Assembly: GCA_963846685.1 (NCBI GenBank)
Contig: CAWJWY010000002.1
Span: 1,924,023-1,988,022 of the forward strand
Direction of reading: 5' to 3'
Length of the DNA stretch: 64,000 bases
DNA from: an uncultured Acidobacteriota bacterium
Lineage (GTDB): Bacteria; Acidobacteriota; Vicinamibacteria; Vicinamibacterales; UBA2999
The translations under genes and the position numbers were made by a program. A model generated the notes under the pieces. That model was not told the DNA's origin. It saw only the letters and a program-made list of their open reading frames with translations, and searched no databases. How positions within the stretch are numbered: the first letter of the stretch is position 1; every line of letters starts with the position of its first letter. This document shows, one piece after another, positions 1 through 64,000 of this stretch.

Positions 1-613
1 GCAGCATGCCGAGCGGCGGAAACGAGACGAGGCTGACTTCCATGAAGCGATCATGCTCGTTCGAGAATATGGCCGGCGGCGGCTGGCCCGCCGACAGGAA
101 ACGAAATCGCGCATCCTCGGAAATCTCGCCGTAGATCATCGACACGAACTTGTGCGGTCCCGACGACTTGTAGAATCGCGCGTTGAGGTTCTCGAACAGC
201 CGCTTGGTGATCCGGCCCGACATATCGAGCTCGTAAATCGCGCCGAGCAGAAACGCCTGGTGCAACATCGCGGCGAGCAGCGCGTCGGTGACGCGATGGC
301 CGGAGACATCGATCAGGGCGATGCCCGCCATGTGCTGGCGGCGCCGCAGCCGGTCGGCAATGTCGCCGCGCTCGCGCGCCAACGCATCGGCGATGCGCGC
401 CGGAAGATTGAACCGCTGTTTGAAGTCGACGTAAATCAGGTGATCGCCGCCAACGATGCCGTTCAGCGCGAGCGCGCCGCCGAAGACGTCGACGCCTTGC
501 AGCCGCGGCAGATCGCCTGACTGGGGCAGCAGGTATTGGGCGATCTGCTCGAAGTTCGCCAGCTCGGCCGTCAGCTGGTGCAGTAGCTCTGTCGTATCGA
601 TCGCTCGCGACAT
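1..613 (-). CDS. PP2C-family (SpoIIE/RsbU-like) serine phosphatase, 3'-truncated by window edge
   Basis: Reverse-strand ATG at 611-613 gives MSRAIDTTELL...; GGDHLIYVDF (GGDFYD-like) and DVSGHRVTDALLAA (DVSGHG-like) motifs of the SpoIIE domain; the ORF runs off position 1. Confidence 0.6.
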   Translation of the reverse strand, partial: MSRAIDTTELLHQLTAELANFEQIAQYLLPQSGDLPRLQGVDVFGGALALNGIVGGDHLIYVDFKQRFNLPARIADALARERGDIADRLRRRQHMAGIALIDVSGHRVTDALLAAMLHQAFLLGAIYELDMSGRITKRLFENLNARFYKSSGPHKFVSMIYGEISEDARFRFLSAGQPPPAIFSNEHDRFMEVSLVSFPPLGML

Positions 614-757
614 CGTGTTATCCGCGCCTCGGGGTGCGACACGCACCGTCGTTCGATGATCGCAATCGTCCGCAACGGTGCGATGTCGACCTGACGATCA
701 CGATGATCCGTCATTCCGGCAAAGGGCGGCAAACCATCCTTCGCGGCGCAGACGCCC

Positions 758-2623
758 CTATTGAGTACCCGGCTTTCCAGGCGTGACCGTGAACGCGGCG
801 GACGTGGCGGTCGCGCCTGTGCCGTCCACGGCGCGGACTCGAACCCGCGCCGCCCGGGTTGGCGGGACATCAACGTTCCAGCGGAACGACGATGTCGTGG
901 CGCCTCGCGTAACGGTGCTTGCCAGGGTTCGCCAGCTGGCGCCGTTGTCGCCGCTGACGTCGACGGCGATGTTCGCGATCCCGAGGTTGTGCTTGAAGAA
1001 AATTGTCTCGATGCGACCGTAAGCGATCGCCGTGGTGCGGGAGGGCTCCAGCATTTCGATAGCTGCGGGCGCGATGACGATGTCGGCGTCGTTCACGTCC
1101 GTGGCGCCGGCATCTCCAACTGCTGTGACCCGCAGCCTCGCGGCGGACGCCGAGGGACCCGTCACAATCCACCAGAAATTCTGCGACTCACCGTCCCTGT
1201 TGGGAACGTTCTGGACAGGTTCCCACGTCGTACCTCCGTCTCGCGTCACGTCGATTTGAAAGTCCCGCGCCGTGCCGGCATACGTCCACGCCAGACGCTG
1301 TCGGCTGTTCACACCCCACCGCGAGGGATCATTCGGCGTCTCGATTCTGATCCCGTTCAGTGATGCTGTCCCCTTGATCAGGACGTCGAACCCGTCTGCG
1401 CCGAGAGTACGGTTCGAAACCAGGTTCGTCGCAGTGGACACGAACGTCACCCAATTGCTGTCGGCGCTGAACGACGCCTCGAATTGACTGCCGTTCGACG
1501 GTTCCCCAGACGCATTCACCACCAGACGATGCGTGATCTGCAACACGGTATCGCGCACATAGACGTCGTCAGCCCTGAACAGTACAAATCGACCATCGCC
1601 GCTGATGCTCGGACTCCCGGCGTACACGTCTTCGAACTCCTTACCGGCGAGGTCTAGTGACACGCGCTGCGTAGTGCCTCGTTCGCGGTCTCGAACGTAG
1701 ACATCCGGGTAACCGTTATGGTCGTCCGGCGTGAGATCCTCTTGCGAGTTGAAGGCGACGAAGCGGCCGTCCCGGCTGAGGCTCACCCGGTCGAAGTAGC
1801 CTCTCGTCTGCGGTTGCCCGGTCAGAGACACGGACGCGAGTTCTGTGCTACCGGCAACGCGGTCGCGGACGATCACCCCGCCGGACGGGTTGGTCGCTGG
1901 GGCGACGATGTTGGTGGGGCCGAAGTCAAAGGCGATGACACTGCCGTCGTAGTTGATCGCAAGCTGGTAATCCGGATCGAACGCCGAACTCACTCGCCTG
2001 AGATCGTCCGAGACATTCGCGAACGCCGTCGTCTTGTCGACTACCCCGTAAAGAAGGACGTCCAGTCGCCCGTTCGGACTCACGGCGGTGTCCGTGTGGG
2101 ACCAGTAGGCGATGAAGCGCCCGTCGCCGCTCATCACGGCTCCGTAGCTGCCCCGGTCTCCCGGTTTGTCGAAGCTGATGCGGGTGGTCGTCTTCAGCTG
2201 CCGATCCCGGACGAATATGTCCAGAACAGCGCCCGCTTCGAGAGCGCCGGACCTCGCCTCGAACACCACGAACCGGCCGTCAGCGCTGATCGAAGGCCCG
2301 CCGGAGATGCCAGTCATCGCGTTTCCCGCGGCATCGACGCTTACCCGTTCCGTCGTGCGCTTCTGCCGGTCACGCACGAAGATTCCGCCGATCGCTGGGC
2401 TCGCACCGTCCAGGTTCGAGGCGCCTGACAGATAGGCGATGTACCTGCCATCGGCGCTCACGGCCGGGCTCCTGCTCGATTCGTCGCCACCCTGCCCTGC
2501 GGCGTTGACACTCACCAGCTCGATTCGCCGCGGAACGGCATTGGCGTGCACCGCCGATGACGATGACAAGACACCCGCCAGCGCGGTGACCAGAAAAGAG
2601 GAACGAAGGACGGAACAAATCAT
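758..2623 (-). CDS. Secreted PD40/TolB-like beta-propeller repeat protein with two C-terminal ~85-aa Ig-like tandem domains
   Basis: ORF 758..2857; internal Met at 2623 starts a signal peptide (MICSVLRSSFLVTALAGVLSSSSAVHA); >=8 repeats of the SADGRFVAF.S.ASNL PD40 motif; C-terminal duplicated segment. Confidence 0.7.
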   Translation of the reverse strand: MICSVLRSSFLVTALAGVLSSSSAVHANAVPRRIELVSVNAAGQGGDESSRSPAVSADGRYIAYLSGASNLDGASPAIGGIFVRDRQKRTTERVSVDAAGNAMTGISGGPSISADGRFVVFEARSGALEAGAVLDIFVRDRQLKTTTRISFDKPGDRGSYGAVMSGDGRFIAYWSHTDTAVSPNGRLDVLLYGVVDKTTAFANVSDDLRRVSSAFDPDYQLAINYDGSVIAFDFGPTNIVAPATNPSGGVIVRDRVAGSTELASVSLTGQPQTRGYFDRVSLSRDGRFVAFNSQEDLTPDDHNGYPDVYVRDRERGTTQRVSLDLAGKEFEDVYAGSPSISGDGRFVLFRADDVYVRDTVLQITHRLVVNASGEPSNGSQFEASFSADSNWVTFVSTATNLVSNRTLGADGFDVLIKGTASLNGIRIETPNDPSRWGVNSRQRLAWTYAGTARDFQIDVTRDGGTTWEPVQNVPNRDGESQNFWWIVTGPSASAARLRVTAVGDAGATDVNDADIVIAPAAIEMLEPSRTTAIAYGRIETIFFKHNLGIANIAVDVSGDNGASWRTLASTVTRGATTSSFRWNVDVPPTRAARVRVRAVDGTGATATSAAFTVTPGKPGTQ

Positions 2624-2886
2624 CGAGAACTCTCGGGGGAAGGGGTCTAGTGGACGAAGCCATGGAGGGTAACCCGGCTCGTCGCCGCCTGCCGGACTCA
2701 TCGTGTGTTTGGCGTTCGCCCGGCGTTTCTCAACCAGAGGGTACCCCTGACGTCCGCCAAGAGTTCCGCGCCGGGCATAATCCCGGCTGCGATTGAGCGT
2801 CGGCCCGGAGGCGGCCGGGCTGACCTGCTGGCAAGCGCGACAATGTGGCGCACGCAACTGCCGGAAAGGCTGACGAGGACTGCCGT

Positions 2887-3699
2887 ATGACGACCACCAA
2901 AGGAACGACCGTCAAGGGAAAGACCCTGTTGCCGGGAGTGACCATCCCAGGAAGTCCGCTCTGGAACATGGGGCTCGCTGCAGCGACCGGCTCGACGACT
3001 GACTTCCATGCGCTGCAGGATGCCATCGACCACCTGACGATCAAGGCCAAACGCTCGCTCCCGTCGGCCTTTACGGTGACCGAAAAGGATTTCCTCGTCG
3101 AGATTTTCGAATCGCTATGGTGGGGCGGCCACGTCAAGAGCTTTCCCGAAGCAGCGGAGCTCGCTGACCACTACGTGAACGGCCGGGGCCTGAAGCTGGA
3201 GATCGACGCGGAGGTGTATACGACATCGGTCATCGTGCGCGATGCCATGGCCGCCATGAAAGATTTTATACGCGCACAGAGCAAGACCGGCCGACTGTTC
3301 GCCAAACTGGATTCGAATTCTTCGGGCTTCCTCGCGTCGCCGCAGTTCAGGACCATCAGAAAAGGGAGCGGGCGCAGTGTCACGACGCAGGGCTATGTGC
3401 TGCCCGGAGGCGTCCTGCTGGCCGAGCAAGCCAACCTGCGGCTGAAAAATGCTGATCATCGCTTCAGACTGCAATCGTTATCTGCACCGCTCGGCGGCGG
3501 CAGGATGCGGACGCGCTGGCAGGTTGATTCGTATTACGATTTCCAGCCGTTTGCGAAAGGCAGTCACGTCACGCACATACCGCTGCGCTCCGGCATGGTG
3601 CTGAAGATGCCAGACGGACTGTCGCACTACATGACGGTGCTCACGATTGCTGACGAGTTCGAGTACTGGGCCGCGTGGACCGATGAATGGACGCTGTAA
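2887..3699 (+). CDS. Hypothetical protein (no recognisable family)
   Basis: Long ORF with ATG at 2887 (MTTTKGTTVKG...); codon usage consistent with neighbours; no motif recognised. Confidence 0.4.
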   Translation: MTTTKGTTVKGKTLLPGVTIPGSPLWNMGLAAATGSTTDFHALQDAIDHLTIKAKRSLPSAFTVTEKDFLVEIFESLWWGGHVKSFPEAAELADHYVNGRGLKLEIDAEVYTTSVIVRDAMAAMKDFIRAQSKTGRLFAKLDSNSSGFLASPQFRTIRKGSGRSVTTQGYVLPGGVLLAEQANLRLKNADHRFRLQSLSAPLGGGRMRTRWQVDSYYDFQPFAKGSHVTHIPLRSGMVLKMPDGLSHYMTVLTIADEFEYWAAWTDEWTL

Positions 3700-3774
3700 G
3701 CGGAGGTGTTGCCGCGCTGGCGTTCCCGCTGCTGTTTGCGGGCGACTGCAGCGCCAGTCAGCGGCCATCCCCCT

Positions 3775-4320
3775 TCAAGCGGTCGTCAGCCTCGCAGGCG
3801 CGGCTCTCGCCCGCCGCGGCAGGCGATAGCGAAGCACGCCCGCGGTCGGATTCCGTTTCACCACCCGGCCGCCACGAAGAATCTCGAGTTCGCCGCACTC
3901 GCTCATCTGCACGGCGCGCTCGCGAACAGCAGGCAAAAGCGCTCGCCAGGTGTCCCCGCCAACGATGCGTGCGATGTCGCTCGGGCAGATCGAGCGGCCC
4001 GGCTGACGGCTGCGCAGCAACGCGCGACACGCCGCTTCGATGCGTCGCTTCGTAGCAGCCGGTGTTGGCGGCAGCCACCACGGGTGGCCGCGCTCTCCGA
4101 GCGCGAGCTTCGCATCGTGCACTCGGCGGCGCGCGTCGCGGACCTCGAGCTGATCCTGCCCATCGCCAACGGCGCGGCGAGCGGCCATCAGCTCATTCAC
4201 CAGTTCCTGGCGGAAGGTGCTGGGGATGCCGGGATCGGTCGTCCGCCAACGTCGGCCATCGACGATGAGGAAGGCGTTTTCCGGGGCAGGGGTCGATGCG
4301 GGTGGGCTTGTCTTCGGCAT
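3775..4320 (-). CDS. DUF3253-like hypothetical protein
   Basis: ORF 3775..4422, probable start at Met 4320; segment AFLIVDGRRWRTTDPGIPSTFRQELVNELMAARRAV resembles DUF3253 family proteins (recollection, not searched). Confidence 0.4.
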   Translation of the reverse strand: MPKTSPPASTPAPENAFLIVDGRRWRTTDPGIPSTFRQELVNELMAARRAVGDGQDQLEVRDARRRVHDAKLALGERGHPWWLPPTPAATKRRIEAACRALLRSRQPGRSICPSDIARIVGGDTWRALLPAVRERAVQMSECGELEILRGGRVVKRNPTAGVLRYRLPRRARAAPARLTTA

Positions 4321-4486
4321 CCGGAGTGACGCCTTCGCTACTCGCTGTCTGACGGGCGCCGAACACGCCCGACGGCCGTACGCGGCCGGGGTGAGGGCCA
4401 CTTGTGGAGGGTGGCGCACCACCGCTCCACAAGGGCCTGCCTCGATCTATTCGCGTGTTCTTGGTTGCGCTAGCTCCGCTGCCGCA

Positions 4487-7400
4487 TCAGAACGACAGCT
4501 TGGTCGCGACCTGGATCACCCGGGGCGCCTGCGACAGCGAGATGACCTTGCCGAAGTTGGCGTTGCTCATGTTCGTGACCGGGTTGCTGGGATTGGCGTG
4601 ATTGAGCAGGTTGAACGCCTCGATGCGCAGCTGGAGCTGCTTCGAACCGGTGACTCGGAAGTTGCGCGACAGGTTCGCGTCGATGTTCCAGCGGCCCGGG
4701 CCCTGGAACGCATCGAGTGGCATCGTGCCGTAAGTGCCTGCCGCCGGCACGGCGAACGCCGCCGGATTGAGCCACTGGTTGTAGCTCGGGTCGGCGACGA
4801 ACGGATCGTCGAGCACCTGGTTTGCGCGCTGCGCATTCTGGCCGGTCAGCGCCGAATCGACACCGGTGGTGACCGTCAGGTAGCTGCCCGAGCGCGCGCT
4901 GACGATCGACGAGACCTGCCAGCCACCGGTGAGTACGCCCAGGACGCCCGGGCCACCGGTAGGCGTCGCATAGACGATCGAGCCATTGAAGATGTGGTCG
5001 TTGGTGTTGGTGCAGCGTGCGTGGTCACGCTCGCGGTCGTGCGGCACCATGTAGGTGTTGCCCGCCGTGCCCGGCTCGTAGTTGATCACGTCCGACGTGC
5101 AGTTGGAGTAGGTGTAGGTGCCCTGCAGGGTGAAGCCGGCGGCGCGGCGGCGCTGCAGCTGGATTGCCACGGCGTCATACGCCCCCTGCCCCTCGCTGAG
5201 CACACCGACGACCGCTGAGTAGTACGGTCCCCACACCGGGTCCTGCAGCGTCAGCTCGCGGCGGGCGTTGACGTTGTTGGCGGTGGATGCGCCTGGGATG
5301 TAGACCGCCGGGTTGAGCGAGTCGGTGGTCCAGGCGTTGCGCGTCCGCGTCGCCAGGTAGTTGAGCGACCAAGCGACGTTGTCGCCGACCTGCTGCTGGT
5401 AGCTCGCATTCCACTGATGGACGTTGGTTGCCGGCTGATCGACCGGGAACGACGTGTACGAACCGCCGAGCGGGAAGGTGAAGTCCTTCGACAGGACGAA
5501 CGGCTGCGGGTTGCCGCCCGGATAGGCCGCCCATGGGTCCTCCCAGCCGTTGGGCAGATTCGTGATGCTCAGGTTGTTGCCGAACGGCGGCATCTGCGGC
5601 AGCGACGAATAGGTCTGCAGGTGCGGCATGTCGTACAAGTGGCCATAGGAAGCGCGCAGTGTCCGGCGCCCCTCGGCGGTCGGATCGTAGACCACGCTCA
5701 GGCGGGGCGAGAAGTTCCACCACTGGTTCTTGGCGATCTTGTTGCCGTCCGGCATGCCAGGGTCGCCCGGGAACATCAGGCCGGGGGGTGCCTTCGGGAA
5801 CACCGTGCTGCGGACACCCTGGTTGAACGCTTCGCGGTCGAAGTGCGTGATGTGGCCGTCCAGTGAGAAGATCGGCAGGTACGGTTCCCAGCGCAGCCCG
5901 TAGTTCACCGTGAAGTTCGGCGACAGGCGCCAGCTGTCCTGGCCGTAGATGCCGATGTAATTCGCCCGGATGGTGTTGCCGGACACGACGCCGGTACCGA
6001 AGTTCGTCGAGCGGCCGAGCAGAAAGTCGGCCAGGCCAAGACCCGTCACCTGACCCGAGAAAGTGTTGGCGCCTACCGCGCGCAGGTACGACATCGAGTT
6101 GTAGACCGTGCGGATGTAATTGGCGCCGACTCCGATGGTGTGCGCCCCCTTGATCGTCGTCAAGTCGTCGGCGATCTGGTAGGCGCGCGTCGGCGTGTCA
6201 CCGGGTTGCGCATTGCTCGCGCCCATCGAGAAGCCGCCGGTCACGTTGACGTTGATCAGCCCCGGCACCGGCGGAATCACCGGGATACCCAGGTCGGTCG
6301 CATCGAGGATGTCGACCGAGTACTTGTGGTAATCGCCGCGGTTGGCAGTCACCCGGATCGAGTTGACGGTATTGCCGGTCATCACCAGCGTGTCGCCGAA
6401 CACGAATGAATAGAGACGGTTCTGGACGTCCGTGCTCTTGATCGCGTTGATGTACTCACTGACGCTCGCCGGCGAATCCTGCTTCTGATACTCCATGCGG
6501 CCGAACACGGTGTGGTTGCCCGACAGCGTGTAGTCGACCTTGCCGATGAGCATGTGCTCATCCTGCTTGTTGACCTGGTCGTAGAACGCCTTGCCACACT
6601 CGTCGATCGGCTGCGTCAGCCGCGCCGACACCGCGAGTGACGCCCGCGAGAAGAGCGCCGGGTTGACCTGGTTGTTGACAAACGGCGCGCGCAGCGTGAT
6701 ATCGCGGCCGCTGTTGCACGCCGGCGACGTCACCGCCCTGAAGTCGCCGCGCAGCATCGCCGCGGTCGGCACGAACTCGAACGCCGACGCCGGCGTCTGG
6801 CGCAGGAACGTCCCCTGGTAGCCGCCGAAGAAGAACAGCTTGTTCCGGATCAGTGGGCCACCGAGCGTTCCACCGGTCTGGTGCCGCTTCAGACCGTCGC
6901 CGCGGCGCTTGCCCGTCTCCGGGTTGACGGAGGCAAACGGGTCCGTCGCGTTGAGGCGAGCGTCGCGATAGAACTCGAAGAGCGTCCCGCTGAAGGTGTT
7001 GGTGCCCGACCGGGTGATCGCGTTCACCGCGCCCGCCGAGTGGCGGCCGTACTGCGCCGTCAGCGCGCTGGTTTCGACCTTGAATTCCTGCAGCGCCTCA
7101 GGGAACGGGAACGGCTGCGGCGCGTTGTTCATCGGATCGTTGTGATACCCGCCGTCGAGCAGGTAGGACGAGCCGTTGGCGAGACCGCCGGCGATGGCGA
7201 TCGTCTGCGTCGTGCCGACACCACCACGGATGCCGCTGAGCGTCCCGCTCTGCACCGCAATACCCGACAGCAGGATCAGGTCGGTGGCGTTGCGGCCGTT
7301 GAGCGGCAGTTCCTGGACTTTCTCGTTGTCGATCACCTGTCCAAGCCCCGGGTTGCGGGTTTCGACAAGCGGCGCGGTCGCTTCGACCTGCACCGTCTCG

Positions 7401-7756
7401 GTGAGCTCACCGACGCCGAGGACAGCGTTCAGCGTCGGGCTGGTCCCGACCTGCAGCACCACGCCGTTCTGTTGGAACGACTTGAACCCCTGCAGCGAGA
7501 ACTCGATCCGGTATGGACCGACCGGCAGCGCGTTGAGTGTGTAGTCGCCGGTCTCGCTGGTCACGGTGGTCCTGACCTGTCCGGTGGCTGTCTGCGTAGC
7601 GGTCACGGTGACCCCCGGCAGCACGCCGCCGCCATCGTCCTTGACGTTGCCGCCGAGCGAGGCAGTGGAAACTGCCTGCGCCGAGGCGGTCGCGACCAGC
7701 GACAACCAGACGAGGAACACCCACGCGAAATTACGGAATCGCTTCATAACAGTCAT
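4487..7756 (-). CDS. TonB-dependent outer-membrane receptor with N-terminal carboxypeptidase-regulatory-like domain
   Basis: 1089-aa intact ORF; signal peptide; CarboxypepD_reg-like N-terminus (GVTVTATQTATGQVRTTVTSETGDYTLNALPVGPYRIEF); C-terminal aromatic ending ...ATKLSF; GGGAG SD 9 nt upstream of ATG 7756. Confidence 0.85.
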   Translation of the reverse strand: MTVMKRFRNFAWVFLVWLSLVATASAQAVSTASLGGNVKDDGGGVLPGVTVTATQTATGQVRTTVTSETGDYTLNALPVGPYRIEFSLQGFKSFQQNGVVLQVGTSPTLNAVLGVGELTETVQVEATAPLVETRNPGLGQVIDNEKVQELPLNGRNATDLILLSGIAVQSGTLSGIRGGVGTTQTIAIAGGLANGSSYLLDGGYHNDPMNNAPQPFPFPEALQEFKVETSALTAQYGRHSAGAVNAITRSGTNTFSGTLFEFYRDARLNATDPFASVNPETGKRRGDGLKRHQTGGTLGGPLIRNKLFFFGGYQGTFLRQTPASAFEFVPTAAMLRGDFRAVTSPACNSGRDITLRAPFVNNQVNPALFSRASLAVSARLTQPIDECGKAFYDQVNKQDEHMLIGKVDYTLSGNHTVFGRMEYQKQDSPASVSEYINAIKSTDVQNRLYSFVFGDTLVMTGNTVNSIRVTANRGDYHKYSVDILDATDLGIPVIPPVPGLINVNVTGGFSMGASNAQPGDTPTRAYQIADDLTTIKGAHTIGVGANYIRTVYNSMSYLRAVGANTFSGQVTGLGLADFLLGRSTNFGTGVVSGNTIRANYIGIYGQDSWRLSPNFTVNYGLRWEPYLPIFSLDGHITHFDREAFNQGVRSTVFPKAPPGLMFPGDPGMPDGNKIAKNQWWNFSPRLSVVYDPTAEGRRTLRASYGHLYDMPHLQTYSSLPQMPPFGNNLSITNLPNGWEDPWAAYPGGNPQPFVLSKDFTFPLGGSYTSFPVDQPATNVHQWNASYQQQVGDNVAWSLNYLATRTRNAWTTDSLNPAVYIPGASTANNVNARRELTLQDPVWGPYYSAVVGVLSEGQGAYDAVAIQLQRRRAAGFTLQGTYTYSNCTSDVINYEPGTAGNTYMVPHDRERDHARCTNTNDHIFNGSIVYATPTGGPGVLGVLTGGWQVSSIVSARSGSYLTVTTGVDSALTGQNAQRANQVLDDPFVADPSYNQWLNPAAFAVPAAGTYGTMPLDAFQGPGRWNIDANLSRNFRVTGSKQLQLRIEAFNLLNHANPSNPVTNMSNANFGKVISLSQAPRVIQVATKLSF

Positions 7757-7881
7757 TTATTCGGGCTCCCTGATAAGGCGGGCCATCATGCCTGTTACCA
7801 CCGGCGCATGCAAGTGCCGCTCGTGGTTCTGCGTCGACTCCGCTACAATCCACCCGCCCGTTTCGCATCTGGGAGGCAGTC

Positions 7882-8331
7882 ATGAGATTCCCCGCGGCGC
7901 TCGGCGTGACGGCGGCAGTCGCGATGGTGTGTACCTCCACCTCCGGCTTCACCCACCATTCGTTCGCAGGCGAGTTCGACAACTCCGTTGCCGTGACGTT
8001 GCAGGGCGTCGTCACGAGCGTCGAGATGATCAACCCGCACAGCTTCATCTACCTGGACGTGAAAACGGCGGGTCGCGTCGAGCGGTGGGCGCTCGAGGGG
8101 CCCGCTCCGAGGCAGCTATTACGGATGGGGTTGCAACCCGACTCGATCAAGCCGGGCGACGAGGTCGGCGCCTGCGGCTACCTTGCCAGGCACGATGTGG
8201 TGCGCACCAGGATCGAGCCGGGCGCGGCGCGGCCCGCGCGCAAGCTGCAGGCCGCAGTGCTGACGATGCCGCACTCGGGAACGGTGGTCTGGAACAACTA
8301 TCGCCAGGGGAAGTGCGGGCTCGACACGTAA
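7882..8331 (+). CDS. Small secreted hypothetical protein (possibly DUF6152-like)
   Basis: 149-aa ORF with signal peptide; HHSFAGEFD...NPHSFIYLDV pattern. Confidence 0.45.
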   Translation: MRFPAALGVTAAVAMVCTSTSGFTHHSFAGEFDNSVAVTLQGVVTSVEMINPHSFIYLDVKTAGRVERWALEGPAPRQLLRMGLQPDSIKPGDEVGACGYLARHDVVRTRIEPGAARPARKLQAAVLTMPHSGTVVWNNYRQGKCGLDT

Positions 8332-8458
8332 TCAACGCGTGGTAGATCGAGCGCTGGTCGTGCTCAGGCGCCATTCTCTGGGCAGCGGCGACGCTCGAAG
8401 GGCGCAGTGCGGTGGCCATCGACGCGACGCGACAGGTCGCGACGAAGGCGCCGCATCA

Positions 8459-10135
8459 TCACGCTGGCGCGTTGGCCTGGACGGCAGAGTTTCCGGTAAC
8501 ACTGGCTCCCGGCCGCCGCGGCTCACCAACCTTGTAGCGTGCCGGGATGCCCAGCAGCTCGAGGCACAGCGGCGCAATGTCTACCGAGCGCAGGTGCCGC
8601 GGGAGGGCGCGGGGCGCATTCGCCAGGATGAGCGGGCTGAGCGAGTCGAGTGCATGCAGAGCGCCGTGCGAGGCGCCGCCACAATGGGCCTCGCCGCCGG
8701 GCACCTCGAACTCGCAGCCCGGCTGGGCGGTCACCCACAACTCGCCGCTCTGCTTCATCTCCAGGACGCCGGCGATACGCTCGAACGCGTTCGGATAGTC
8801 GCGCGACTCGATCAGGCGCCCGTCACGTTCGAGCCGCAGCACCTCGAGATCGCCGCGCCACGCCCACGCTGTGCCCCACGCATCCGACCCGCCATCAGCC
8901 GCTGTGCCCGGCCAGAAGTCGAGACGCCCCGCCGGCCCGAGCACGGTGTAACCGCTACCGTCGTCGGTCAGGGCTGATTTCCACATCACCAGGTCGACAC
9001 GCGGATCGCGCAGCGTGGCGCGGGCGACCCGCTCGACGAGCGCTGGCGACGGCCGTTGCAGGTAGATCTGCGCCGCCCGCATGTTGGGGCAGATCATGAT
9101 CTCGTCCTCCGGCCGCCAGCCCTTACCCAGGTCGGCGTGCGCGAACTCGCCCAGCACCGTCTGCAGCTCGATCACCGCCGCCTCGCGATCGGCGAGGATT
9201 TCGCAGTGCCCGTGATCGGATGTGACGATGACGCACGTGTCACGCATGAAGCGGTCGAACCCGCCCGCCGCATCGAACATCGCGCCAAGAGCACTATCCA
9301 CGCCCTGCAGCACCGGCAGCGCGGCGTGCGGACCGACCTTGTGGCTCTGGTAGTCGTTGTCGGCGAAATAGGCGACGGTGAAGTCCGGAAACGCGGCGTC
9401 GGCCGCGAGCTGCTGCAGCAGCTCCGCCGTCGACGCGTCGTCCATGCCGAAGCGATGGATGACGCCGCTCTTGCCGTGCAGCTTGCTGCGGCGCCGCTTC
9501 GTTTCGCGGCCGGTGACGAAATCGCCGAGGCTGAGCAGCTTTGGCCCTTTGACCGTCTCCGTCAGGGGCACACCCGGCAGCAACGCCAGGAGCCACGGCA
9601 CGTTCACCTTGTGAGTGACGATGCCGCGGTGGACCAGGTAGTTGAGGCATGCGGCGGAACGGCCGGCCTGCTCAACCAGCTCGAACATTGTCGGTGCCGT
9701 CAGGCGATCGCCGTTCAACCTCACCAGGAAGTCGCGCAAAAAAGCGCCGAACCCCTCCTTGGCGATCACCCAGAAATCGTCGCCGTAGTACGCCACCTCG
9801 CCGCGCGCATCGTCGAACCACGAGGCGCCGGCGATACCATGCTCCGCCGGATACGCGCCAGTGATGATCGAGCTGGTGGCGGCCGGGGTAATCGAGGGAA
9901 AGATCGTCGCCGACTGCTGGTGCATTTCCCCTGCGCCGGCGAGCCGCTTCAGGTTGGGGAGCAGCCCCGTCTGTACAGCCGGACAGAAGACGCGCGGCGA
10001 GGCCGCGTCGATGACGACGAGCAGGAGCTTCACGAGAAGAATGCTTGCAATGTGAGTGCCTCGACCGCGCGCACCGTCAGCTGGAGCAAGTGCGGCACTC
10101 GACGGGCGACCCGGCCGGGTGGCCTCCGCCGACAC
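8459..10135 (-). CDS. Alkaline-phosphatase-superfamily nucleotide pyrophosphatase/phosphodiesterase (type I phosphodiesterase family)
   Basis: LLVVIDAASPRVF, SITPAATSSIITGAYPAEHGI and TSDHGH motifs; start uncertain (90-nt overlap with the divergent ogt ORF suggests a later or alternative start). Confidence 0.7.
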   Translation of the reverse strand: MSAEATRPGRPSSAALAPADGARGRGTHIASILLVKLLLVVIDAASPRVFCPAVQTGLLPNLKRLAGAGEMHQQSATIFPSITPAATSSIITGAYPAEHGIAGASWFDDARGEVAYYGDDFWVIAKEGFGAFLRDFLVRLNGDRLTAPTMFELVEQAGRSAACLNYLVHRGIVTHKVNVPWLLALLPGVPLTETVKGPKLLSLGDFVTGRETKRRRSKLHGKSGVIHRFGMDDASTAELLQQLAADAAFPDFTVAYFADNDYQSHKVGPHAALPVLQGVDSALGAMFDAAGGFDRFMRDTCVIVTSDHGHCEILADREAAVIELQTVLGEFAHADLGKGWRPEDEIMICPNMRAAQIYLQRPSPALVERVARATLRDPRVDLVMWKSALTDDGSGYTVLGPAGRLDFWPGTAADGGSDAWGTAWAWRGDLEVLRLERDGRLIESRDYPNAFERIAGVLEMKQSGELWVTAQPGCEFEVPGGEAHCGGASHGALHALDSLSPLILANAPRALPRHLRSVDIAPLCLELLGIPARYKVGEPRRPGASVTGNSAVQANAPA

Positions 10136-10158
10136 GTCATAGAATCAACCCACCGCCC

Positions 10159-10731
10159 ATGACCGGACCCTGCTTCATCCGTCAGCTCGACTCCCCCGTC
10201 GGCCCGCTGATCGTTGCTGCGGCCGACGCGGGCATCTGCCTGCTGGAGTTCGCCGATCCGGCGCGCAGCGAAGGACATCGGCAGCGGCTTCGACGTCTAT
10301 TCGGCGCCGACATGGTCGACGCCGAACATCCATACCTGTCGCAGCTCGAGACAGAGCTCCGCGACTACTTTGCCGGCGGCCTCCAGCAGTTCACCGTTCC
10401 GGTCGCCGCCCCCGGCACGCCATTCCAGGAGCGTGTCTGGTCACAGTTGTGCCAGATTCCGTATGGCAAGACGCGGTGCTATGAACAGATTGCCGCGGCC
10501 GTCGGGGCAGCCGGCGCCCAGAGAGCGGTCGGCCGGGCCAACGGCAGCAACCGCGTGGCGATCGTCATTCCGTGTCATCGTGTCGTGAACAAGGACGGCG
10601 GGCTCGGCGGTTACGCCGGCGAGGGGTGGCGTAAGGAAGCGCTGCTGGGCCTCGAGCGCACGGGCCGGCTGCTGCCGCGGGCCGGACTCTTCGTCGAGCC
10701 GGCAGCGCCGGTGCATCGGGACGTGCCGTAA
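10159..10731 (+). CDS. ogt: Methylated-DNA--protein-cysteine methyltransferase
   Basis: PCHRVV active-site motif; YGKTRCYEQIAAAVG...NRVAIVIPCHRVV; start at ATG 10159 (MTGPCFIRQLDSPVGPL). Confidence 0.8.
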   Translation: MTGPCFIRQLDSPVGPLIVAAADAGICLLEFADPARSEGHRQRLRRLFGADMVDAEHPYLSQLETELRDYFAGGLQQFTVPVAAPGTPFQERVWSQLCQIPYGKTRCYEQIAAAVGAAGAQRAVGRANGSNRVAIVIPCHRVVNKDGGLGGYAGEGWRKEALLGLERTGRLLPRAGLFVEPAAPVHRDVP

Positions 10732-10765
10732 ACCGCTGTCCGCCAGCCAGGAGGAAACAAGCACG

Positions 10766-11437
10766 GTGCCGCCGCTCAAGGAACTCTTCGACAACAACCG
10801 GCGCTGGGCCGCCAGCGTCACTGCGCGCGACCCGCAGTTCTTCGAGACACTCTCGAAGCAGCAGTCGCCGCGATATCTGTGGATCGGTTGCGCCGACAGC
10901 CGCGTGCCGGCAAATGAGATCGTCGGCCTGCGCCCCGGCGAACTGTTCGTCCACCGCAACGTGGCCAACGTCGTCATCCATGCCGATCTGAACTGCCTGT
11001 CAGTGCTGCAGTATGCCGTCGACGTGCTCGGCGTTGTCGACGTCATCGTCTGTGGTCATTATGGCTGCGGCGGCGTCCTCGCTGCCGACGCCAACCTGTC
11101 GATTGGCCTGGTGGACAACTGGCTGCGTCACGTGCAGAACGTGCGCGAGCGGCACCGGGACATCCTCGACCGTTGCGACGATGTCGCGACGCGGACCGAC
11201 CGGTTGTGCGAACTGAACGTGATCGAGCAGGTGCGCAACGTCTGCCAGACGACGGTGGTGCAGGATGCGTGGCGCCGGCAGCAGCAGCTGTCCATCCATG
11301 GCTGGACCTACGGATTGCACGACGGGTTGCTGCGGAACCTCGACGTGACGGTCACCGGCGGCAGCGAGCTCGAGGACGTGTACCAGCGGGCGGTTGCGGC
11401 GGTTGCCCATCACGCGACGGTTGCGGCAGAGGGCTGA
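10766..11437 (+). CDS. Beta-class carbonic anhydrase
   Basis: CADSRVP, HRNVAN and CGHYGCGG zinc-ligand motifs; GTG start at 10766. Confidence 0.85.
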   Translation: MPPLKELFDNNRRWAASVTARDPQFFETLSKQQSPRYLWIGCADSRVPANEIVGLRPGELFVHRNVANVVIHADLNCLSVLQYAVDVLGVVDVIVCGHYGCGGVLAADANLSIGLVDNWLRHVQNVRERHRDILDRCDDVATRTDRLCELNVIEQVRNVCQTTVVQDAWRRQQQLSIHGWTYGLHDGLLRNLDVTVTGGSELEDVYQRAVAAVAHHATVAAEG

Positions 11438-11605
11438 CGGCGCGGCTGCGTTGTCACCGTAATGCAACGCTGAGCTTCTGCCGCAGCCGGACGTTGGCCG
11501 CGCGGCGGTGATCCCCCGGCATGCCGTCAGGGTGCGCAAGCGGGGAGCCCTGCGGCGGTTGCAGGCACGCGCCGACTCGCCCCGCGGTGTCTTATACTCG
11601 CTGCC

Positions 11606-12100
11606 ATGCGCTCTTCACATGTCTTTTCGGCGGCGCTCATCTTCGCTGCCGCAGCCGCCACGCTCGTCGCTCAATCCGGCACCGCCACGACCACGGCGGG
11701 CGCTCGGCAGTCCACGCCATCGGCATCGTCGTCGACCGCACCCGCCGTGTTTTCCGGCCCGATGCCGTCGGGAAACGTCGAACACGGCCGCTATCTCGCA
11801 GAGCAGGTCGCGATGTGCGTCGAGTGTCACTCGGGGCGCGATGGGTCTGGAAACATTCTGCCGGGAGAGCGCTACCTTGGGGGTCAGATCCCGGTTGGTC
11901 CGCCGTGGGCGGTCGACTGGGCGACGCGGGCGCCACGGAACCAGGGGCTGTATGGATACAGCGATGCGCTGGCGATGCGCCTGCTGACCCAGGGGTCGAT
12001 CGGGCGCGACGGCCGCCAACTCAAGCCGCCGATGCCGCGCTTCAGGATGACGCCGCAGGACGCCGCCGACGTCATCGCCTACATGCGCTCGGCCAAGTAG
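11606..12100 (+). CDS. Monoheme c-type cytochrome, secreted
   Basis: Signal peptide plus CVECH heme-binding motif (CxxCH). Confidence 0.7.
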   Translation: MRSSHVFSAALIFAAAAATLVAQSGTATTTAGARQSTPSASSSTAPAVFSGPMPSGNVEHGRYLAEQVAMCVECHSGRDGSGNILPGERYLGGQIPVGPPWAVDWATRAPRNQGLYGYSDALAMRLLTQGSIGRDGRQLKPPMPRFRMTPQDAADVIAYMRSAK

Positions 12101-12130
12101 TCGGCCGCAGCCACTGACGTCGGGCTGGCG

Positions 12131-12457
12131 TCAGAACAGCGGCTTCATTGTCCAGTCGGAGCTGTTGACCAGAGCTTCGTAGTCGGCGTGCGAGATCGAG
12201 CGATTCGCGTAGCTGCAGGACACGATGAACATGTTCTTGCCCTCGTCCCAGTCGGAGCGGGTGACGGTGCAATCGAGCGTCGTGCCGCTGCTCGTGGTCA
12301 TCTGCAACGGCACGCCGGCCTTCGGGATCGACGGTAGTTCCAGCTGCTTGGTGAACCGGAACTGACTGTTATCGATCCGCCGCGGCTCTTGACCCGCCGC
12401 CTTGACGGTGAGCGACGGAACTTTCAGATTCATCTCGACGACTTGAGGTGCCATCAA
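12131..12457 (-). CDS. Hypothetical protein
   Basis: 108-aa ORF, no recognised motif. Confidence 0.3.
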   Translation of the reverse strand: MMAPQVVEMNLKVPSLTVKAAGQEPRRIDNSQFRFTKQLELPSIPKAGVPLQMTTSSGTTLDCTVTRSDWDEGKNMFIVSCSYANRSISHADYEALVNSSDWTMKPLF

Positions 12458-12560
12458 ATAGGGTCTCTTGGGCGCGCCGCCGGGCGTGCTGTTGAGACAT
12501 TCTAACCGGTCCCGTCAGCGGAAGCCGGCGCGCGAGCGGCCCGCGACCGGCGGCCGGCGT

Positions 12561-12592
12561 ACAAAGAAAAAGGCCGGGAACGGGTCCCGGCC
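12561..12592 (-). terminator. Rho-independent terminator downstream of the RRM-protein gene
   Basis: On the minus strand GGCCGGGA-cccgt-TCCCGGCC (perfect 8-bp stem) followed by TTTTTCTTTGT, immediately after the stop at 12619. Confidence 0.55.
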
Positions 12593-12618
12593 TCTCTCCA
12601 CGAATGTGGTGGCTCGGC

Positions 12619-12939
12619 TTACCAGCGCGCTTCGCGCTTGTTGCCGCCGTAGCCACCGCCGCCGCCATAACCACCGCCGCCGCCGCCGCTGCGGCGCTCC
12701 TGCGGCTTGGCCTCGTTGACCGTCAGGCGACGGCCTTCGAACTGGTACTGGTCGAGCTTCTCACAGGCCGTCTGGCCTTCGGCCGAATCCGTCATTTCGA
12801 CGAAGCCGAAGCCGCGCGAGCGGCCGGTCATCTGGTCGCGGATCAGGCGAACCGATTCGACCTGACCGATGGTGGAAAACAGCTCCTGGAGCTGCGCTTC
12901 TTCCGTGTTGAACGAAAGGTTTCCTACGTAGATTCTCAT
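12619..12939 (-). CDS. Glycine-rich RNA-binding protein (RRM domain)
   Basis: MRIYVGNLSF (RNP-2), RGFGFVEM (RNP-1), C-terminal GGGGGYGGGGGYGG tail; AAGGAA SD upstream of ATG 12939. Confidence 0.8.
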   Translation of the reverse strand: MRIYVGNLSFNTEEAQLQELFSTIGQVESVRLIRDQMTGRSRGFGFVEMTDSAEGQTACEKLDQYQFEGRRLTVNEAKPQERRSGGGGGGYGGGGGYGGNKREARW

Positions 12940-13089
12940 GCACGTTCCTTTGAAAGGTTGGAAGCAGCGGGCGCGGAACACTTCTGGGAGCGTGCAGGAA
13001 AGCGGGACTGACGCAGGCAGAGAGACGCAGCGGGATCCAACGGGACGGCCCCACTGTAGCAGGTTTCCCTGCGACGTGCACAATTTTCG

Positions 13090-13557
13090 TCAGGGTTGCT
13101 CCGGACGGGGCCTTGGCCGGAGCTCCACCTGTACGGTCAGCGTCGCCGAATCGATGCGCACCTTCTCGGTCAGTCCGAGTCCTTTCATGGCGCCAATCAA
13201 CCGGTGCATGTCCACCGGCGTGTCGACGACGGTAATGCCGAGTGCCTGGGTGTCGTGCTCACCCTCGAGCGCTGCGCGATCGCGAGGCCACATCGCGATG
13301 GCGGCGATTTGCGCCAACGGGTTGGGCTGGCCGCGCACCCAGCGCACCAGGTCGATGCCGTGGCCGCCGCGGGCCTGTGCGCCAAGGAAGACGATCACCG
13401 GCAGGCGTTCGACGGCGCATTCCAGCAGGTAGCGCTTCGCGCCGGCGATGTCGCCGACAACGCGCACGGCGTTGACCAGGCCGATGCGTTTCAACAAGGC
13501 GACGTGCGCCTCCACGTCGGTGTCGCTGTCGTCGACCAACAGGAAGGGAGGGAGCAT
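13090..13557 (-). CDS. Single-domain response regulator (CheY-like receiver)
   Basis: MLPPFLLVDDSDTDVEAHVALLKRIGL... receiver-domain start with acidic pocket; start at Met 13557. Confidence 0.55.
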   Translation of the reverse strand: MLPPFLLVDDSDTDVEAHVALLKRIGLVNAVRVVGDIAGAKRYLLECAVERLPVIVFLGAQARGGHGIDLVRWVRGQPNPLAQIAAIAMWPRDRAALEGEHDTQALGITVVDTPVDMHRLIGAMKGLGLTEKVRIDSATLTVQVELRPRPRPEQP

Positions 13558-13838
13558 CGCGGTGCACTCTATCAAGGCCAGGGCTGGCGGACGGGAGTGG
13601 AGCGGCCTGACGCGCTGCGACTTAGCCCGTGGGCGATCGCCTGGCACGCCGCGGCCTACCAGCGACGCGGTGTGCGGCGGGCACGGAGATGCCGGGTCCG
13701 CTCCGCGGCACCCGGCCTGCGAAACCTAGCCGACCGAAGAAACCGGCCGACGGAAGCCGGCCTGCGGCACCCGGCCTGCGGAACCGGCCTACGCGCGTGG
13801 CCGGGTGATAGCGCCTGGCCGAGTGATAATAGCTGCAC

Positions 13839-14072
13839 GTGTCGAACCCCGGCGACGCCCGGCCGGTCGCAACGCTCTGGCAGTTGTCGATGAAGGACGA
13901 CCGGCTCGCCTGCGTCGTCTACCGCCAGGACGATGGCCTTCACCTCAGCCTCGAATCGCCCACCGCGGTGATTCTCAGCGAACCATGCGACCTGCAGCCC
14001 CGCTCGCTGGCGCGAGCGCGCGCGCTATGCAGTTCGCTCAAACGGCGGGGGTGGACGGAAACGCCTGAATGA
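13839..14072 (+). CDS. Small hypothetical protein (GTG start)
   Basis: 77-aa ORF between the repeat-containing intergenic region and namZ; weak support. Confidence 0.2.
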   Translation: MSNPGDARPVATLWQLSMKDDRLACVVYRQDDGLHLSLESPTAVILSEPCDLQPRSLARARALCSSLKRRGWTETPE

Positions 14073-14092
14073 GCTCACCTTCCTATTGAATA

Positions 14093-15297
14093 ATGAACCC
14101 TATGTCTCGTGCGATTGGCGCCGTGCAGGCCGGCACCGTCCGGCTCGGGTCCGACCATCTGCTGTCGTCGCCGCGGCTGCGCGGCACGCGGGTCGGCATT
14201 GTCTGCAATCATGCGTCGCTCGACCGCGGCTTCGTCCACATCGTCGACCGGCTGGCGCAGGCTGACGATGTCCGGCTCACGGCAATCTTCGGTCCGCAGC
14301 ACGGCTTTCGCTCCGACGTGCAGGACAACATGATCGAGACGCCGCACCGCGACGATCCGGGCGCGGCGCGTGCCGATCTACTCGCTGTACAGCGAGACGC
14401 GCGAGCCGACGGCGGAGATGCTGCGCGGCCTCGACGTCCTGGTCATCGACCTGCAGGACATCGGCGCCCGGATCTACACCTACATCTACACCATGGCGAA
14501 CTGCCTGCGCGCGTGCGCCCGGCACGGCGTGCCGGTGATCGTGTGCGACCGGCCGAACCCGATCAACGGCGTCGATGTCGAAGGCGAACTGCTCGCGCCC
14601 GGCTTCGAATCGTTCGTCGGTCAGTTCCCGATCCCGATGCGGCACGGCATGACCATCGGCGAGCTGGCGCGGCTGTTCAACGAGCACTTCCGTATCGGCG
14701 CCGCGCTCGAAGTGGCGAAGATGACCGGCTGGGAGCGCGAGATGTATGCCGACGAGACCGGCCTGCCCTGGGTGATGCCGTCGCCGAACATGCCGACGCT
14801 CGACACCGCGATCGTCTATCCGGGCACCGTGCTGTTCGAAGGCACGATGCTGTCGGAGGGGCGCGGCACGACACGACCGTTCGAGCTGGTCGGCGCGCCG
14901 TGGATCGAGGCGGAACGGTTTGCCCGCGCGATGAACGACCTCGGCCTGCCGGGCGCCTTCTTCCGTCCCGCCGTGTTCGAGCCGACGTTCCAGAAGCACG
15001 CGAAGCAGCCGTGCGGCGGCTGCCAGATCCACGTGACCGACCGGACCGCGTTCAAGCCGGTGCTCACCGGTCGGCGCTGATCGCAGATGTTCCGCCGCTT
15101 CGACCCCGGACACCTTCGCCTGGCGCCAGCCGCCCTACGAGTACGAGCACGACAAGCTGCCGATCGACATCCTGGCCGGTTCGACCGCAGCTGCGCGAAC
15201 AGATCGAAGCCGGAGTCGCCGCCACCGACATCGCCGCGAGCTGGCGGCAGGACGAGACCCGTTCCGAAAAGTCAGTGAGCCTTATCGCATTTATTGA
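14093..15297 (+). pseudogene. namZ: Exo-beta-N-acetylmuramidase NamZ (DUF1343 family), disrupted by >=3 frameshifts
   Basis: N-terminal segment in frame 2 (VGIVCNHASL...TAIFGPQHGFRSDVQD); middle in frame 0 (14370..15080: [20 protein letters not shown]); C-terminal motifs TFAWRQPPYEYEHDKLPIDILAGS and PQLREQIEAGVAATDIAASW in two further frames. Confidence 0.7.
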
Positions 15298-15340
15298 GGG
15301 GGATCACCCGCTGAACCCCCTGCCCCCCGAACCGTAACGC

Positions 15341-16206
15341 CTACGTCCTCGTCTTCGCGATTCCCGGCGCCTTCATCTCCTGCGCGGTGGGCGGGACGAG
15401 GTGGTGCTCGGTCAGGTGCTCCTTCAGCAGCTCGAACGCCTCCTGCGGCGTGTTCGCCGGTGTCACCAAGCTGATGTCGGGAACGCTGATGGCGCCCCAG
15501 TCGGCCATCGGCTCGCAGCTGCAGGATCGGGTCCCAGTAGTCCGAGCCGTAGAGGATGATCTGGATCTGCTTTTCGAGCTTCTCGGTCTGCATCAGCGTC
15601 AGGATCTCGAACATCTCGTCGAGCGTGCCGAAGCCGCCCGGAAAGATCACCAGCGCCTTCGCCAGGTAGGCGAACCAGAACTTGCGCATGAAGAAGTAGT
15701 GGAACTCGAAGTGCAGCCCGTCGGTGATGTAGCGGTTCGCGCCCTGCTCGAACGGCAGCCGGATGTTCAGGCCGATCGTCTTGCCGCCGGCCTCGTGGGC
15801 GCCGCGGTTGGCCGCCTCCATGATGCCCGGGTCCGCCGCCCGAGGTGACGACGAAGCGGTGGTGCGGCGAATCGAGCGTCATCGCCCATTCGGTCAGCAG
15901 CCCGGCGAGCTGGCGCGCGTCTTCGTAGTAGCGCGACCACTCGACCGCCTTGCGGCCGCGCGCCAGGTGCCGTTCGACCTCGCTGCCGGCGAGCGTGCCG
16001 TACTTCTGCTGCAGCTGTTCGAGCGCCTGCTGCGCCGATTCGCGGCTGTGGATGCGCGCCGAGCCGAAGAACACGACGGTGTCCTGGATGTTCTGCGCCT
16101 TGAACCGGCGCAGCGGCTCGAGGTATTCGGCGAGAATGCGGATCGGGCGAGCTTCGTCGCTCTCGAGAAAAGTCGGATCGAGGTAGGCGAGCGGCTGCGA
16201 GTGCAT
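15341..16206 (-). pseudogene. LOG-family protein (TIGR00730 Rossmann-fold nucleotide-binding), two frameshifts
   Basis: N-terminus ...FVVTSGGGPG then a frame switch to IMEAANRGAHEAGGKTIGLNI...PGGFGTLDE...ILYGSDYWDPILQL, then a third frame MADWGAISVPDISLVTPANTPQEAFELLKEHL. Confidence 0.7.
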
Positions 16207-16243
16207 CGGTCCATTATCCTTTACGGCTTCCCGACCACCGTGC

Positions 16244-16709
16244 GTGAACTCGAACCAGAGCCTGACCGTCAACGCCCCGCCGGCCGTGGTGCTCGACGCC
16301 TTCTTCGACAATGACGCGCTGATCGCGTGGTGGCAGGTGCGCCGTTCGTTGTGCGTGCCCCGGCCGCTCGGCAGCTACGCCCTGGAGTGGGAGCCGACCG
16401 AGTGGCGCGACGACATCCTCGGCCGTCTCGGCGGCACGTTTCACGGCACCGTGATGGAGTTCAAGCCGGGCCGCGAGTTCTTCGTCGCCGACGCCTACTG
16501 GCTGCCGCCCGGATGGCACGCCGATCGGGCCGATGGCCCTGACCGTGACCTGCACGATGCACGGCACGGCGACCGTGCTGCACGTGCGGCAGTCCGGATG
16601 GGCCAACAGCCCGCGTTGGAGCCGCTACTACGACATCATCGCCACCGGTTACGCGCTGTCGCTCGAGGACCTCAAGGCGCACGTCGAGCACAGGTGGAAT
16701 GCAGGTTGA
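16244..16709 (+). pseudogene. SRPBCC-superfamily (AHSA1/polyketide-cyclase-like) protein with one frameshift
   Basis: N-terminus LTVNAPPAVVLDAFFDNDALIAWW...GTFHGTVMEFKPGREF in one frame; C-terminus MALTVTCTMHGTATVLHVRQSGWANSPRWSRYYDIIATGYALSLEDLKAHVEHRW in another; switch near 16520. Confidence 0.6.
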
Positions 16710-16737
16710 GCAAGGCCCGATGCGCGATGCGGAATGC

Positions 16738-18163
16738 TCACACACGCTGGATCTTCAGGAAATTCGACGGCCCGCGCACGAGGTCGGGGGTGACGCTGAC
16801 CAGCACGATCACCGATCCGTGCGGCAACGCGTCGCGCGTGACGAGCTCTTCGCCGATGCGGCTGGCGACGGCGTTGACGTCACCGCTCAGTTCGGCAAAG
16901 ACGGGGACGACGCCCCAGGTCAGCGCCAGCCGCCGCGTCACGGCGGGCTGGTCGGTCGCGGCGAAGATCGGCACCGCCGGGCGCAGCGCCGACAGCACGC
17001 GCGCGGTCTTGCCTCCGCGCGTCACGGCAACAATCGCGCTGGCGTGACCGCGTTCCGACTAGCGTCACGGCCGCTTCGCACATCGCGCGACCGTGCCCGG
17101 TCAAGTACCGGGATCTCACCCACCGGCGACAGCGCCGGAATCGGCATGCGCCTCGGCGTCGCGGATCACCAGGTCGAGCGTCTGCACGGTGCGTGACGGG
17201 AAGGCGCCGGCCGCCGTCTCGCCGGCCAGCATGATGGCGTCGACACGATCGTGCACGGCGTTGGCCGCGTCGCTGACCTCGGCCCGGGTCGGCCGCGGCT
17301 CCTTGACGCATCGACTCGAACACCTGGGTGGCGACGATCACCGGGATGCCGAGCGCGCGGGCCCGGCGCGTGATCTCCTTCTGCACCCGCGGCACGCGTT
17401 CGAGCGGCAGCTCGAGCCCGAGATCGCCGCGCGCCACCATCACCGCGTCGGACTCGCGCAGGATCTCCTCGATGTGCGCGACCGCTTCCGGCCGTTCCAG
17501 CTTGGCTATGAGCGGGATGTGCGGGGCGCCGGCGTGGCGCAGCGCCTCGCGCGCCTGGCGCATGTCGGCGGCGGTCTGCACGAAGCTCAAGGCGATGAAA
17601 TCGACGCCCTGGCTGGACGCCGAACGCGAGGTCCTCGGCGTCCTTCGGCGTCAACCCGACCGACGGCAGCGTCGACGCCCGGGGCGTTGATGCCCTTGTG
17701 CTCGCCGAGCAGCCCGCCGTCGACCACGGTGGTGCTCAGGCCGCTGACCGTCCGAGTCCTCCACCCGCAACTGGATCCGCCCGTCGTCGAGCAGCAGCGC
17801 GTCGCCGCGGTGCACCGACTTGGCCAGATCGGCGTAGGTGGTGGAGACCCGGCCGGGCTCGCCCTCGAAGTCGCCGGCCTCGATCACCAGCGATCGTCGC
17901 CGGCGTTCAGCGGCAGTGGCTTCCCACCTTTGAGCGGACCGGTCCGGATCTTCGGGCCGCTGAGGTCCTGCAGGAGAGCGACACAGCGGCGCGCGTCGGC
18001 CGCGGCCTGGCGCACCCGGGCCATGGCCTGGGCATGGCTCTGCGTGCGTGCCGTGCGAGAAATTAAGCCGGAAGACGTCGACGCCGGCGGCGATCAGCTC
18101 GCGAATGCCGGCTTCGCTGCTCGACGCGGGGCCGAGGGTGGCGATGATCTTGGTTTGGCGCAC
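16738..18163 (-). pseudogene. pyk: Pyruvate kinase, disrupted by several frameshifts
   Basis: N-terminus [38 protein letters not shown] (17651..18163 frame); middle IAKLERPEAV...MVARGDLGLELP...[13 protein letters not shown] (16880..17590 frame); [31 protein letters not shown] is restored by deleting one C near 17308; C-terminal PK_C domain in the 16738..17025 frame. Confidence 0.75.
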
Positions 18164-18366
18164 GCCGGTATGTTACAGGGTCGCTTCGGGGGCCGGCCGG
18201 CATCCGTCCAGCCGGCATCCGTCCAGCCGGCATCTCGTCCCTGGGTGTTCGGTTACCGGCCGGCCAGCGTTTCCCGGACATGACGCCGAAAATCATTTCG
18301 CTGGCGCCGCTCCGCGGATATCATCCGGACCGCCGCGGCGCCTCTTCTGCCCCCCAGGAGATTCCC

Positions 18367-18945
18367 ATGGATCTCGAGTCGTCGCTCGATCTGCTGAATC
18401 TGGTCAAGGCCGGCGATGGTGATGCGCTCGACCGGCTCCTCACCCGCTACCAGGTGCCGCTGCGCCGCTGGGCCCGTGGCCGTCTGCCCACCTGGGCGCG
18501 CGACATGTCGGACACCGACGACCTCGTGCAGGACGCGGTGCTCAAGACGCTGCGTCACCTGAAAGAGTTCGAATACGCCGGACCTGGCGCGCTGCACGGC
18601 TACCTGCGCACCGCTGTCATGAACCGGATCCGCGACGAGCTCCGCCGGGCCGAGCGGCATCCGGTCCCCTCAGCGATCGAAGAAGACATGGCCGGCGAGA
18701 TGACCTCACCGCTCGACGCCGCCATCGGCGCCGAAGCGGTCGCCCGCTATGAAGCCGGCCTCCAGCAGCTCAGCGAGGGCGACCGGGAGCTGATCATCGC
18801 ACGCGTCGAGTGCGGCTTTTCCTACGAAGAAATCGCCGCGATCTTCCACAAGCCAACGGCGGCGGCCGCCGGCATGGCGGTGCGGCGCGCCTTGCTCAAA
18901 CTGGCGGATGCGATGGAGCCGCGGACGGCAGCAGCGGCGAACTGA
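18367..18945 (+). CDS. ECF-type RNA polymerase sigma-70 factor
   Basis: Sigma region 2 (DLVQDAVLKTLRHL) and region 4 (LSEGDRELIIARVECGFSYEEIAAIF); GGAG SD before ATG 18367. Confidence 0.75.
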   Translation: MDLESSLDLLNLVKAGDGDALDRLLTRYQVPLRRWARGRLPTWARDMSDTDDLVQDAVLKTLRHLKEFEYAGPGALHGYLRTAVMNRIRDELRRAERHPVPSAIEEDMAGEMTSPLDAAIGAEAVARYEAGLQQLSEGDRELIIARVECGFSYEEIAAIFHKPTAAAAGMAVRRALLKLADAMEPRTAAAAN

Positions 18946-18965
18946 CCCAGTGCGGGGCGCACCGG

Positions 18966-21503
18966 ATGGATGACTACGACGCGGACGATCAGGCCGGGCA
19001 CCGCGGCAGCAAGGACGAGGCGGCGCCGTGGGACGAACTGCTGGCGCGCGTCCCCGAGGCGGCAAGCGCACCGCCCGCCGAGCCGGCGCACGCCGCCAGT
19101 CCTGAACTGAACGAGTTGCTCGCCCGTGCCGCGGACGGCGACGACGCCAACGCAGTGGAAGCAGAGACGGTCACGCCGGATCCGCGCCGCCGCACGCGGC
19201 TGGAAAACCTGGCAATCGTTGCCGGTGTCAGGGAGCACTTCCAGCGGCAGGGCGAGCGGGTCAAGACGCCACCCGACATGCTGGCACGCAAGTCGTGGGG
19301 CAGCTTCGCACTGCGCGGCGTCATCGGCAGCGGCAGCTACGGCACCGTGTTCCGCGCCTGGAATCCGCGGCTCGAGCGCGAGGTCGCCCTCAAGCTGCTG
19401 CACAGCACGAAGATTCCAGTCAACGGCGACACACTCCTGGGCGAGGCGCGCATGCTCGCCAGCATCCGGCACCCGAACGTCGTCATGGTGCTCGATGCCG
19501 ACGATGTCGACGGGTGTGTCGGCGTCTCGATGGAGTACATCAAGGGTCGAACGCTGAAGGACATCATCGGCGAGCACGGCGCCTACAGCGCGCAGGAGGC
19601 CGCGGTGCTTGGCCTCGACCTGTGCGGCGCGCTCGCCGCGGTGCACCAGGCGAACCTGCTGCATCGGGACATCAAGGCACAGAACGTCATGCGGGCGGTG
19701 GGCGGCCGGATCGTGCTGATGGACTTCGGCGCGGCCAGCCTGGCGACGCTCGGCTCGTCCAGGGGAATCGGCACTCCGCTCTACGCAGCGCCCGAACTGC
19801 TCACGGGTGGCGCGCCCAGTTACGCCAGCGACATCTACAGCCTGGGCGTGCTGCTCTACTACCTGGCTAGTGGCGAGTTCCCGGTGACGGCGCGCAGCAT
19901 CGACGAGCTGCGCGCGGCGCACGCCGCCGGCCTGCGCCGATCCCTGCTCGACGCGCGGCCGGATCTGCCTGCCGCTTTCGTGCAGGCAATCGAGCGAGCC
20001 ACGGCCCCCGACCCCGACAGACGGCCGGGCAGCGCCGGCAAGATGGCCGAGCTGCTGGAGCGCGTCCTCGGCTCGGCCGCCGGGGCGTACACGGCACGCG
20101 CCGATCGTCGAATCGCCCCGGCCAATTCCATTGCCGTGATGCCCTTTCTCGACCTCAGCCCTGAGGGCAGCCTGGCCTTCTTCTGCGATGGCATCGCCGA
20201 GGAGATCACCAACGCCCTGACGCGCGTGCCAGGCGTCCGTGTCATCGCGCCGACGTCGGCATTCCGCTTCCGCGGTCGTGGTGGCACGCCTGGCGAGGTC
20301 GCCGCAATCCTCAAGGTGGGTACGTTGCTGGAGGGCACCGTCCGCGCCAACGGCAACTCACTCCGCGTCGTGTCACGGCTGGTCGACGCCGCTGACGAGC
20401 GCGTCCGCTGGTCGCAACGCTTCGACATGGACCGGGACGACGTGTTCGCGATGCAGGACGCGATTGCCGACGCGGCGGTGCGCGCGCTCGGCGGGTCGTT
20501 CATCGTCTCGCCCGCCGCGATGGGGGTGCTGCCGGTGGCGCCGAGCACACAGAACGCCGATGCCTACACGTTGTACCTGAAGGGCCGTTACTACTGGAAC
20601 CGCCGCAGCGAAACCGGCCTGCACAAGAGCGCCTCCTTCTTCGAAGCGGCAATTGATGCGGACCCGCAATACGCCGAGGCGTACGCGGGTCTGGCCGAGG
20701 CGTACGCCACCCTCGGGCTCTATGGCGTGCTTCGGCCGCAGGATTCGATGCCGCGCGCGCTGCGCGCCGCCAGGCGGGCAACGGAGCTGATGGAAAGGCT
20801 GGCGAGTCCGGTGGCCACGGCCGCGTGCATCACCGCCGTTTACGACTGGAACTGGAAGGATGGCGGCCGGGAGTTCGAGCGGGCCGTGGAGCTGAACCCA
20901 GCGCACCCGGCAGCGCACCACTGGTACGCGATCAACTATCTGGTGCCGCTCGGCCGGTTTGCCGAGGCAGCGGCAGAGTTGAAGCATGCGGAGGAAGCGG
21001 ACCCGCTGTCGATGCCGATTCGCGTCAGCGTCGGCATGCACAACTACTTCGCCCGCCGCTACGAGGACGCCGAGCGTGAGTTCCGCCAGGGCTTCGAACT
21101 CGATGCCGGCTCCGTCCTCGGCCGTGTCTTCCTCGGCCTGACGCTCGTGGAGATGGGGCGTTGCGATGACGCCGTGCGCGAACTGAACGTGGCGGCGCAG
21201 CTGTCGAACAGCCACGAAGCCGTGGCGGCACTCGGATACGCCCACGCCCGTGCCGGCCGGGCCGACGCGGCGCGAGAGCAGCTGGCGGAACTGCGCGCCG
21301 CCCGCGACGCCCGCTACGTTTCGGCGTCGCTGCTGGCGCAGGTCCACGCCGCACTCGGCGAGACGGCTGCGGCGCTGGACTGCCTGGAGAAGGCGAGCGA
21401 CGAACGTGCGCCGGATCTCGCCTGGCTGCGCGTGCGTCCGGTATTCGACGGGCTGCGCGCCGAAGGACGATTCGGCGCGCTCACGGGTCGCGTCGGCTTG
21501 TAG
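18966..21503 (+). CDS. Ser/Thr protein kinase with TolB-N-like and C-terminal TPR/BTAD-like repeats
   Basis: GSGSYGTVF P-loop, VALK, HRDIKAQNV catalytic loop, DFGAAS; followed by IAVMPFLDLSPEGSLAFFCDGIAEEIT and TPR-like repeats; immediately downstream of the ECF sigma gene. Confidence 0.8.
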   Translation: MDDYDADDQAGHRGSKDEAAPWDELLARVPEAASAPPAEPAHAASPELNELLARAADGDDANAVEAETVTPDPRRRTRLENLAIVAGVREHFQRQGERVKTPPDMLARKSWGSFALRGVIGSGSYGTVFRAWNPRLEREVALKLLHSTKIPVNGDTLLGEARMLASIRHPNVVMVLDADDVDGCVGVSMEYIKGRTLKDIIGEHGAYSAQEAAVLGLDLCGALAAVHQANLLHRDIKAQNVMRAVGGRIVLMDFGAASLATLGSSRGIGTPLYAAPELLTGGAPSYASDIYSLGVLLYYLASGEFPVTARSIDELRAAHAAGLRRSLLDARPDLPAAFVQAIERATAPDPDRRPGSAGKMAELLERVLGSAAGAYTARADRRIAPANSIAVMPFLDLSPEGSLAFFCDGIAEEITNALTRVPGVRVIAPTSAFRFRGRGGTPGEVAAILKVGTLLEGTVRANGNSLRVVSRLVDAADERVRWSQRFDMDRDDVFAMQDAIADAAVRALGGSFIVSPAAMGVLPVAPSTQNADAYTLYLKGRYYWNRRSETGLHKSASFFEAAIDADPQYAEAYAGLAEAYATLGLYGVLRPQDSMPRALRAARRATELMERLASPVATAACITAVYDWNWKDGGREFERAVELNPAHPAAHHWYAINYLVPLGRFAEAAAELKHAEEADPLSMPIRVSVGMHNYFARRYEDAEREFRQGFELDAGSVLGRVFLGLTLVEMGRCDDAVRELNVAAQLSNSHEAVAALGYAHARAGRADAAREQLAELRAARDARYVSASLLAQVHAALGETAAALDCLEKASDERAPDLAWLRVRPVFDGLRAEGRFGALTGRVGL

Positions 21504-21508
21504 CGGAC

Positions 21509-24500
21509 TCAGCGAAGCGCATCGAGCGTGAGCCTGGCCTGCTTCAGGTCGTAGGTGTCGTGGCCCTCGGTGAACGACTCGAAGATCGGCTCTAGCAGCG
21601 CGCGCGCGCGGTCGCGGGCCACCGCCTCGTTCCGCGACGCCAACAGCGTGGCCAGCGTCGTTGCGCTGCGCAGCGCCCAGGCGCGGGCCTCCTGCTGGCA
21701 GGCCACCTCAATCGACTGCCGGAGCTCGGCTTCGGCGGCGTCTGCGTTCCCCGGCTGCTGCAGCAACAGCCAGCCTTTCATCCGCAAGACCTCCGGCAGC
21801 CACACCCGCTCGTCCCATCCCGGCCGCTCGATTTGTTGAACGCATTCTTCGAGCAGCTGGAATGCGGCATCGACCTCGCCCTTGCGCGCGAGCGCTTCGG
21901 CGAGCGCGCACTTGAAGTACAGGGACGTGGAGGTGGCCGCCGCCGGCATTCCAGGCAGTGATGCCACGGCGAAGCTGCGCAACCGCCTGGTCCAGATCGC
22001 CGAGACGTAGCCGCGCCAGCCCTTCGCCCAGGGGAACGAGCACCCTGGAGATGAGCGGGATGCTCTGCTCGCAACCGAGCAGGTGGGCCTCGCCGACTTT
22101 CTCGAGCAGTCGCTCGGGCTCGCCGCGATAGTCGAAGACGTAGGACCCCCAGGTCAGCGCCCAGCCGAGATCGAAGGGGTGGCCCAGCCGGCGCGCATGG
22201 TCATCCTTTTCGTCGCTGACCTGCTTGGCGCGCTCCGGGTAGCCGAGCATCCACAGCCACTGCGCCGAGAAGACGCCGACCGCGGTGCGGACATCACTGC
22301 CGGTCAACTCCTTCCAGTAGCCGGCGCGCTCCGGCGTGTACAAGGCGGTCGCGCTGTTACCGTGCTTGTCCGCGGCGGCGAGTCTGCCAAGGTAGAACTG
22401 CGAGGTCATGCTGCCGCGGTGACCGAGGATCTGCAGATCGACGTTGTTGCTCGTGTCGCCTTCTGCCAGCAGCCGCTCCGCCCAATGCGGCGCCTCAGCG
22501 ATTCGACCCTGCGTGACGGTGTTGACCCACATGCCCCACAGGCCGACGAGCAGGCTCTGCGGACTGTCCTGGCTGCCGGCAAGCCGCAGAATGGCCTTGG
22601 CGTTGGCGCCAACCTCGGGTTCGGCCCAGCCCTGGAAGCGCAGCCGGGCGGCGTGCAACGGCTCGCGCAAGGAGAGCTCCAGCGTGTCCCGCTCGGCGGA
22701 GGGCGGCAGCTGATCGACGACCGTCAACCCCTCCTTCAGGTAGGCAACGGCCTCCTTATTGGCCACCCTCGCCAGCGCCGCCTCGCCGGCGCGCCGCCAG
22801 AGTGGTACCGCCTCGGCGAGCCGTCCCGCCTCGGTGTAGTGGCGCGCCAGCAGCTCCGGTTCGTGGGCGACCGTTTCGGCGAATCGCTGCTCCAGCGCCT
22901 CGGCGATCCGGGCATGCAGCCGCTGCCGCTTGCTCCTGAGCAGCGAGTCGTAGGCCGCATCACGCACCAGTGCGTGCTTGAAGGTGTAGGTCGCTTCCGG
23001 CGGCGTGCCGCGGCGGAACACGAGTCCGGTTCCCACCAGTTGCTCGAGCTCCTCGTCGAACTCGGCGCCCGCGTACCGCGAGGCCGCCGCCAGCAGCTCG
23101 TAGGAGAACTCGCGGCCGATGCACGACCCGATTTGCGCCAGCTCGCGGACACCGACCCGGCGCCCGAGCCGCTCGATCAGCGACGCATTCAGCGTCTTTG
23201 GCACTTCCAGCGCCAGCGATTCGAGTGCGGTATAGCGGTCGGCCTCCTCGTGGAGAAGCGGCGACTCGAGCATCGACTTCGTCAGCTCCTCGATGAAAAG
23301 CGGCACGCCGTCGGCGTGCGCGACGATGCGGGCGAGCACCTGCTGCGGCAAGGCCTTCCCCTGCGTCACTTTGCCGACTAGTTCGTTGCCGAGATGCTGC
23401 GGCAGCCCGGTCAAGCCGATGGTGGCGACGTGACCGTAGCCATCGGCGCGCGGCGTGTACTGTGGGCGGTAGGTGAGCACCAGCATGACGCGCAGGCTGC
23501 GCAGCCGCGGCACGATCAGCTCGATCAGTTCACGGCTGGTCGGGTCGATCCAGTGCGCATCTTCGAAGACGATCAGCACCGGCTGGAGCCTGGAGAGCGC
23601 CTCGACCTGCGCGATCAGGGCATCGAGCATCTTCTCCTTCTGACGCTGCGGCGACAGTCCGAGTAGCGGGTAGCGCGTCGTCGGCAGCGAGAGCAGCGGC
23701 GCGAACAACGTCGCGGCTTCAATCCGTTGCGGTTGGCTGCCGACGAGTACGGCGTCGAGTTTGTCGAGTTTCTGCTCCGGCGTGTCGTCGCGCGTGAAGC
23801 CAGCGGCAAACTCCAGTTGCTCGACGATGGGGTGCAGCGGCGCGTTCAGCTGAAACGGCGAGCACTGGTAGCGCATGACGATGTGCGGCTCGAGGCGGAT
23901 ACGCTCGCTCAGCACCTGAGTGAGCCTGGACTTGCCGATCCCTGCCTCGCCGCTGAGCAGCACGACCTGTCCTTCGCCGCTCCGCGCCAACAGCCAGTGG
24001 CGCATCAGCAGCGCCACCTCCTCTTCGCGCCCGACCAGGTCGGTCAACGGCACGTCGCCGTGCACGGCGTCGAAGCGATCCCGGCTCCTGTTCACCGCGC
24101 GCACACGCCACGACCGCACCGGCTGGACGATGCCCTTCAAGGTGTGTTCACCTAGATCGGTCAGGTCGAAGAAGTTGCCGATCAGCAGCCTCGTACCAGG
24201 GTCGATCACCACCTCGCCGGCGCTGGCGACCCCTTCCTGAAGGCGGGCGGCAAGGTTCGGCGTCTCGCCGACTGCGAGCGAGTCACCGGCCGTGTTCTCC
24301 CGCGCCGCTTCGCCGACGACAACCGAACCTGTCGCCACGCCGACGCGAACCGCCAGCGCGCCGCCAGCGATACCTTTGACCGCCTCGACGATTTCCAGGG
24401 CCGCTCGAACGGAGCGCTCGGCGTCGTTCTCGTGCGCGTCGGGGAAGCCGAAGTAGACCATCACTCCGTCACCCAGATACTGCCTGACGTTACCGTCGTA

Positions 24501-24887
24501 GGCCTGGACGGTGGTGGTGCACGCCTGGAAGTAGGCGTCCCGCAGCTTCTTGACCTGTTCGCGGTCGAGGCGCTGGTTCAACTCGGTGTAACCCACCAGG
24601 TCGCAGAACATCACGGTGAGCTGCCGATTTTCGTCGTGAGACAGCGGCGTGCGTTCGAGCGCCTGGCCGGTGACGCGCCGCGGGGCCGGCAGGGCTACGT
24701 CGCGGCTGGCGGTCGTTGCCGCCGCCTGCAGCAGCCGCAGCGTGTCGCCCAGGTTCAGACCAAGCCCAATCAGGTCCTCGCGCGTCAGCGCCGGCAGCAC
24801 GTCGAAGTCGTCGATACCGTTCTGCACCAGGACCGAACGGCGGTGCGCGAGACCGTTCTGGGTGAGCCATTCGGAGAAGGACGCCAT
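21509..24887 (-). CDS. SAM-domain / adenylate-guanylate cyclase / AAA(STAND)-ATPase / TPR multidomain regulator; likely one frameshift near 21980
   Basis: N-terminal SAM-like segment; cyclase catalytic motifs (LTVMFCDLVGYTEL, YLGDGVMVYFGFP); P-loop VVLLSGEAGIGKSRL; C-terminal TPR region continues in the separate 21509..21982 frame. Confidence 0.7.
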
Positions 24888-24998
24888 GGGGACCGGGATG
24901 CCTCCTGAGTGGGCGCATTATCGTCCACGGCCGAAGAATTCGCATGACCCTTTCGTGATACGGTTCCCCCGCCAAACGCGGCTTCTTCATATCTGCCC

Positions 24999-27386
24999 AT
25001 GGCTGACATCCCTGGAGCGATCCGTCCGGCCGCTGCGTACCCAAGCCGGCGCACCGACGCCTTCTTCGACAGGCATCCGATCAGCGGCGCGACCTATACG
25101 ACGGCAAACCGCGCCGTCGTGCCGCTGGAACTGCAGTACGACGGCGGCGAGATGCTGCACATCTACGGCGAGTGCGCCAACCTCGCGCAGGTGGACGAGG
25201 CCGTCGCCGGAAGCGGTTACCGGCCGCTCCTCGTGGAACGCGCGGCCGGGCGCGCAGCAGCCGTCGCGCAGGTCTGGGCCTGCCGCTTCACGGACACGAC
25301 CATCGGACCCTACAGCGCTGTGTTCATCGTCCTCGTCGTCGTACCGCGCGACGTGCCAGCGGCGCGACGGTCGATCCGCACCGGCGGTCACAGTGCGGCT
25401 GCTGCGCTGGCGATGCTCGATGGCTCAGTCGACCCGGTCACCTGCGGCTACGAGAACCACGCGCGACTGTTCATGGTCCGCCTGATCGACACCACCGAGG
25501 TGGCGATCGATGTCGGGCGCGAGCGGATGGGCACCGACAAGCGGCCGGGCGGCATCGAGCTGACGAGAGATGGCCGCTATCTCCATCTCTCGGTCACGGA
25601 TCAGAAGCACCGCGGCGTGATCACCGCTCGTGTGCAGCTCGCCGATGATCCCTCGGCTTACCTGCCCGAGCTGGCGACGGCTGCAGCCGCCGCAGGGATC
25701 CCGCTCCGCCGGCTGCCCTTGGGAGCGGAGTACTGCTACCCCGCCGTCGCCCGGATTGGCCGTGGCCCAATCGCTACCTGGCAGTGGCGGAGTGACGTCG
25801 TTCCCGCATTCCAGCCAGTCGCACCTGGAGCCGTCATCATCGATGCCGCCTCGGAGGAAGGACGGATGCTGCAGGCATGGGACTTCACGCCGACGGTGCT
25901 TGGCTACATTGCCAACGTCCGCGGCGTGATCACCGGGCTCGGACGCGACGCCTCGGCGCGAGTGCATCTGCACCAGGCGGCCTCACCGCTAGACGAATCG
26001 TGCGGCTGGATGCGGCGATCGGCGGCGCTCGCGAGCGAACGGCTCACATCCGGGGCAGGAGGAGGATACGCAGTGCAGCAGCCCGCACGGGACGGATCGA
26101 CGATGTCGTGGGGCACGGTGGAGACCCCGGCGGTGCCGGCCACGGTCACCGCCGGCACACCCGTGGAGGTGGCCGTAGCAGTCTCACCTATCCGGCCAGG
26201 GCACGCGGTCACCGTTGACTACCGGGTTGACGGCGGGCCGTTGAGGCAGGTGACGGCGTCTCCGGGCACCCGGGCGCGGAACGTCAATGCCCGCCTGTTC
26301 CGGGCGAGTATCCCGGCGCACGCACAGGGACGTGTGTCGTTCCTGCCGGTGCTGCGGCTGGCGGGACAGCCGCTCACACCCCGGCTTGGCGAGTCGGGCA
26401 CCGCACTCGAATACGAGATTCCGGCCGGCGCACCGCCGTCCGGTGAGGCTGCTGCCCCAGATGCTTCTGCGACGACCGGGCAGCCGCAGTGGGCCTGGGA
26501 GGCAAGCTACCTTGGGTCGCTGTCGGCGCAACTGCGAAAGGAGAAGGTGGGTGTCACTCCAGACGGCTTGCGGATTGACTGGCATGTCATGCATGGCAGC
26601 TTCGCTGGCCCGGGCATCGAACTGAACGTGTTGCCGGGTGCGGCCGACTGGATGCGCATCCGCAAGGACGGCATCGGCATCGTCAACGTGCAGGTGTGTC
26701 TCGAGAGCCGCGACGGCGAGCGGCTCTATGGCGCTTACGGCGGCATTGCCGACCTCGGCCCCGACGGCTACGAGCGCGCCCTGCGTGATGACTTCGACGC
26801 CGTCCTGCCGGTTGTCGTCACGCCAACCTATGCAACGTCGGTCGCCCGGTTGCAATGGCTGAACCGGGCGCAGTGTCTCGGCGTGGGGCGGATGAACATG
26901 CCGGCGCTGCAGGTTGAGTTCGACGTTCACCTGGTGCGCGCAGGAGACCGGCTCGGAGTGTCAGCAGCCGGCCGGAACGGCGTGAGCGGCGCTGGCGGGC
27001 ATCCTTCGGCGGCGCCGCAGAGCCTGTACGCGCGGATGGGCGGCTACGACGTGCTTGCGGCGGTGGCTGACGATTTCATTACGTCGATTTCCTCGGATCC
27101 GCAACTCGGGCGGCTGTTCGTCGGCGGCTACCCGCCCGAACGGATGAACGCGGTCCGTCAGCACGTCGTCGAGTTCCTGTGTTCGATTACCGGCGGCTCG
27201 TGCTTCTATCTTGGGCGGGACATGAAGACGACGCACAGAGGGATGGGGATTACCGGCGCCGACTGGGAGATCGGCTTGCGCCGGGTAATCGCCGCGCTGA
27301 CCAAATCGCGCGTCGCCGCGCCCGAGCAAGCGGAGTTCGTCCGGATCATCCAGGGGCTACGAAGCACAATCGTCGAACGCCCGTAG
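24999..27386 (+). CDS. 795-aa multidomain protein: N-terminal beta-rich domain (ADC-like?), central DUF3237-like domain, C-terminal group-I truncated hemoglobin
   Basis: C-terminus YARMGGYDVLAAVADDFITSISSDPQLGRLF...THRGMGITGADWEIGL matches the bacterial globin (trHb) family; central GVTPDGLRIDWHVMHGSFAGPGIELNVLPGAADWMRIRKDGIGIVNVQVCLESRDGERLYGAYGG resembles DUF3237. Confidence 0.6.
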   Translation: MADIPGAIRPAAAYPSRRTDAFFDRHPISGATYTTANRAVVPLELQYDGGEMLHIYGECANLAQVDEAVAGSGYRPLLVERAAGRAAAVAQVWACRFTDTTIGPYSAVFIVLVVVPRDVPAARRSIRTGGHSAAAALAMLDGSVDPVTCGYENHARLFMVRLIDTTEVAIDVGRERMGTDKRPGGIELTRDGRYLHLSVTDQKHRGVITARVQLADDPSAYLPELATAAAAAGIPLRRLPLGAEYCYPAVARIGRGPIATWQWRSDVVPAFQPVAPGAVIIDAASEEGRMLQAWDFTPTVLGYIANVRGVITGLGRDASARVHLHQAASPLDESCGWMRRSAALASERLTSGAGGGYAVQQPARDGSTMSWGTVETPAVPATVTAGTPVEVAVAVSPIRPGHAVTVDYRVDGGPLRQVTASPGTRARNVNARLFRASIPAHAQGRVSFLPVLRLAGQPLTPRLGESGTALEYEIPAGAPPSGEAAAPDASATTGQPQWAWEASYLGSLSAQLRKEKVGVTPDGLRIDWHVMHGSFAGPGIELNVLPGAADWMRIRKDGIGIVNVQVCLESRDGERLYGAYGGIADLGPDGYERALRDDFDAVLPVVVTPTYATSVARLQWLNRAQCLGVGRMNMPALQVEFDVHLVRAGDRLGVSAAGRNGVSGAGGHPSAAPQSLYARMGGYDVLAAVADDFITSISSDPQLGRLFVGGYPPERMNAVRQHVVEFLCSITGGSCFYLGRDMKTTHRGMGITGADWEIGLRRVIAALTKSRVAAPEQAEFVRIIQGLRSTIVERP

Positions 27387-27389
27387 GCG

Positions 27390-28118
27390 TCAGCGCACGT
27401 CGATCGTGATCAGCGCGCGTAGGTCGTCAACGCCCTTCGCAACCACGAGCCCGGTGTAGGAGCCTGCCTTCGCCGCGCCAGGCACCGTCACGGACACGTG
27501 CACCTCCTGCCGCCCGCCAGCGCCGAGCCGAAGCTCCGGCGGTGAGACGTCGACGTTGCTCGCGACGATGCGTTCGCCATTGGCACTCAACAAGTCCGTC
27601 AGCAGCAGGGTCACGACCAGCGGCGTGCTTTCGTCGTTGGACACCGTCATCGCCACGCTGGCGCGCTGCCCGGGCTGAACCGGTCCTCGGCCGCGAAGCT
27701 CGCACACCGGCGGCTCCGTCGACGCGGGCTGCGCCCATCCTGCCGGCGCCCCACCCCGGCCGATGGCGCCCTGCAGCGTGGGCCAGGCCGCCGCGAGCTG
27801 GTCGACCAACTCGTGCACCTGCCGCAGCATCGGCGCGGTGCCATCGCGCTCCTGCACCCCCGGCCGCGCGGCGAGGTTGCGCGCCGACAGCACGCCCCTC
27901 GCCATTTCCTCGTCGAGGATTGATGCCGCCTCGGCAACGATGCGCGCTGGCGCCTGGGCCACGGCGTCCGACTCGCCGCCCACCTGTGCCGGGTTGCCGC
28001 GAAGCACCGGTGCCAAGGAGGACGGGAGCAGTTCCGATTCCGATCCCGGAAATGGGATCAGCCGGCGGGTGAGGCGGCTGGCGGCGTCGAGTGCCGGGCC
28101 GATACCGGGAATCGTCAT
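27390..28118 (-). CDS. Hypothetical protein, last gene of the encapsulin-linked operon
   Basis: ORF 27390..28355; probable start at Met 28118 (MTIPGIGPALDAAS...) 60 nt downstream of the polyprenyl synthase stop; beta-rich C-terminal half. Confidence 0.45.
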   Translation of the reverse strand: MTIPGIGPALDAASRLTRRLIPFPGSESELLPSSLAPVLRGNPAQVGGESDAVAQAPARIVAEAASILDEEMARGVLSARNLAARPGVQERDGTAPMLRQVHELVDQLAAAWPTLQGAIGRGGAPAGWAQPASTEPPVCELRGRGPVQPGQRASVAMTVSNDESTPLVVTLLLTDLLSANGERIVASNVDVSPPELRLGAGGRQEVHVSVTVPGAAKAGSYTGLVVAKGVDDLRALITIDVR

Positions 28119-28177
28119 CGGTTGAAGCACGCCGGGCGGCTGCCAACGCTTCTCGTCCACAACTACCTCCCTGAGAT

Positions 28178-29245
28178 CTAGAGATCCCGACGGACCACGT
28201 AGTCGATCACCTGTTTCACGAACGCCGTATCGCCGGACGGCGGCCGATCGCCGAAAGCGCGCGTGAATTCGAACATCGCCGCACCTGCGAGCTGTCGTGA
28301 CACCGACCGCGCGTAGTCGAAGCTGCCCGCAGCGCGCATGCGCTGCAGCATCCATTGCACATCTGCCGGTGAGCGTCCCGATCGCGGGCGGTTGAAGAAA
28401 CGGTCGATCGTCTCCCGGTCGGCCAGGCCGACTTGGCGCAGCACGTGGATCAGCATGAGCGTGCGCTTGCCCTCGAGCAGGTCGCCGCCGATCTCCTTGC
28501 CGTAACGCTTGACGTCGCCGGTCAGATTCAGCAGATCATCCTGGATCTGGAATGCGGCGCCGAGAAAAAAGCCGAAGCGGTTGAACCGGTCGAGGTCGAC
28601 GCCGTCACGCGTGGCAATCAGGGCGCCAATCCGGCATGGCTGGATGAAGCTGTACCAGCAGGTCTTCTTCAGCACCATGCGCAGGTAGTCGGACTCGGTG
28701 ACGTCGCAGCGATTCTCGCGGATCCAGCCCAGCTCCATCGCCTGGCCTTCGAGCGACTCACGCATCATGTGCTCGAACTCGTCGAACACCCGCCAGGTGA
28801 TGGTGCTGCCAAGTGGCGACAGGTTCTCGCGCAGCATGCTGACGCTCATCGCATTCAGCATGTCGCCGGCGTTCACCGCCAGCGGGACACCGTGCTCGGC
28901 GTGCATGGTCGGCAGGCCGCGGCGCAGGTCGCTCTCGTCTTCGACGTCGTCGTGCACGAGGAAAGCGTTGTGGAGCATCTCGATCGCGCTTGCCGATGGA
29001 CGAGCCAGCGCCTCGTCGCCGCCGAAGGCGCGGCACGTCGCGATGCACAGCGCCGGCCGCAGGCTCTTGCCGCTCCGCGCCAGATGTGCCGCGAGCGGCT
29101 CGTACAGGTAGCGGCGCGGCTCGCGGTCGGGAATTGCGGTGAGCAGGCGCAACACCGTCGATTCGCGGTACGCCGCCAGCCGCTCCAGGAACGGCGGGCC
29201 AGCGTCGCTGGCGGAAGGCTCGTACGGGTGCGCGGACATCGCCAC
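28178..29245 (-). CDS. Polyprenyl diphosphate synthase (trans-isoprenyl diphosphate synthase family, GGPP/FPP synthase-like)
   Basis: First and second aspartate-rich motifs (FLVHDDVEDESD; FQIQDDLLN); chain-length region LHNAFLVHDD. Confidence 0.8.
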   Translation of the reverse strand: MAMSAHPYEPSASDAGPPFLERLAAYRESTVLRLLTAIPDREPRRYLYEPLAAHLARSGKSLRPALCIATCRAFGGDEALARPSASAIEMLHNAFLVHDDVEDESDLRRGLPTMHAEHGVPLAVNAGDMLNAMSVSMLRENLSPLGSTITWRVFDEFEHMMRESLEGQAMELGWIRENRCDVTESDYLRMVLKKTCWYSFIQPCRIGALIATRDGVDLDRFNRFGFFLGAAFQIQDDLLNLTGDVKRYGKEIGGDLLEGKRTLMLIHVLRQVGLADRETIDRFFNRPRSGRSPADVQWMLQRMRAAGSFDYARSVSRQLAGAAMFEFTRAFGDRPPSGDTAFVKQVIDYVVRRDL

Positions 29246-29249
29246 CTGG

Positions 29250-31241
29250 CTACGAGGATTGCGAGATACGCACCTTCGTGCGTCGCGGCGCCGCGGCTGG
29301 GACGTTCGGGCCCTCGAACGAGGCCCGGCCCGCTGAAACGCCGACCACGCCTGCCGACCCTGGCGGCGCGTTCGGGATCCGATCCGCCATGCGCACCGCG
29401 AACATGCGCACCAGCCGTTCGATCAGGATCGTTGCATCGTGCCTGAGAGTACCCACCGGCCCAGACTGGTCGAACGCCGACGCATAGCCGCCGGCAAACG
29501 GGAAGGCGGCGCCGCCGCCCTGGAGCAGGCTATCGGGCCTGCCGGGATCGCCTTCGAGCGCGGCAATCCCGCGTTCGACCAGGTGGGTAAACGACAAGCC
29601 GGTGTTGACCAGCGTGTCGTCCCACGCCAGCCCCTGGCTGAAGCGGATGTAATCGAGCTCACGCCAGGGGATGAAGATTTCGGGCTCGTGCAGATCCCAG
29701 ATCGCGCAGGCAGGCGCCTGCGAACCTGACGCCTCAAGGATGCCATTGACGGCGTGACGAGCCGCCTCGTTTGCGGCCTCCATCGTCGCCAGGTCCGTGT
29801 TGGTGCGGACGTAGTCGGAGGCCAGGAACAGATTCGGAATCCTGGTGACTGCGTCGGGGCGCAGCTTCCAGGTGTCGACGAGATTGACCAGCAACGGCTC
29901 TTCATTCGCGGTGCGGCCGTCCTTGGTCCACTGGATGCCGGGATCGAGTGCCCAGTGGTGCAGGTCATCGTCGCTCAGGACGGTGATATCACCGTAGTTG
30001 AGGCTCAGCTTCAGCTGCGCCCAGACTTCCTGCTTGATCTCGTCGCTGGTGCATTCCTTTGCCGTCTTGCCGTTCAGTCCCTTCTTGTCCCACTCGGAAA
30101 TGTCGACCGAGATGATGCCCCTGACCTGGCCGTCGCCGTAGGTGGAGAGGTCGACCTTGTCCCAGAACTGCGCCTGGGAAATCGACGTCAGTGCCCAGGG
30201 TGAATCGACGTAGATGCTGTGGCCGCGCGTGAGCGGCACGTCCTTCGACAGGTAGATCTGGATGCCGTTCATCCACTCGGTGATGTCGTCGAGCGTGAAC
30301 AGGTGCTCGAGCGCGGGCTCGACGGCGATCATTTCAGGCGTGATCAGGTCGATGACATCTTCGACCGGCATGGCGAAGATGAAGTAGTCGCCGCTTACGC
30401 TCGTGCGCCTGCCGCCCTGATCGATCGATGCAGCGCGCACCCGGCTGCCGTCGAAGGTGACCGACTTCACTTTCGAGTCGAGGTGATAGCGCACGCCTCG
30501 TGACTTGAGGTAGTCGAGCCACGGATGGATCCACACGTCGTTGGTCGGGCCGTTGAGCACGCGGTCCGTGCTCGGGCCGGGCGTGACGATATCGAACAGC
30601 AACTGGACGAAGATGTTGCCGATCGTCTTGGTGCTGGCGGTCTCGGCCTTTGCAGCAACCAGCGAGCGGGTGATGCCGTGGCCGAGCAGTTTCTGGTAGG
30701 CGAGCGACTGTTCCTGTGCCTCGATGAACTCCCACCAGCCGATCTTTTCGTATTCGGTCATCCGCCGTTCGCGGCACGACGTCACGATCTGCCAGATCTT
30801 CGAAGCGAACAGCGCCAGCTCCGCATGCGACAGGCCCAGATCGCCGCCGAGAAAGCGGCCGAAATCGTCGAGCAGGACGCGAACATCGCCGATCGAGCGG
30901 ACGAACCGCGCAGTGAGATCGACGGGGTGGCGGCCGACACGGGCAAGCTGGCACCGCGTGGTGTCGACGAGGTTGTCGGCAACGTTGCCGTGGTTGCAGG
31001 GAATGCGGCGCATCGTGTCGACGACGTGCTTGTAGAAGCGCGGGAAGAAGCGGAAGCCGTGCTCGCCGGGGAGATCCTTGCGGCCGTCCTTGCCGGTGCC
31101 GAGGAGCGGCATGCTGCGCGCCTTGCCGCCGGGAATGGCGAGCGACTCGTAGATCTCGACCTCGAAGCCGCGCTCGATCAGCTCGTGTGCGCTGCTGAGG
31201 CCGGCGATGCCGCCGCCGAGGATGATGACTTTTGAAGACAT
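29250..31241 (-). CDS. FAD-dependent amine-oxidase/phytoene-desaturase-like oxidoreductase with extended C-terminus (663 aa)
   Basis: N-terminal Rossmann MSSKVIILGGGIAGLSSAHEL...E.Y.......GGK; C-terminal FAD-binding segment NLFLASDYVRTNTDLATMEAANEAARHAVNGI; ~150 extra C-terminal residues. Confidence 0.65.
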   Translation of the reverse strand: MSSKVIILGGGIAGLSSAHELIERGFEVEIYESLAIPGGKARSMPLLGTGKDGRKDLPGEHGFRFFPRFYKHVVDTMRRIPCNHGNVADNLVDTTRCQLARVGRHPVDLTARFVRSIGDVRVLLDDFGRFLGGDLGLSHAELALFASKIWQIVTSCRERRMTEYEKIGWWEFIEAQEQSLAYQKLLGHGITRSLVAAKAETASTKTIGNIFVQLLFDIVTPGPSTDRVLNGPTNDVWIHPWLDYLKSRGVRYHLDSKVKSVTFDGSRVRAASIDQGGRRTSVSGDYFIFAMPVEDVIDLITPEMIAVEPALEHLFTLDDITEWMNGIQIYLSKDVPLTRGHSIYVDSPWALTSISQAQFWDKVDLSTYGDGQVRGIISVDISEWDKKGLNGKTAKECTSDEIKQEVWAQLKLSLNYGDITVLSDDDLHHWALDPGIQWTKDGRTANEEPLLVNLVDTWKLRPDAVTRIPNLFLASDYVRTNTDLATMEAANEAARHAVNGILEASGSQAPACAIWDLHEPEIFIPWRELDYIRFSQGLAWDDTLVNTGLSFTHLVERGIAALEGDPGRPDSLLQGGGAAFPFAGGYASAFDQSGPVGTLRHDATILIERLVRMFAVRMADRIPNAPPGSAGVVGVSAGRASFEGPNVPAAAPRRTKVRISQSS

Positions 31242-31367
31242 CCGTAGTCCGACCGAACCATGTGATGGCGGGCCTCGCCGTCGTAGGGAGCTCTACGATG
31301 CCCGGCGCTCACACCTCTGTTCGGCAGTGGGCACGTGCCGCCACCGAAGAGGGCTTCCACCCAGCCC

Positions 31368-32633
31368 CTAACGCCGGCGCTTCACGCGGTTCTTGTTTAG
31401 CAAGAGGTCGTTGATGCGTGTCATCTGTTGACGCAGTTCGTCTTGGCCCTCCCTCAACGCGGCAATTTCGTCACCTAGACGTTCAAGTTCAGTCACGCGG
31501 GTACCCAAGTCCTGCATGCCAGCGCGCGCGGCCTTCGCCTCGCCGGTTCGTTCGCCGGCAGCCATGACTCCGAGCGCCGCTACCTGACTGGCCAGCTCGA
31601 TAGCTACCGTTTGTCTTTCGCGCGACTTCTGTCTGTGATCGTCATACCTGCCCGCGTCTTCGAGCTTCAGCGTCCTCACGGGAGCATCAGAAGGATCTCG
31701 ATGCCGCAATGTAAATCGCTCATACACGCGAAAAATGTGTCGGGCGTCGTCGGTAGTCTGAAGGAACTGAACCTTAGGGGGCGTTGCCACGACGAGGTCG
31801 ATGGTGTTGCTCGCGAGGGAGACGACTATTCCAAAGCCTTTCTGCATCACGCCAGAACGCAGCAGCGGTCCGTTCAGCAAAGGTGAGATTCTGTCGGCTG
31901 GCAGCACCAAGGAATGGCGTTCAGGCCGGTGCGCCTCAATAAACAGAGCGCTGTCGAGGACACAGGCGAATGGCCCTGGATGCGACTGCCGTTCCAGATC
32001 TGCTATAGCTCTGTTGATGGCAACTACAAGACGCTTACCCGTGGAACTTTCGTCGGGTTCGTCCCCAACGTCGTCCAGCGACGTGTCGATTATGAATGGA
32101 TCGGCGGAGGGAGCCTCGGTCAACCCAACAAGAAAATTCGGAGCCTTGACCGCAATCGTCAGCGTTCGTGGGTCGTCGTCGGGAGCACTCCGGACGCGGC
32201 GGATAACGCTCAACAGTGGCCGGAGGCCTGGCTTTACGTAGCCGTTGAAAACGATCTCGTCTTCCACCAGCGCCAGCGTCGTCGCCGCCCTGCGGAAGGC
32301 GAGCAGGGCACTCGAGAGGGATTCGTCGAAGAGCTGCTGTGCTGACAGCTCGACGTTTACCGTTAGGTTGAAAAGTTTGAGGGTCTCATCGTCAAGCACG
32401 GTCAACTTGGCTTTAGCGGCCGCGTGAACGTGGTCCGGGATGTCACTCGCATACGAATACATTTCGCCGTCGAAGGCGCTGAGCTCCTCCTTTCGCACGC
32501 TCTCGACATTGGCTCCGAGCGGCCCGTAACAAGGCAGAAACGAGCCCGCCACCGAAGCTTTGTTGAACGCTTCGGTCACGGCGGTCTGAACCTTCTCCCA
32601 CTGCGCGTCGCTCCATCCGGGTCCGTCAGCCAT
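31368..32633 (-). CDS. Family-1 encapsulin (Linocin-M18/HK97-fold) nanocompartment shell protein with ~105-aa C-terminal coiled-coil, Arg/Lys-rich extension
   Basis: GWSDAQWEKVQTAVTEAFNKASVAGSFLPCYGPLGANVESV parallels the EncA/T. maritima N-terminal helix region (W..l...V...A...LVGR..LD..GPLGA.V); LVEDEIVFNGYVKPGLRPLL vs EFEDEVIFRG; C-core RHIFRVYERFTLRHRDPSDAPVRTLKLE vs HPFRVLEALLLRIKHPDAICTLE; GGAGA SD 9 nt upstream of ATG 32633. Confidence 0.7.
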   Translation of the reverse strand: MADGPGWSDAQWEKVQTAVTEAFNKASVAGSFLPCYGPLGANVESVRKEELSAFDGEMYSYASDIPDHVHAAAKAKLTVLDDETLKLFNLTVNVELSAQQLFDESLSSALLAFRRAATTLALVEDEIVFNGYVKPGLRPLLSVIRRVRSAPDDDPRTLTIAVKAPNFLVGLTEAPSADPFIIDTSLDDVGDEPDESSTGKRLVVAINRAIADLERQSHPGPFACVLDSALFIEAHRPERHSLVLPADRISPLLNGPLLRSGVMQKGFGIVVSLASNTIDLVVATPPKVQFLQTTDDARHIFRVYERFTLRHRDPSDAPVRTLKLEDAGRYDDHRQKSRERQTVAIELASQVAALGVMAAGERTGEAKAARAGMQDLGTRVTELERLGDEIAALREGQDELRQQMTRINDLLLNKNRVKRRR

Positions 32634-32861
32634 GCCGTTCGTCTCCATTCGCCGCCTGGGGTGTGGCGCCGCGGTCTGTGCACAGTTCGGCGCGAGCGTG
32701 CGCGGATTATTAGCCGAGTTCGCGGTTGCCGGCAAATACAACCTGTTAGCTGCAGGCGCAGGGCACGCGCGGGGGCTTCTCCGGCTACGGCTTCTCCCGT
32801 CCCCGCTTGTGAAGTACCGTCACATCAGGCCGTCGATGCCGGGTCCGCTGCGCGGCACCCG

Positions 32862-33600
32862 GTCTACTCGTGGCGCTGGCGCGACATTGAACGCAACTGA
32901 ATCAGCGCCGCCGGCCGCGGCGCGACAGGCCGTTCCAGCGACGGTCCGACTTGAGGGACCGTGACACGGCGCAGCGGGTAAAACCGCCGCGCAGCGTGAG
33001 GGCAGCGCAGGTTACGGACCTGCGCCGGTCGCCGACGGCGGTGCGGAGCGGCGGTTTTTCCACGGTCACGAACGGAGGACCGGAGCGGCGCGGCACGCCG
33101 CGGCGCAGCGGCGGGGGAACCGACGCCTGCGTGCAGACATGCCGGGTCCGCTACGCGGCACCCGGCCTACGTGGCACCCGGCTACGCGGCACCCGGCCTA
33201 CGCGCTGACGTGGTTCGCTGTGAGCGCCGCGCGCAGATCATTGAACGCGCCCGGGTCAGCGCCGACCGGCCGCGGCGGGTCGGGCCGTTCCAGCGACGGT
33301 CCGACTTGAGGGACCGTGACACGGCGCAGCGGGTAAAACCGCCGCGCAGCGTGAGGGCGGCGCAGGTCACGGACCTGCGCCGGTCGCCGACGGTGGTGCG
33401 GAGCGGCGGTTTTTCCACGGTCACGAACGGAGGACCGGAGCGGAACGGCGCGGCACGCCGCGGCGCAGCGGCGGGGGGAACCGACGCCTGCGTGCAGACA
33501 TGCCGAGTCCGAGACGCAGCACCCGGCCTACGTGGCCCCCCTCTACGCGGCACCCGGCCTACGTGGCACCTGGCTGCGCGGCACCCGGCCTACTGGTGGC
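32862..33600. repeat. Tandem duplication (~355-bp unit, 2 copies, >90% identical) of a hairpin-rich non-coding element; each copy ends in 3-4 tandem 15-16-bp GCACCCGGCCTACG-type units
   Basis: gacggtccgacttgagggaccgtgacacggcgcagcgggtaaaaccgccgc... occurs at 32940 and 33295; nested perfect inverted repeats (ACGGTCC/GGACCGT; GCGCAGGT-tacgg-ACCTGCGC; GGTAAAACCGCCGC/GCGGCGGTTTTTCC); ORFs through it (32951..33208, 33171..33869) are Arg-rich repeat artefacts. Confidence 0.7.
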
Positions 33601-33858
33601 GCGTGCTGCGCGGAACCGCGGTCTACTGCTGCGGCACTGGGCGGACCCTACTGCGGCAGACGCGGCAACTTTGGTGGGACTTGATGACCGTCAAGAGCTG
33701 GCTCGAACACGCTATCCAGGACGCCGAACGCCGCGGCCTGCCTGGCCTCAAATCGCTGCTCGAGACGCTCGCCCGCTCGACCTCGGCGCTGCGCAGCGCC
33801 GACTGGAACAGCGATGCCGCGTCTGAACTCGCCGACCGCGCCCCGCGACGGCCGATCA

Positions 33859-35232
33859 ATGGACGCTAAGCTGCCGGGCATCGCCGACCTCGCCCGGGCG
33901 CTGCGCGCCGGCGAAACGACGGCACAGACGCTGCTCGAAGGGTGCCTCGAGCAGATCCGCGATCGCGATGGCGAGATCAACGCCTTCATCACCGTTCTCG
34001 CCGAACAGGCGCGCGAGCAGGCGCGGGTCGCCGACCGCGAGCTGGCCAGCGGCACCGACCGCGGCCCCCTGCACGGCATCCCGATCGCTCTCAAGGATCT
34101 GTACGACCTGCGCGGCACCGCGACGACGGCGGCCAGCAACGTGCGGCGCGAGCACGTCGCCACGAGCGATGCCACGGTGGTCGCCCGGCTGCGCGATGCC
34201 GGTGCGGTGTTCGTCGGCAAGAACAACCTGCACGAGTTCGCCCTCGGCACGACCAACGAGGACTCGGCGTTCGGACCGGTGCGCCATCCGCTCCGGCCGG
34301 AGCGCTCGCCCGGCGGTTCATCGGGAGGCTCGGCCGCGGCGGTGCTGGCCGGCATGGCCTGCGCCGCCATCGGCACCGACACCGGGGGATCGATCCGCAT
34401 CCCGGCGGCGGTGTGCGGCCTGGTTGGCCTCAAGCCGGCGAGCGGCGACCTGCCGACGACCGGGGTGGTGCCGCTCAGCGGCACCCTCGACCACCTCGGG
34501 CCGATCTGCCGCTCGGTTGCCGACGCGCGCCTGTTGTATGCGGCCATGCGCGGCGATGCTGCTGCGTCAGAGCAGCCGCCGCGATCAGCGCCGCACGGAC
34601 CGTCACCGCAGCCGCGGGGACTGCGCGGCCTGCGAATCGGCCTGTTGAAGGGCTACTTTACCGCGCTGCTCGACGCGCAGGTCGGCCACGCCTTTGGTGA
34701 GACATGCGCGCGACTGGCCGCGGCCGGTGCGGTTCTTGACGACGTGACGCTCGGCCACGCCGACGACATCGCCCCGGTCTACGTGCACATCGTCCTCGCC
34801 GAGGCGGCCGCCTACCACGCCAGGACGCTGGAACAGCGCGCTGCCGACTACACGCCGAACGTGCGCATCCGACTGGAGATGGGCCGCTACATACTCGCCG
34901 AGGATTATCTGCGGGCGCTGCACGGCCGCGAAGTCCTGCGCGGCGAAGTTGACGAGGCGCTCGCCCGCCACGATCTCCTGCTGCTGCCGTCGGTACCGGT
35001 GCCGGCAACGAGGCTGGGCGTGCCGACGGTTCGGATCGGCAGCAGCGAAGAACCAGTGCGTAACATCACGCTGCGATTGACGCAGCTGTTCAACGTCACC
35101 GGGCACGCCGCCATCACCATGCCCTGCGGCAGGACGGTAGACGGGCTGCCGGTCGGCGCGCAGTTCGCCGGTCGCAGCACCGCTGATCTACTGGAACGGG
35201 CCGCGGCACTGGAAAGCACGGTCCGCAGCTGA
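33859..35232 (+). CDS. Amidase-signature family amidase (GatA-like)
   Basis: GGSSGGSAAAVLAGMACAAIGTDTGGSIRIPAAVCGLVGLKP amidase signature; catalytic Ser-cisSer-Lys context; start at ATG 33859. Confidence 0.8.
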   Translation: MDAKLPGIADLARALRAGETTAQTLLEGCLEQIRDRDGEINAFITVLAEQAREQARVADRELASGTDRGPLHGIPIALKDLYDLRGTATTAASNVRREHVATSDATVVARLRDAGAVFVGKNNLHEFALGTTNEDSAFGPVRHPLRPERSPGGSSGGSAAAVLAGMACAAIGTDTGGSIRIPAAVCGLVGLKPASGDLPTTGVVPLSGTLDHLGPICRSVADARLLYAAMRGDAAASEQPPRSAPHGPSPQPRGLRGLRIGLLKGYFTALLDAQVGHAFGETCARLAAAGAVLDDVTLGHADDIAPVYVHIVLAEAAAYHARTLEQRAADYTPNVRIRLEMGRYILAEDYLRALHGREVLRGEVDEALARHDLLLLPSVPVPATRLGVPTVRIGSSEEPVRNITLRLTQLFNVTGHAAITMPCGRTVDGLPVGAQFAGRSTADLLERAAALESTVRS

Positions 35233-35296
35233 TACAACTGGGAACACGCGTCCGCCTGAACGTGGACACCACTGGTAACCTCGAGTCCCTCCCCGA

Positions 35297-36367
35297 ATGC
35301 TCGCTCGCTTCTTCCACGCCTGGGAACACCGCCTCGCCTCCGTCACGAAGGATCGCGTCGTCCGCCCGTTCGATTGGGGCAACGATTGGCTGTCACCCGC
35401 TGAGACGCTGATCGCCGCCAGCGGTGCCTCGGAGTCGGCGATCGAGGCCTGGGTGGACGAGGTGATGCGCGACACGGATGCGTTCTTTGGCATCCCGGCG
35501 CAGTGCGAGTACGACTTCACGCCGGCCGCGGCGGAGGTGGCGGCCGCTGGTGAAGCTGGGACGGTCTCGTACCCGAGCGCACTGGTCACGCCGCATCCCG
35601 AGAACAACACGGTGATCGCCCGCTGGTTCCCCGCCGCTGGCGAGGCGCCGATTGGCCGGACCCCGGGCCGCGGCCGCGCGGTCGTCGTGCTGCCGCAGTG
35701 GAACTCCGACGCCGAAGGGCACATCGGCTTGGCGAAAGTGCTGGCGCGGTTCGGCGTTTCGGCGCTGCGTATGAGCCTGCCGTACCACGACCGCCGCATG
35801 CCGCCGGAACTCACCCGCGCCGACTACATCGTCAGCTCCAATGTCGTCCGGACATTGCAGGCCTGCCGACAGGCGGTGCTCGACGCACGGCGCGCCGTCG
35901 CGTGGCTGCACGCCCAGGGATTCGAACGGATTGGCATCCTCGGCACCAGCCTGGGCTCCTGCCTGGCGATGCTGACGTCGGCGCACGAGCCGCTGATCCG
36001 CGCACAGGCTCTCAACCACGTGTCGCCGTACTTTGCCGACGTGGTGTGGCGCGGCTTGTCGACCCGGCACGTCCGCGCCGGCATCGATGGCCACGTCGAT
36101 CTCGAGCGGTTGCGCCAGCTGTGGCGGCCGATCAGCCCGTTCTCCTACCTGGAGCGCGTGCGCCGCACCCAGACGCTGCTGGTCTACGCCCGCTACGACC
36201 TGACCTTTCCGGTCGACCTGTCCAGACTGCTGATCGACGAATTCCGCCGGCGCGGCCTGCCGCACGAAGTTGCGGCGCTGCCCTGCGGCCACTACAGCAC
36301 CGGCATGGCACCGTTCAAGTTCTGGGATGCGTATCTGCTCACCCGGTTCTTGCGCAGAAGTCTCTAA
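35297..36367 (+). CDS. Alpha/beta-fold hydrolase
   Basis: Nucleophile elbow GTSLGS; length and secondary pattern consistent with dienelactone-hydrolase-like proteins. Confidence 0.55.
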   Translation: MLARFFHAWEHRLASVTKDRVVRPFDWGNDWLSPAETLIAASGASESAIEAWVDEVMRDTDAFFGIPAQCEYDFTPAAAEVAAAGEAGTVSYPSALVTPHPENNTVIARWFPAAGEAPIGRTPGRGRAVVVLPQWNSDAEGHIGLAKVLARFGVSALRMSLPYHDRRMPPELTRADYIVSSNVVRTLQACRQAVLDARRAVAWLHAQGFERIGILGTSLGSCLAMLTSAHEPLIRAQALNHVSPYFADVVWRGLSTRHVRAGIDGHVDLERLRQLWRPISPFSYLERVRRTQTLLVYARYDLTFPVDLSRLLIDEFRRRGLPHEVAALPCGHYSTGMAPFKFWDAYLLTRFLRRSL

Positions 36368-36401
36368 AAGTTCAGAATGCAGAATTCTGAATCAGGGTCG
36401 C

Positions 36402-36641
36402 TCAGAGATACTGCAAGAGCCCTGCAAGCGCGTTGTAGATCACTTCTGCCAACTGGCGGACGAGCGGGGAGATTTCGCCGGAGTCGACGGCGTTGGCGAC
36501 CGACACCGGGTCGGTGACGATCAGCCAGGCGGTGGAGCCCGCGACGACCGCCGCGACGCCACCGATCAGGATGGCGACGCTGGCGAGGCGGTTGAACCCG
36601 CGCTCGGGATCGGCGGTGGCCGCGAGTTCGAAACCTGGCAC
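36402..36641 (-). CDS. Small membrane protein, hypothetical
   Basis: 79 aa with central hydrophobic helix (VAILIGGVAAVVAGSTAWLIV). Confidence 0.3.
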   Translation of the reverse strand: MPGFELAATADPERGFNRLASVAILIGGVAAVVAGSTAWLIVTDPVSVANAVDSGEISPLVRQLAEVIYNALAGLLQYL

Positions 36642-36688
36642 GGTCGTGTCTGCGGGAAGCGCCTAGGCTACCACGTCGGCCCGCCGGA

Positions 36689-38068
36689 TCACACGACCAG
36701 CGGCAGCACCTTCGGAGTACCTAAACCCAGGCCCATCAGTGAATTGGCGATGGCACCATGGTCGCCGACGATCAGCGTCGTCAGCCGCTCCGGGTCGAGG
36801 TATTTGCTGGCCGCGGCGACGACCTCGCCACCGGTGACGGTGTTGACCCTCGGCACGAACTCGGCGAAGTAGGAGTCGGGCAGGCCGTAGAGCGCCAGTT
36901 GGGCAACCGAGCGGGCCACCTGTCCAGCGGTTTCGAACCCGCGCGGGTAACCCCGCGTCAGCGACGCCTTGGCCAGCGACAGTTCGCCGTCGAGCGGCGG
37001 CCGCGCGCCGCGGATGCCTTCGAGCTCGTTCAGCGAATCGCGAACGGCGTCGGCGGTGGCGGCGGTATGGACGCTCGCCTGCAACGAAAACGGCGCCAGG
37101 CCGAGACGCCAGTCGAACCCGGTGCGGGCGCCGTAGGTGTAGCCCTTCTCCTCGCGCAGCTTCAGGTTCACCCGACTGACGAACTGGCCGCCAAGGATCG
37201 CGTTCATCACCAGCAGCGCCGGGTAATCCGGCGAGTTGCGCCGCGCGGACAGATGGCCGATCCGCAACTCCGACTGCGCTGCGCCGTCACGCGGCACGAT
37301 TGCCAGGCGCGTATCTAACGCCATTTCGGGATCGATCGTGTCCGGCTGCGGCAGGGCAAGGTCGCCGGCCGCTCCAGCCTGCCAGCCGCCAAATCCCTGC
37401 GCCGCCACGCTGGCCAGCTCGTTGTGCGACATCGCACCTGCCACCACCAGGATGGCGCGGTCGGGCCGGTAGGTGGAGCGATGGAACGCCGCCACGTCAG
37501 CCTGGGACAGGCTGCGCAGCGCCCCGTCACTGCCAATCGACAGGTGGCCGTAGGGATGCGTGCCGTACATCAGGCGCAGGAACGCACGTTCCGCGACGGC
37601 GGGCGGCAGGTCCTTCAGTTGCAGCAGGCGGTCGAGCCGCAACTGCCGGACGCGCTCGAAGTCGGCGTCACGCAGGCTCGGGCTGGTGACCAGGTCTGCG
37701 AGCAGTGACACGCCGCGCGACGCGAGCCGCGCCAGCGTCGTCAACGACAGCACCGTGACATCCGGCGCCACATCGATGTCGAAGTCGGCGCCGATACGCG
37801 CGAGCGCGTCCGACACGTCGATGGCGCTCAACCCGCCGGTGCCCTCGTCGAGCATGTCGGCGGTGATGCCGGCGAGCCCTTCCTGGCTCGCCGGATCGAG
37901 GCCGAAGCCGGCCTTGACCTGCAGGACGAAGGTGATGACGGGAACGTTGTGGTGCTCGACGGTCCGAACCCGCAGGCCGTTCGGCAGGGTGTGATGGACG
38001 ATGTCCGGAAAGGTGAATGCCGGATCGCCACCGACGAGCGGCAGGCGTGATCGATCGGGCCGCGTCAC
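36689..38068 (-). CDS. M16-family peptidase subunit lacking HxxEH (non-catalytic partner)
   Basis: 459 aa, M16 fold features, no inverted zincin motif; overlaps the upstream M16 gene stop by 4 nt. Confidence 0.65.
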   Translation of the reverse strand: MTRPDRSRLPLVGGDPAFTFPDIVHHTLPNGLRVRTVEHHNVPVITFVLQVKAGFGLDPASQEGLAGITADMLDEGTGGLSAIDVSDALARIGADFDIDVAPDVTVLSLTTLARLASRGVSLLADLVTSPSLRDADFERVRQLRLDRLLQLKDLPPAVAERAFLRLMYGTHPYGHLSIGSDGALRSLSQADVAAFHRSTYRPDRAILVVAGAMSHNELASVAAQGFGGWQAGAAGDLALPQPDTIDPEMALDTRLAIVPRDGAAQSELRIGHLSARRNSPDYPALLVMNAILGGQFVSRVNLKLREEKGYTYGARTGFDWRLGLAPFSLQASVHTAATADAVRDSLNELEGIRGARPPLDGELSLAKASLTRGYPRGFETAGQVARSVAQLALYGLPDSYFAEFVPRVNTVTGGEVVAAASKYLDPERLTTLIVGDHGAIANSLMGLGLGTPKVLPLVV

Positions 38069-39382
38069 GAGACCGCCACCGGTTCGGAACCGGGGAGCGC
38101 GAGCGCGAGCTGGCCGCGCGGCACCACGCTCAGCGTCACGCGACGATCGAACTGCACGTAGCGCCGTGCGGCCGCCTGGACGCTGTCCCGCGTCGCGCCG
38201 CGATAGCGATCGAGGTCGGCGGCGAAGTACGACGGATCACCGCGCAGGACGTTGTAGGCATTCAACTGGTCCGACTTGCCGCCGAAGCCGCCGACCGTCT
38301 GCAGCCGGTAGAGAAAGTGCGCTTCAGCCTGCGCCGCCACGCGTTCCATCTCGGCCTCCGTCGGCCCCTCGCTCGACGACGTGCTGCAGTTCCGCGTCGA
38401 TGATCGCCGCAATGTCCATCAGCGAATGCCCCGGCGCCGCCGTAGCCACCACCATCAGGAAGCCGCCGAGCTCGCGCGAATTCTGGAAGCCGGACACGTC
38501 GAGCGCCATCCGCTTCTCATAGACGAGGGTGCGATAGAGGCGCGACGTCTTGCCATTGGCCAGCAGGTCGGCAAGCAGATCCATCTCGGCGTCGTCGGCC
38601 GCGAACATCGCGGGCGAGTGCCAGGCCATGTAGACGCGCGGCAACTCGACCCGGTCCTCCAGCAACAACCGATGCTCCCGGGTCACGGTAGCGGCTGCCT
38701 GTACCGGTTCCGGCCTGACACCTGCCTCGAGCTCGCCGAAATAGTGCTCCGCCAGCGCGAATGCGCGCTCCGTCTCGATGTCGCCGGCCAGCACCAGCGA
38801 CGCATTCGCCGGATGGTAGTAGGTGCGGAAGAACGACTGCACGTCTTCGAGCTGCATCGCCCGGATGTCGTCGGCGGCGCCGATCGTCATCCAGCTGTAG
38901 GGATGCTCCGGCGGGTACAGCACCGACGAGATCGCCATCATCGCCAGGCCATACGGCCGGTTCTCATAGTTCTGCCGCCGCTCGTTCAGGACGACGTCCC
39001 GCTGGTTCTCGAACCGCTCGGCCGTCAGCGCCGGCAGCAGGTAGCCCATGCGGTCCGACTCCATGAACAGCGCCAGGTCGATCGCACTGGTGGGGACGAC
39101 CTCCCAGTAGTTGGTGCGGTCGGTGTTGGTCGATCCGTTCAGTAGCGCGCCCGCCTGTTGCAGCGGCGGGAAGTAGCCGTGGTTGTGATGCTCCGAGCCC
39201 TCGAACATCAGGTGCTCGAACAAGTGGGCGAACCCGGTGCGCCCAGGGCGTTCGTTCTTGGAACCGACGTGGTACCAGATGTTGACGGCGACGATCGGCA
39301 CGTGATGATCCTCGTGCACGATGACGTCGAGGCCGTTGGCCAGCGTCCGTTTCGTAAAGGGCAGCTCGATGCGCGTCAACAC
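38065..39382 (-). CDS. M16-family (pitrilysin-like) zinc peptidase, catalytic subunit; one frameshift near 38390
   Basis: HLFEHLMFEGSEHHNHG (HxxEH...E) zinc motif; C-terminal ~110 aa continue in a different frame (38065..38412). Confidence 0.65.
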
Positions 39383-39397
39383 TGGATCACTGCGCTC

Positions 39398-40501
39398 CTA
39401 TCGGACCTGGATCAACGGAATCTTCCCCTTGTTCGCGTCGATCGATCGCTGCGCGGCAATCGACACCTGTGCGGCGATGCGCTCGCCGACGGTCATGAAC
39501 GCGCGCGCGGCTGGCGAGGCAGGCTCGGCGACAACGAGCGGCACGCCAGTGTCACTGCCTTCGCGAATCGGCTGATACACGGGAAGGCGCCCCAGGAACG
39601 GCACCTCCATCTCCGCGGCCAGTGCCTCGCCGCCACCGTGCCCGAAGATATCGGCCTCATGGTGGCAGTTCGGGCACGCGTAGTAGCTCATGTTCTCGAT
39701 CATCCCCATCGGCGGGATGTTCATCTTCTGATACATGCGCACCGCACGCCGGCTGTCCGCCAGCGACACCTGCTGCGGCGTCGTCACCACCACGGCTCCC
39801 ACCACCGGAACCGTCTGGCTCAGGCTGAGCGCCACGTCGCCCGTCCCCGGCGGCATGTCGATGATCAGGTAGTCGAGGTCCTTCCAGGCGACATCACGCG
39901 AGAACTGCTGGATTGCCTGGTGCAGCATGGGCCCGCGCCAGATGATCGGCGAGTCGTCGCTCGTCAGGAAGCCGACTGAGACCACCTGCACGCCGTACTT
40001 CTCGGCCGGCACGATCTGCTTGCCGTCGGTGACGAGCTGTGTCGAGGTCAGCCCCATCATGATCGGCACGTTGGGCCCGTAGATGTCGCCGTCGAGGATA
40101 CCGACGCGTGCGCCGCAGCGGGCCAGGGCGATCGCCAGGTTGACGGACACCGTGGTCTTGCCGACACCACCCTTGCCGGCGCCGACGGCAATGACGTTCT
40201 TCACGCCTGGCATCGGCGGGCGCCCGGTTTCGGGTGCCGACACCGATCGCACCCGGACAGCGATGGTGACCTCGGCGGCGCTGACGCCCGGTAACGCCTG
40301 GACGGCCGCCACAGCCTGCTGCCGGAGCAGTTCCTTCGCCGACGAGGCCGGATTGGTCAGTTCGAGTGTGAATGAGACGCGGCCATCCGCGATCGTCAGA
40401 TCCTTGATGAACCCGAGAGCGACGACGTCGCGGCGGATGTCGGGGTCGTGCACTGCGCGAAGCGCCTGGAGAACGGCGTCGCGGTCGAACGTGGCTTGCA
40501 T
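39398..40501 (-). CDS. apbC: Mrp/NBP35-family Fe-S cluster carrier ATPase (ApbC)
   Basis: N-terminal DUF59-like segment, deviant Walker A GKGGVGKTT, CPNC cysteine pair. Confidence 0.8.
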   Translation of the reverse strand: MQATFDRDAVLQALRAVHDPDIRRDVVALGFIKDLTIADGRVSFTLELTNPASSAKELLRQQAVAAVQALPGVSAAEVTIAVRVRSVSAPETGRPPMPGVKNVIAVGAGKGGVGKTTVSVNLAIALARCGARVGILDGDIYGPNVPIMMGLTSTQLVTDGKQIVPAEKYGVQVVSVGFLTSDDSPIIWRGPMLHQAIQQFSRDVAWKDLDYLIIDMPPGTGDVALSLSQTVPVVGAVVVTTPQQVSLADSRRAVRMYQKMNIPPMGMIENMSYYACPNCHHEADIFGHGGGEALAAEMEVPFLGRLPVYQPIREGSDTGVPLVVAEPASPAARAFMTVGERIAAQVSIAAQRSIDANKGKIPLIQVR

Positions 40502-40511
40502 GTGTTCAATC

Positions 40512-40916
40512 TTATCGCGGCGGCGCGGTGCTCACGGCGGGCGCCGGCTCGAACAAGCGCCGGCCGGCATCGGTCAGCAGCACCCACATCGCGTAGATGC
40601 CGAGCGCGGTGCCGAACGGCAGGACGAGCAGGTTCACCACGGCCAGCGCCAGCATCACCATGCGGCCGAGCGGCCGGCGACGCCGCAGCAGCAGGGCTGC
40701 CCAGACATGCGCGCCGCCCCACAACAGCGCGAATGCGCCGATCAGGGCAAAGATTCCGGCGGTCAGCCCCGCGGCAAACTCGACCGCCTCCGCAGCAGGC
40801 TGCACCAGTTGCAGGAGTGCCCCACCCGACAGCAGCAGCATCGAGACGCCGACGAGCATCGCCAGCGCGCCCCACAGGCTGGACAGAATGGCGAGAAGGC
40901 CGACGTGGCGTTCCAC
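40512..40916 (-). CDS. Integral membrane hypothetical protein
   Basis: 134 aa, four predicted TM helices. Confidence 0.4.
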   Translation of the reverse strand: MERHVGLLAILSSLWGALAMLVGVSMLLLSGGALLQLVQPAAEAVEFAAGLTAGIFALIGAFALLWGGAHVWAALLLRRRRPLGRMVMLALAVVNLLVLPFGTALGIYAMWVLLTDAGRRLFEPAPAVSTAPPR

Positions 40917-40928
40917 GCTACCGCAACA

Positions 40929-41338
40929 TCAGCAGACGAAAACGCGCAGCTCGATGCGGGTCGATGGGTTATGGCGAGGGGTGACGGTGAAGAGGAAGCG
41001 CGTGCCGTCGGCGACGCCGGCAGGCACGCTGACCTGGAGCTGGTGGCGCAAGAGCTCGACGCCAGAGCCGGCGCAGCGGCCGCACGGTTCGGTCCAGCTC
41101 TCGCCGCGGCCGCCGCAGCCGCGGCATGTGCAACGCACGGGAACGTCGAGCGGCACGGTGACCCCGGTGACGTGCCTCGTGCCGCGACAGCGTCATCACG
41201 GTACTGAGCGGCGCCTGCCGCTCTTCGGCGAGGAACGCGCTGCGGATCCGATCGATCGCCGGCGCGACGCAGGGGAAGTCTACGATGACGTCGTCGGCGA
41301 AAAAGATCGCGTCGTGGCGGTCGTTTTCACCCGACATG
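40929..41338 (-). pseudogene. Possible frameshifted gene with DnaJ-type CxxCxGxG zinc-finger/C-terminal-like segment
   Basis: CTCRGCGGRGESWTEPCGRCAGSG in the 40929..41156 frame; an N-terminal MSGENDRHDAIFFADDVIVDF segment lies in another frame; weak. Confidence 0.25.
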
Positions 41339-41559
41339 ACTGCGACCGAATCGCCACCGAACGGACGGAACGTGTTCCCGCGCATGACACTGCAGCTACG
41401 ATAGGGATCGCCGGAGGAGAAGTCAATGGTCCCGGGCACACCGCAGACCAGGGCGACCCGATCTCGTGAATGGGTGTGCCCGGCGTGCGATTTACTTCGA
41501 GTACTTCGAGGAAGCGGAAGATTGAGGAAGCCGGGGGGAGGTCACCGGACGCGCGCGAC

Positions 41560-41811
41560 TTAGCGCGCGCCGAGCGTCAACAGGAGTTCCTTGCGGATCC
41601 CCTCATCCATGTCTTCGAAGTTCAGTGCCGTCTCGCACTCGTCACACAACACTTCGAGTACCGCCGGACGGCCCTCTTCGGACACTTCCACGCGAGCGTC
41701 TTCGAGGTGGACGACGTGCATCTGCAGCGTCTTCACTAGAAAATTCTGATCGTTCCCGCAGCTGGGGCAGGTTAGCGCCACGCGCGTCTCCTCTTTCGTC
41801 GTCAACGGCAA
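41560..41811 (-). CDS. Small zinc-ribbon protein (CxxC...CxxC), hypothetical
   Basis: CPSCGN...CDEC pairs in an 83-aa ORF. Confidence 0.35.
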   Translation of the reverse strand: MPLTTKEETRVALTCPSCGNDQNFLVKTLQMHVVHLEDARVEVSEEGRPAVLEVLCDECETALNFEDMDEGIRKELLLTLGAR

Positions 41812-42264
41812 CTCCTTACCGGGTATGGCTTGGCACCGGCGAAACCGCGCCGTGCAACCAGAAGTTTGATTTTATGGGATGCCTCCTGCAGGAGCAATGC
41901 AGAAATGGCCAAAATCGCTGAAAGCTGGACTGCTTAGACCAGCGACTCCCCCGTCTCAAGGATCATCGAGTCGGGCACACCCAGCCGCATGACCTCCCCC
42001 GTACGGTGACGGGTGAACACGCAATGCGGGCCTTTGGCTTCAACGAACTCCACCTCGACGACGGTGGGCCGGGCCTGGTAGACACCCGTGACGCAGCCAC
42101 ACGGCATCGTGTCCAGCCCGAGGAGTGTCATCGCCGCCGCGCGCTGCCGGCTGCCGGGCGCTGGAATGTGCATGTATCTGGTTAGACCGCGGTGAGCGGC
42201 CGGCGGTTCCTGTAAAAATGCAGGCGACGCATTTTCCGCGGTGGCGGCGTGCCGTGCCGCCACG

Positions 42265-45200
42265 TCAGGCCAGATAGACGAGACGTGCCTGCACCCAGAC
42301 CCCGGGAAACACCTGTTCCGCGGCACGTTTATATAGGGCGGCCTGCTGCTCGTGCTCGGGGCGGCGCCGCCCGGTCTTGAACTCGAGCACGGTCACGCCA
42401 CCGTCGCTCGCCTGTACCAGGCAATCGATGGTGCCTCGTACGACGCCGTCTTCACTGGCCATGGTGAACGGCACCTCGTGCAGGATGGTGCCGCCGCGGT
42501 AGAGCTCGAGCACCTCGTCGCGCGTGCAGAGCGCAACGTAAGCCGTCACCACCTCCTCGATCAGCTCATCGTGATTCTCGAGATCGCCGCCCTCGTCTGG
42601 CCGCAGCAATCGGGACGCCTGGTCGCGCAACTGTGCGCAATCCAGCGATGCGCCAGCGAGGCCGACACGCTGCAGCAGCCGGTGCACCAGAATGCCGGCA
42701 AGGCGATCCGAGCTGCGCCCGCCCGGCAGCGGCGCTCGCGCCGTGCTGAGACCGGCGGCGGTGACGGCGGCGGAGCGCCGCACCGGGGATGCGTCGCGCA
42801 AGTGCGAAAAGTGGGTCGCTGACGGCATTGCCGCAGCTGGCTCATTCAGCGGCGCACCAGTCGTGGCGGTCGTGCCAGCCGTGTCGGCCGTGTCGGCCGT
42901 GTCGGACATGGACGTGCCGGTCGTGCCGGTGCGGGCCGGCGCGCAGACCCCGGCGATGTGCACCGTCCCCGAGGCTGCGCGCCACTGCACAGATTCTGAT
43001 CCCGCCGCAGCCTGGCGAAACGGCTCGAGGAAGGAGGGCGGCAACACCTCGGCGAGGCTGCCGCGGCCTGCTTGCACCGCGCCGTCCTTCAGCGCGGTGC
43101 CCAGATAGAGGCGGTCGCGCGCACGCGTCAGCGCGACGTAGAGGAGGCGCTTCGTCTCCTCGCGATCCTTTGCCGCATCGTCATCATCCGACTCGGATTG
43201 GAAATCGCCGACGGAGACCGAGGCGCCGTCACCGCCGGCTTCGTCGGCAGCGACACGGATGGCATCACGACGGTTGCCGGTGCCGCGCGCCAGGTTGACG
43301 ATGAAGACGACCGGGAACTCCAGCCCCTTCGACGCATGGATGGTCATCAGGTTGACGGCATCGAGCGCGTCGATCGTCGCGTTGGCTTCGTCGCCGACGG
43401 CGAGGCGATCGAGGTGCGCCACGACGCGCCACAGCGTGGCATAGCCGCGATTCTGGATGCGCCGCACGAGACCGCGAATCTTCTTCAGGTTCTCGCGGGC
43501 CTGGTGGCAGCGGCTGCCACGCATCTCCAGCGCGTAGGCCGATTCATTCAGGATCACGTCGAGCAGTTCGGCCGGCGGCATCCGGTCGACGAGACGGAGC
43601 CAGCGGGCGGCGCCGGCGCGGGCGCGGCCAAGCGCCGCAGCGTCCGCGGGATCGAGCGCGGCCGGCACGTGATCGGCGGTGATCGCCTCCGCCAGCCGTG
43701 GCGCCAGCCGGCGCAACCCCTCGTCCGACATGCGGATGAAGCGCGAGCGCAGCCATGCCGCCGCGCGCAGGTCCGACAGCGGGTCGGCGAGAAACCAGAG
43801 CAGCGCGACCGTGTCCTTGATCTCGTCCGCATCGAAGAAGCCGAGCCCCTTGTAGACATACGACGGCAGGCCACGCCGCTCGAGGGCATCCTCGAACTCG
43901 CGATGGCTTTCGCGTGTGCGGAAGAGGATGGCGACGTCGCCCGGGCGAACCGGGCGGCGCACGCCGGTGTTGCGATCGCGCACCGGGGCGCCGGCCGCGA
44001 CCAGCCGCTCGATCTCCGCCGCAGTGATCTCGGCGCACTCTTCGGCCGAATCGGCGACGACGAGGCCGAGCGGCGATGCAACGGGGGGAGGGAGGGCGAC
44101 CGGGCGGCCAGGTGCCGGGTCGGCATGTTCTTCGCTGTGCCGCACCCGGCCTACGTCGGCGGCGCTCGCCGGGTCGGCGTCCCCTTCGCTGCGCCGCACT
44201 CGGCCTACAGCTGCGTCCAGCGCAGCTGCGTCGGTAGGCCGGGTGCCGCCGGATGTTCGCGGCGGACCCGGCGTCTCGTCCTCGGTCGTTGCCACCAGCG
44301 CAAGGTCATCGATCGGGAAGCGATCCTGCTCGTCGTACTGGAACGCGTCGCGTCGTGATGGCGCCTTGTCGATGTCCTGGCACAGGTCGTTGATCAGCGA
44401 CAGCAGCGCCGGGGCGGAGCGGAAGCTGCGAGAAATCGACCAGCGGACGTTGCCGTCGGGGCGGAGACTCTCCAGGTGCCGTGCCGCCTCCTGCAGCACC
44501 GACGCATCCGCATCGCGAAAGCCGTAGATCGACTGCTTCCGATCGCCGACGATGAAGATCGACGGCTGGACCGGGCCGACGTGGTGCAGGCCGGCGCCCT
44601 CTCCCCACGACTCGACCAGCAGCGACACCAGTTCCCACTGCGCCCGGCTGGTGTCCTGGAACTCGTCGACCAGCACGTGGTGGTAGCGCGCCTCGAGGCG
44701 ATAGCGGCTCTGCGCGAACTCCTCCATCTGCCGCAGCAGGTCGAGCGCGCGCAGCAGCACGTCCGAAAAATCGAGCACCGCATGGGTCTCGAGTGTGCGC
44801 CGATACTCGGTCTCGGCCACCTTGTACATGCGCCACACCCCACGCGAAACGAGCACGTTGAGGTCGCGGCGGTAGCGTGCGCTGGCCGCCGCGAACGCGG
44901 CGGCATGGCCGACGACCAGGCTGCCATGCGTGCGCCAGTCGGCGAGCGACGTGAACAACTCCTTCTTGTAGCCGACCCGCTTGCGCGGCTGCCCCTCCTG
45001 GGTCATGAAGTGGTCGCGGATGCGGGCAAACGCGACCTGCACGGCCGCCGGGTCGAGCGGCGCCGAATCCTGCAGCGCCGACTCGAGCTTCCGCAACGAG
45101 CGCACCACCAACAGGAACGCCGGTTCCGGCGGGCCCGATTCGACGAACGCATCGGCACCTCCTGGCATGCCGGCGAACACGTCGAGCAGCGCGGCAGCCC

Positions 45201-45861
45201 CGGCCCGCGTCGCGCCTGCCACCGACAGCTCTCGCGGCCCGGATGCGAGATACCGTGCCAGCACGCCGGGAGCGACGATCCGGCGGTTCAGTAACGCGGC
45301 GAGGCCGGCGCGGGCTCGCCGGTCGCCGAGTTGCGCGAACACCAGGGCGACGTGCTCGTCCTCGCGGGCAATGCCGCGGCAGATCCGCAACGCGCGATCG
45401 AGTGCCTCGTCGATCAGCCGCGGCACTTCGGTGTCGTCGGCCATCGTGAAGCCGGGGTCGAGGTCGGCTTCGAGCGGGAACTCCCGCAGCAGCGACAGGC
45501 AAAACGCGTCGATCGTGCTGATGTCGATGTCTGCCGTGCGATCGCGCAGGTCACGCCAGCGCGTTGCGGGGATGTCGCCGTTTGCCGCGGCCGCGCGCAG
45601 CGTCGAGAGGATCCGCTCGCGCATCTCCGCCGCCGCCTTGCGCGTGAACGTGATCGCCAGGATGTTGGCCGGGTCGACTCCCGCTTTCAGCAGGTTGATG
45701 TAGCGGTCGACCAGCACCCGCGTCTTGCCGGTGCCGGCGGACGCTTCCAGCGCCACGTTGAAGCGCGGATCCACCGCACGGGCGCGACCGGCGCGATCGC
45801 GCGCATCGATGCGCGACTCGACGGCGACGACCTGCTCGAACGGCAGGCGCAGGTTACTCAT
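42265..45861 (-). CDS. addA: AddA/AdnA-like UvrD-family helicase-nuclease (C-terminal PD-(D/E)XK nuclease)
   Basis: Start MSNLRLPFEQ at 45861; Walker A ASAGTGKT; UvrD helicase motifs; C-terminal RecB-like nuclease; overlaps addB stop by 8 nt. Confidence 0.8.
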   Translation of the reverse strand: MSNLRLPFEQVVAVESRIDARDRAGRARAVDPRFNVALEASAGTGKTRVLVDRYINLLKAGVDPANILAITFTRKAAAEMRERILSTLRAAAANGDIPATRWRDLRDRTADIDISTIDAFCLSLLREFPLEADLDPGFTMADDTEVPRLIDEALDRALRICRGIAREDEHVALVFAQLGDRRARAGLAALLNRRIVAPGVLARYLASGPRELSVAGATRAGAAALLDVFAGMPGGADAFVESGPPEPAFLLVVRSLRKLESALQDSAPLDPAAVQVAFARIRDHFMTQEGQPRKRVGYKKELFTSLADWRTHGSLVVGHAAAFAAASARYRRDLNVLVSRGVWRMYKVAETEYRRTLETHAVLDFSDVLLRALDLLRQMEEFAQSRYRLEARYHHVLVDEFQDTSRAQWELVSLLVESWGEGAGLHHVGPVQPSIFIVGDRKQSIYGFRDADASVLQEAARHLESLRPDGNVRWSISRSFRSAPALLSLINDLCQDIDKAPSRRDAFQYDEQDRFPIDDLALVATTEDETPGPPRTSGGTRPTDAAALDAAVGRVRRSEGDADPASAADVGRVRHSEEHADPAPGRPVALPPPVASPLGLVVADSAEECAEITAAEIERLVAAGAPVRDRNTGVRRPVRPGDVAILFRTRESHREFEDALERRGLPSYVYKGLGFFDADEIKDTVALLWFLADPLSDLRAAAWLRSRFIRMSDEGLRRLAPRLAEAITADHVPAALDPADAAALGRARAGAARWLRLVDRMPPAELLDVILNESAYALEMRGSRCHQARENLKKIRGLVRRIQNRGYATLWRVVAHLDRLAVGDEANATIDALDAVNLMTIHASKGLEFPVVFIVNLARGTGNRRDAIRVAADEAGGDGASVSVGDFQSESDDDDAAKDREETKRLLYVALTRARDRLYLGTALKDGAVQAGRGSLAEVLPPSFLEPFRQAAAGSESVQWRAASGTVHIAGVCAPARTGTTGTSMSDTADTADTAGTTATTGAPLNEPAAAMPSATHFSHLRDASPVRRSAAVTAAGLSTARAPLPGGRSSDRLAGILVHRLLQRVGLAGASLDCAQLRDQASRLLRPDEGGDLENHDELIEEVVTAYVALCTRDEVLELYRGGTILHEVPFTMASEDGVVRGTIDCLVQASDGGVTVLEFKTGRRRPEHEQQAALYKRAAEQVFPGVWVQARLVYLA
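44117..44224. repeat. In-frame 54-bp tandem duplication inside addA containing the dispersed GCACCCGGCCTACG-type motif
   Basis: gggtcggc..ttcgctg.gccgcac.cggcctac repeated at 44117 and 44171; encodes GRVRRSEGDADPASAADV / GRVRHSEEHADPAPGRPV. Confidence 0.7.
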
Positions 45862-48832
45862 CGCCGACGTAGTCCTTGCGGCAGACGACAGAGTAGGCGC
45901 AGTATCGGCACCGCATCGCGTCGTGCGGCCGCGGCGGGAACGCGCCGCCGCCGATGCCATCGAGCACGCCGAGCAGACGCTCCCGCGCATCGTCAAGGAC
46001 CGCCGTCGCGTCGGTGGCGCCGGCCTTGACGACCGGAACGAGCGAGCGCTTGCCGGCGAATGCGACGTAGGCGGCCTCGTCTACCGTCCACGATGCGCCG
46101 TCCCGCTCCTCCAGTCGCTCCTTCGCACACAGCGCGTAGATCGGCACCTGCAGCGCTCTCCGGGTGTTCGGCGCCATGCCCGACTTGTAGTCGATGACCC
46201 GCAGGCGATTGCCAGCCAGCAGATCGATGCGATCGGCGACGCCCTTCAACGCCACAGTCGCGCCGCCCTCGATCCCGAGCGAGAACTCGCCTTCCAGGCG
46301 GTACTCGAGCCAGCGCTCGGTCACTTCGGCAGGGCGGGACGCTTCGAGGCCGAGCACCACGTCGACGATGCCGACGGAGATGGCGGAGCCGAAGAGCCGC
46401 GTCCGCTCGAGGCCGGCGTCGGCGTCGGGCAGGCGCGACAACAGCGGCTCGGCGACCGCGGCAAACAGCGTGCGGGCGCGGTCGACCTGGTCCGAGGTGA
46501 TGGTGCCGTGACCGGCGGCGTCCCATGCCGCAAAGAACTGCTGGAACACCTCGTGGATGAAGCGGCCGCGCGCCCGTGGCGACAGCCCGGTTTCGTCTTC
46601 GACCTGCTCCTCCAGCCGCAGCACGTCGGCGGCGAAGAACTTGAACGGGCAGTCCTGGTAGCGTTCGAGAGCACTCAGCGACAATGCCGCCGGCGGCGGT
46701 GGCGTCGTCGCGCCGTGGTAGCGCGGCGCATCGAGCGGCGGCGCCGCAACGCGAAACGCCGCCCACTCCCGCGTCAGCGCCGGCAGCACCGCGGCGTCCA
46801 GGATCGTCGCGGTCAGCGCCTCGAAGTCGAAGACCGCGACGTCCGGCTCCTGCTCGACACATCGGTCTGGCGCCGCAATGTCGAGTTCGTCGAGCAGTGG
46901 CGACGGCCCGACGATCGAGTCCGCTTCCAGGCTGAAACTGGAGACCGCCAGCCGTTGTCGCGGCAAACGCAGGAGATCGGTGAACGCCGCCCGGGCGCCA
47001 TCGATGCGCCCGGCTTCGGCTGGCCAGCCGAGCTCACGCAGCACGCCGGCCGAATAGAAGATGCTGCGGCGCGGGCGCGCCGGCCACTCGCCGTCGATCA
47101 GTCCTGCAAGCTGGATCTCCTCGAACTCGCCAAACCGGGCGCTGTCCGCGTCGACCAGGTGCACGCCGGCGTCGCCGGTACGCGGCGCAAAGGTGTGTCC
47201 CTCGATCCAGCGGCGGACGAGGGCCGCGACCTCGTCGAACGGCAACGGCGTGCTGTCGAAGCGGCGATACGCGTCACGCAGCCCCGCGAGCGTGCCGAGC
47301 ACGGCGCTGCGGGCGCGCAGTTGGCGCGTGCGCCCGTCCTCGTCCGGACCAGGAAGGTTCTCGTGCCGAGTCAGAAATTGCGTGAGGACAGTGAGGTGTT
47401 CCGCCACCGTGCCGTCGCGGCGGAGCGGCGCCAGGCTGCGGGCGACGTGCAGGAGCGCTTCACCGGCGCGGAGTGCGCGCTCGAGCCGGCCGCGCGACGG
47501 TGCCGCCGCGCGCCAGCTGTCCAGCAGCCGCTCGAGCGCGTCGGCATCGCCAAGATACCCGGCTTCGCCGAGCGCACGATCGAGCGCCGCCACATCGCCG
47601 GCGCCGAACGGCCGCGGCTCGCCATCGCCACCGATCCGGAAGTGAGGCGACCGCAGCAGCGCAATCGCCGGGGCGCGGGCAAAGTCGCCGGTCACCGCCG
47701 AGCACACCAGGTCGAGCGCGGCGGCATAAGGCTCCGCGGCCAACGGCAGCGCGTCGAACATCTGGCACGGGATGCCGCCCGAGCGCAGCACCTCGCGTGC
47801 GACATACACATACGGCAGCGGCTGGTGCACCACCAAGGCGATGCGGTCGAGCGACGTCACGTTGCGCTCCCGCACCGCCGCCTTGACCCGGCGCGCAAAA
47901 CCGCCGATCTCCTCTTCGCGGTCACGACTGACGTGGACGAGTGGCGCGCTGCCCTCGCCGTCGCGACGGCCGGGCGGCGGCACGACCAGCACCGGCAGCC
48001 AGCTGTCGGGTGCGTCGACGCGCACCTCCTCGATGCCTGGCAGCACCTGGTGCATGCGCTCGTGCAACGCACCGGCGAGTACCCGATCGGTCACGACGAC
48101 GTCGAGACGGGCCAACCCGGGGACTCGCGCGAGTAGATCCCAGTCCGCAGGGTAGAGACCGTGCGGATCGAATGCGCGATCGCCAACGGCAAGGACGACG
48201 TGCGTGACCGGGTTCGCCGCAGGCTGCTGTAACAACCGCCGGCGCAGTTCGTGGTCGTCGAGGCCGGCGGCAGCGCAGCGCAGCTCGAAGTCGCGATAGG
48301 CGGCGACGAGGAAGCGGGTCTGCCGCACGAGCCGCTCCGCGCCGCGGTCGTAGGCGGCGCCAGGCTCCAGCTTGTCGAGCGCGCGCCGCTCGAAGGCGTC
48401 GATGTCGTTCTGATTCCAGCGGAGCGTGTCGTAGAAGCGCAGGATCTCCGCAATCAGGCCGGGGCGCAGCCGGAATGGCGGGTCGAAGCCGGCATCGCGG
48501 GCGGCGCGGCAGGCGACGCCCAGGAGCACTTCGCGCTCCGCGTCCGTCAGCACTGGACGGCCCACGTCGAGCCGGTCAGCGAGCCGCGTCACCAGCTCCG
48601 CAGGGGTGATGAGGTCTGGCAGCAGCATGGCGCCGGAGGAGCACGCCGAGGCGTGGAATGCCTGGTCTTCGAGCGTGCGCAGGAGGTGCGCCGCCGCCGC
48701 CCTCGTCGGCACGACGATGATGCGGTTGCGCGCGTCGAGCGGCGTGCCCGTACCCGCCAGGTCGACCAGCGCGCGGCGAAAGGCGCGCAGGTCGGCGGTC
48801 CGCACCAGCTGCGTGGTGCGCGGCGTAATCAC
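45854..48832 (-). CDS. addB: AddB/AdnB-like helicase-nuclease subunit (PD-(D/E)XK with C-terminal Cys cluster)
   Basis: 992 aa; C-terminal CRYCAYSVVC Fe-S-type Cys cluster typical of AddB nuclease domains; tightly coupled to addA. Confidence 0.7.
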   Translation of the reverse strand: MITPRTTQLVRTADLRAFRRALVDLAGTGTPLDARNRIIVVPTRAAAAHLLRTLEDQAFHASACSSGAMLLPDLITPAELVTRLADRLDVGRPVLTDAEREVLLGVACRAARDAGFDPPFRLRPGLIAEILRFYDTLRWNQNDIDAFERRALDKLEPGAAYDRGAERLVRQTRFLVAAYRDFELRCAAAGLDDHELRRRLLQQPAANPVTHVVLAVGDRAFDPHGLYPADWDLLARVPGLARLDVVVTDRVLAGALHERMHQVLPGIEEVRVDAPDSWLPVLVVPPPGRRDGEGSAPLVHVSRDREEEIGGFARRVKAAVRERNVTSLDRIALVVHQPLPYVYVAREVLRSGGIPCQMFDALPLAAEPYAAALDLVCSAVTGDFARAPAIALLRSPHFRIGGDGEPRPFGAGDVAALDRALGEAGYLGDADALERLLDSWRAAAPSRGRLERALRAGEALLHVARSLAPLRRDGTVAEHLTVLTQFLTRHENLPGPDEDGRTRQLRARSAVLGTLAGLRDAYRRFDSTPLPFDEVAALVRRWIEGHTFAPRTGDAGVHLVDADSARFGEFEEIQLAGLIDGEWPARPRRSIFYSAGVLRELGWPAEAGRIDGARAAFTDLLRLPRQRLAVSSFSLEADSIVGPSPLLDELDIAAPDRCVEQEPDVAVFDFEALTATILDAAVLPALTREWAAFRVAAPPLDAPRYHGATTPPPPAALSLSALERYQDCPFKFFAADVLRLEEQVEDETGLSPRARGRFIHEVFQQFFAAWDAAGHGTITSDQVDRARTLFAAVAEPLLSRLPDADAGLERTRLFGSAISVGIVDVVLGLEASRPAEVTERWLEYRLEGEFSLGIEGGATVALKGVADRIDLLAGNRLRVIDYKSGMAPNTRRALQVPIYALCAKERLEERDGASWTVDEAAYVAFAGKRSLVPVVKAGATDATAVLDDARERLLGVLDGIGGGAFPPRPHDAMRCRYCAYSVVCRKDYVGDE

Positions 48833-50208
48833 TGCAGTTGCGGCGGCTCGAGCAGCGTCCGCAATTCCTGTTGCGCGCGCGAGAGCATCAGCAGCGCTCC
48901 GGCGGCGGCCGACGACGCTTCCCAGGCGCGCGCAACGTTGCCGCTGGAGATGGCGTCGAACCGGCCGTTCGCGGCGCTTTCGGCAAAGCGCCAGGCACCG
49001 ATCAGCAGGTCGTGCGTCGTGCTCAGCTCGTCGGCGGCAGTGACGCGCTGCAGCCGATCCGCCCCGCCGGTGAGGCGCCGTCGCAATGCGATGAGGCGGT
49101 CGGGGTCTGGGCCGTCAAGCCGGCGGATGGCTTCGAGCAGTGGCTGCGCCTTGACGAGTTGCAGCAACTGCGACGAGATGCTGCGCTGGTAGTCACGGTA
49201 GATGTCACGACGGAGCAGCCACTGGTCGCGGCGCAGGCGCAGCTGCCGTGCCGCTTCCAGCTGCTGTTCGACCTGCGCGCGCAGAGCCTGGACTGCTTCC
49301 GGACGCTTGCCACCGAGTCGGGCATCCTCCTTCGGCAGCGCATCGAGAATGCGCTGCACGGTGCTGACGCGGGCGCCGCGGGACGCGCGCGCGGCCGCGT
49401 CGGACAGCCGGCGTGACAGCCGCGCGTAGCGCTGGTCGATGTCGGCTTCGGCCTTGATCTGCTCCTCGGCGGATCGACGCAGGTTGCGGGCGGTGTCGGC
49501 ATCGATGCCAGTGCCGGGTTCGGCCAGCATCACCAGGGCAGACTGGAGCAGCGCAACGCGTTCCGCCGGCCGCTCGACGCGGCCCGCCAGCGCGAATATC
49601 TGGTCCACCTGTTCGCGGGCAGCGGGCATGCCGCTCACCGGCTCGAGCGCGAGTGGCGGCACCGTGACCAGCGACAGCGCGAAGCCGGACGCGGCGTTCG
49701 TGTTGCGCAGCCCGGCGATCGCCTCGTCCAGCAAGCCGAGGATCTCCCGCACGTCATCCTGGCGATAGCCGTAGTGCTGCTGCGGCCACTCGGCCAGCGT
49801 CCGGCGCGCCGATTCCGCCACTTCCAGCGCGCGGGCGCGGTCGGTGGTCAACGCGATGTCGTTCAGTACGCTGGCGATCTCGTTGCTCAATTGCTGGAAG
49901 TCGGCTTCGCCGCGGGTCGCAGCGTAGCGCTGGTAGCGGGCCGAGTCGGCGTACTGCTCGGTGCGCGGCCAGTTCACCGTGTCCGCCGGGAGCGTGACCA
50001 GGTGCAGCCGGGGATCGTCGCCGGTGCCGCCGGCTGGCGCGGAGAAGATGACGCGGTCACCGACCCGGGCGTACTCGCCGTAGCTCACCACCGAGGTGCC
50101 GTCCATCAGGAAGATGCGGAAAAGCGTCGCCTCCGCCGCGGCGAGTGCAATCGCCGGCACGAGCATGCACATGCATGCGCCGAGAACGGTACGAACCCAG
50201 GTTGCCAT
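48829..50208 (-). CDS. Secreted hypothetical protein, helical and Arg-rich, translationally coupled upstream of addB
   Basis: Signal peptide MATWVRTVLGACMCMLVPAIALAAAEA at Met 50208; stop overlaps the addB start (ATGA-type 4-nt overlap). Confidence 0.5.
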   Translation of the reverse strand: MATWVRTVLGACMCMLVPAIALAAAEATLFRIFLMDGTSVVSYGEYARVGDRVIFSAPAGGTGDDPRLHLVTLPADTVNWPRTEQYADSARYQRYAATRGEADFQQLSNEIASVLNDIALTTDRARALEVAESARRTLAEWPQQHYGYRQDDVREILGLLDEAIAGLRNTNAASGFALSLVTVPPLALEPVSGMPAAREQVDQIFALAGRVERPAERVALLQSALVMLAEPGTGIDADTARNLRRSAEEQIKAEADIDQRYARLSRRLSDAAARASRGARVSTVQRILDALPKEDARLGGKRPEAVQALRAQVEQQLEAARQLRLRRDQWLLRRDIYRDYQRSISSQLLQLVKAQPLLEAIRRLDGPDPDRLIALRRRLTGGADRLQRVTAADELSTTHDLLIGAWRFAESAANGRFDAISSGNVARAWEASSAAAGALLMLSRAQQELRTLLEPPQLQ

Positions 50209-50875
50209 GCTGCCGAAGCTGACATTGTACCTCCCGCAAAATGGCCTTCCGGCCGTTGCCGGCGGCTGCTGTGGAAAACCTGTGGATGGTGCGTGCATAT
50301 CCTGTGGACAACCGGACACGGCAACTTTTTCTCACGCGCGATCGCCGCGCTTCACCGCCGATCAGCCCTGTGGATGCGGCCTTCGTCACCCGCTTCGCTT
50401 GATCGTGTCGACCAGGCGCGTAGAATCAACGCCGTTCGCCCCCGCTCCTCAACACACATCCACCGTGACCGTTCATCGCTTCGAAAAAACCATTGGCGGC
50501 CGCGCGTACCACATCGAGGTGACGCGGGTCAGTACCAGGTGGCGAGCCCAGTTGCGGCGCATGCCGGGGATGCCCACCGCCATGATGCCGTTCTACGGTC
50601 AGACGCCCGACGAGGCGGCCGAGCTGTTGACGGAATGGTTGACGCTGGCACATCGCCGCGTCGCCGCAGCTGCCGTGGCGAAAGCCCCGCTGCCGACCTG
50701 ACATCGGGTATCCGGGGGCTGCATCAGACTGCTGCATGCGCAGTGCTGCATGGACAGTGCTGCATGGAGAGTAGCGCCCATCGCTGACAGATCAGGTCAC
50801 AGCCGGCAGACCATCCCGCCGGGTTGCGCCCGTCTCTGCCGTGCGCTACGATTATGTGTTCAGCGAGTCGTGAAC

Positions 50876-50951
50876 GGGCCTGTAGCGCAGTTGGGAGCGC
50901 GCCTGAATGGCATTCAGGAGGTCACCGGTTCGATCCCGGTCAGGTCCACCA
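50876..50951 (+). tRNA. tRNA-Ala (anticodon GGC)
   Basis: Cloverleaf: acceptor GGGCCTG/CAGGTCC with G3:U70; D arm GCGC-AGTTGGGA-GCGC; anticodon stem CCTGA/TCAGG with loop ATGGCAT; T arm ACCGG-TTCGATC-CCGGT; encoded CCA. Confidence 0.85.
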
Positions 50952-51164
50952 ACCTTTCATTTCCATCCGTCAATCGGCCGCAAGTAGCTGAAGGCCGGTG
51001 CGGTTACGCGGGTTCCAACAAAGCCTTTTCCGTCGAACGCGATTCCGTCCGGAAAGAACAGTTGTTGGAACCGCTGCCGCTGTTCGAGCGACGCCTGCAC
51101 CCAGAGGTCGGCGGCGCGCGGCAGAACGCGTTCTGCGAACGCCAGGATGCCCTCTACGTCGAGT

Positions 51165-52434
51165 TCATCGAGCTGGCCGGAGTGACGGTCGATCCGGAGC
51201 GAGCGTGAGCTCCTCGCGCAGTTTCTCGGCGTGGCGGTCGTACGTCTCGATGTCGATCGAGCGCTCGAAGAGGAACGCTTCGTCCAGACGGTCCAGCTTG
51301 TCCTGGATCGCCTTCGCCGCTCGCTCGGCGTTCGCGAGCTCCTCGCGCACCGCCGCCTTCCGCGCCTTCCAGATCTGCAGCACGGATTCCTTGAGTAGCC
51401 GCATGTAGCCTGGCGTTGGCTGCAGCAGCGCCAGTTCGTCTGCGAACAGTCCTTCGAGTTTCGCCTTCGTCACGTTGACCGCGCGGCAGCCAGGGCGGCA
51501 GTGGTAGTACGCGTAGTACTCGCTTCGGCCCTTCGACCAGCTGCCGGTGAGGCCTCGACCACAGGACTCGCAGCGCACGAAGGCGCGCAGCGGGAAGTCC
51601 GGGTGCGCCCGCTGCTGTGGCGTGGTGCTCGGAACGTCGCCCGGACAGGACCGCCTGCACGCGGTAGAACAGGTCCTCGGAGATCAGCGGCTCGAAGTCG
51701 CCGCGTTTTCCGCGAACGCCGTACTCGGTGACGTCCACGATGCCGGCATAGAGCTGGTTCCGCAGCAGCACGCCGATCGCTTGCGATGTGAGCGGACGGC
51801 CGCGCCGGTTGGTCAAGCCCCAGGCTCTTGACTGCTTGAGGAGCTGTTGCTTGGTGAAGCGCCCGGTCGCGTACTCCTCGAATGCTCGCCGCACAAGCGG
51901 CGCCCGCTCAGGATCGGGCATCAGGCTCTTGCCCATCGCGCGCGGCGCGTTCAAGTAGCCGATCGGCGCCAGGAACACCCAGCGGCCGAGCTCCAGTGCC
52001 GCCTTCATGCCGGCGCGCGTCCGGTCTGACCGACAGTCGTTGTCGAACTGCGCGAATGCGGCGAGCACGCCCTCCATCAGCTTGCCGGTGGACGTGTCGT
52101 CGATCGGCTCCGTCGCCGACCGCAGCGAGATGCCGAGCGACTGCAGGTGCGAGCGGAGCGCGAAGTGGTCGTACTTGTCGCGCGCGAAGCGCGTCAGGTT
52201 GAACACGACCACGAAGTGGACGCGGCCCTTGTTCAGCCGACAGAACGTGAGCAGGTTCTGAAGCTGGCTGCGATCCGTGGTCTTGGCGCTCTCGCCTTCC
52301 TCGTGGAAGCGTTCGAGGATCTCGTAGCCCTGGCGGCGGCAGTACTCCTCGCAGGCGCGAAGCTGCGTCGGCAGGCTGAGATTCTCGGTCTGCTCCTTCG
52401 TGCTGACGCGAACGTAGATCACCGCGCCGACCAT
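51165..52434 (-). pseudogene. Large serine recombinase (resolvase-domain integrase) split by a frameshift near 51600
   Basis: N-terminus MVGAVIYVRVSTKEQ (catalytic Ser), recombinase domain; zinc-ribbon/coiled-coil C-terminus CESCGRGLTG...YYAYYHCRPGC in the 51165..51578 frame. Confidence 0.7.
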
Positions 52435-52493
52435 GGTCGGCAGCGTAGATCCATTCGCCGGCTCGGGCAAGCTGCGTTTGCGAGGCACGATGC

Positions 52494-52679
52494 CTACTCG
52501 GAAACGCGACACTGCTCCTGGTACATCTCGACCACGATGCACGCCATCGTCTCTGCGTGCCGGCGGATGTCCTCGATGTCCTGATCGGTCATCGATTCCG
52601 CGTCCTCGCCGAGCAGTTCCCGACAGCGCGCGATCGAAATCGGCTCCGGCCTCGGATCCGCATGTTCGACGTACTCCAT
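52494..52679 (-). CDS. Small acidic hypothetical protein upstream of the recombinase (possible RDF/regulator)
   Basis: 61-aa ORF starting MEYVEHADPRPEPISIARCRELL; AGGGG 9 nt upstream. Confidence 0.25.
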   Translation of the reverse strand: MEYVEHADPRPEPISIARCRELLGEDAESMTDQDIEDIRRHAETMACIVVEMYQEQCRVSE

Positions 52680-53716
52680 GGGCACCCCTGCGAACTCGCT
52701 GCAGACGTTCGTGATGCGGTGGAGTGCGCTCGAAGCGCGCCGACCTGGTGCCGGCGCGCCGAGACGATGAGCGTGGATGTGGCGTGACGCCGACACCGAA
52801 GCGCGTGACTTGAAGTCGAACGCGCTGATCGCACGAGACGTGCGCGATCAATCGACTGGTTGTTGAAGGAGCTGACAGCGTTGCTCTGAGAGCGTTGGCT
52901 ACAGCGCTCCGCGTCTGGCAGGACTGCGGAGGGGTGCGCGATGGCACCGACGAGATCTTCACGATACGACTGCCGGCGCATCCGGTCAACGCCGAAATGA
53001 GGACGAGCTTCGTCGGCCATCACATAAGTGCGACCTTCGAGCTGCGCGCAGGCGTCGTCAAGGCCGAAGCCCGCAGGGTCGAGCGCAGCGAGAGCCTTGA
53101 CGGCGCCGAGCACAGCTCGATCCTGGTCATGTGATGGCCGATGTTCTGGGGAGAATGGTCGTGGAGAAGTGCGGGAAATTCTGGAGAAGATCTGCGCCGC
53201 GTACGCGCGTGACAACGCACGTGCAACCAGTGTCAGAAGAGCAGCTCAGAGATTCATCGAGTTGTTCTCCAGATTGCGGGTCGAATACCTTCTGCGCAAG
53301 CGGGTGGACTTTCGGCGCCGACACGGACACCGACAGCCTGTTCAGGCGGGCGTGAGCGACCACGTCCGTGGCCGCAGGCTTGGCAGGCCAAGCGGCCATT
53401 TCGGGTGGTCGCTCACGCCACGGGATTGCTGTTGGCGACCGCTTCGGCACTGGCGCCACCAGGCGGGCGGCAGAGTGCGCCGCCCGAGACGACAGGTCGT
53501 AACCTGCGCGGCGACCTGCAGTTGTCGCTTGCTCTCGTCGCGCGCGAGTGTCGCCGTCTTGTCGCGAGGACGAGTCCTCGAGCCGGATGCCGTCCAGGGG
53601 GAACACCTCGCGCGAGCCCCTGTCCCCCCTGTGTTCCCCTCATGTTCCCCCAACGAGGCGGATTAGCAGCGACCAGCCTCGGATGAGTGGTCGCTGCAAT
53701 TCGTGGTGCCGGTCGG

Positions 53717-54838
53717 TCACGTCTTCTGCTTCGCGATCCTCAGAACGGGGTTTGCCGCCGCTCCGAACCTTCGGCCGGGGACCTCGTCGGCGGTGATGGC
53801 GCCTTCCTTTTTCAGTTCGCGAACCAGCTCGTTGACGTGCTTCGGCAACCACCACTCAGGCCTGACGGCGGCGTGCAGATCCTGCCATCGCTCAGGACGA
53901 CGCGAGAGCCGATTCAGTATCCAATCGCGCAGAGGACGAAGGTCCGGCTCGGGCTTGATCAGGAACTGCTGATCAGGGTTGTCAGAGCGGCGGACCATGA
54001 AGCCGCCCGCCGGCGACACTGACCACGCGCATTCCTTCATCAGGTCGCGCCCGTCATTCGAGTTCGTGAGGTGCAGCAGGACGTACCGAGTCGCTTGTCC
54101 ACCCGTGACCATTCGCACCGCCGACGTCCACCACTTCGCGCCAATGCCTCGCGCCATGAGCGGAATCGCGCGGTCGAGACGCTCGTCCATGCCGTCGCCA
54201 ACAACCTCGGTACGCCAAGAACCGGAACCGAAGATCTCGTCGAGCGTTTGCGCATGCGGTGTGCCAGGGGCTGGCCGCTGCTGAACCAGCATGTCCAGCT
54301 CGCGCCACATCACGTTGATGAACAGCTCGACTCGACCAGCTTTCATCAGATCGCCAAGCAGGCCCGCAGGGATCTTGAAACCGTACGGGTCGACAAAGAG
54401 GAACGCGGGTGCCATCTGAGCACGGTCGCGGCGGAGTTCGTTGAGGATGGCGGACAGACGCTCGAATGCGTCACCCTCGCTCGTCTCCACGTTGACCCGA
54501 GCCGGAAATGGTTTGAGCTGAGAGAGCTCCGCTTCGAGCGCCGCGAGATTCGCGGGATCTCGCTCGATGAACAGGAAATTGAACTCGGAGGCGTTCAGCA
54601 GCTTGTCGCGGTAGGAGTGGCGCAGCAGCGTCTGAAGCGCGAGGACCGGTGACCCCGGGTCGCCGCTCTCGTAGCGCCCTCGACCAGCGTGGGTATCGAC
54701 GTACAGGACGCGCCGAGCCCAGGTACCGAGCTTCGGGTACCAGCCGTTCAAGTAGCAGCGAATCAGTTCGTGCTTGACGTGCTGAAACGGTCCGTACTGC
54801 TCCCAATAGGCGGGATTCGGGTCCGATCGCCGGGTCAT
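53717..54838 (-). CDS. tcmP: Three-Cys-motif partner protein TcmP (TIGR04474-like; methyltransferase-fold)
   Basis: N-terminus HELIRCYLNGWYPKLG...YVDTHAGRGRYESGDPGSPVLAL (xDxFAGxG-like); immediately downstream of and 4-nt overlapping a Gp37/Gp68 gene, the defining context of this family. Confidence 0.6.
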   Translation of the reverse strand: MTRRSDPNPAYWEQYGPFQHVKHELIRCYLNGWYPKLGTWARRVLYVDTHAGRGRYESGDPGSPVLALQTLLRHSYRDKLLNASEFNFLFIERDPANLAALEAELSQLKPFPARVNVETSEGDAFERLSAILNELRRDRAQMAPAFLFVDPYGFKIPAGLLGDLMKAGRVELFINVMWRELDMLVQQRPAPGTPHAQTLDEIFGSGSWRTEVVGDGMDERLDRAIPLMARGIGAKWWTSAVRMVTGGQATRYVLLHLTNSNDGRDLMKECAWSVSPAGGFMVRRSDNPDQQFLIKPEPDLRPLRDWILNRLSRRPERWQDLHAAVRPEWWLPKHVNELVRELKKEGAITADEVPGRRFGAAANPVLRIAKQKT

Positions 54839-55611
54839 GCATTGCTCGCTGCGAGAACGCGATGGAAGGCGAGCGGAAACTCATCGTACGTGCGGCCGTC
54901 GAGCGTCCGTCCGGTTTCGTGCTTCCGTGTGCCGCCCCACTGCTTGAAGAAGAAGGGCACCCGCTGCGCGCGGCATTGACGACGGATGTTGACGACCCAA
55001 TCTCGAAGCATCGGACGGGCGCGCGGGCCGCTCTCTCCGCCGACGATGACCCAGTCGATCTTGCGCAGGTCGAGAGGCCCGAGGTCGGCGAGCAGGGGTT
55101 CTACCGAGAGGAATCGAAGGCGTGCCGGCGTGTCCTGGAGCGACCGAATGCGAGGCAGACCGTAACGTCGATCCTCGACGCTGACACCGAAGGCGACGTG
55201 TTCGAGATCGGCCATCCACCGCAACTCACCCAGCAGCAGTTCGCGCAGTCGCTCGTCTCGCTTAGTGAGGACCTGAAACAGGTGCCAGTCAGCTTGTCGC
55301 ATGACCTCTCCAACGCGACCGATGTAGTCGGCTGGAACGTCATCGTGAAAGAGGTCGCTCATCGAGTTGACGAAGATCTTCCGCGGGCGTCGCCAGTGCA
55401 GCGGTTGCTCAAGCTTTTCGGGCACCAGTCGGAGGTCGAAGCCCTGCTCGAAGGGGTGTCCAGGCACGCCGCGGAAGCGCTCAGAGAACACCTCCGCGTA
55501 GCAGAATTTGCAGCCCGGGCTCACCTTCGTGCAGCCGCGGACCGGGTTCCACGTCGCGTCCGTCCACTCAATCGCCGAGCGGTCGCTCATGGTGGACCAG
55601 TTTACGTCCAT
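54835..55611 (-). CDS. Phage Gp37/Gp68 family protein (DUF5131)
   Basis: IEWTDATWNPVRGCTKVSPGCKFCYAE three-Cys N-terminal signature; 258 aa. Confidence 0.8.
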   Translation of the reverse strand: MDVNWSTMSDRSAIEWTDATWNPVRGCTKVSPGCKFCYAEVFSERFRGVPGHPFEQGFDLRLVPEKLEQPLHWRRPRKIFVNSMSDLFHDDVPADYIGRVGEVMRQADWHLFQVLTKRDERLRELLLGELRWMADLEHVAFGVSVEDRRYGLPRIRSLQDTPARLRFLSVEPLLADLGPLDLRKIDWVIVGGESGPRARPMLRDWVVNIRRQCRAQRVPFFFKQWGGTRKHETGRTLDGRTYDEFPLAFHRVLAASNA

Positions 55612-55729
55612 TCGGTGACAGGGCAGGTCACACGGAACAATCGCGAAGATTTCCAGTTCACTTGACTATTCGTTTCAAGTTTATTCATAGTTTGTGAATA
55701 TTACGGCGGACACGTTCAAGAGACGAGCT

Positions 55730-56813
55730 TATGAAGAACTCCTTGGTGGTCTTCGTCGTTCTCCTGTTTGTGGCGCATGCGTCGGCTGAATGCGAAGCAG
55801 GCACGTACCGCCCAGAACCGCAACGCCTTCGGACCCAATCTCCACGATTCTCGACGCGTTCAAAACCCACGAGATCGTGACGCTGACGGATCCACACGGC
55901 AATATTCAAGTTCAGGCGTTTCATCCTGGAGCTTGATTCGCGACCCACGATTTCGCCAGGCGGTGAACGATATCGTGATCGAGACGGCGAGCGCGCGGTA
56001 CCAGGACGCGATTGATCGCTATGTCCGCGGTGACGACGTCGAGAGAGCCGTCTTACGGAGAGCCTGGGAGGATCACACCGTCGCGAATAGTCTGGGGGTT
56101 CAAGCGGAAGAACTGATCCAAGCCGTCCGTACGGTCAATGCTTCAGCGCCGAGGAAACGGGGAGGCTACGTATCATTGCTGGTGACCCGCCGATCGATTG
56201 GGGCAACATCACTCGCCGCAGGACGGCAGTCGGTGGACAGAGCTTCGCGACAGCTACCCGGCTGATCTCATTCGACGGCAGGTTCTCGATCGTGGCCGCC
56301 GCGCGCTTGTCGTCTACGGACAGGGTCATTTCCAGCGCCGTCAGATTGTCGCCAACTACGACATGTCCACGTGGCAGGCGCAGACTGTCGTCAGTCTGCT
56401 CGAGCGGGACCACGGCGCGCATGTCTTCAACGTTTGGACGCTGGTGGACAAGAACGTCGAGACTTCCAGCGGGCGTCACATCGTGGCGCGTCCCGAGTCT
56501 TGCGGCCCTGCGAGGCACAACGCTCGGGGCCAGAGACTTCGGACTGTACAACCGCGGCTTAGGTGACGGAACCCGTTTTGGCGTGAAGGGCGGTCAGCTG
56601 GTCCCGGTCCCACAGGCTGAATGGAAGACGATGCGAATGGAGGATCAGTTCGATGCTCTCCTATACCTCGGGCCACCCACATCGATGACCATCGCCTCAG
56701 TGCCGGCCGCACTTTGCGAGGACGCGGACTTCGTGAAGCGTCGGGTGGAGAGGCTTAGCCGCTTTGGACCTCCGATCGAGGTTCAGAACTTCAAGAAGGC
56801 CTGTGGTCTTTGA
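55730..56813 (+). pseudogene. Secreted protein gene broken by >=3 frameshifts (function unknown)
   Basis: Starts with signal peptide MKNSLVVFVVLLFVAHASA; coding potential then passes through the 55768, 56198 and 56292 frames. Confidence 0.45.
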
Positions 56814-56860
56814 TCCGTCAGGTAGGAACGACGTCTTGAACCGGACTGGGTAGCCCGACT

Positions 56861-57191
56861 GTGCCACGCGACTACTTGACCGACTTCCAGTTGATGCTGT
56901 TGCTCGCGATTCTGCGAGTAGGCGAAGAGGCGTATGGTGTGCCCATCGCGCGCGAGATCGAGGCCTCCGGTGAACGCACGGTGATGCTCGGGGCCGTCTA
57001 TACTGGCCTCGACCGGCTTGAAGCCAATGGATTGGTTTCATCAGCGTCGGCTCACCAACAGCCGAGCGGGGCGGTCGTGCGAAGAAGTACTTCCGTGTGA
57101 CGCCAGCTGGCCTGAAGGCGGTCCGGCAAGCCAAACGGGCATTTACACGGCTATGGTCTGGGGTGCCAGGCTTGGAAGGAGGACGCTCATG
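56861..57191 (+). pseudogene. PadR-family transcriptional regulator with a frameshift near 57050
   Basis: LLLAILRVGEEAYGVPIAREIE...VYTGLDRLEANGLVSS in one frame; PadR C-terminus AERGGRAKKYFRVTPAGLKAVRQAKRAF in the next. Confidence 0.55.
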
Positions 57192-57779
57192 AAAAAGACG
57201 CGTACACCTCTCCAGCTCGCCCTTCTTCCCTATCTTCTCGGCGATGATGAGCCACTCGTTGGGGATCTCGTCGAAGAGTGGCCTCGACGATCGACCGCCT
57301 GGTTCTGGCGTCAGGTCGTTTTTGCGGTGCTGGCCACGGCTGGGGCGACCGCATCGGCAGCATTGCGCGACCCGCAACGGCTGACCGGAGCGCTTGGGGC
57401 CACTGCGATCTTCCTCATTCTGAGTTTTCAGGTCGTCGTGGCTGGCAGCCTACTCGATGACCTGATTCGGCGGATCGACCGCACCCAGGTGACCCGAATC
57501 GATCACCCGGAGTGGCTGCTGTTTTTCGTCCTGTTGTCGCTCCCGGTAGCGTGGTTTATCGGGAGGGCAATCGGTGTCCTGCACCATCGTTCTCGTGCTG
57601 CGACAGTCGTAATTGCTGGCGCCGGTGCCGCCGTCGTCGGGGCGGTGACCGTCTCTGTATTGAGCGCGACTGATGCCTTCTTTCCATCAGCCGCCCAGCA
57701 AACCGCGGCGGGCATGGTGTTTGTGCTCGGGTTGCTGACCGGGAGCTCGAGCCGTTCTCCTCTCGATCGACAGGCCTGA
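57188..57779 (+). CDS. Membrane protein partner of PadR (hypothetical)
   Basis: ATG overlaps the padR stop (ATGA); 4-5 predicted TM helices. Confidence 0.45.
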
Positions 57780-57915
57780 TTCGGTCCCCGTCAGTCGTCA
57801 CGCGGACTGTATCAGCCCGCTCATGCGGTGCAGCCAGTTGAACACTTGGTTCCAACTGGCGATGTTCAGGTCCACCAACCTTCCCCTCTCTCCGCTCTCC
57901 TTCTAAAGGATTTCC

Positions 57916-58419
57916 TCAGAGAGACCCGGGGCGTTCTCGAGCGGTGTCGTCCGGCGTGAGCTCCTGCGACATGCGGCGGATCGCGCGGCGCTCCTCGCTG
58001 GAGATCCGACGACCCATCGCCGAGCGCGAGACTGACGCGATGCGCCGGCACGCGGTCAACAGCGGCCGCCACCGTACCAGGCGCTCGGCAGGCGACAAGG
58101 CGCCGAGCATGCCACGCAACGCCTGCCGGCTGTTCTCGAAGAAGCTGCGCGGCGGCCGCTTCGCCAGCAAGTCCAGTAACCGCTCGTATGCCGGGCCGCC
58201 GTCGATGCCCATCGCCACGGCCACCTCGATGATCGACAGCCGCTCGCCATCGGTCACATGACCGTCTGCCCACGCAATCTCCAGCAGTGGCGCCGTCGTC
58301 AACACGTCGACGGTCGCGGCCGAATAGCCGGCGCGGACCACGGCAGTCAGCGCGTCGGCGTCCGACACACCATACGCCGCGGCCATCCGCCGTCGCAACG
58401 CACCGAGTTCGCTCTGCAT
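57916..58419 (-). CDS. TerB-like (tellurite-resistance TerB/DjlA-N family) protein
   Basis: DGHVTDGERLSIIEVAVAMGIDGGPAYERLL TerB motif; GGAAGAGG SD before Met 58419; the longer 5' extension of the ORF is antisense to ychF and was discarded. Confidence 0.5.
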   Translation of the reverse strand: MQSELGALRRRMAAAYGVSDADALTAVVRAGYSAATVDVLTTAPLLEIAWADGHVTDGERLSIIEVAVAMGIDGGPAYERLLDLLAKRPPRSFFENSRQALRGMLGALSPAERLVRWRPLLTACRRIASVSRSAMGRRISSEERRAIRRMSQELTPDDTARERPGSL

Positions 58420-58654
58420 CTCGCCTCTTCCTGTGACCGACCGCCCGCCCTGGTTCATGTACCGCTCAGTGCGCCGCGCCGGCAAGACTCGTGCCTCGAC
58501 AGCGATTCGCCGGCATTGCTCCTTCAAGGGTGCCGCGCGGAAGTGCCCCTTTAGACCCTCCGGGCGACTGTGTGGTTTGCACCGGTCGTGACCGGCTTCG
58601 TTACGCTTCCTGGCCCGAAGGGGTCGCGGCGCCAATGCCGTACTATTGAGGGGA

Positions 58655-59758
58655 ATGCTCAGAGCAGGAATCGTCGGTCTCCCCAACGTCGGCAAGTCCA
58701 CCCTTTTCAACGCGGTGACGCGGACGCGCAAGGCGGAGGCGGCGAACTACCCGTTCTGCACCATCGATCCGAACGTCGGCATCGTCACCGTCCCGGATGC
58801 GCGTCTCTACGAGCTGCAGAAGATCGCGAAAAGCGCGCAGGTCATCCCGGCAGCGATCGAGTTCGTCGACATCGCCGGCCTGGTGAAGGGTGCAAGCCAG
58901 GGCGAGGGGCTCGGCAACAAGTTCCTGACCCACATACGCGAGGTCGACGCCATCGTGCAGGTCGTGCGCTGCTTCGAGGACGCGGACGTCCATCACGTCG
59001 CCGCGACCGTCGACCCGGTGCGCGACATCGAGATCATCAACACCGAGCTGATGCTCGCCGACCTCGATTCCGTGAAGAAGCGGCGGGAACGCATCGCCAA
59101 AGAGATCAAGCGCGGCGACAAGGCTGCGGCGGCGGAAGATGCCGTGCTGGAGAAGGTCGAAGCGGCGCTCGACTCCGGCAAGCCGGCGCTGACCGTCCCG
59201 CTGACGCCGGAGGAGCGCGCGCTGACGCGGCCGCTGTTCCTGCTGACGGACAAGCCGACTATTTTCGCGTGCAACGTGAAGGAAAACGATCTCGCGACCG
59301 CTGACAGCAATCCGCACGTCATGCGGGTGCGCGACTACGTGCAGACGCACCTGGCGTGCGAAGCGGTGGTGATCAGCGCCCAGATCGAAAGCGACCTCAT
59401 CGACCTGGAGCCGGATGAGGCGACCGCGTTTCTGCAGGACCTTGGTGTCCCGGAGAGCGGCATCGGCGCCCTGATCCGCTCGACCTACCACCTGCTCGGC
59501 CTGCAGACCTACTTCACAGCCGGCGAAAAGGAGGTCCGCGCCTGGACTATCCACCGCGGCGACACGGCACCGGTCGCCGCCGGGGTGATCCACTCGGATT
59601 TCGAACGCGGCTTCATCAAGGCCGAGACCGTCGCCTACGGCGATCTAGTCGCGTGCGGTTCGGTCGCCTCGGCCCGCGAGAAGGGCCTCTACCGCATCGA
59701 AGGCAAGGAGTACGTCGTCGCAGACGGCGACGTCCTCCTCTTCAAGTTCAACGTGTAG
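58655..59758 (+). CDS. ychF: Ribosome-binding ATPase YchF (Obg-family GTPase)
   Basis: [17 protein letters not shown]1 motif, TGS/YchF C-terminal domain; ATG 58655 (alternative TTG 58646). Confidence 0.85.
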
Positions 59759-59760
59759 GC

Positions 59761-60567
59761 CTACTTCTTCTTCTCCGCATAACCCGGTTCAGCCATGTCG
59801 CGATGCATCTCGGCCAGGACGCCCGAGGGCGTCACTGACGCGATCGCGGTCTGCAGCTTGTTCTGCCAGCCGCTGACGACGTCGCCATCCCCGCGAATCA
59901 TCGCGTCGAAGCCGGTGCGCGCCACGTCTGCCGGATCGTCCTTCTTGCCCTGCCCGACCTTGGTGTCGAGCATGTCGGCCCGCTCGAAAAACTCCGTCTC
60001 GGTTGCACCGGGCATCAGGCAGGTCACTGTGACGCCGCTGCCCTTGAGCTCGGCGCGCACGGCAAACGAGAACGAGTCGATGAACGCCTTCGTGCCGTTG
60101 TAGACCGCCTGGTAGGTGCCCGGCATGAAGCCGGCAATCGAGCCGGTCAACAGGATCCGCCCCTCGCCGCGTGCTCGCATGTCGCGGCCGACCTTCTGAA
60201 CCAGGTAGATCGTGCCGGTGATATTCGTGTCGATGACGTGGCGGACATCGCTGAAGTCCTGGTCGAGAAAACCCTTGCCGAGACCATGCCCGGCGTTGGC
60301 GAGCAGTGCGGCGACGGGCCGTCCAGCTATCGCCGCATACAGGCGATCAACCCCCGCCAGTTCGGCGAGATCGACTTCCACCGCCTCAACGGCGGCACCA
60401 AGGCCGCGGAACTGCTCCGCCGCGGTGTGGATCTTTGGCTGGTCTGCGGCGATGACCAGGTCGTAGCCCTCCGTCGCACAGATCTTCGCCAGCTCGTAGC
60501 CGATTCCGGCAGAGGCGCCCGTCACGACGGCGAGCGGCCGCCCGCCTGCCGAGTTCTTGTCAGTCAT
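59761..60567 (-). CDS. SDR-family short-chain dehydrogenase/reductase
   Basis: VVTGASAGIGYE cofactor motif, YxxxK (YNGTK) catalytic motif; start at Met 60567. Confidence 0.75.
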   Translation of the reverse strand: MTDKNSAGGRPLAVVTGASAGIGYELAKICATEGYDLVIAADQPKIHTAAEQFRGLGAAVEAVEVDLAELAGVDRLYAAIAGRPVAALLANAGHGLGKGFLDQDFSDVRHVIDTNITGTIYLVQKVGRDMRARGEGRILLTGSIAGFMPGTYQAVYNGTKAFIDSFSFAVRAELKGSGVTVTCLMPGATETEFFERADMLDTKVGQGKKDDPADVARTGFDAMIRGDGDVVSGWQNKLQTAIASVTPSGVLAEMHRDMAEPGYAEKKK

Positions 60568-60637
60568 TCGTTCTCCAGTGCGCAAGCCGCGCACCGGAGG
60601 CAACTGCAAGCGGGGTTCCGCGGATGACTGGCTGCGG

Positions 60638-61237
60638 TCAGGAATTGTGCAGCGCGTCGTAATCGGCGGGTGTGTCGACATCGATGATGCAGCCGGGATC
60701 GGCGACGTCGACGTTGAGCACCGCGTCGCCGCGCGCGTGCACGACGGCACGAGCCCCGCGATCGATCGGCGCATGCCGCAGCTCATCGAATACGACGCGG
60801 TCGAACAACACCGGATGTCCGAACCGCGCGCCGACCCGAGGACGGACGATGGGCGGCCGGCTCTGCCGCCAACTGCTGATCACCGAGCGGACAGTGGCAG
60901 GCGAGAGCATCGGCACGTCCACCAGGGTCATGACGATCGCTTCTGTCGCCGGCGTGATCGCCGCGTCCATGCCCGCCCACAACGACGAGAGCTGGCCGCG
61001 CTCGGGATCGGGGTTGCGAACGAAGCGCGGCAGTCGCGCCGGCGGATCCGATGCAACCGCCGCGCGGATCTCTTCGTCGCGACTACCCGTGACGACGACG
61101 ATGTCCTCGAGCCCGGCAGCCGCCATCGTGCCGACGATGCGCGCGATGAACGACCGCCCGTCACGGTCGTGCAGCAGTGCCTTCGGCGAACCCATCCGCG
61201 TCGATTCGCCTGCGGCCAGGATCAGCGTCGCGATCAC
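60638..61237 (-). CDS. MobA-like nucleotidyltransferase (NTP_transf_3 family; molybdenum-cofactor nucleotidyltransferase-like)
   Basis: LILAAGESTRMGSPKALL N-terminal signature. Confidence 0.6.
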   Translation of the reverse strand: MIATLILAAGESTRMGSPKALLHDRDGRSFIARIVGTMAAAGLEDIVVVTGSRDEEIRAAVASDPPARLPRFVRNPDPERGQLSSLWAGMDAAITPATEAIVMTLVDVPMLSPATVRSVISSWRQSRPPIVRPRVGARFGHPVLFDRVVFDELRHAPIDRGARAVVHARGDAVLNVDVADPGCIIDVDTPADYDALHNS

Positions 61238-61447
61238 AGTTCAATCGTAGCGCCGTCACGGGCGGCGCGTACCGCCGCGTCTGCGGCGAGTACCTCGCCT
61301 TGACTTCGCCGGGCGTACTTCCTACACTGGCCCGACTTTTGGCCGAGGCGCGGTGGCCGCTGCGGTTTGTCCGGCTCGAGTTCCGTTTGCCGGCGGTCAA
61401 GGGGCGCCTGGGATTGTCCCAGGCTTACGCGCATCGGAGGGATTCGT

Positions 61448-61654
61448 ATGCCAACCGGGACTATCGCACGTCTCCTCATCGACAAGGGATTCGGGTTCAT
61501 CCGTGACGAGGGGGGCATCGAACATTTCTTTCACCGCAGCGCGGTCAGGGGTGCCGTGTTCGAGTTGTTACGCGAAGGACAGCGCGTTGAGTTCTCGTCC
61601 GAGGACTCGACCAAGGGCCCCCGCGCCGGAGATGTTCGGCTGGTCGAAGGATAA
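61448..61654 (+). CDS. Cold-shock-domain protein (CspA family)
   Basis: GTIARLLIDKGFGFIRDEGG...FFHRSAV; GGAGGG SD before ATG 61448. Confidence 0.8.
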   Translation: MPTGTIARLLIDKGFGFIRDEGGIEHFFHRSAVRGAVFELLREGQRVEFSSEDSTKGPRAGDVRLVEG

Positions 61655-61713
61655 TCCCGGATACGTCGCCCGGCCCCGAGCGGGGCCGGGATGATACCCG
61701 CCACCCCCACTGC

Positions 61714-62352
61714 GTGTCGCTTTCCCCCCGCGGCGTCCGCCGCCTCTTGATCCTGCTCGTCGTAACGATGGCCGCCGGAGGTGTCTTCGCCTGCGCTGAA
61801 ATCGGCGACTTCATGGCGGCAGAGGACCAGCGCCTCGACAAGGCGGACGCGATTTTCGTCTTCGCCGGCACCCGGGTGGAACGGCCGCTCGAGGCGGCGG
61901 ATCTTTACCGCGCCGGCTACGCCCCCCGCGTCGTCGTCACCCGAGCCTCGGCCGAGCAGGGCACCGACGCGGCCGAGCGTCGCGGCCTGCCGGTCGCGTC
62001 AGACTTCGACCTGACGCGCGACATGCTGCTCGCTGCGGGGGTTCCGGCGGATGTCCTAATCGCCCCGCCGCGCATCCACGACAACACGGGGGACGAGATC
62101 GAAACGCTCTACGACCTCGCCGTGCGCAACCGGTGGAAGCGCGTGATCCTCGTGTCGTCGAAATACCACCTGCGCCGCATCCGGATGGCGGCGGGGCGGG
62201 CGATGCGCGACACCGACGTGCAGCTCATGTTGCGCGGCAGCCGCTACGATGCGGCAACGCCTGGCCGCTGGTGGCAGCGGCGCAGCGACATCCGGTGGAT
62301 CTCGTCCGAGCTGCCGAAGCTGGTGCTCTACGCCGTCGGCATAGGAACCTGA
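61714..62352 (+). CDS. YdcF/DUF218 (ElyC/SanA-like) family protein
   Basis: DAIFVFAGTRVERPLEAADLYRAGYAPRVVVT pattern of DUF218; N-terminal membrane anchor. Confidence 0.55.
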   Translation: MSLSPRGVRRLLILLVVTMAAGGVFACAEIGDFMAAEDQRLDKADAIFVFAGTRVERPLEAADLYRAGYAPRVVVTRASAEQGTDAAERRGLPVASDFDLTRDMLLAAGVPADVLIAPPRIHDNTGDEIETLYDLAVRNRWKRVILVSSKYHLRRIRMAAGRAMRDTDVQLMLRGSRYDAATPGRWWQRRSDIRWISSELPKLVLYAVGIGT

Positions 62353-62369
62353 AGACACCGGGGTCTGTC

Positions 62370-62573
62370 TCAATGGTCGGTGCGGATGTTTCCGGCGCGC
62401 GGCCCCTTCGCCGAGGGTTCCTCGTCGAAACTTACGCGCTCGCCTTCGTTGAGCTGGTCGAAGCTGCCCGCCTGAACCGAGCTGCGATGGAAGAACCACT
62501 CCTGCCCGCCGTCATCGCGAATAAACCCAAAGCCGCGATCCCGCACCAGCCGCTTAATCGTGCCGTTCGCCAC
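62370..62573 (-). CDS. Cold-shock-domain protein (CspA family), second copy
   Basis: MANGTIKRLVRDRGFGFIRDDGGQEWFFHRSSV. Confidence 0.8.
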   Translation of the reverse strand: MANGTIKRLVRDRGFGFIRDDGGQEWFFHRSSVQAGSFDQLNEGERVSFDEEPSAKGPRAGNIRTDH

Positions 62574-62660
62574 GTCGAGTCACCTCCAGGAGCCGCGCCC
62601 TCGCGGTCCCCAGGTGGGTACGATCAAATTTTGTTCCGGGTGGAGATGGGGTCAGGACCT

Positions 62661-63377
62661 TCAGGAGAACCAGCGGCGCCAGCCGTCGGATCGCTTGAGC
62701 GCACCGGTTGCCGGTTCGAGCGTGAGCACCTGCTCGCCCACCGCCGCGGCGAAGGTCCGGTCCGCAGTCACGATCACCGAGGCGATGCCGCGGGCGCCGA
62801 TGACGCGGGCGACGTCCGCCGCGAACGCCGGCGTATCGTCGGCTGACAGCGACGCCGTCGGATGTTCCGCAAGTAATACTCGAGGGTTGAGGGCGAGCGC
62901 ACGGCCGAGACGGAGACGCACGCGTGCGGCGGGCGTGATGGTTGCCGTCGGCTGCGACAGGTCGGCGACGCTCAGGCCAACTTCGTCAGCCAGGCGGCGA
63001 ACGTCGGCTTTGAGCTTCGGCCCCATGTCATCGATCTCGAGCGTGTAGGGAATCGCCAGGTTCTGCTCGACCGTGAACTGATCGACCAGCACGGAGCGTT
63101 CACCGATGAGGCCGAACCGGTCCAGGGTCTTGAGCCACTCCTCGCCATCGGTGATCGCGCTCGTCGGCTGCCCGAAGACCTGTACTTCGCCCGTGTCCGG
63201 GAGTGTCGCGCCGGTCATCAGGTTCACCAGCACTTCAGCCATGGCGGCATCGAAGCCGAGCAGGGCCACCGATTCCGCCGGCTTGACCTCGAGCAGCTGC
63301 ACCCGCAACGGGCGAAGGCCGCGGTAGTCCTTCGAGACACCCCGCACCGCGATCGCCAGCGGTGCCGCGTCAGGCAT
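62661..63377 (-). CDS. ABC-transporter ATPase-like protein with degenerate Walker A
   Basis: ABC fold features (Q-loop, signature-like LSADDTP, Walker B VLLAEHPT) but the P-loop is replaced by LLGFDAAMAEV. Confidence 0.4.
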   Translation of the reverse strand: MPDAAPLAIAVRGVSKDYRGLRPLRVQLLEVKPAESVALLGFDAAMAEVLVNLMTGATLPDTGEVQVFGQPTSAITDGEEWLKTLDRFGLIGERSVLVDQFTVEQNLAIPYTLEIDDMGPKLKADVRRLADEVGLSVADLSQPTATITPAARVRLRLGRALALNPRVLLAEHPTASLSADDTPAFAADVARVIGARGIASVIVTADRTFAAAVGEQVLTLEPATGALKRSDGWRRWFS

Positions 63378-64000
63378 ACCGCTCCCGGGCGGCACTCAGG
63401 CGTTCCCACTGCGGCCGCGGCAACGACGCGGATCCGGGCGACAGGCCGCGCGCCGGGTCGCCGTGAAAATCCGACCCGCCGGTCGTCAGCACAGCCAGCT
63501 GCCTGGCCATCTCGGCATAGCGCCGGACAGCACGGCCATCGTGGTCCGAATGGTGGACCTCAATCGCGTCGAGTCCGGCGTCAACGAGATCCGGAATGCG
63601 CAAGTCGATCTTCGTGCGCCCGGGGTGCGCGAGCGAGATCAGCCCGTGCGCCCGATGGACGACATCGATCACCTGTTCCGGCCCTGGCCCGGTCCTCGTC
63701 ACGTAGCCCGGCGCATGGTGGCCGAGAAACTTGTCGAACGCCTCGCGCATGTCGGCGACGTAACCGGCTGCGATCATCGCGCGGGCGATCTGCGGCCGGC
63801 CAATCGACCGCCCCGACGCTGCCGCGGCGGTGAGCAGGGCGCTGATGTCCACCGGCTTGCCGAGCGCCTGCAGCCGGGCGACGATCTCGACGGCGCGATC
63901 GAGCCGCGAGTCGCGCTGCCGCTCGAGGAACGCGGCGAGGCCGGTGTCGGCGGGATCGATGAAGTAGGCGAGCATGTGAATGTCAGCGCCACGCTCAATG
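63370..64000 (-). CDS. PHP-domain (polymerase/histidinol-phosphatase-like) protein, 5' end beyond window
   Basis: EVHHSDH, TGGSDFHG metal-binding motifs of PHP/TrpH-YciV family; the ORF continues to the window edge. Confidence 0.55.
   Translation of the reverse strand, partial: IERGADIHMLAYFIDPADTGLAAFLERQRDSRLDRAVEIVARLQALGKPVDISALLTAAAASGRSIGRPQIARAMIAAGYVADMREAFDKFLGHHAPGYVTRTGPGPEQVIDVVHRAHGLISLAHPGRTKIDLRIPDLVDAGLDAIEVHHSDHDGRAVRRYAEMARQLAVLTTGGSDFHGDPARGLSPGSASLPRPQWERLSAARERYA

Follow-up and report, generated by a model that had tools for sequence, protein, structure and literature searches.

Four adjacent genes disrupted by frameshifts

Positions 14093 to 18163 of the window (the whole 64,000-nt stretch of DNA analyzed here) carry four adjacent genes: namZ (an exo-beta-N-acetylmuramidase gene, DUF1343; 14093–15297, plus strand), a LOG-family gene (Lysine_decarbox/SLOG; 15341–16206, minus strand), an SRPBCC/AHSA1-like gene (16244–16709, plus strand), and pyk, encoding pyruvate kinase (16738–18163, minus strand). 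An earlier note on this DNA had described each of these genes as recognizable but broken, and alignments to orthologs confirm this. Frameshift-aware protein-to-DNA alignments and nucleotide alignments against orthologs place 18 frameshifting indels between positions 14359 and 18042, of which 16 are insertions and 2 are deletions: 6 in namZ, 2 in the LOG gene, 1 in the SRPBCC gene, and 9 in pyk. The clustered breakage reported earlier is thus real, although its extent (at least eight frameshifts) was understated; likewise, the proposed range of one to four frame switches per gene holds for the LOG and SRPBCC genes but is exceeded in both namZ and pyk. The patch coincides with a conserved four-gene syntenic block, and a 15.5-kb lineage-specific insertion adjoins this block.

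The namZ gene was assigned by its Pfam domains and by identity to orthologs: its corrected translation spans residues 1 to 202 of 203 of NamZ_N and 1 to 152 of 152 of NamZ_C, and the product is 80 to 83% identical to orthologs. Ortholog alignments resolve its lesions into a 1-nt insertion at 14359–14362 (GATCCGG[G]CG; inserted bases are bracketed throughout), a compensating pair formed by a 1-nt deletion after 15071 and a 1-nt insertion at 15083–15085, a 1-nt insertion resolved to about 15 nt (15104–15118), another at 15184–15189, and a 1-nt deletion at 15259–15261. The sole in-frame TGA arises inside the compensating pair, the two members of which are separated by 12 nt, where the letters CTGATC are read out of frame.

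The LOG gene, assigned on the same two grounds, yields a corrected translation that covers positions 1 to 130 of 131 of PF03641 and is 81 to 82% identical to orthologs, its two 1-nt insertions mapping by ortholog alignment to 15515 (CAGCTG[C]GAGCC) and 15825–15831 (GGACCCGG[G]CATC). The corrected SRPBCC translation matches PF08327 over its full length (1 to 125 of 125), and ortholog alignments locate the single 1-nt insertion of this gene at 16507–16511 (CCGCCC[G]GATGG).

The heaviest load falls on pyk, in which protein and nucleotide alignment to orthologs reveals nine insertions totaling 10 nt. Placed by nucleotide alignment to loci L161 and L162, these comprise eight 1-nt insertions, at 17060 (alignment column 1107), 17104 (column 1063, GGTAC[T]TGAC), 17148 (column 1019, GAGGCG[C]ATGCC), 17308 (column 859, GATG[C]GTCAAGG), 17616 (column 551, GGCGT[C]CAGCC), 17674 (column 493, GGCGT[C]GACGCTG), 17744 (column 423, GGTCA[G]CGGCC), and 18042 (column 125, CACG[C]AGAGCC), plus a 2-nt insertion at 17893–17894 (columns 273–274, GACG[AT]CGCTGG). 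The insertion at 17308 is the single C, on the gene strand, that had been singled out previously, and its deletion does restore the protein reading seen in 86%-identical orthologs. Once corrected, pyk encodes 471 aa and aligns with 100% coverage to 471-aa pyruvate kinases that contain PF00224 and PF02887 (best identity, 86%).

Constraint in the corrected genes

Removal of the 18 indels returns four full-length genes lacking any internal stop codon, and the number of true nonsense codons in the corrected genes is zero. Of 396 alignment columns with an invariance of at least 97% across 61 to 142 orthologs, the corrected proteins retain 395, a value matching that of the median intact ortholog. 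Had the indels been real and accumulated at a substitution-to-indel ratio of at least 5, at least 20 invariant residues would be expected to have been replaced (P[≤1] < 6e-8).

These figures bear directly on the second of two alternatives raised by the earlier note, namely, that the region is a block of decaying genes, with namZ, LOG, SRPBCC, and pyk pseudogenized in this lineage and gathering frameshifts. All four open reading frames are indeed disrupted in the deposited sequence, and the adjoining 15.5-kb insertion makes local genome flux plausible. Relaxed selection is nevertheless argued against by the retention of nearly every near-invariant position, and neither nonsense codons nor large deletions accompany the frameshifts. 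Deletion bias is generally reported for bacterial pseudogenes, and the 16:2 insertion-dominated spectrum observed here runs in the opposite direction. Combined with the distribution of frameshifts elsewhere in the window and among relatives (below), we regard gene decay as highly unlikely.

Density and spectrum of frameshifts across the window

The patch holds 18 of the 21 frameshifts detected in the window yet represents only 7.3% of its coding sequence (binomial p = 3e-18). Outside the patch, frameshifts were sought with a codon-usage hidden Markov model (HMM) screen supplemented by manual checks, and the resulting contrast in density (about 77-fold) is approximate because such a screen could miss closely spaced compensating pairs. 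The long flanking genes named in the earlier note are intact, and its view of an uneven error rate along the window is borne out by this enrichment. The background that it implied to be clean, however, contains three further +1 frameshifts, at 21.9, 38.4, and 51.6 kb, all on the minus strand. The first, placed by frame arithmetic at 21924–21982, interrupts a regulator gene (SAM/adenylate-cyclase/AAA_16/TPR; 21509–24887) whose C-terminal TPR part resumes in a different frame. The second is a 1-nt insertion at 38376 in an M16 peptidase gene (38065–39382) that forms a single open reading frame in relatives. The third, again placed by frame arithmetic (51578–51645), lies in a large serine recombinase gene (about 51165–52430), the Resolvase and Recombinase domains of which share one frame and the Zn_ribbon_recom domain of which occupies another. 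Lying in unrelated genes, these frameshifts show a general indel-error background of the assembly. Frame changes at 61.2 to 62.3 kb were also considered and were rejected as frameshifts, as they reflect separate small genes.

Over the whole window, the spectrum amounts to 19 insertions and 2 deletions, mostly of single G or C bases outside homopolymers. Homopolymer slippage was rejected as a cause, given that most of the inserted bases extend no run. High GC content was rejected as well: the values of the patch (0.67 to 0.72) are equaled at 33 to 35 kb and 47 to 49 kb, and because those regions are intact, composition alone offers no explanation for the patch.

The tight clustering of the lesions, all 18 of which fall within a sharply bordered 3.7 kb that includes genes on either strand, could also be read as a real and very recent localized mutational shower, such as error-prone synthesis during DNA-break repair, that deposited insertions over 4 kb. 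The intact constraint would fit events too recent for substitutions to have followed, and, if true, four adjacent core genes, including that for pyruvate kinase, would have been knocked out in a natural Vicinamibacterales population. We know of no bacterial mechanism, however, that gives almost only +1 insertions at nonhomopolymer sites without base substitutions; moreover, the simultaneous knockout of four genes would need to have been fixed in the population, and the identical signature recurs at the three scattered window sites and, at other positions, in other Nanopore metagenome-assembled genomes (MAGs). A mutational shower is therefore, in our estimation, extremely unlikely.

Comparison with related assemblies

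As a control, we compared 160 related Vicinamibacterales loci, consisting of 19 from Nanopore-only Microflora Danica (MFD-LR) MAGs and 141 from other assemblies. Frameshift calls at extreme N termini were discarded as method artifacts, as were paired calls in a variable pyk segment (residues 355 to 373 of L001) in short-read assemblies. Internal frameshifts in the four-gene block are present in 10 of the 19 Nanopore-only MAGs versus 1 of the 141 others (Fisher p = 4e-10). The MFD-LR MAGs were assembled with Flye in nano-hq mode and subjected to one round of Medaka, without short-read polishing (PMC12313526). Two of the relatives (L005 and L034) contain multi-kilobase frameshift patches beside clean genes, and in short-read relatives, the genes of the block are intact, with single open reading frames at every frameshift site. 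The comparison with orthologous regions that had been suggested earlier thus finds that breakage tracks Nanopore-only assemblies. Searches of genome contigs, of metagenome contigs, and, with the corrected pyk as query, of a 5.8-billion protein set recovered no same-species copy, and the best matches to the window in the genome, metagenome, and protein collections share 86 to 90% amino acid identity.

The closest relative, L005, carries 13 frameshifts in pyk with a G/C-insertion signature like that of the window. Their positions differ from those in the window except at a single column of the alignment, within a variable region, where the two coincide (about two near-coincidences are expected by chance). 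Lesions common to both genomes, whether ancestral or generated by a systematic motif error, are hence unsupported. This lack of clearly shared positions, like the occurrence of similar frameshifts in unrelated genes of the window and, preferentially, in the Nanopore-only assemblies of relatives, again runs counter to gene decay.

The short-read orthologs also weigh on programmed recoding, whereby ribosomal frameshifting or transcriptional slippage would restore the four proteins. The reading frames are recoverable, as recoding would require, but nothing beyond this speaks for it: the 18 sites occur in heterogeneous contexts without a common slippery motif, they include a compensating pair separated by 12 nt as well as one or two 2-nt insertions, and their orthologs in short-read assemblies are single open reading frames at every site. 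Judged on these alignments, recoding has a negligible probability and appears effectively refuted by the ortholog comparison.

Origin of the frameshift patch

As judged from sequence comparisons, the hotspot is very probably a stretch of consensus errors left uncorrected in a metagenome assembled from long reads alone (of Nanopore type). Strong support for the first alternative of the earlier note, that of an assembly segment with locally low quality or coverage, comes from four directions: the spectrum of indels, the constraint that remains intact, the recurrence of the signature at other sites of the window, and the technology-linked control. The contig from which the window derives, deposited in NCBI and ENA, measures 3,298,618 bp, a size common among long-read assemblies of uncultured soil bacteria and hence consistent with such an origin. 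The namZ, LOG, SRPBCC, and pyk genes of this uncultured bacterium (order Vicinamibacterales, phylum Acidobacteriota) are almost certainly undamaged, and the hotspot is almost certainly neither a biological feature nor a set of decaying genes.

Under the consensus-error explanation, the assembler or polisher would have left indel errors at roughly 0.45% over about 4 kb, mostly as spurious single G/C insertions, and polishing would have brought the rest of the contig down to about one frameshift per 17 kb. The proximate cause may be that usable read depth fell locally or, alternatively, that reads of several related strains were blended into one consensus across a conserved four-gene core block flanked by strain-variable sequence.

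The biological weight of the patch is small because its genes are ordinary and, in all likelihood, undamaged in the organism. Its broader implication is that long-read-only soil MAGs can hold multi-kilobase patches of about 0.5% indel error beside clean sequence. Annotation would label the affected genes as pseudogenes, falsely suggesting losses from central metabolism (here, of pyruvate kinase) in metabolic reconstructions, and the combination of patchiness with an insertion-biased, nonhomopolymer signature may help in flagging error regions automatically.

Comparison with known error patterns and pseudogene blocks

Tools such as proovframe (bioRxiv 10.1101/2021.08.23.457338) and Kastor (PMC12007338) target the residual indel and frameshift errors of long-read-only assemblies and MAGs, a problem also discussed for Nanopore R10.4 (PMC9262707). 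With bacterial pseudogene blocks of reductive genome evolution, the patch shares multiple frameshifts across several adjacent genes, but it differs from them in its freedom from nonsense mutations, large deletions, and relaxed constraint, in its insertion bias, and in frameshifts that are not inherited by relatives. The resemblance to residual errors of Nanopore-only assemblies is closer in kind: single-base indels split conserved genes, reference-guided correction restores full-length open reading frames, the breakage is linked to sequencing technology (10 of 19 versus 1 of 141 loci), and it is patchy within contigs, as in L005 and L034. The classic description of Nanopore errors, however, is one of homopolymer deletions, whereas the 4-kb patch, with about 4.5 errors per kb, consists mostly of single G/C insertions outside long homopolymers; this pattern may point to a low-depth or mixed-strain consensus rather than to homopolymer miscalling.

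Indel map of the four-gene patch

Four consecutive genes occupy positions 14093–18163 of the window: namZ (+ strand), a LOG-family gene (− strand), an SRPBCC/AHSA1-like gene (16244–16709, + strand, between LOG and pyk), and pyk (− strand), each of which is split over several frames in the ORF list. With training on the long ORFs of the window itself, a codon-usage HMM resolves this patch into ~18 short frame segments, whereas most other genes of the window form single long segments. Indels were mapped by a frameshift-aware dynamic programme, which sets ortholog proteins of related loci against the window DNA, and, by a second route, through nucleotide alignment against 5 to 12 orthologs per gene; for pyk, we aligned the DNA of two closer relatives (86% and 85% protein identity). 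The patch holds 18 frameshifting indels (16 insertions and 2 deletions), so the hotspot is real and larger than the earlier note had claimed (at least 8). The inserted bases are mostly single G or C and mostly do not extend a homopolymer.

Protein and nucleotide alignments together place namZ insertions at ~14359–14362, ~15104–15118, and ~15184–15189, a deletion at ~15259, and a compensating pair (a deletion after 15071 and an insertion at ~15083–15085) that is the source of the only in-frame TGA. They likewise place insertions at 15515 and ~15825–15831 in LOG and at ~16507–16511 in SRPBCC. Alignment to the closer relatives puts the pyk insertions at 18042, 17893–17894 (2 nt), 17744, 17674, 17616, 17308, 17148, 17104, and 17060. 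Removal of the C at exactly 17308 on the gene strand restores the expected 16-residue stretch, just as had been proposed for a C near that position. Programmed recoding of the frameshifted genes has next to no probability, given that the sequence contexts are heterogeneous and the orthologs are single ORFs.

Constraint on the corrected genes

Once the indels are removed, all four genes are uninterrupted. The corrected proteins match their Pfam domains end to end (NamZ_N, 1–202 of 203; NamZ_C, 1–152 of 152; Lysine_decarbox, 1–130 of 131; AHSA1, 1–125 of 125), and the corrected pyk product, 471 aa, aligns at full length to 471-aa pyruvate kinases. At near-invariant columns (one residue in ≥97% of 61 to 142 full-length orthologs), the corrected proteins deviate at 1 of 396, which equals or beats the median intact ortholog. 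Were 18 indels to accumulate neutrally with at least 5 substitutions per indel (a ratio assumed from general bacterial mutation spectra), at least 20 replacements would be expected, and the probability of one or fewer is <6e-8. True nonsense codons were not found in the four genes, nor were signs of decay in namZ, LOG, SRPBCC, or pyk at the level of frames, Pfam domains, or near-invariant columns. The suggestion that this is a genuine block of decaying genes, pyruvate kinase included, is thus contradicted by the constraint test, the lack of nonsense codons, the insertion bias of the indels, and lesions that are not common to relatives; we regard true pseudogenes as very improbable.

Frameshifts elsewhere in the window

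Three frameshifts lie outside the patch. A regulator with SAM, cyclase, AAA_16, and TPR regions (21509–24887) has its TPR C terminus in a different frame from ~21924–21982, and a large serine recombinase switches frame at ~51578–51645, so that Zn_ribbon_recom is read in a different frame from that shared by Resolvase and Recombinase; both are assigned as +1 by frame arithmetic only. The third, in an M16 peptidase (38065–39382) that is a single ORF in relatives, is a 1-nt insertion at ~38376, +1 by alignment. In all, 19 of the 21 events in the window are +1 insertions. Frameshift density is ~4.5 per kb inside the patch versus ~0.06 per kb outside (77-fold), with 18 of the 21 events in 7.3% of the coding sequence (binomial p = 3e-18). 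The earlier inference of a non-uniform error rate therefore holds with respect to enrichment, but the background is not clean. A very recent, localized mutational burst, marginally less probable even than pseudogenes, would leave unexplained the like signature at scattered window sites and in other Nanopore MAGs, and we know of no mechanism for a burst with an almost pure +1 insertion spectrum.

The window, from an uncultured Vicinamibacterales bacterium (Acidobacteriota), has a GC content of ~67%; GC content as a cause of the patch was rejected, as the equally GC-rich stretches at 33–35 and 47–49 kb are intact.

After a tRNA-Ala(GGC) gene (50876–50951) come, on the opposite strand, the frameshifted recombinase and small ORFs without Pfam matches; the whole (50876–53250) resembles an element integrated at the tRNA gene. 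A lower-GC region adjoins this putative element (54–57 kb, ~0.60–0.63 GC) and includes a gene (53720–54838) whose product belongs to a 148-member cluster with the JGI name "three-Cys-motif partner protein." Within 31230–33677, ~2 kb (31230–32144 and 32610–33677) is mostly noncoding by the codon-usage HMM, without Rfam or tRNA matches, and GC is lower at 31–33 kb; the region may be of foreign origin, have atypical codon usage, or be a further damaged stretch.

Setting of the block

The closest public genome and metagenome relatives share only 85 to 90% amino-acid identity with the window, and synteny of the four-gene block extends to many Vicinamibacterales. The gene beside, and divergent from, pyk in three related loci (L002, L012, and L014) corresponds to window ~33.7–35.2 kb, after which these loci match the window neighbors (35.3–36.4 kb, the M16 peptidase pair at 36.7–39.4 kb, and an Mrp-like ATPase). 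A lineage-specific segment of ~15.5 kb (18170–33700) therefore lies directly after pyk; it contains an ECF sigma factor, a Ser/Thr kinase-TPR gene, the SAM-cyclase-AAA-TPR regulator, and a lower-GC stretch at 30–33 kb. Because synteny with relatives is also absent from the left flank of namZ, the 4-kb block forms a conserved core island with variable sequence on either side.

Short, GC-rich, intergenic tandem repeats flank the block on each side, at 13739–13793 (14-nt unit, ×4, GAAGCCGGCCTACG) and 18196–18240 (15-nt unit, ×2.9, GCCGGCATCCGTCCA); the sequences of the two units are not related to each other. The ~0.5-kb SRPBCC/AHSA1-like gene is recurrently flipped or lost inside the otherwise conserved block: it is inverted in L001, L002, L006, and L093, absent from L005, and in the window orientation in many other relatives.

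Related assemblies and the cause of the patch

Internal frameshifts in the four genes were scored across 160 related loci; calls at extreme N termini, and those that compensate each other in pairs within a variable segment of pyk, were discarded as method artefacts. Comparison with orthologous regions, a check the earlier note had called for, shows that frameshifts track Nanopore-only assemblies: 10 of 19 loci from Microflora Danica long-read MAGs carry them, versus 1 of 141 from other assemblies (Fisher p = 4e-10). The exception is a LOG frameshift at ~3190 of L114 (JGI Ga0299906_10002290). The Microflora Danica MAGs come from Nanopore reads only: Flye (meta, nano-hq) produced the assemblies, which then received one round of Medaka and no polishing by short reads (PMC12313526).

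Exact look-ups place several window proteins on one contig, deposited at NCBI and ENA, whose length of 3,298,618 bp is consistent, for an uncultured soil acidobacterium, with long-read assembly; Microflora Danica contigs in the control set reach 1.3 to 6 Mb. A locally low-quality assembly segment is borne out by the mapped indels, the ORFs that their removal restores, the intact constraint, the like errors elsewhere in the window, and the association with technology; the patch very probably reflects a consensus left unpolished, or polished badly, over this stretch of a long-read-only assembly. On this reading, the hotspot has a technical cause and hence is not a biological feature. Why the consensus failed locally is the step that we infer: a dip in usable read depth is one possible cause, and a conserved island in such a setting may attract reads from several related soil strains, yielding a mixed consensus.

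Such patches are not confined to the window. Two Microflora Danica loci, on contigs from the same order (one of 5.97 Mb and near-complete), have multi-kb runs of short frame segments beside clean genes, at ~5150–7660 and ~11000–20700 of L005 and at ~14090–17220 and ~18380–20390 of L034, whereas the short-read relative L002 is clean. In L005, the closest nucleotide relative of the window, pyk carries 13 frameshifts, mostly single G/C insertions outside homopolymers, at positions that differ from those of the window save for a single column, in a variable region, where the two coincide; the lesions thus arose independently in each assembly and are neither inherited nor tied to fixed motifs. Across the Microflora Danica loci, ~79% of events are +1 insertions (by a tally of the frameshift-aware alignment output). 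Consensus-error patches in long-read MAGs can, as such, mimic the loss of central metabolic genes.

Follow-up and report, generated by a model that had tools for sequence, protein, structure and literature searches.

The four genes between 27390 and 32633 encode a divergent family-1-type encapsulin shell of the 'New' capsid cluster, an oxidase, a polyprenyl synthase and an Ig-like protein, and the shell-oxidase neighbourhood is conserved far beyond chance. An earlier note on this DNA had suggested an isoprenoid-linked nanocompartment. A nanocompartment enclosing an isoprenoid oxidation step is still the best reading, although unproven, the oxidase-synthase-shell operon being conserved across at least six phyla. 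We give about even chances to the proposal that the locus belongs to a widespread branch of encapsulin family 1 organised around an isoprenoid-modifying pathway, with the oxidase loaded in the shell. The window, as we call the whole 64-kb stretch of DNA that was analysed, contains the following features:

21708..24887, minus strand: cyclase-STAND protein, 1059 aa (SAM domain, class-III nucleotide cyclase, STAND/AAA_16 P-loop NTPase)
24999..27386, plus strand: four-domain fusion protein, 795 aa, convergent with the operon (domain matches)
27390..28160, minus strand: hypothetical Ig-like protein, 256 aa (homologues, conserved motifs, predicted domains)
28178..29245, minus strand: short-chain trans-polyprenyl diphosphate synthase, GGPP-synthase-like (PF00348, 211 bits)
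29250..31241, minus strand: FAD-dependent oxidase/desaturase, 663 aa (amine-oxidase/phytoene-desaturase superfamily, COG3349-type)
29253..29279, minus strand: nine-residue end of the oxidase, TKVRISQSS (divergent version of the terminal peptide linked to the shell)
31368..32633, minus strand: encapsulin shell, 421 aa (Linocin_M18, PDB phmmer, AlphaFold2/Foldseek)
31371..31688, minus strand: C-terminal tail of the shell protein, 106 aa (residues 316-421; predicted helices, heptad pattern)
32706..32735, minus strand: sigma-70-like promoter candidate, TTGCCG-18 nt-AATAAT (consensus match 9/12)

Layout of the locus and the shell protein

As the earlier note had described, the shell gene is followed on the same strand and at small distances by the oxidase, the synthase and a hypothetical gene. 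The gaps after the first three genes measure 126, 4 (or 10) and 17 bp, and the synthase may alternatively start at the ATG at 29239. The promoter candidate precedes the start codon of the shell gene by about 75 nt and is the only such site within 27000-34000, where 0.5 would be expected by chance. No terminator-like site was found in the intergenic gaps of the operon on the minus strand, and the folding of the 126-nt shell-oxidase gap is unremarkable (z = 0.02). The functional unit is larger than 27390-32633, as it also takes in the fusion protein at 24999..27386 (+) and the cyclase-STAND protein at 21708..24887 (-).

Regarding the shell, it matches Pfam Linocin_M18 (PF04454) with 81.7 bits (E 6.4e-23, cut-off 24.3), it reaches 90 bits against the NCBIfam family-1 encapsulin equivalog NF041155, slightly below the cut-off of 100, and the family-2 encapsulin models gave no match to it at E <= 0.01. 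The phmmer search against the PDB returned family-1 shells only (E 1e-13), with alignments that stop at about residue 315. Furthermore, the best 50 Foldseek matches of the AlphaFold2 model (pLDDT 81, pTM 0.73) in the PDB are all family-1 encapsulin shells, with E down to 1e-18 and TM of 0.75-0.81 on the target, which bears out the family-1 assignment made before. The protein is identical to a database protein (P0001) and its nearest relative is 54% identical. It carries one insertion in the E-loop and another of about 42 residues where the A-domain begins (between 143 and 213), and the best-conserved part of the shell alignment (A1) is the N-terminal helix region.

In the C-terminal tail the model predicts helices at 333-359 and 366-420, and a heptad register with 9 strong hydrophobic residues at a/d positions runs over about five amphipathic heptads (~373-411). 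The GC3 of the tail is the same as that of the shell core (0.67) and the other two frames are rich in stops, therefore the tail truly belongs to the coding sequence of the shell gene. The earlier note had described a coiled-coil, Arg/Lys-rich extension of ~105 aa. The helical heptad extension is there, with 106 aa, but it is Arg/Lys-rich at the tip only, because its overall charge is mixed (21 K+R vs 18 D+E) and just the last 12 residues, with the tip NKNRVKRRR, are strongly basic (net +6). No Pfam domain was found in the tail and no homologous tail among 112 shell relatives; tails in this clade have a median of 17.5 aa and reach at least 40 aa in 33 of the 112, that of the window being the longest. 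The tails are non-homologous and lineage-variable, and a long tail does not define the clade. The C-terminus of the HK97-type fold sits on the shell exterior (review PMC11664910), and by fold geometry the tail is expected outside, near the capsomer axes, where this coiled coil would probably bundle over the axes or attach the particle to some partner or anionic surface.

Conservation of the operon and the terminal peptide of the oxidase

Whether the gene neighbourhood is conserved in relatives, as the earlier note had asked, can be answered positively: it recurs at 22 genome loci, which represent six phyla (Pseudomonadota, Acidobacteriota, Cyanobacteriota, Armatimonadota, Nitrospirota and Myxococcota) and in shell-linked metagenome loci. 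The oxidase lies directly downstream of the shell in all 22 related genome loci, the synthase comes next wherever the contig reaches, and the DUF3237 protein and the cyclase-STAND NTPase are kept in most of them. Identity across loci is higher for the enzymes (55-81% and 46-74%) than for the full-length shell (36-47%). Four loci retrieved with the oxidase also bear a shell or shell-like sequence: the Linocin gene is intact in L026, L027 has fragments, L028 gives a tblastn match, and in L029 an unannotated 357-aa gene occupies the position of the shell.

The oxidase, with relatives 66-73% identical, has its Amino_oxidase domain at 12-501 and a catalytic core extending to ~540, after which a conserved helix (595-620) leads over a disordered linker to the terminal peptide; beyond the helix the model is of low, disorder-like confidence (622-660). 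By fold the oxidase comes closest to rice phytoene desaturase (5MOG), which suggests the substrate class weakly because the model is poor (pLDDT 61). Shell-linked oxidases have a C-terminal extension of ~100 aa ending in a short conserved peptide, with the family consensus S-G-[RK]-V-x-I-[IL]-P-[KRN], or are fused to the synthase; relatives without a shell show neither. The pattern [SAP]-G-[RK]-V-x-[IL]-[ILV]-P-[KRNQ], preceded by a variable linker, forms the exact C-terminus of 107 of the 119 close homologues of the oxidase. When 366,165 scan positions in six frames of 25 loci and the window were scored with a PSSM of the peptide, matches of at least 14 bits fell on 14 oxidase C-termini and 2 chance sites, and nowhere else. 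TKVRISQSS scores -3.4 bits on this PSSM and is the most divergent copy seen; it retains the K-V-R-I core and lacks the consensus G and I-P, and the relaxed core that fits it was defined post hoc, after the data were seen. A frameshift as the cause of this terminus was ruled out.

Among 80 metagenome loci, of which only the evaluable ones were counted, a shell was adjacent to 26 of the 27 oxidases that had a long extension or were fused to a synthase and to 2 of the 17 with a short C-terminus (Fisher p = 9e-9), and both of these exceptions end in GGVRI[VL]P. An adjacent synthase was found for 36/38 and 3/23 respectively. Among the ORFs of at least 80 aa in the 64-kb window, none ends in a canonical targeting peptide of the GSL type. 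Thus, the search of the downstream termini for targeting peptides that the earlier note had proposed gave no canonical motif, but a non-canonical, shell-linked peptide on the oxidase. The four operon proteins are unequal as candidates for cargo, the oxidase alone bearing such a peptide, and we regard it as candidate cargo whose terminal peptide may be the missing loading signal.

The synthase has the motifs DDVED (FARM) and DDLLN (SARM), its best solved relative is the Thermus GGPP synthase 1WMW (E 5e-50), and it scores 198 bits on the GGPP_syn model, far below cut-off, and 185 bits on the family-2 cargo model NF041169 (cut-off 450). Its C-terminus is ordinary, without the long disordered domain of family-2B cargo. 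The FAD oxidase and the GGPP-synthase-like enzyme are not classical family-1 cargo, as had been remarked before. The cluster has no terpene cyclase and no squalene/phytoene synthase that would point to a particular product. In 13 metagenome loci and in L015 the oxidase and the synthase are fused in frame into single ORFs of 973-1033 aa. Of the cluster, the fusion clade retains the fusion itself, the shell, DUF3237 and the cyclase-STAND protein alone. The terminal peptide is missing there and the shell is retained, therefore a C-terminal signal cannot be the universal loading route; as the peptide is lost upon fusion, a role in docking onto the synthase fits equally well.

Accessory proteins, proposed mechanism and rival explanations

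For the Ig-like protein, the GTG at 28160 is a better start than 28355: it is preceded at 6 nt by the Shine-Dalgarno sequence GGGAGG, and the resulting protein of 256 aa is identical to a database gene call. Its N-terminus, probably disordered, bears two conserved linear motifs (MxxYRRxP-type and LRRLIPFP); after it come a helix that is also conserved (AASILDEE..) and, at the C-terminus, an Ig-like beta-sandwich. It has 470 homologous representatives at E <= 1e-3, and in L006, L008, L021 and L022 it is fused to an ADC-like domain. The 795-aa protein is weakly acetoacetate-decarboxylase-like at 16-330, beta-rich at ~338-500, and has DUF3237 at 508-644 and a group-1 truncated haemoglobin at 675-791. 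Its parts are separate cluster genes in other loci; a DUF3237+globin fusion is also called in L026 and L027, and L016 has a full-length match. PhnH, a DUF3237 enzyme, reportedly acts on a prenyl group. It catalyses the hydroalkoxylation of an alkene (PMC11969235), and the DUF3237 enzymes PhcF and PhcG are decarboxylases (PMC9942872). The cyclase-STAND protein, which ends in helical repeats, has homologues (27-71% identity) in 20 of the 22 related genome loci and also in L026, L027, L029 and the fusion clade; it is probably a regulator.

We propose that the shell protein would self-assemble into a T=3-like particle of about 35 nm and that the FAD oxidase/desaturase would enter its lumen by the C-terminal extension (conserved helix, flexible linker, short terminal peptide), with the GGPP-synthase-like enzyme as its partner, either co-carried into the shell or supplying the oxidase through the pores. 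In this enclosure IPP and DMAPP, which are small and soluble, would give an oxidised isoprenoid of C15-C20, and the flavin by-product H2O2 or a reactive/hydrophobic intermediate would be kept from the cytosol. The DUF3237 module, whose characterised relatives are cofactor-free cyclase/decarboxylase enzymes, would process the product, the decarboxylase-like and Ig-like proteins may share in this, and the cyclase-STAND protein would regulate the system. Phytoene-desaturase-type enzymes are usually membrane-associated, which counts against a luminal oxidase, and classical family-1 cargo genes usually lie upstream of the shell, which counts against the oxidase as cargo; in this clade the upstream position is often held by a DUF3237 gene.

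The peptide could instead dock the oxidase onto the synthase, the shell having another cargo or being an external scaffold or a store for a hydrophobic product. It tracks the synthase (36/38) as tightly as the shell (26/27), it is lost exactly where the synthase is covalently fused, as expected if fusion replaces docking, and the peptide that really binds the shell could be LRRLIPFP of the Ig-like protein, which 15 of its 25 best representatives have. Nevertheless, we consider this explanation unlikely, since the oxidase has the classical family-1 cargo layout of a folded enzyme, a variable flexible linker and a short conserved extreme C-terminal peptide (PMC8346489), and no other cluster protein with a conserved terminal peptide occurs in all clades. 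We rate it lower still that the enzymes are merely co-regulated neighbours of a shell that is filled by cargo encoded elsewhere, or is empty or vestigial in this organism. The co-inheritance is strict over six phyla, whether loci were retrieved via the shell or the oxidase, the oxidase extension depends on the presence of the shell (p = 9e-9), the shell ORF is intact with a highly conserved N-terminal helix, and a canonical targeting peptide is absent from the 64-kb window. All this argues against it, although the terminal peptide of the window is so divergent, the inspected 64 kb belong to a contig of at least 3.3 Mb, and the 2021 census has 'Minor' family-1 operons without defined cargo or targeting peptide (supplement of PMC8346489).

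It is very improbable that the locus is a prophage-derived HK97 capsid remnant, or an anti-phage system formed by a capsid-like protein and a cyclase-STAND sensor, rather than a metabolic compartment. The HK97 fold is common to encapsulins, STAND NTPases are common in defence systems and the cyclase domain matches Pycsar cyclase models (E ~1e-15), but these matches span the generic cyclase domain only, the structural neighbours of the shell are all encapsulins and not phage capsids, and the conserved partners are metabolic enzymes, with terminase, portal and protease absent. Furthermore, no PHROG family matched the shell, the Ig-like or the 795-aa protein, and no PADLOC model matched the shell.

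Relation to known encapsulins

The novelty seen in the earlier note does not hold for the clade, which is already known as the 'New' capsid cluster, defined by Giessen & Silver in a 2016 preprint (bioRxiv 10.1101/085266). Its capsids have outer-surface insertions and lie in gene clusters with lipid/isoprenoid genes and a P-loop NTPase, to which our cyclase-STAND protein corresponds. Three members, one from Acaryochloris marina, gave particles of 35-37 nm in E. coli, the Acaryochloris homologue assembling into 35-nm shells, and the preprint names no cargo, targeting peptide or function for the cluster. The A. marina locus (L010) has the gene order of the window, with a shell 40% identical to ours. 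The window resembles this cluster, which occurs in Cyanobacteria, Proteobacteria and Actinobacteria, in its family-1-like shell with large outer-loop insertions and in the isoprenoid genes and P-loop NTPase nearby; beyond that report it has the 106-aa tail, the decarboxylase-like/DUF3237/globin fusion and the divergent oxidase peptide.

With the classical family-1 encapsulins (PF04454; DyP, ferritin-like, IMEF or hemerythrin cargo) the locus shares the HK97-type protomer with N-terminal helix, the Pfam membership and a candidate cargo gene that adjoins the shell and ends in a short C-terminal peptide behind a flexible linker. It differs from them in having an FAD oxidase as candidate cargo, encoded downstream of the shell, with a peptide lacking the GSL-type core (LxxGSL-type), in a shell below the NCBIfam equivalog cut-off with surface insertions and variable external tails, and in a conserved neighbourhood of 5-7 genes with a signalling NTPase. 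The family-3 encapsulins of Mesorhizobium also have a helical C-terminal fusion on an HK97-type shell, predicted to lie outside and to bundle above a symmetry axis; nevertheless, in that different encapsulin family the clade members share a domain of four partly hydrophobic helices (PMC11664910), whereas the tail of the window, a charged and soluble helix of coiled-coil type whose tip is basic, is not conserved among relatives. Finally, unlike the family-2B terpenoid encapsulins (2-methylisoborneol/geosmin synthase cargo; polyprenyl-transferase operons), the window has a family-1 type shell without family-2 model match or cNMP-binding insertion, a synthase without long disordered targeting domain and a cluster without terpene cyclase. 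However, both have an isoprenoid-coupled shell with a polyprenyl synthase in the operon and a link to cyclic nucleotides: the family-2B shell has a domain of the cNMP-binding fold, and next to the shell gene of the window lies a gene for a nucleotide cyclase.

Shell protein and its C-terminal tail

The locus in the window is a new member of an encapsulin branch that has been sighted but is uncharacterised. Four co-directional genes occupy 27390-32633:

31368..32633, minus strand: shell gene, the first of the four, 421 aa
29250..31241, minus strand: oxidase, a 663-aa Amino_oxidase / NAD_binding_8 flavoprotein
28178..29245, minus strand: polyprenyl synthase (PF00348, 211 bits)
27390..28160, minus strand: Ig-like hypothetical protein, 256 aa, with a GTG start at 28160 behind a GGGAGG ribosome-binding site

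The earlier note had taken the first product for a family-1 encapsulin, and both the profile searches and the fold support this assignment. The shell matched Pfam PF04454 (Linocin_M18) in two stretches with 81.7 bits (E 6.4e-23; gathering score 24.3), and the family-2 NCBIfam models and PF00027 (cNMP-binding fold) gave no match on it. The NCBIfam equivalog NF041155 (encap_f1) reached 90 bits, slightly under its curated cut-off of 100, and therefore, judged by sequence, the shell is a divergent family-1 branch rather than a typical member. A PDB sequence search returned family-1 shells only, with alignments ending at residue ~315. The AlphaFold2 model, for which an alignment of 30 relatives was the input, had a pLDDT of 81 and an HK97-type fold with N-terminal helix, E-loop, P-domain and A-domain; the shell fold, with its strands and helices, extends to ~325. 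When this model was compared with the PDB using Foldseek, the top 50 matches were all family-1 encapsulin shells (E to 1e-18, TM(target) 0.75-0.81), the best being the T=3 and T=4 shells of M. xanthus, B. methanolicus and Q. thermotolerans (E 1e-18). Relative to 6NJ8 the shell has about 42 additional residues between positions 143 and 213, and residues 50-80 are a variable E-loop stretch in the alignment of relatives; the pLDDT is low in both insertion regions.

Regarding the C-terminal extension, described before as a coiled coil of ~105 aa rich in Arg and Lys, it is real, helical and heptad-patterned, but basic at the tip only. Tail and core have equal GC3 and neither of the two alternative frames is open through the tail, therefore the tail is real coding sequence of the shell gene. 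The AlphaFold2 model places helices at 333-359 and 366-420, and the heptad pattern spans about five heptads. We compared the length of the stretch after the conserved core in 112 relatives: the median was 17.5 aa, with at least 40 aa in 33 of them and at least 80 aa in nine, and the tail of the window (109 aa by this count) was the longest. The tails of the relatives are mutually non-homologous, either charged and helical or Pro/Ser/Thr-rich, and many carry terminal Lys/Arg clusters. The tail is thus a lineage-specific elaboration and not a hallmark of the system. Since the C-terminus of the HK97-type fold exits on the exterior near the symmetry axes (PMC11664910), five or six 55-residue amphipathic helices could bundle over each capsomer axis, an arrangement like the one predicted for a family-3 helical fusion (PMC11664910). 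Alternatively, the tail could link the particle to a partner or to an anionic surface.

Operon enzymes and the terminal peptide of the oxidase

The gaps between shell and oxidase, oxidase and synthase, and synthase and Ig-like gene are 126, 4 and 17 bp respectively, so the small gaps reported before are confirmed. We found one promoter-like site, upstream of the shell gene, and no intergenic terminator in the operon gaps; the 126-nt gap showed neither terminator nor attenuator (z = 0.02). Between the shell promoter and an amidase gene, the region 32830-33600 contains a tandem duplication of a ~355-nt unit (copies 32911-33110 / 33266-33465, 94% identical, and 33113-33202 / 33474-33563, 92% identical), together with one more copy, which is partial, and inverted repeats of 23-32 nt inside the unit; no Rfam family matched this region. 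The sole Rfam match in the 64-kb window is a tRNA gene at 50876-50948 on the plus strand.

The oxidase is a member of the amine-oxidase / phytoene-desaturase superfamily. It matched PF01593 with 62.6 bits and PF13450 with 38.6 bits, and its GxGxxG FAD-binding motif is ILGGGIAGLS (residues 6-15). Its best matches, all weak, were HpnE and the zeta-carotene and phytoene desaturases, and it stayed below the cut-off of every characterised-desaturase equivalog (HpnE 79.9/283, ZDS 57/622, PDS 37/569 bits). The best PDB sequence match (phmmer) had an E of only ~7e-4. The top fold match, 5MOG, came from a low-confidence model (pLDDT 61), which supports superfamily placement only, and we rejected it as a guide to the substrate.

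The exact ending [SAP]-G-[RK]-V-x-[IL]-[ILV]-P-[KRNQ] is found in 107 of 119 close oxidase relatives (66-73% identity). In these relatives a conserved helix, EATxLVERxVRxLAxRL, and then a variable low-complexity linker precede the terminal peptide; the model of the window oxidase has a matching helix at 595-620, followed by a low-confidence, disorder-like end. When 366,165 positions in the six frames of the window and 25 loci were scanned with a position matrix (threshold of at least 14 bits), the hits were 14 oxidase C-termini plus two chance sites; at this threshold the motif was absent from every other cluster protein. More distant shell-linked clades have the variants G[GN][IV]RF[VA]EP, GGVRI[VL]Pxxxx and R[LI]RIVQK. 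The window oxidase ends in TKVRISQSS, which scores -3.4 bits on the strict matrix, below the threshold; it retains a K-V-R-I core and resembles the R-[LI]-R-I-V-Q-K variant. A frameshift behind this odd terminus was rejected, as the consensus peptide is in no alternative frame. The relaxed core, a pattern written post hoc whose counts are descriptive only, occurs in 26 of 29 shell- or synthase-linked oxidases and in 0 of 18 shell-less ones. A regex scan for canonical family-1 targeting peptides found none at ORF ends across the window. A search of the termini of the three downstream proteins for targeting motifs had been suggested: the oxidase has a divergent terminal peptide, a candidate loading signal, and the synthase has an ordinary end and no canonical motif.

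The extension of the oxidase is associated with the shell. Searching metagenomes with the oxidase alignment yielded 80 loci (46-74% identity). A shell was nearby in 26 of the 27 evaluable loci where the extension is at least 60 residues long or the oxidase is fused to the synthase, against 2 of 17 loci with a short oxidase C-terminus, both ending in GGVRI[VL]P (Fisher p = 9e-9). The distribution of the synthase is parallel: it is present in 36/38 loci with extended or fused oxidases versus 3/23 with a short C-terminus.

In the synthase the Asp-rich motifs, read in translation, are DDVED (FARM) and DDLLN (SARM). The nearest solved structure is the GGPP synthase 1WMW (E 5e-50), and the protein falls below the cut-off of all NCBIfam equivalogs. 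Phe at -4 and Ala at -5 before the FARM may point to a C15-C20 product, in view of what mutagenesis of the avian FPP synthase reportedly showed. There are about 20-45 residues before the catalytic domain, the C-terminus is an ordinary ..VVRRDL, and the terminal peptide is never present.

The 256-aa Ig-like product is identical to an independent database gene call. Its family (window 27390-28160; representative proteins P0242-P0390) comprises 470 representatives. Close members share the N-terminal motifs MxxYRRxP and LRRL[IL]PFP, the second of them present twice in the related genome locus L008, and more distant members have Lys/Arg-rich low-complexity N-termini instead. These motifs could be a second targeting or docking peptide. 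We rejected a twin-arginine export signal (..TRRLIPFP..), since the stretch that follows contains Glu and Asp and has a mean hydropathy of about 0.8 by hand calculation; export of this protein is unlikely.

Conserved neighbourhood and natural fusions

A genome scan with the shell alignment, using one genome per species, gave 25 loci, 22 of them from Pseudomonadota, Acidobacteriota, Cyanobacteriota, Armatimonadota, Nitrospirota and Myxococcota. The neighbourhood is conserved across these six phyla, as the earlier note had asked to be checked: the oxidase follows the shell in 22/22 loci, then comes the synthase wherever the contig reaches, and the Ig-like protein is next in most. The functional unit exceeds 27390-32633 and includes two more genes:

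24999..27386, plus strand: 795-aa fusion protein, convergent with the operon, with weakly decarboxylase-like, beta-rich middle, DUF3237 and group-1 truncated haemoglobin domains
21708..24887, minus strand: cyclase-STAND protein, adjoining the 795-aa gene, combining SAM, nucleotide cyclase and AAA_16 (STAND) NTPase domains

Of the 22 related genome loci, 20 carry the cyclase-STAND gene, and the DUF3237 and decarboxylase-like parts of the 795-aa protein are separate genes beside the cluster in related loci. In full-length matches the enzymes are 55-81% and 46-74% identical to those of the window, versus 36-47% for the shell. The best-matching genome locus is L016. In the cyanobacterium Acaryochloris marina MBIC11017 (locus L010, NC_009925) the gene order is the same as in the window, with cyclase-AAA and DUF3237 genes upstream, and the identities are 40% for the shell, 61% for the oxidase and 57% for the synthase. 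Retrieval in the reverse direction, through oxidase homologues, gave four more loci (L026-L029): the Linocin_M18 gene is intact in L026, the end of the L028 contig matches the shell by tblastn, and L029 has an unannotated 357-aa gene where the shell would stand.

Several parts of the cluster are fused in nature. Oxidase and synthase form a single ORF of 973-1033 aa in the genome locus L015 (9841-12942) and in 13 metagenome loci:

L077, L079, L082-L085, L090, L092, L094, L095, L098-L100: fusion-clade metagenome loci, about 50% identity to the window oxidase

This fusion clade retains four genes only, encoding the cyclase-STAND protein, an Ig-DUF3237 protein, the shell and the oxidase-synthase fusion, and this content defines the minimal set. 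In four genome loci a decarboxylase-like domain is joined to the Ig-like protein. The window itself has the decarboxylase-like, DUF3237 and globin parts in one protein, with a full-length match in L016, and DUF3237 plus globin was called in L026 and L027. An apparent fusion of shell and DUF3237 in L015 was discarded, there being a TAA stop at 8880-8882 and a fresh ATG 15 nt on.

Other observations concern these loci. The truncated haemoglobin (residues 675-791 of the 795-aa protein) is HbN-like (E 1e-10 to PDB 2GL3), and its fusion to DUF3237, found in the window, L016, L026 and L027, hints at an O2 or NO role in the pathway. In four metagenome-assembled genomes (L012, L018, L022 and L027) the shell, oxidase or synthase genes are split into several frames, L027 having shell fragments only, upstream of an intact oxidase; the broken frames could be assembly errors or real decay. 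An M16-family peptidase gene is found within a few kb of the cluster in the window (36689-38068, minus strand) and likewise in A. marina (L010, 13990-15480), with 28% identity; no counterpart was found in the other genome loci, and the proximity is probably a coincidence. The GC3 of the shell is 10-20 points under that of the oxidase and synthase in nearly every locus and phylum (L001-L028), for instance 0.67 vs 0.85 in the window and 0.35 vs 0.54 in A. marina. Recent horizontal replacement of the shell gene was therefore rejected: a deficit shared by nearly all related loci is a systematic difference in codon composition that characterises the family, and in the window it does not indicate transfer.

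Candidate cargo, rival readings and known systems

We favour the oxidase as the cargo, by analogy, because its layout, an enzyme with a flexible linker and a terminal peptide, encoded next to the shell gene and strictly co-inherited with it, matches that of family-1 cargo. That the peptide docks the synthase instead fits equally well: it is missing from the clade with the oxidase-synthase fusion, although the shell is kept. This loss means that the C-terminal signal is not a universal loading route. No internal copy of the motif was seen in the fusion linkers. Loading and docking are inseparable by comparative data because shell, synthase and extension always co-occur. The synthase is an obligate partner of the oxidase; as it has no peptide and an ordinary C-terminus and one clade has the two enzymes fused, it would be either co-enclosed by association or feeding the lumen. 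A prophage or defence origin was also considered and rejected. Neither the shell nor its neighbours, which are metabolic or signalling genes, matched PHROGs, and PADLOC found only a generic cyclase domain. This cyclase domain, in the cyclase-STAND protein, matches Pycsar cyclase models (PADLOC, E ~1e-15), a generic class-III similarity.

Characterised DUF3237 proteins are small cofactor-free enzymes: one does alkene hydroalkoxylation (PMC11969235), and two others are decarboxylases (PMC9942872). Taking together this chemistry, the superfamily of the oxidase and the GGPP-synthase-like synthase, the cluster reads as a small terpenoid pathway with its flavin step confined in the shell. A fuller reading, with all parts holding jointly, is rather unlikely in our estimation: the clade would be a functionally new encapsulin organelle, a regulated terpenoid-oxidation reactor. 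The oxidase/desaturase and the prenyl-chain synthase would be enclosed via a previously unrecognised [RK]-V-x-I-[IL]-P targeting peptide, the cofactor-free DUF3237 and decarboxylase-like enzymes would finish the product, and the nucleotide cyclase-STAND protein would be the on/off switch. The external coiled-coil, basic-tipped tails of some lineages, the one in the window included, would act as gates on the axial pores or as membrane anchors of the particle, the membrane being the delivery site of the hydrophobic product. The observation from which this analysis started is confirmed, whereas its interpretation is partly supported and needs the corrections described.

To our knowledge, only a handful of roles have been assigned to encapsulins: iron storage, peroxide and stress enzymes, sulfur storage and two terpene cyclases. 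We found more than 350 relatives of the shell; the branch, represented in six or more phyla and abundant in metagenomes from soil and freshwater, has been without cargo or function since it was sighted in 2016. Among the matches listed in one scan, 572 of 600 pattern matches encode oxidase relatives. Now a candidate cargo, a candidate targeting peptide and natural fusion variants are in hand, along with a minimal gene set that comprises the cyclase-STAND protein, DUF3237, shell, oxidase and synthase, and the long-standing question of what these shells contain becomes directly testable. If the reading is true, flavin-dependent isoprenoid oxidation would join the list of compartmentalised reactions, engineering would gain a second, orthogonal family-1 loading tag, and there would be a natural case of C-terminal surface decoration on a family-1 shell.

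Giessen and Silver sorted encapsulin capsids into four sequence clusters, the fourth named 'New', with large outer-surface loop insertions and always within gene clusters of lipid/isoprenoid genes and a P-loop NTPase; they obtained 35-37 nm particles in E. coli from A. marina, Methylocapsa acidiphila and a Geodermatophilaceae strain, and proposed no cargo or function for the cluster (10.1101/085266). The window shell has surface-loop insertions relative to T=1 and T=3 shells, and beside it are the synthase, the phytoene-desaturase-like oxidase and the cyclase-AAA_16 NTPase. Because the A. marina locus has exactly the described neighbourhood, the window is, on sequence grounds, a further member of the 'New' cluster; the particles reported are those of its relatives. 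A 2021 census illustrated 'Minor' family-1 operons without defined cargo or targeting peptides (PMC8346489). Our search for a described cargo of the 'New' clade found only the 2016 preprint on this clade, and the recent encapsulin reviews examined mention neither a C-terminal extension of family-1 shells nor a flavin-oxidase cargo.

The family-2B systems, with polyprenyl-transferase cargo, are a different case. Their shells have a cNMP-binding-fold insertion, absent from the window shell, and their cargo transferase has a long disordered terminal targeting domain, which the window synthase lacks (185 bits on the corresponding cargo model NF041169, cut-off 450). The family-2B 2-methylisoborneol and geosmin systems follow a similar logic, although the pathway in the window is on a family-1 shell instead, and the cNMP-binding-fold domains of these terpenoid shells are a curious parallel to the cyclase of the cyclase-STAND protein. 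From the characterised family-1 systems, the branch differs in its cargo candidate, its peptide, its surface features and its gene neighbourhood.

Follow-up and report, generated by a model that had tools for sequence, protein, structure and literature searches.

The spacer between an encapsulin-like gene and an amidase gene in the 64,000-nucleotide stretch of DNA analysed here (the window) is a composite of two unrelated repeats: a long, strongly structured, rod-shaped element present in two tandem copies, and arrays of short REP palindromes. To judge from sequence, the rod belongs to a widespread and uncatalogued family with at least 107 copies in genomes resembling those of soil Acidobacteria (Vicinamibacterales-like). 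We establish here the anatomy of the rod, its family, its covariation, the strand that folds, the distribution of its genomic contexts and the fact that related loci lack the region, and we favour, with moderate confidence, the reading that it is an ERIC/REPIN-like structured intergenic repeat, duplicated in the window by unequal recombination between flanking REP arrays. The spacer and its borders comprise the following features:

31368-32633, minus strand: encapsulin-like shell gene, the left neighbour (ATG at 32633-32631; Pfam Linocin_M18, 6.4e-23)
32706-32735, minus strand: sigma-70-like promoter match TTGCCG-18-AATAAT (consensus match only), facing the encapsulin gene and outside the repeats
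32836-32874, minus strand: REP unit 0, reading GTAGACCGGGTGCCGCGCAGCGGACCCGGCAT, with a GTAG tag and then a bulged hairpin (6+4 predicted bp; family D3)
32885-32913, plus strand: short spacer duplicated with the rod, CATTGAACGC... (family D5; P0121 lacks the corresponding 18 codons)
32914-33104, plus strand: rod copy A, outer stem arms 32914-32936 and 33082-33104 (inverted repeat I5)
33139-33204, minus strand: REP array A, one full REP (GTAG and hairpin) followed by 16-nt half-units GTAGGCCGGGTGCCGC
33260-33473, plus strand: rod copy B, outer stem arms 33260-33291 and 33442-33473 (inverted repeat I1)
33500-33660, minus strand: REP array B, a degenerate REP with about 5 half-units as far as 33600, and decayed units from there to about 33660
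33684-33869, plus strand: conserved 61-aa ORF, the right-hand border of the spacer, its stop overlapping the amidase start
33859-35232, plus strand: amidase-signature enzyme, the right neighbour (Pfam Amidase, 4.4e-111; the database copy begins at 33814)

The spacer is about 1 kb long, in a region of 70-77% G+C, and is shorter than had been supposed: the intergenic region had been drawn to 33858, and it stops at 33683, where the 61-aa ORF that precedes the amidase begins. This ORF has no Pfam or NCBIfam match; its counterparts include one in L003 (7838-8011) and P0122 (73% identity), and all the relatives of the amidase locus carry an ORF of 57-72 aa at the matching position. P0001 (472 aa) is 100% identical to the amidase, and the encapsulin-like gene scores 90 bits against NCBIfam encap_f1, under the cut-off of 100. 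ARAGORN found no tRNA or tmRNA genes in 31000-35000. The repeat is not coding sequence, which is ruled out by frame-breaking indels of 1, 5 and 1 nt between the copies; the ORFs across it had rightly been called Arg-rich artefacts, their database 'homologues' are only short ORFs without annotation that coincide with other copies of the rod element, and a protein search with a minus-frame ORF of the repeat gave no match.

The original prediction had described two tandem copies of more than 90% identity, and these are indeed present, with a period of 355-361 bp and 92-94% identity. Direct-repeat family D1 (32911-33110 against 33266-33465; 200 nt, 94%) is spaced by 355 and family D2 (33113-33202 against 33474-33563; 92%) by 361, blastn aligns the two units at 92.3% over 325 nt, and the 154-nt rod core is 97% identical between the two window copies. 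What did not survive is the view of the ~355-bp unit as one element, since it joins a rod to an unrelated REP array. The layout is in fact tail-rod-tail-rod-tail, with a REP tail also before copy A (32836-32874), which had been missed.

The rod is about 190 nt long and has an outer stem (about 30 bp) that varies freely in sequence, and a conserved apical domain of about 100 nt between the P2/P3 arms. In its interior, helices P3, P4 and P5 are parted by two large and strongly asymmetric internal loops (about 15-17/4 nt and about 12/22 nt) of conserved sequence; both P2/P3 arms hold a small palindrome, in the arrangement X-X'...X-X', and carry no GTAG tag. The nested inverted repeats reported initially as perfect are all there, ACGGTCC-8 nt-GGACCGT and GCGCAGGT-TACGG/CACGG-ACCTGCGC as described, whereas GGTAAAACCGCCGC...GCGGCGGTTTTTCC is imperfect, with a T·T mismatch at position 3. 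For copy B (33262-33475) the predicted folding energy is -139.7 kcal/mol (z = -6.3 over 200 shuffles); the minimum-free-energy structure is the rod of the family, and the minus strand is less stable than the plus strand by 12.8 kcal/mol. Covariance model (CM) R1 places the cores at 32936-33090 in copy A (123.1 bits, E ~1e-30) and at 33291-33445 in copy B (133.2 bits). The element is thus as highly structured as had been claimed, given this fold and the extensive covariation of the family.

A third tail-rod-tail copy appears to lie on another contig (1.04 Mb), to judge from the spurious ORF P0121, in whose P4 a C-G pair is replaced by G-C, a compensated change; profile matches P0123-P0125 add more compensatory changes. 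A degenerate 32-nt pattern matched 84 metagenome loci, part of the apical conservation in this set being imposed by the pattern itself, and CM R1 detected 107 copies in 79 contigs at E <= 1e-6, 105 of them in 78 contigs besides the window. The homologue and covariation search proposed with the original prediction was therefore positive, and P0121 and the 105 copies are the opposite of the complete lack of copies and homologues that it had set as its own test. In the CM alignment, which is fitted to the structure, 97.0% of the cells are paired, compared with 80.4% when shuffled, changes on both sides occur in 27 of the 32 pairs, and the covariation score is 0.394 against 0.118 shuffled (0 of 500 shuffles reach 0.394; slid controls give 0.02-0.05). 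Helices P1/P2, whose indels made the MAFFT columns unalignable, were scored by per-sequence folding with a shuffled-flank control: the outer rod has a mean of 28.8 pairs, against 10.7 with a shuffled 3' flank. G·U/U·G pairs far outnumber A·C/C·A (125 versus 18), which indicates that it is the plus strand that folds, and the conserved loop nucleotides GUAAAAC, GCGGAG and GUUUUUCC.CG lie outside the search pattern.

These results leave practically no probability to the idea that spacer DNA without meaning was recently duplicated, just once, and that its hairpins formed by chance. Long ORFs and hairpins are common at this G+C content, but the z-score of the fold, the third copy on another contig and the compensatory changes among the 107 homologous copies contradict it, and it is already refuted by the pattern loci, the model copies and the covariation taken together. 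Searches beyond the family were negative: Rfam 15 (including 6S, SRP, RNase P, Acido-1, HEARO and riboswitches) gave no match at E <= 1 in 31000-35500 of the window, and over 15 rod-family loci only a chance lncRNA match elsewhere in the locus; a genome-contig scan with the exact P4 hairpin arms returned two chance matches only (Hymenobacter and Lachnospiraceae), viral-contig scans returned no match, and blastn of one unit against plasmids returned a single insignificant Streptomyces match. CM R1 detects no further rods in the remaining 63 kb of the window and, besides partner copies, only about 4 extra rods in about 440 kb.

Rods lie between unrelated genes (64-75 different Pfam families among their neighbours), and their loci show no synteny. 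They favour convergent intergenic spacers (24 convergent, 10 co-directional sense, 11 co-directional antisense and 3 divergent), the gene downstream being convergent in 50 of 67 loci (75%), and their orientation is without preference. A second copy is found in 27 of the 78 loci, every time head-to-head with the first and with 25-120 nt between the model ends. Two paralogues, a and b, are each conserved across contexts and form b-a modules of about 400-420 nt, with sharp conserved edges in at least six unrelated contexts and no conserved promoter block outside them; b is nearly invariant, which could reflect purifying selection instead of recent spread. In five groups of orthologous loci the rod is flipped relative to flanks that are 85-97% identical, and at orthologous loci it matches or exceeds the flanking coding DNA in conservation (90.8% versus 86-89% in L024/L086). 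In L027 and L082 rods stand on both sides of single genes, a metallophosphoesterase and a glyoxalase-like protein, which rules out rod pairs bracketing a transposase.

The rod would thus most likely be an intergenic repeat of the ERIC/REPIN kind, non-autonomous and hairpin-forming, which may persist or spread in 'safe' spacers, chiefly at the 3' ends of genes. We infer that it is mobile, transcribed and bound by a protein. It has neither promoter nor terminator of its own, it would probably be co-transcribed by read-through and fold as RNA, and its conserved apical loops would probably be a putative recognition site for the protein. The palindromes of ERICs are long and imperfect and give a rod when folded, and the inverted repeat at their centre is conserved; ERICs occur only in intergenic, probably transcribed spacers, in either orientation, with a moderate number of copies and with conservation across genera. 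The rod family matches every one of these traits. In spite of this likeness there are differences between ERIC/IRU elements and rods: (i) no sequence relationship is known between them, and the host of the rod belongs to a different phylum; (ii) the rod measures about 190 nt, against about 127 nt, and has two large conserved asymmetric internal loops; (iii) rods often occur as head-to-head, diverged paralogues (a/b) in modules of about 400 nt; and (iv) no TA-type target duplication was seen around 15 b-a modules. REPINs (PMC3116915), which RAYT transposases mobilise, share with the rod a symmetric hairpin that lies between genes, in both orientations, and whose stem is maintained by compensatory changes, but the rod lacks the GTAG tag, is about twice as long, and its conserved part is an asymmetric apex and not two inverted REP units.

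The likeness to MITEs (Correia/NEMIS) had also been raised, and of the three options offered originally (structured ncRNA, MITE-like mobile repeat or regulatory array) the first two stay viable in modified form, while the array is not supported. Like MITEs, rods are small, non-coding and multi-copy, occur in unrelated contexts and in varied orientations, and can form a long RNA hairpin. However, MITEs have conserved terminal inverted repeats and target-site duplications, whereas the outer stem is the least conserved part of the rod: it pairs nearly always, with a sequence that differs by subfamily. The search for a transposase, a target-site duplication or conserved terminal inverted repeats of the rod was negative, and 15 b-a modules showed no consistent flanking direct or inverted repeat, the best inverted repeats being inconsistent and at chance level. 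Of the genes expected beside a retron msr-msd, an IS110 bridge RNA or a TnpB/IscB omega RNA (a reverse transcriptase, an IS110 recombinase or TnpB/IscB), only Transposase_20 was seen, in 1 of 62 upstream neighbours; the others are not among the 25 commonest neighbour families per side, and to that extent the rod does not have the neighbours of such an element-encoded RNA. A template/variable repeat pair of a DGR was ruled out, as the differences are not confined to adenines and the vicinity holds no reverse transcriptase, and so was an integron attC site, the rod being too long and present in one copy per contig, with convergent genes downstream.

Conservation in the rod is highest at the apex and not at the termini, as is typical of functional RNAs and opposite to what a classical MITE shows, and this argues against the repeat reading. 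It is possible, though we hold this only tentatively, that the rods are a true ncRNA gene family, protein-binding or trans-acting (6S-, Y- or scaffold-like) and often in diverged paralogue pairs, whose conserved apical loops would be contacted by a conserved partner in the cell; the window would then carry a duplicated gene. Such a family would agree with the very strong covariation in three helices, the loop nucleotides conserved outside the search pattern, the strand asymmetry seen both in the excess of G·U over A·C and in the stability of copy B, the contrast between conserved apex and freely varying outer stem, the conservation of a and b across contexts and the conservation of the rod relative to coding DNA at orthologous loci. 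It is harder to reconcile with the lack of a conserved upstream promoter block and of a U-tract terminator downstream of the rod, with gaps in head-to-head pairs that leave scant room for two promoters, with the absence of synteny and the flipped orientation at orthologous loci, and with a preference for convergent spacers in random orientation, which is the pattern of REP and ERIC elements. There is no Rfam match either, 6S included: the rod resembles 6S RNA in shape only (both are rods of about 190 nt, closed by a long stem, interrupted by large internal loops and capped by an apical hairpin), and differs from it in being multi-copy, non-syntenic and variable in orientation, with strongly asymmetric loops. 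Nor is a riboswitch or 5' leader indicated, as no recurring gene family, constant and co-oriented, lies downstream of the rod.

The distribution of the rods also bears on a role as a cis element, acting as DNA or RNA, that serves the host and is placed between genes whatever their function, such as an insulator or a barrier to transcription from both directions, an element that stabilises mRNA at its 3' end, or a nucleoid-protein site; this we consider quite improbable. Roles of this type have been proposed for REPs, which occupy the same locations as rods (PMC3733652), and the enrichment in convergent spacers and 3' ends, the depletion from divergent (promoter) spacers, the genes flanked on both sides in L027 and L082 and the length and G+C content of the rod are in line with it. 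However, a pure stem barrier needs neither conserved asymmetric loops nor one preferred strand, each transcript entering a head-to-head pair reaches the antisense copy first, rods beside co-directional genes are oriented at random (10 versus 11), and the rods of the window themselves lie in a divergent spacer.

An even narrower role, in which the repeats would be a leader or array that regulates in cis at this locus alone and controls the encapsulin operon or the small-ORF/amidase operon, is highly improbable, and is already largely refuted by the contexts of the family. Both rods do lie on the plus strand, 210-770 nt upstream of the ATG of the small ORF, with no predicted plus-strand promoter-like site between them and that ATG, and the original prediction had suggested a regulatory array for the encapsulin operon. 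But the folded plus strand is antisense to the encapsulin gene, and the sole sigma-70-like site for that gene in the spacer (32735-32706, minus strand) is not within the repeats; the neighbour families listed, the 25 commonest on each side, do not include Linocin_M18, and amidase occurs once per side; three quarters of the downstream genes are convergent; and the relatives of the amidase locus have neither rod nor repeat region in the 45-480 nt upstream of the small ORF, nor an encapsulin gene at that place. Regulation of encapsulin by the rod/REP region is therefore not supported.

The tandem 15-16-bp units noticed at the outset were recovered with TRF as 3.4 x 16 nt at 33151-33204 and about 5 x 15/16 nt at 33514-33593. 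Read on the minus strand, the tail is a GTAG followed by an 11-bp bulged hairpin and then by 15/16-nt half-units, which is the architecture of GTAG-type REPs. These are recognised by an unpaired GTAG at one end of the palindrome (PMC3733652); 32867-32836 and 33170-33139 (minus strand) both start with GTAG, and the tails, of 15-32 nt, are imperfect palindromes that form a stem-loop, as expected of REPs, which are short (20-40 nt). The hairpins, with 7+4 predicted bp and a one-base bulge (6+4 at 32836-32867), fold as DNA at -11.2 to -13.3 kcal/mol (z = -3.0 to -4.4), with -11.2 kcal/mol (z = -3.3) for REP unit 0 and -13.3 kcal/mol (z = -4.4) for REP array A. The motif recurs elsewhere in the window:

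13686-13796, minus strand: REP cluster of the same family, without a rod, with GCAG in place of GTAG
44133-44249: REP half-unit in three copies, in both orientations, inside the open UvrD/PD-(D/E)XK helicase-nuclease ORF 42265-45996

With 11 matches at three loci in the 64-kb window, against 0.96 expected, the tails are, as far as their letters tell and within this window, REP palindromes of the GTAG-tagged type that are probably dispersed in the genome. They resemble the known GTAG-tagged REPs and BIME clusters (PMC3733652) in having the tag beside a short imperfect palindrome, in being multi-copy and clustered, in their tandem reiteration along with flanking DNA and in the presence of some copies within repair genes. 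Acidobacteria are not given as carriers of GTAG REPs in that 2013 survey.

The tails also suggest how the tandem pair may have arisen. The direct tandem rod pair of the window is unique among the 79 contigs searched with the covariance model, which likewise detects no rod in 81 kb of related loci. We infer that unequal recombination or slippage between the directly repeated flanking REP arrays doubled a 'rod + REP array' as the 355-bp unit.

Vicinamibacteria-type Acidobacteria are abundant in soil, and their non-coding repertoire is almost unknown. The rod family shows covariation as strong as that of curated RNA families, with compensatory changes in most of its inner pairs, and yet has no match in Rfam 15; its population behaviour is unusual, with paired diverged paralogues in sharp-edged modules and flips at orthologous loci. 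It may be a new ERIC/REPIN-like replicator or a new ncRNA, and a covariance model exists either way. For annotation, the rod explains spurious Arg-rich ORFs and calls for caution against assigning such repeats to the encapsulin operon. We think it unlikely that Vicinamibacteria-like Acidobacteria have in the rods a functional structured RNA of a previously undescribed class, with an apex bound by a dedicated protein and head-to-head pairs that are actively switched in orientation; if this were true, however, they would represent an invertible or re-targetable RNA module, and not passive selfish DNA.

The repeated unit of about 355 bp that lies between an encapsulin-like gene and the next conserved plus-strand gene is, we conclude, a composite of one member of a dispersed family of structured intergenic repeats (the rod, about 190 nt) and an array of REP units (the tails). 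The spacer that holds it (32634-33683; 1,050 bp, 70-77% G+C) carries the tandem duplication proposed in the original prediction, with a period of 355-361 bp and two highly similar pairs of blocks (32911-33110 against 33266-33465, 94% identity; 33113-33202 against 33474-33563, 92%), and in their cores rod copies A and B are 97% identical; a chance duplication is essentially excluded. The three quoted hairpins are all found, but the GGTAAAACC/GGTTTTTCC stem, described as perfect, has one mismatch. The predicted arrays of 15/16-nt units are present, and the short repeat indeed closes each unit; what had been missed is that it also precedes the first unit, at 32836-32874, so that the actual layout is tail-rod-tail-rod-tail. 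The right border is formed not by the amidase gene, as had been thought, but by a conserved 61-aa ORF. The reading frames over the repeat were rightly taken for artefacts: frame-breaking indels separate the two copies and rule these ORFs out as genes.

Features of the spacer and its borders
31368-32633, minus strand, encapsulin-like gene
32836-32874, minus strand, REP tail
32914-33104, plus strand, rod copy A
33139-33204, minus strand, REP tail
33260-33473, plus strand, rod copy B
33500-33660, minus strand, REP tail
33684-33869, plus strand, conserved 61-aa ORF

The composite unit was duplicated locally; the simplest route would be unequal recombination between the directly repeated REP arrays flanking the rod.

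On the minus strand, the tail reads GTAG and then an imperfect palindrome, GCCGGGT-g-CCGC-gca-GCGG-ACCCGGC, whose 7+4 base pairs are interrupted by a single-base bulge; it folds as DNA at -11 to -13 kcal/mol (z = -3 to -4.4) and is followed by tandem half-units (GTAGGCCGGGTGCCGC). GTAG-tagged REPs, as a superfamily, have this same architecture. The window contains 11 matches to the motif's 14-nt core against 0.96 expected, at three loci: the repeat spacer and two further sites.

REP sites outside the repeat spacer
13686-13796, REP cluster of the same family as the tails, without a rod, between a 185-aa ORF (minus strand) and a NamZ-like gene
44133-44249, three REP half-units in both orientations, inside the open UvrD-helicase/PD-(D/E)XK nuclease ORF (42265-45996, minus strand)

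One full REP of the first cluster reads GCAG rather than GTAG; the half-units of the second occupy a stretch of the uninterrupted helicase-nuclease ORF that lies outside its Pfam domain matches. The survey that defined the superfamily reported REPs within replication and repair genes and spurious short ORFs annotated over them (PMC3733652), and some REPs of the window likewise lie inside a repair-type gene (44133-44249) or under spurious ORFs. Other REP-like hairpins followed by CTAC stand just 3' of the rod in eight metagenome loci (L009, L015, L040, L042, L043, L050, L063 and L077; for instance GGTCCGGCTAAAGCCGGACACTAC, twice in L015), an adjacency that echoes the layout in the window.

A regulator specific to this locus, whether of the amidase operon or, as the original prediction suggested, an array controlling the encapsulin operon, is essentially excluded. 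The encapsulin gene has a single promoter-like site, and this is situated between the gene and the repeats. Relatives with a 67-71%-identical amidase share the gene order small ORF, amidase, hydrolase and M16 peptidases, with only 45-480 nt upstream of the small ORF, and have neither rod nor encapsulin gene at the locus. Where L003, a syntenic relative, has 484 bp, the window holds an extra block of 15.5 kb (18158-33683), at whose right edge the repeats lie and which encodes a Ser/Thr kinase-TPR protein, a SAM/adenylate-cyclase/AAA protein, a DUF3237-globin fusion, a polyprenyl synthase, an HpnE-like amine oxidase and the encapsulin-like protein. The encapsulin-like gene (421 aa; Linocin_M18 match in the C-terminal half only; G+C 0.55-0.60, about 10 points below its surroundings) comes first in an operon (28178-32633) with the HpnE-like flavin oxidase and the polyprenyl synthase, the latter falling short, with 185 bits, of the cut-off of 450 set for the 'family 2 encapsulin cargo polyprenyl transferase' model. 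The small ORF (57-72 aa), which precedes the amidase in all relatives and overlaps its start (ATGGACGCTAA in the window), has no Pfam or NCBIfam match; its position recalls AtzG, the small partner of AtzE-type amidases, to which it may correspond. In L003 the spacer 5' of the small ORF contains (7440-7825) an ORF of some 120 aa that, on visual inspection, resembles the 'four-helix-bundle / 23S rRNA intervening-sequence' proteins, common occupants of spacers.

The search for homologues elsewhere, which the original prediction had called for, revealed a large family. When the open plus-strand frame across copy B was translated and searched against protein databases, it matched P0121, an unannotated 202-aa 'protein' on a 1.04-Mb contig that is plainly the translation of a third tail-rod-tail copy; on back-translation, a Pro-to-Ala and a Gly-to-Ala substitution, one in each arm of the large hairpin, together replace a C-G pair by a compensated G-C pair. 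Three short ORFs (P0123-P0125) came from a profile search against 1.84 billion representatives; in them the same pair reads A-T or G-C and further pairs are compensated too, and the real DNA for one of them is locus L004. A degenerate 32-nt pattern built from conserved columns of the copies matched 84 metagenome contigs from JGI, ENA and GenBank, each of them once, and no viral contig. The covariance model R1, covering the inner 154 positions of the rod, detects 107 copies (E <= 1e-6), spread over 78 loci and the window. Exactly two of these are in the window, scoring 123 and 133 bits and lying on its plus strand; it is the only one of 79 contigs with a direct tandem pair, and the nearest outside copy, in L037, is 85% identical. 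Neither the window nor 15 other rod loci match any Rfam 15 family, and we found no description of the family in the literature.

MAFFT with RNAalifold and per-sequence folds all agree on the rod, built from outside to inside as follows.

Parts of the rod
P1 and P2, outermost, outer stem whose sequence differs among subfamilies
P3, inside P2, consensus GCGCCGUG/CACGGCG
Asymmetric bubble between P3 and P4, 5' side of 14-17 nt ending GUA, 3' side UUCC
P4, inside the bubble, consensus AAACGGGCUC/GAGCCCGUUU
Large internal loop between P4 and P5, 5' ..AGCGUGAC.GC, 3' GGGUCGC...UGCGGAG
P5, innermost, consensus GCGCAGCUC-ACG-GAGCUGCGC

In the R1 alignment, itself fitted to the model, standard pairs fill 97.0% of cells (80.4% when shuffled), with changes on both sides in 27 of the 32 pairs and three Watson-Crick types at single positions (for example GC:39, CG:35, AU:17). 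Covariation scores 0.394; shuffles give 0.118, none of 500 reaching the observed value, and slid partners 0.02-0.05. The outer stem averages about 29 pairs, against 10.7 with the 3' flank shuffled. Part of the apical conservation was fixed by the search pattern; GUAAAAC, GCGGAG and GUUUUUCC.CG lie outside it, yet are nearly invariant. Since G·U/U·G pairs exceed A·C/C·A pairs (125 against 18) and copy B folds 12.8 kcal/mol more stably on the plus strand than on the minus, one strand is the folded strand, in the window the plus strand. An extra palindromic insert of about 40 nt (CCCCGGGGTCCCC...GGGGTGGGAATC) in the 3'-side internal loop between P3 and P2 of some copies (L047, L014 and partly L057) shows that this site tolerates insertions.

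Rods are intergenic, and their settings are varied. (i) Where both neighbours were called (48 loci), 24 are convergent, 10 co-directional sense, 11 co-directional antisense and 3 divergent; the neighbours fall into 64-75 different Pfam families, with no recurring partner gene among them. (ii) A second copy, the diverged paralogue b (35-58 bits), accompanies the rod proper, a, in 27 of the 78 loci, always head-to-head and in 24 with a gap of 25-120 nt; R1 finds no b partner in the window. (iii) Together, b(-) and a(+) make up a module of 400-420 nt (in L014, L016, L018, L026, L029, for example 2942-3341, L035, L047, L053, L057, L062, L065, L066, L080 and others); its edges are sharp and conserved, its b is near-invariant, and it recurs in at least six unrelated contexts. 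When modules are aligned, neither a conserved promoter-like block upstream nor a downstream U-tract is seen. (iv) Five groups of orthologous loci have flanks that are 85-97% identical, with the element or module turned round relative to them (L015 vs L029/L049; L045 vs L076; L018 vs L080; L024 vs L086; L014 vs L057), which inversion or re-insertion could have caused; the surroundings of 15 modules revealed neither a terminal repeat nor a target duplication that recurred consistently. The flanks in the L014/L057/L069 context contain, on the two sides of the element, a short inverted repeat (CGCGATAAG / CTTATCGCG). Two strong copies in L027 (656-1863; about 900 nt apart) and a pair in L082 (749-1981), head-to-head at about 900-950 nt, each bracket one gene; these are ordinary genes, for a metallophosphoesterase and a glyoxalase-like protein, not for a transposase.

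In some traits the rod looks equally like a functional RNA: its asymmetric apex is conserved while the outer stem is free, one strand is favoured, and the a/b paralogues are long-lived. We consider this reading possible but unlikely; that the rod is a cis element serving the host seems more doubtful still. Because the rods lie in safe spacers in random orientation, with no partner gene and no promoter of their own, and form sharp-edged modules that recur, at times flipped, in many contexts, we incline, going by distribution, towards regarding the family as elements of the REP/ERIC/REPIN type.

Follow-up and report, generated by a model that had tools for sequence, protein, structure and literature searches.

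A 6.93-kb island at tRNA-Ala(GGC) of an uncultured Acidobacteriota bacterium, very probably inserted by a large serine recombinase and probably decayed

Introduction

The window analysed here, a stretch of 64,000 nucleotides from an uncultured Acidobacteriota bacterium, carries a tRNA-Ala(GGC) gene with a large serine recombinase (LSR) gene at its 3' end and a second copy of that 3' end further on. We asked whether the DNA between the two copies is an island inserted by the LSR, how the recombinase would use a tRNA gene, and whether this copy could still move.

Results

ARAGORN found a single tRNA gene in the window, and the 17-bp direct repeat that the original prediction had reported at its 3' end was indeed present as two exact copies:

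50876–50951, plus strand: tRNA-Ala(GGC), the integration target (ARAGORN; Rfam tRNA, 64 bits)
50940–50956, plus strand: attL copy of the repeat TCAGGTCCACCAACCTT (exact repeat)
57866–57882, plus strand: attR copy of the repeat, right end of the island (exact repeat)

The copies lie 6926 bp apart; no further copy was found in the window even when 2 mismatches were allowed, and 100 shuffles gave 0 matches. The attL copy consists of the last 12 nt of the tRNA followed by ACCTT. GC content is about 0.70 on the left and 0.56–0.66 within the island.

We also looked for related genomes with an empty site. Two relatives, L165 and L166, neither of the same species, have the tRNA-Ala(GGC) site without an LSR, and synteny is kept on the left (ParA-like to UvrD-like, AddB-like and a 460-aa gene) and on the right (NTP_transf_3, CSD, DUF218, ABC and PHP). 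A third syntenic relative, L163, carries a decayed, fragmentary LSR at the same tRNA site. The nearest homologue of the flanking genes, apart from the source itself, is 73% identical, and an exact search of metagenomes for the empty junction gave no match. The 2.9 kb that follow attR hold a short ORF, ychF and an SDR gene, and they are not syntenic with the relatives. For this reason synteny does not fix the right boundary, which is pinned only by the conserved P' arm of attP described below.

The recombinase gene was expected to be split by a single frameshift; comparison with 5 homologous DNAs revealed instead three insertions of 1 nt each, near 51636, 51198 and 50969:

50957–52488, minus strand: LSR pseudogene, body of the gene (reconstructed product, homologue comparison)

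Its TGA stop (50957–50959) adjoins attL, and the start is either GTG at 52488 or ATG at 52434. The reconstructed product of 493 aa is 95% identical to the intact protein P0001 and has the full LSR domain architecture, with Pfam matches to Resolvase (5.6e-34), Recombinase and Zn_ribbon_recom. The AF2 model showed the catalytic, recombinase and zinc-ribbon parts plus a long coiled coil. Among solved proteins, the integrases of A118 and TP901-1 come closest, but with weak matches only, the best being that to the A118 C-terminal domain (E about 2e-6).

A search at E<=1e-20 returned 1707 LSR homologues, up to 95% identical. Among 82 fetched loci, the 3' end of the LSR gene overlaps tRNA-Ala(GGC) in 31, tRNA-Lys(CTT) in 12 (a clade 67–71% identical) and tRNA-Glu in 1. 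Intact homologues at tRNA-Ala(GGC) keep the same head-to-tail arrangement in the 31 independent loci, and most of the top 120 LSR proteins end with the antisense-tRNA peptide TG[IVF]EPVTS. Complete islands with imperfect repeats were delimited in L081 (5.66 kb), L101 (6.7 kb), L121 (5.9 kb) and L157 (8.4 kb); family members are mostly islands of 5.6–8.4 kb that lack phage and conjugation genes.

Repeats of at least 17 bp at tRNA 3' ends are typically made by tyrosine integrases, and LSRs require only a 2-bp overlap. The repeat found here has the classic look of a tyrosine-integrase product, and the LSR might be a passenger in an island inserted by another enzyme, for example a tyrosine integrase that has since been lost. 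We consider this highly improbable. The island has no tyrosine-recombinase ORF or Pfam match; the LSR stop lies within a few nucleotides of the repeat in 31 tRNA-Ala loci whose cargo is unrelated; and the repeat is anywhere from 7 to 17 nt long, depending on the island, as one would expect were homology dispensable. The core common to all islands is only 7 nt. The extra identity is accounted for by ACCT(T), which natively follows the tRNA at the unoccupied sites of L165 and L166 too. The 17-bp identity exceeds what the recombinase needs. The claim that the island is an insertion with the LSR as its integrase is borne out by the LSR-free syntenic sites, the family-wide adjacency to tRNA genes and the conserved attP arm.

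The mismatch patterns of the repeat pairs in L081, L101 and L121 were used to draw the limits of the crossover, which they would place within the terminal TCCACCA of the tRNA (50945–50951). The integrative element would then span about 50945 to about 57877, or 6.93 kb. In the proposed mechanism, the LSR would have recombined the attP of the element with an attB at the very 3' end of tRNA-Ala(GGC), this attB comprising the T-arm, the 3' strand of the acceptor and about 20 nt downstream; the 3' half of the tRNA gene is the B' half of attB. A crossover within TCCACCA would regenerate the tRNA, and the tRNA-Ala sequence here is identical to the unoccupied one of L166.

At the other end of the island, the internal sequence beside attR is the family's conserved attP arm:

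57798–57866, minus strand: P' arm of attP, corresponding to the proposed detached last 22 LSR codons plus stop (translation NIASWNQVFNWLHRMSGLIQSA*)

Homologous P' arms mark the ends of 4 further islands and are present in 8 attP-type junctions; such junctions came from 8 metagenome contigs and one IMG/VR contig, where they sit in longer linear contigs. We searched for a circular contig of the element and found none.

These arms suggest that the reading frame of the LSR runs across attP in the tRNA-Ala clade. Before integration, the gene would close with a tail of 22 residues (..SWN....WL.........A*). Once the element is integrated, the body at attL would read into the antisense tRNA (...VD[QL]TGIEPVTS*) and the tail codons would be found at attR, at the opposite end of the island, so that integration would split the gene. 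Several tails end in -AA, superficially like ssrA-like tags.

The 22 codons past the core could instead be no part of the recombinase, conserved as DNA for recognition of the P' half-site and open in this frame only incidentally in GC-rich sequence. Their best-kept stretch, TGGAAC (the W-N codons), lies about 15–20 nt from the core, at a distance that fits an LSR half-site; integrated LSRs lacking the tail are intact in hundreds of loci; the tRNA-Lys clade has no such tail; and AF2 confidence for it is low (<50). Yet the stop occupies the identical codon in 9 of 11 diverged sequences, as TGA, TAG or TAA, and a second conserved Trp-Leu and a terminal Ala lie 33–70 nt from the core, past a typical 25-nt half-site. 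Pairwise differences at codon positions 1, 2 and 3 (0.43/0.38/0.55) are highest at the third, and database gene calls with the tail exist (P0020, P0051 and P0103). We therefore regard incidental reading of a half-site as the less probable account, though one of real weight, and favor a tail that is probably coding and may have a function.

Upstream of the LSR, the small ORF noted in the original prediction was identified as a conserved feature, followed by a conserved backbone:

52494–52679, minus strand: conserved acidic 61-aa ORF directly upstream of the LSR (translation)
52680–53660, no strand assigned: conserved element backbone (blastn/tblastx conservation, many loci)
52895–53134, plus strand: small ORF within the backbone (GC1/2/3 0.65/0.49/0.81)
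53348–53362 and 53405–53419, in the backbone: invariant 15/16-bp inverted repeat, GGCGTGAGCGACCAC and GTGGTCGCTCACGCC (hairpin alignment)

The 61-aa ORF precedes the LSR in about 70 family loci, the tRNA-Lys clade included. Searches of Pfam, NCBIfam, PADLOC and PHROG gave no match for it, and we regard it as a candidate for an accessory or directionality role. Backbone conservation extends over all frames, stop codons included, and the hairpin alignment covers the Ala, Glu and Lys clades. The family plan has four parts: the LSR, the upstream 61-aa ORF, the backbone of about 1 kb and a cargo slot that varies between islands.

In this copy the slot holds two intact partner genes, a secreted-protein pseudogene and a padR–membrane-protein pair, as had been proposed:

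53717–54838, minus strand: TcmP (three-Cys-motif partner protein), intact (TIGR04474, 2.3e-44)
54835–55611, minus strand: DUF5131/Gp37Gp68 three-Cys protein, intact, partner of TcmP (PF07505, 9.7e-94)
55731–56813, plus strand: secreted-protein pseudogene with signal peptide, family of about 360 aa (three-frame translation)
56862–57192, plus strand: padR pseudogene, one frameshift near codon 64 (PadR PF03551, TIGR03433)
57189–57779, plus strand: membrane-protein ORF of 196 aa, intact, overlaps the stop of padR (ORF list)

TcmP and DUF5131 are adjacent on the same strand with a 4-nt overlap. TcmP has an 83% identical (aa) homologue in island L137 and a 95% identical C-terminal remnant in island L081, and the DUF5131 protein also matches phrog_2045. 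They match the A (TcmP) and B (DUF5131, at about 1e-101) models of both PADLOC PDC-M30 and PDC-M41, pointing to a candidate anti-phage system. PDC-M30 and PDC-M41 are computational candidates only, and no defence phenotype or mechanism for them was found in the literature searched. The secreted-protein gene was resolved into six frame segments separated by four -1 shifts and one +1 shift, and the full-length 359-aa homologue P0241 aligns with every segment, in differing frames. In the reconstructed padR product, the PF03551 match spans the shift (1.4e-12) and TIGR03433 also matches; the membrane-protein ORF gave only a sub-threshold Pfam match.

The coding sequence of the island, about 5.6 kb, thus contains 9 frameshifts. 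By comparison, the left-flank genes (about 11 kb compared with L165) have zero frame changes, and we saw none in those right-flank genes that we compared. This supports the indels as island-specific. We asked whether they could be assembly or base-calling errors in a part of a long-read metagenome assembly that varies between strains and has lower coverage, leaving a real, intact and active island. In favor of this, a flanking protein with a 100% match (P0121) is listed on a contig of 3.3 Mb, from which the window seems to come and which is typical of long-read assemblies; the segments of the broken genes, 55–95% identical to homologues, have no in-frame stops; and neither att repeat nor the tail exon shows any damage. 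Against it, besides the clean flanks, the three LSR indels are all outside homopolymers, +1 and -1 changes are mixed, and the syntenic L163 also has a fragmentary LSR at the site. Moreover, no indel falls in the 2.7 kb made up by TcmP, DUF5131, the 61-aa ORF and the membrane ORF, a pattern expected of selection and not of random error. Assembly or base-calling error is on balance an unlikely explanation, and the indels appear to be biological.

The density of frameshifts had been taken as the mark of an old, immobilised element, and our comparison agrees to the extent that the copy is probably a decayed, immobilised island. With three insertions in its LSR gene and two cargo genes frameshifted, it would no longer be autonomous, and the TcmP/DUF5131 pair would presumably be the part kept by selection. 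Overall, we consider it very likely that this is a 6.93-kb element inserted by its LSR at tRNA-Ala, with a split LSR gene and in a copy that is no longer autonomous.

Discussion

The recombinase shares with the phage and ICE LSRs (phiC31, Bxb1, A118/LI, TP901-1, SPbeta SprA and CcrAB) the three-part architecture, namely a resolvase catalytic domain with the YxRxSTxxQ serine motif, a recombinase domain, and a zinc ribbon with a long coiled coil, as well as a gene at the element end beside att and a short attP/attB core. It differs in being very distant in sequence from all solved members, in targeting a tRNA 3' end and not a protein-coding gene, in having attP apparently inside the recombinase ORF, and in its carriers, mostly 5.6–8.4-kb islands without phage or conjugation genes. 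The element also resembles the tRNA islands of tyrosine integrases (P4-like; Islander/TIGER) by the tRNA 3'-end repeat, the adjacent integrase, the regenerated tRNA, a cargo that varies and takes in defence and toxin-antitoxin genes, and the tandem or scarred sites; here, however, the enzyme is a serine recombinase, and the crossover would lie at the CCA end with a core of down to 7 nt.

In mycobacteriophages with integration-dependent immunity, attP lies inside the repressor gene, C-terminal degradation tags are involved and the integrase is a tyrosine enzyme. There, too, a regulator or recombination protein encoded by the phage acquires a different C-terminus through integration, a likeness to the present element, but the split gene is the repressor and not, as proposed here, a serine recombinase. 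An att site within the recombinase frame, with the gene partitioned by integration, is also known from the archaeal "suicidal" SSV-type tyrosine integrases, which form a compact int-att module; according to a review, they are found only in archaea and the gene is destroyed on integration (PMC8371274). Here, the bacterial serine recombinase would lose only its last 22 codons and gain 8 antisense-tRNA codons, and the integrated LSR is still a long intact ORF in most loci.

The element is a member of a large undescribed family of tRNA-targeting LSR elements of soil bacteria. The original prediction that tRNA targeting is rarer for serine than for tyrosine integrases agrees with the survey of Mageeney et al. 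(2020), in which tRNA use was 4.9% for serine integrases (14 of 297 elements, termed previously unreported) versus 44.5% for tyrosine integrases (PMC7192596), and in a 2026 survey coding sequences were once more the preferred targets of serine-integrase proviruses (PMC13626063). The family uses, in tRNA genes, targets that are unusual for its enzyme class.

A probably decayed island at tRNA-Ala(GGC)

ARAGORN found a single tRNA gene in the window, tRNA-Ala(GGC) (64 bits in Rfam, which returned nothing else there at a permissive threshold), and the end of this gene is indeed repeated at 57866, as had been claimed in the original prediction. The 17-mer TCAGGTCCACCAACCTT joins the final 12 nt of the tRNA, in which CCA is encoded, to 5 downstream nt and has exactly two copies in the window; allowing 2 mismatches gave no third match there, and 100 shuffles gave no match at all. 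This direct repeat bounds the island, with the gene for the large serine recombinase (LSR) at the tRNA-proximal end:

50876-50951, plus strand, tRNA-Ala(GGC)
50940-50956, repeat copy at attL
50957-52488, minus strand, LSR pseudogene
52895-53134, plus strand, small ORF divergent from the LSR operon
53348-53419, inverted repeat
53717-54838, minus strand, TcmP gene
54835-55611, minus strand, DUF5131 (Gp37/Gp68) gene
57866-57882, repeat copy at attR

GC content is lower between the repeats (0.56-0.66) than on the left side of the tRNA (about 0.70), and GC3 is about 0.76 in island genes versus 0.84-0.88 in flanking genes. Translation and Pfam/NCBIfam profile matches bore out the predicted gene list, and the overall reading, an LSR-borne island at tRNA-Ala, is real and was correctly interpreted. 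The window copy is most probably an ordinary decayed island. We also noticed that the blocks 590-4489, 11395-12674, 31230-33859 and 41176-42334 of the window are without the strong GC3 signal of the host despite long ORFs (crude codon-position GC model); they may be other acquired regions.

Three-frame translation showed that the LSR gene runs on the minus strand in three frame segments, from GTG 52488 or ATG 52434 to a TGA (50957-50959) directly adjoining the repeat. The rejoined product has 493 aa, with Resolvase, Recombinase and Zn_ribbon_recom domains all over Pfam thresholds: the catalytic domain (PF00239, 5.6e-34, residues 4-152) contains the motif IYVRVSTKEQ, and PF07508 (7.1e-10) and PF13408 (1.5e-6) each lie above the gathering score. 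The Cys ligands of the zinc ribbon are invariant among 47 LSR homologues. AF2 moreover predicts a coiled coil in the homologue P0051, with helices 357-404 and 411-433 past the ribbon strands (pLDDT about 76-91), and in this model the architecture, including the long coiled coil, still resembles that of the LSRs of solved structure, although these are all remote from the family.

The gene had been described as split by a frameshift. That it is broken is correct, while the single lesion is not: comparison with five homologous DNAs (88-92% identical) revealed one inserted base at each of three positions, about 51636, 51198 and 50969. With these three lesions the gene is a pseudogene and lacks the intact frame that an active copy would need. 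The secreted-protein gene, compared with the full-length 359-aa homologue P0241, lies in six consecutive segments of differing frames (five shifts, four of -1 and one of +1), and padR has one frameshift, which brings the indels to nine over the roughly 5.6 kb that are coding in the island. The TcmP, DUF5131, 61-aa and membrane ORFs of the island are without indels. On the left flank, the ParA-like, UvrD-like, AddB-like and 496-aa genes (about 11 kb) each keep one frame by tblastx against L165, a syntenic relative, a check used in place of a 7-state HMM of GC by codon position, which was too noisy and split known intact ORFs; on the right, NTP_transf_3, DUF218, ABC and ychF displayed no frame change in the comparisons. 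Localised long-read error could also place indels in one stretch, and we consider it unlikely; none of the three LSR insertions falls in a homopolymer. We read the nine indels, against none in the compared flank genes, as real decay of a domesticated island, in line with the immobilised element originally proposed from the frameshift density.

A family of large serine recombinases at tRNA 3' ends

A protein search returned 1707 LSR homologues at E<=1e-20, the top match being P0001, an intact protein of 505 aa with 95% identity. We examined 82 loci: the contig of P0001 (L081), one other contig (L082) and 80 loci from metagenomes (L083-L162). In the loci counted below, ARAGORN placed a tRNA on the opposite strand that overlaps the 3' end of the LSR ORF, and three further contigs stop within the tRNA.

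tRNA genes adjoining the LSR gene, with LSR identity to P0001
tRNA-Ala(GGC): 31 loci; at least 76% in all but one
tRNA-Lys(CTT): 12 loci; a clade at 67-71%
tRNA-Glu(TTC): 1 locus, L143; 69%

The tRNA-Lys(CTT) clade comprises L135, L136, L142, L144, L146, L148, L149, L156-L158, L161 and L162, with the same arrangement as in L143. The proteins carry the same mark. Most of the best 120 database proteins end in ...VD[QL]TG[IVF]EPVTS, the peptide read from the antisense strand of the tRNA-Ala T-arm, so that those LSR genes were called on integrated copies; other endings are antisense to other tRNAs. Together, the tRNA overlap across loci and the antisense-tRNA endings indicate that adjacency to a tRNA 3' end is a trait of the family and not a quirk of this locus. 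In a separate set of loci (L096-L098, L109, L111, L112, L117, L118, L127, L131 and L151), the LSR 3' end carries 12-53 nt of tRNA 3' sequence followed by unrelated DNA, which could mean that the element entered a distal att remnant left by another island, or that some attP variants have longer tRNA segments.

The use of tRNA sites by LSRs was expected to be rarer than by tyrosine integrases, and published data agree: t(m)RNA sites account for 44.5% of tyrosine-integrase elements versus 14/297 (4.9%) of serine-integrase elements (Mageeney et al. 2020, PMC7192596). The few serine-integrase tRNA cases in that large survey were accompanied by a call for proof (PMC7192596), and a 2026 survey of 430,134 proviruses found that serine-integrase proviruses prefer coding sequences (PMC13626063). 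Our literature search, of incomplete coverage, returned neither a description of this LSR family nor a direct precedent for tRNA-targeting LSRs. We read the family as one of tRNA-3'-end-targeting LSRs, probably with attP inside their own gene in the tRNA-Ala clade, and not described before in the literature searched.

Crossover and attP-type junctions

Other islands are bounded in the same way. In L081 a second, imperfect copy of the tRNA end lies 5.66 kb from the first (AAGGGTGGTGGACCAGA versus AAGGTTGGTGGACCTGA), and repeats likewise bound islands of 6.7 kb in L101, 5.9 kb in L121 and 8.4 kb in L157. Across five complete islands the shared core narrows to 7 nt, TGGTGGA, which every Ala-clade repeat pair contains and which is the complement of the tRNA-terminal TCCACCA. 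As mismatches occur on both sides of it, we infer that crossover probably takes place within TGGTGGA/TCCACCA.

Just inside the far repeat, an arm reading ..(A/C)AGCGCCAGTTGGAACC.. is conserved in the window (57798-57865), L081, L101 and L121. In 9 contigs, eight of them from metagenomes (L091, L093, L100, L102, L107, L110, L125 and L133) and one from IMG/VR (L164), the LSR 3' end leads straight into this P' arm, and judged from its sequence this junction is exactly that expected for attP. A terminal-overlap test of 19 contigs found no circular element, no second family LSR that would point to tandem arrays was found within 10 kb, and inspection by eye revealed no convincing half-site motif of inverted symmetry between the P and P' arms.

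We also observed cargo-like genes past the attP-type junction in L091/L093 (10.6-15.9 kb) and L125 (11.5-16.6 kb), with no second family LSR. In L091 these include a Ser/Thr kinase with TPR repeats, then a tRNA-Asn 5.2 kb away, and in L125 a C5 cytosine methylase and HATPase proteins. Such copies may be free, nested or rearranged.

Integration and the recombinase gene

At the attP-type junctions, the LSR frame runs 22 codons beyond the core, reading ..NSASWN.I..WL.........A before the stop, and integrated islands carry this peptide, with the frame unchanged, in their far-end arms; the window version is RLVDLNIASWNQVFNWLHRMSGLIQSA followed by a stop, from 57881 down to 57798. The stop falls at the identical codon in 9/11 diverged sequences, as TGA, TAG or TAA, and pairwise differences at codon positions 1/2/3 are 0.43/0.38/0.55. 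In addition, conserved residues reach out to 33-70 nt from the core, beyond the expected extent of an LSR half-site. The shared stop, the codon-position pattern and this distant conservation suggest that the tail is coding. AF2 predicts it as a helix with pLDDT <50, which is uninformative.

With moderate confidence, we thus propose that integration splits the LSR gene. The body of the gene would be kept at attL, where it would gain an 8-codon end from the antisense tRNA, and the native 22-codon tail would be shifted to attR. An att site inside the recombinase ORF was seen in the tRNA-Ala clade only and not in the tRNA-Lys island L157, whose 29-nt repeat reaches into the T-loop and which has no WN..WL tail.

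The sole precedent that we found for att inside an integrase gene is that of the archaeal 'suicidal' tyrosine integrases, said in a review to occur only in archaea (PMC8371274). As in those, att in the tRNA-Ala clade lies within the recombinase ORF and the gene would be split by integration. Unlike those, the enzyme is a serine recombinase on bacterial contigs, and the integrated ORFs are long and conserved, whereas theirs are inactivated. No report of attP within an LSR gene was found in the literature searched, of incomplete coverage.

A speculative and rather unlikely extension is that the recombinase is itself switched by integration, the tailed LSR of the free form and the tail-swapped LSR of the integrated form differing in stability or directionality. 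The free element would then produce the LSR at full length, its 22-residue tail being amphipathic and in many cases terminated by -AA, and the integrated element one ending in an antisense-tRNA-encoded peptide; the two forms would be integration-competent versus excision-competent or silent.

Empty, decayed and occupied sites in relatives

The original prediction proposed comparison with related genomes for an empty site at tRNA-Ala, and such sites were found. The right-flank gene ychF proved a poor synteny anchor: the best relatives (Vicinamibacterales, 82-87% identity) share ychF only, and no tRNA-Ala was found near it among them. The useful anchor is the 496-aa gene left of the tRNA (48829-50319), matched at 100% by P0121 on a 3.3-Mb contig and at 73% by the next-best protein. 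Relatives at about 60% identity keep the left order of ParA-like, several small genes, UvrD-like, AddB-like, a 460-aa gene and tRNA-Ala(GGC). Two of them, L165 and L166, also carry, 3-4 kb past the tRNA, the NTP_transf_3, CSD, DUF218, ABC and PHP genes that lie at 60.6-64 kb in the window; they are syntenic on both sides and without LSR, although their flanking proteins are only about 60% identical to those of the window.

The L165 site is clean, reading tRNA-ACCTT-cgctcgcc. In L166 the tRNA is identical to that of the window. Just 3' of it (9100-9230), a degenerate direct copy of the tRNA 3' end lies about 85 nt downstream, with an inverted near-copy, AGGTTGGTTAGACCTGAAC, right past the tRNA; both have the look of scars that earlier insertions left behind. 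In a third syntenic relative, L163, a family LSR survives only in pieces close to this tRNA-Ala (478-555 and 4708-5261), covering LSR residues 113-297 with a frameshift and residues 471-496 beside an attP-type junction; from these fragments, it is a case of independent decay at the same hotspot. In five further loci (L104, L092, L116, L103 and L129), where the left-flank gene also has a homologue, the LSR beside the tRNA is intact. With empty, decayed and occupied versions, the tRNA-Ala site is thus a recurrent target across lineages. A search of the metagenome contigs for the 31-nt exact empty-junction pattern gave no match.

From the tRNA to NTP_transf_3, each genome compared has a different sequence. 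The window is no exception: its 2.9 kb beyond attR (57883-60786) are non-syntenic, with unrelated genes there in the relatives, so that the repeat and the conserved P' arm are what defines the right boundary. Between attR and the NTP_transf_3 block lie:

57916 to about 58560, minus strand, short ORF
58655-59758, ychF
59761-60786, SDR gene

We also noted that NTP_transf_3-CSD-DUF218 is on the 5' side of tRNA-Ala in L081 (7755-9705) and on its 3' side in the window, L165 and L166, as if either the tRNA or the NTP_transf_3 cluster had been inverted between lineages.

Conserved element parts and variable cargo

A 61-aa acidic ORF lies immediately upstream of the LSR gene in about 70 loci, Lys clade included, and roughly 1 kb beyond it (52680-53660 in the window) is conserved at the DNA level. 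This region contains the small ORF at 52895-53134, whose GC at codon positions 1/2/3 (0.65/0.49/0.81) is coding-like and which many family members share, with the stop in an unchanged position after ..SESLD.AEHSSILVM. Neither small ORF has a match in Pfam, NCBIfam, PADLOC or PHROGs, and both are candidates for a recombination directionality factor (RDF). The same region holds an inverted repeat (53348-53419, 15/16 bp, GGCGTGAGCGACCAC / GTGGTCGCTCACGCC, arms about 42 nt apart) that is invariant in sequence across the tRNA-Ala, tRNA-Glu and tRNA-Lys clades, with a variable inner stem (found besides the window in L088, L121, L086, L106, L092, L101, L098, L123, L081, L134, L113, L143, L094 and L135). 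Possible roles are protein binding, an oriT-like site or an RNA.

The cargo varies, and the complete small islands showed no genes for replication, conjugation or virions.

Cargo of family islands
Window and L137: TcmP/DUF5131 (95%-identical remnant in L081)
L081: ParE toxin-antitoxin pair
L101: Ser/Thr kinase with PD40 propeller
L121: ankyrin-repeat protein
L121 and L137: DUF4258
L157: DUF6883/DUF4926
L125: C5 methylase and HATPase proteins

The TcmP and DUF5131 genes of the window are adjacent, overlap at 54835-54838 and form the gene pair of the PADLOC candidate defence system PDC-M30/PDC-M41 (A, TcmP-like models, 7.5e-21 and 1.5e-13; B, DUF5131 models, about 1e-101); no functional report on the pair was found in the literature searched. 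The window copy illustrates domestication, with the mobility gene lost and the candidate defence pair kept.

Serine integrases are thought to avoid tRNA genes, and this textbook split is challenged here by a whole abundant family. Its clades are specific for tRNA-Ala, tRNA-Lys and tRNA-Glu and are represented by dozens of independent loci, which makes the targeting testable with defined attP/attB pairs. LSRs are prized tools of genome engineering, and their chief limit is the small number of natural target sites; with the conserved tRNA 3' end as attB, this family could provide landing sites across many bacteria. Moreover, attP inside the LSR gene is a possible new handle on directionality control, and the switch, if true, would mean a built-in, RDF-independent control of directionality in a family of serine integrases specialised for tRNA genes.
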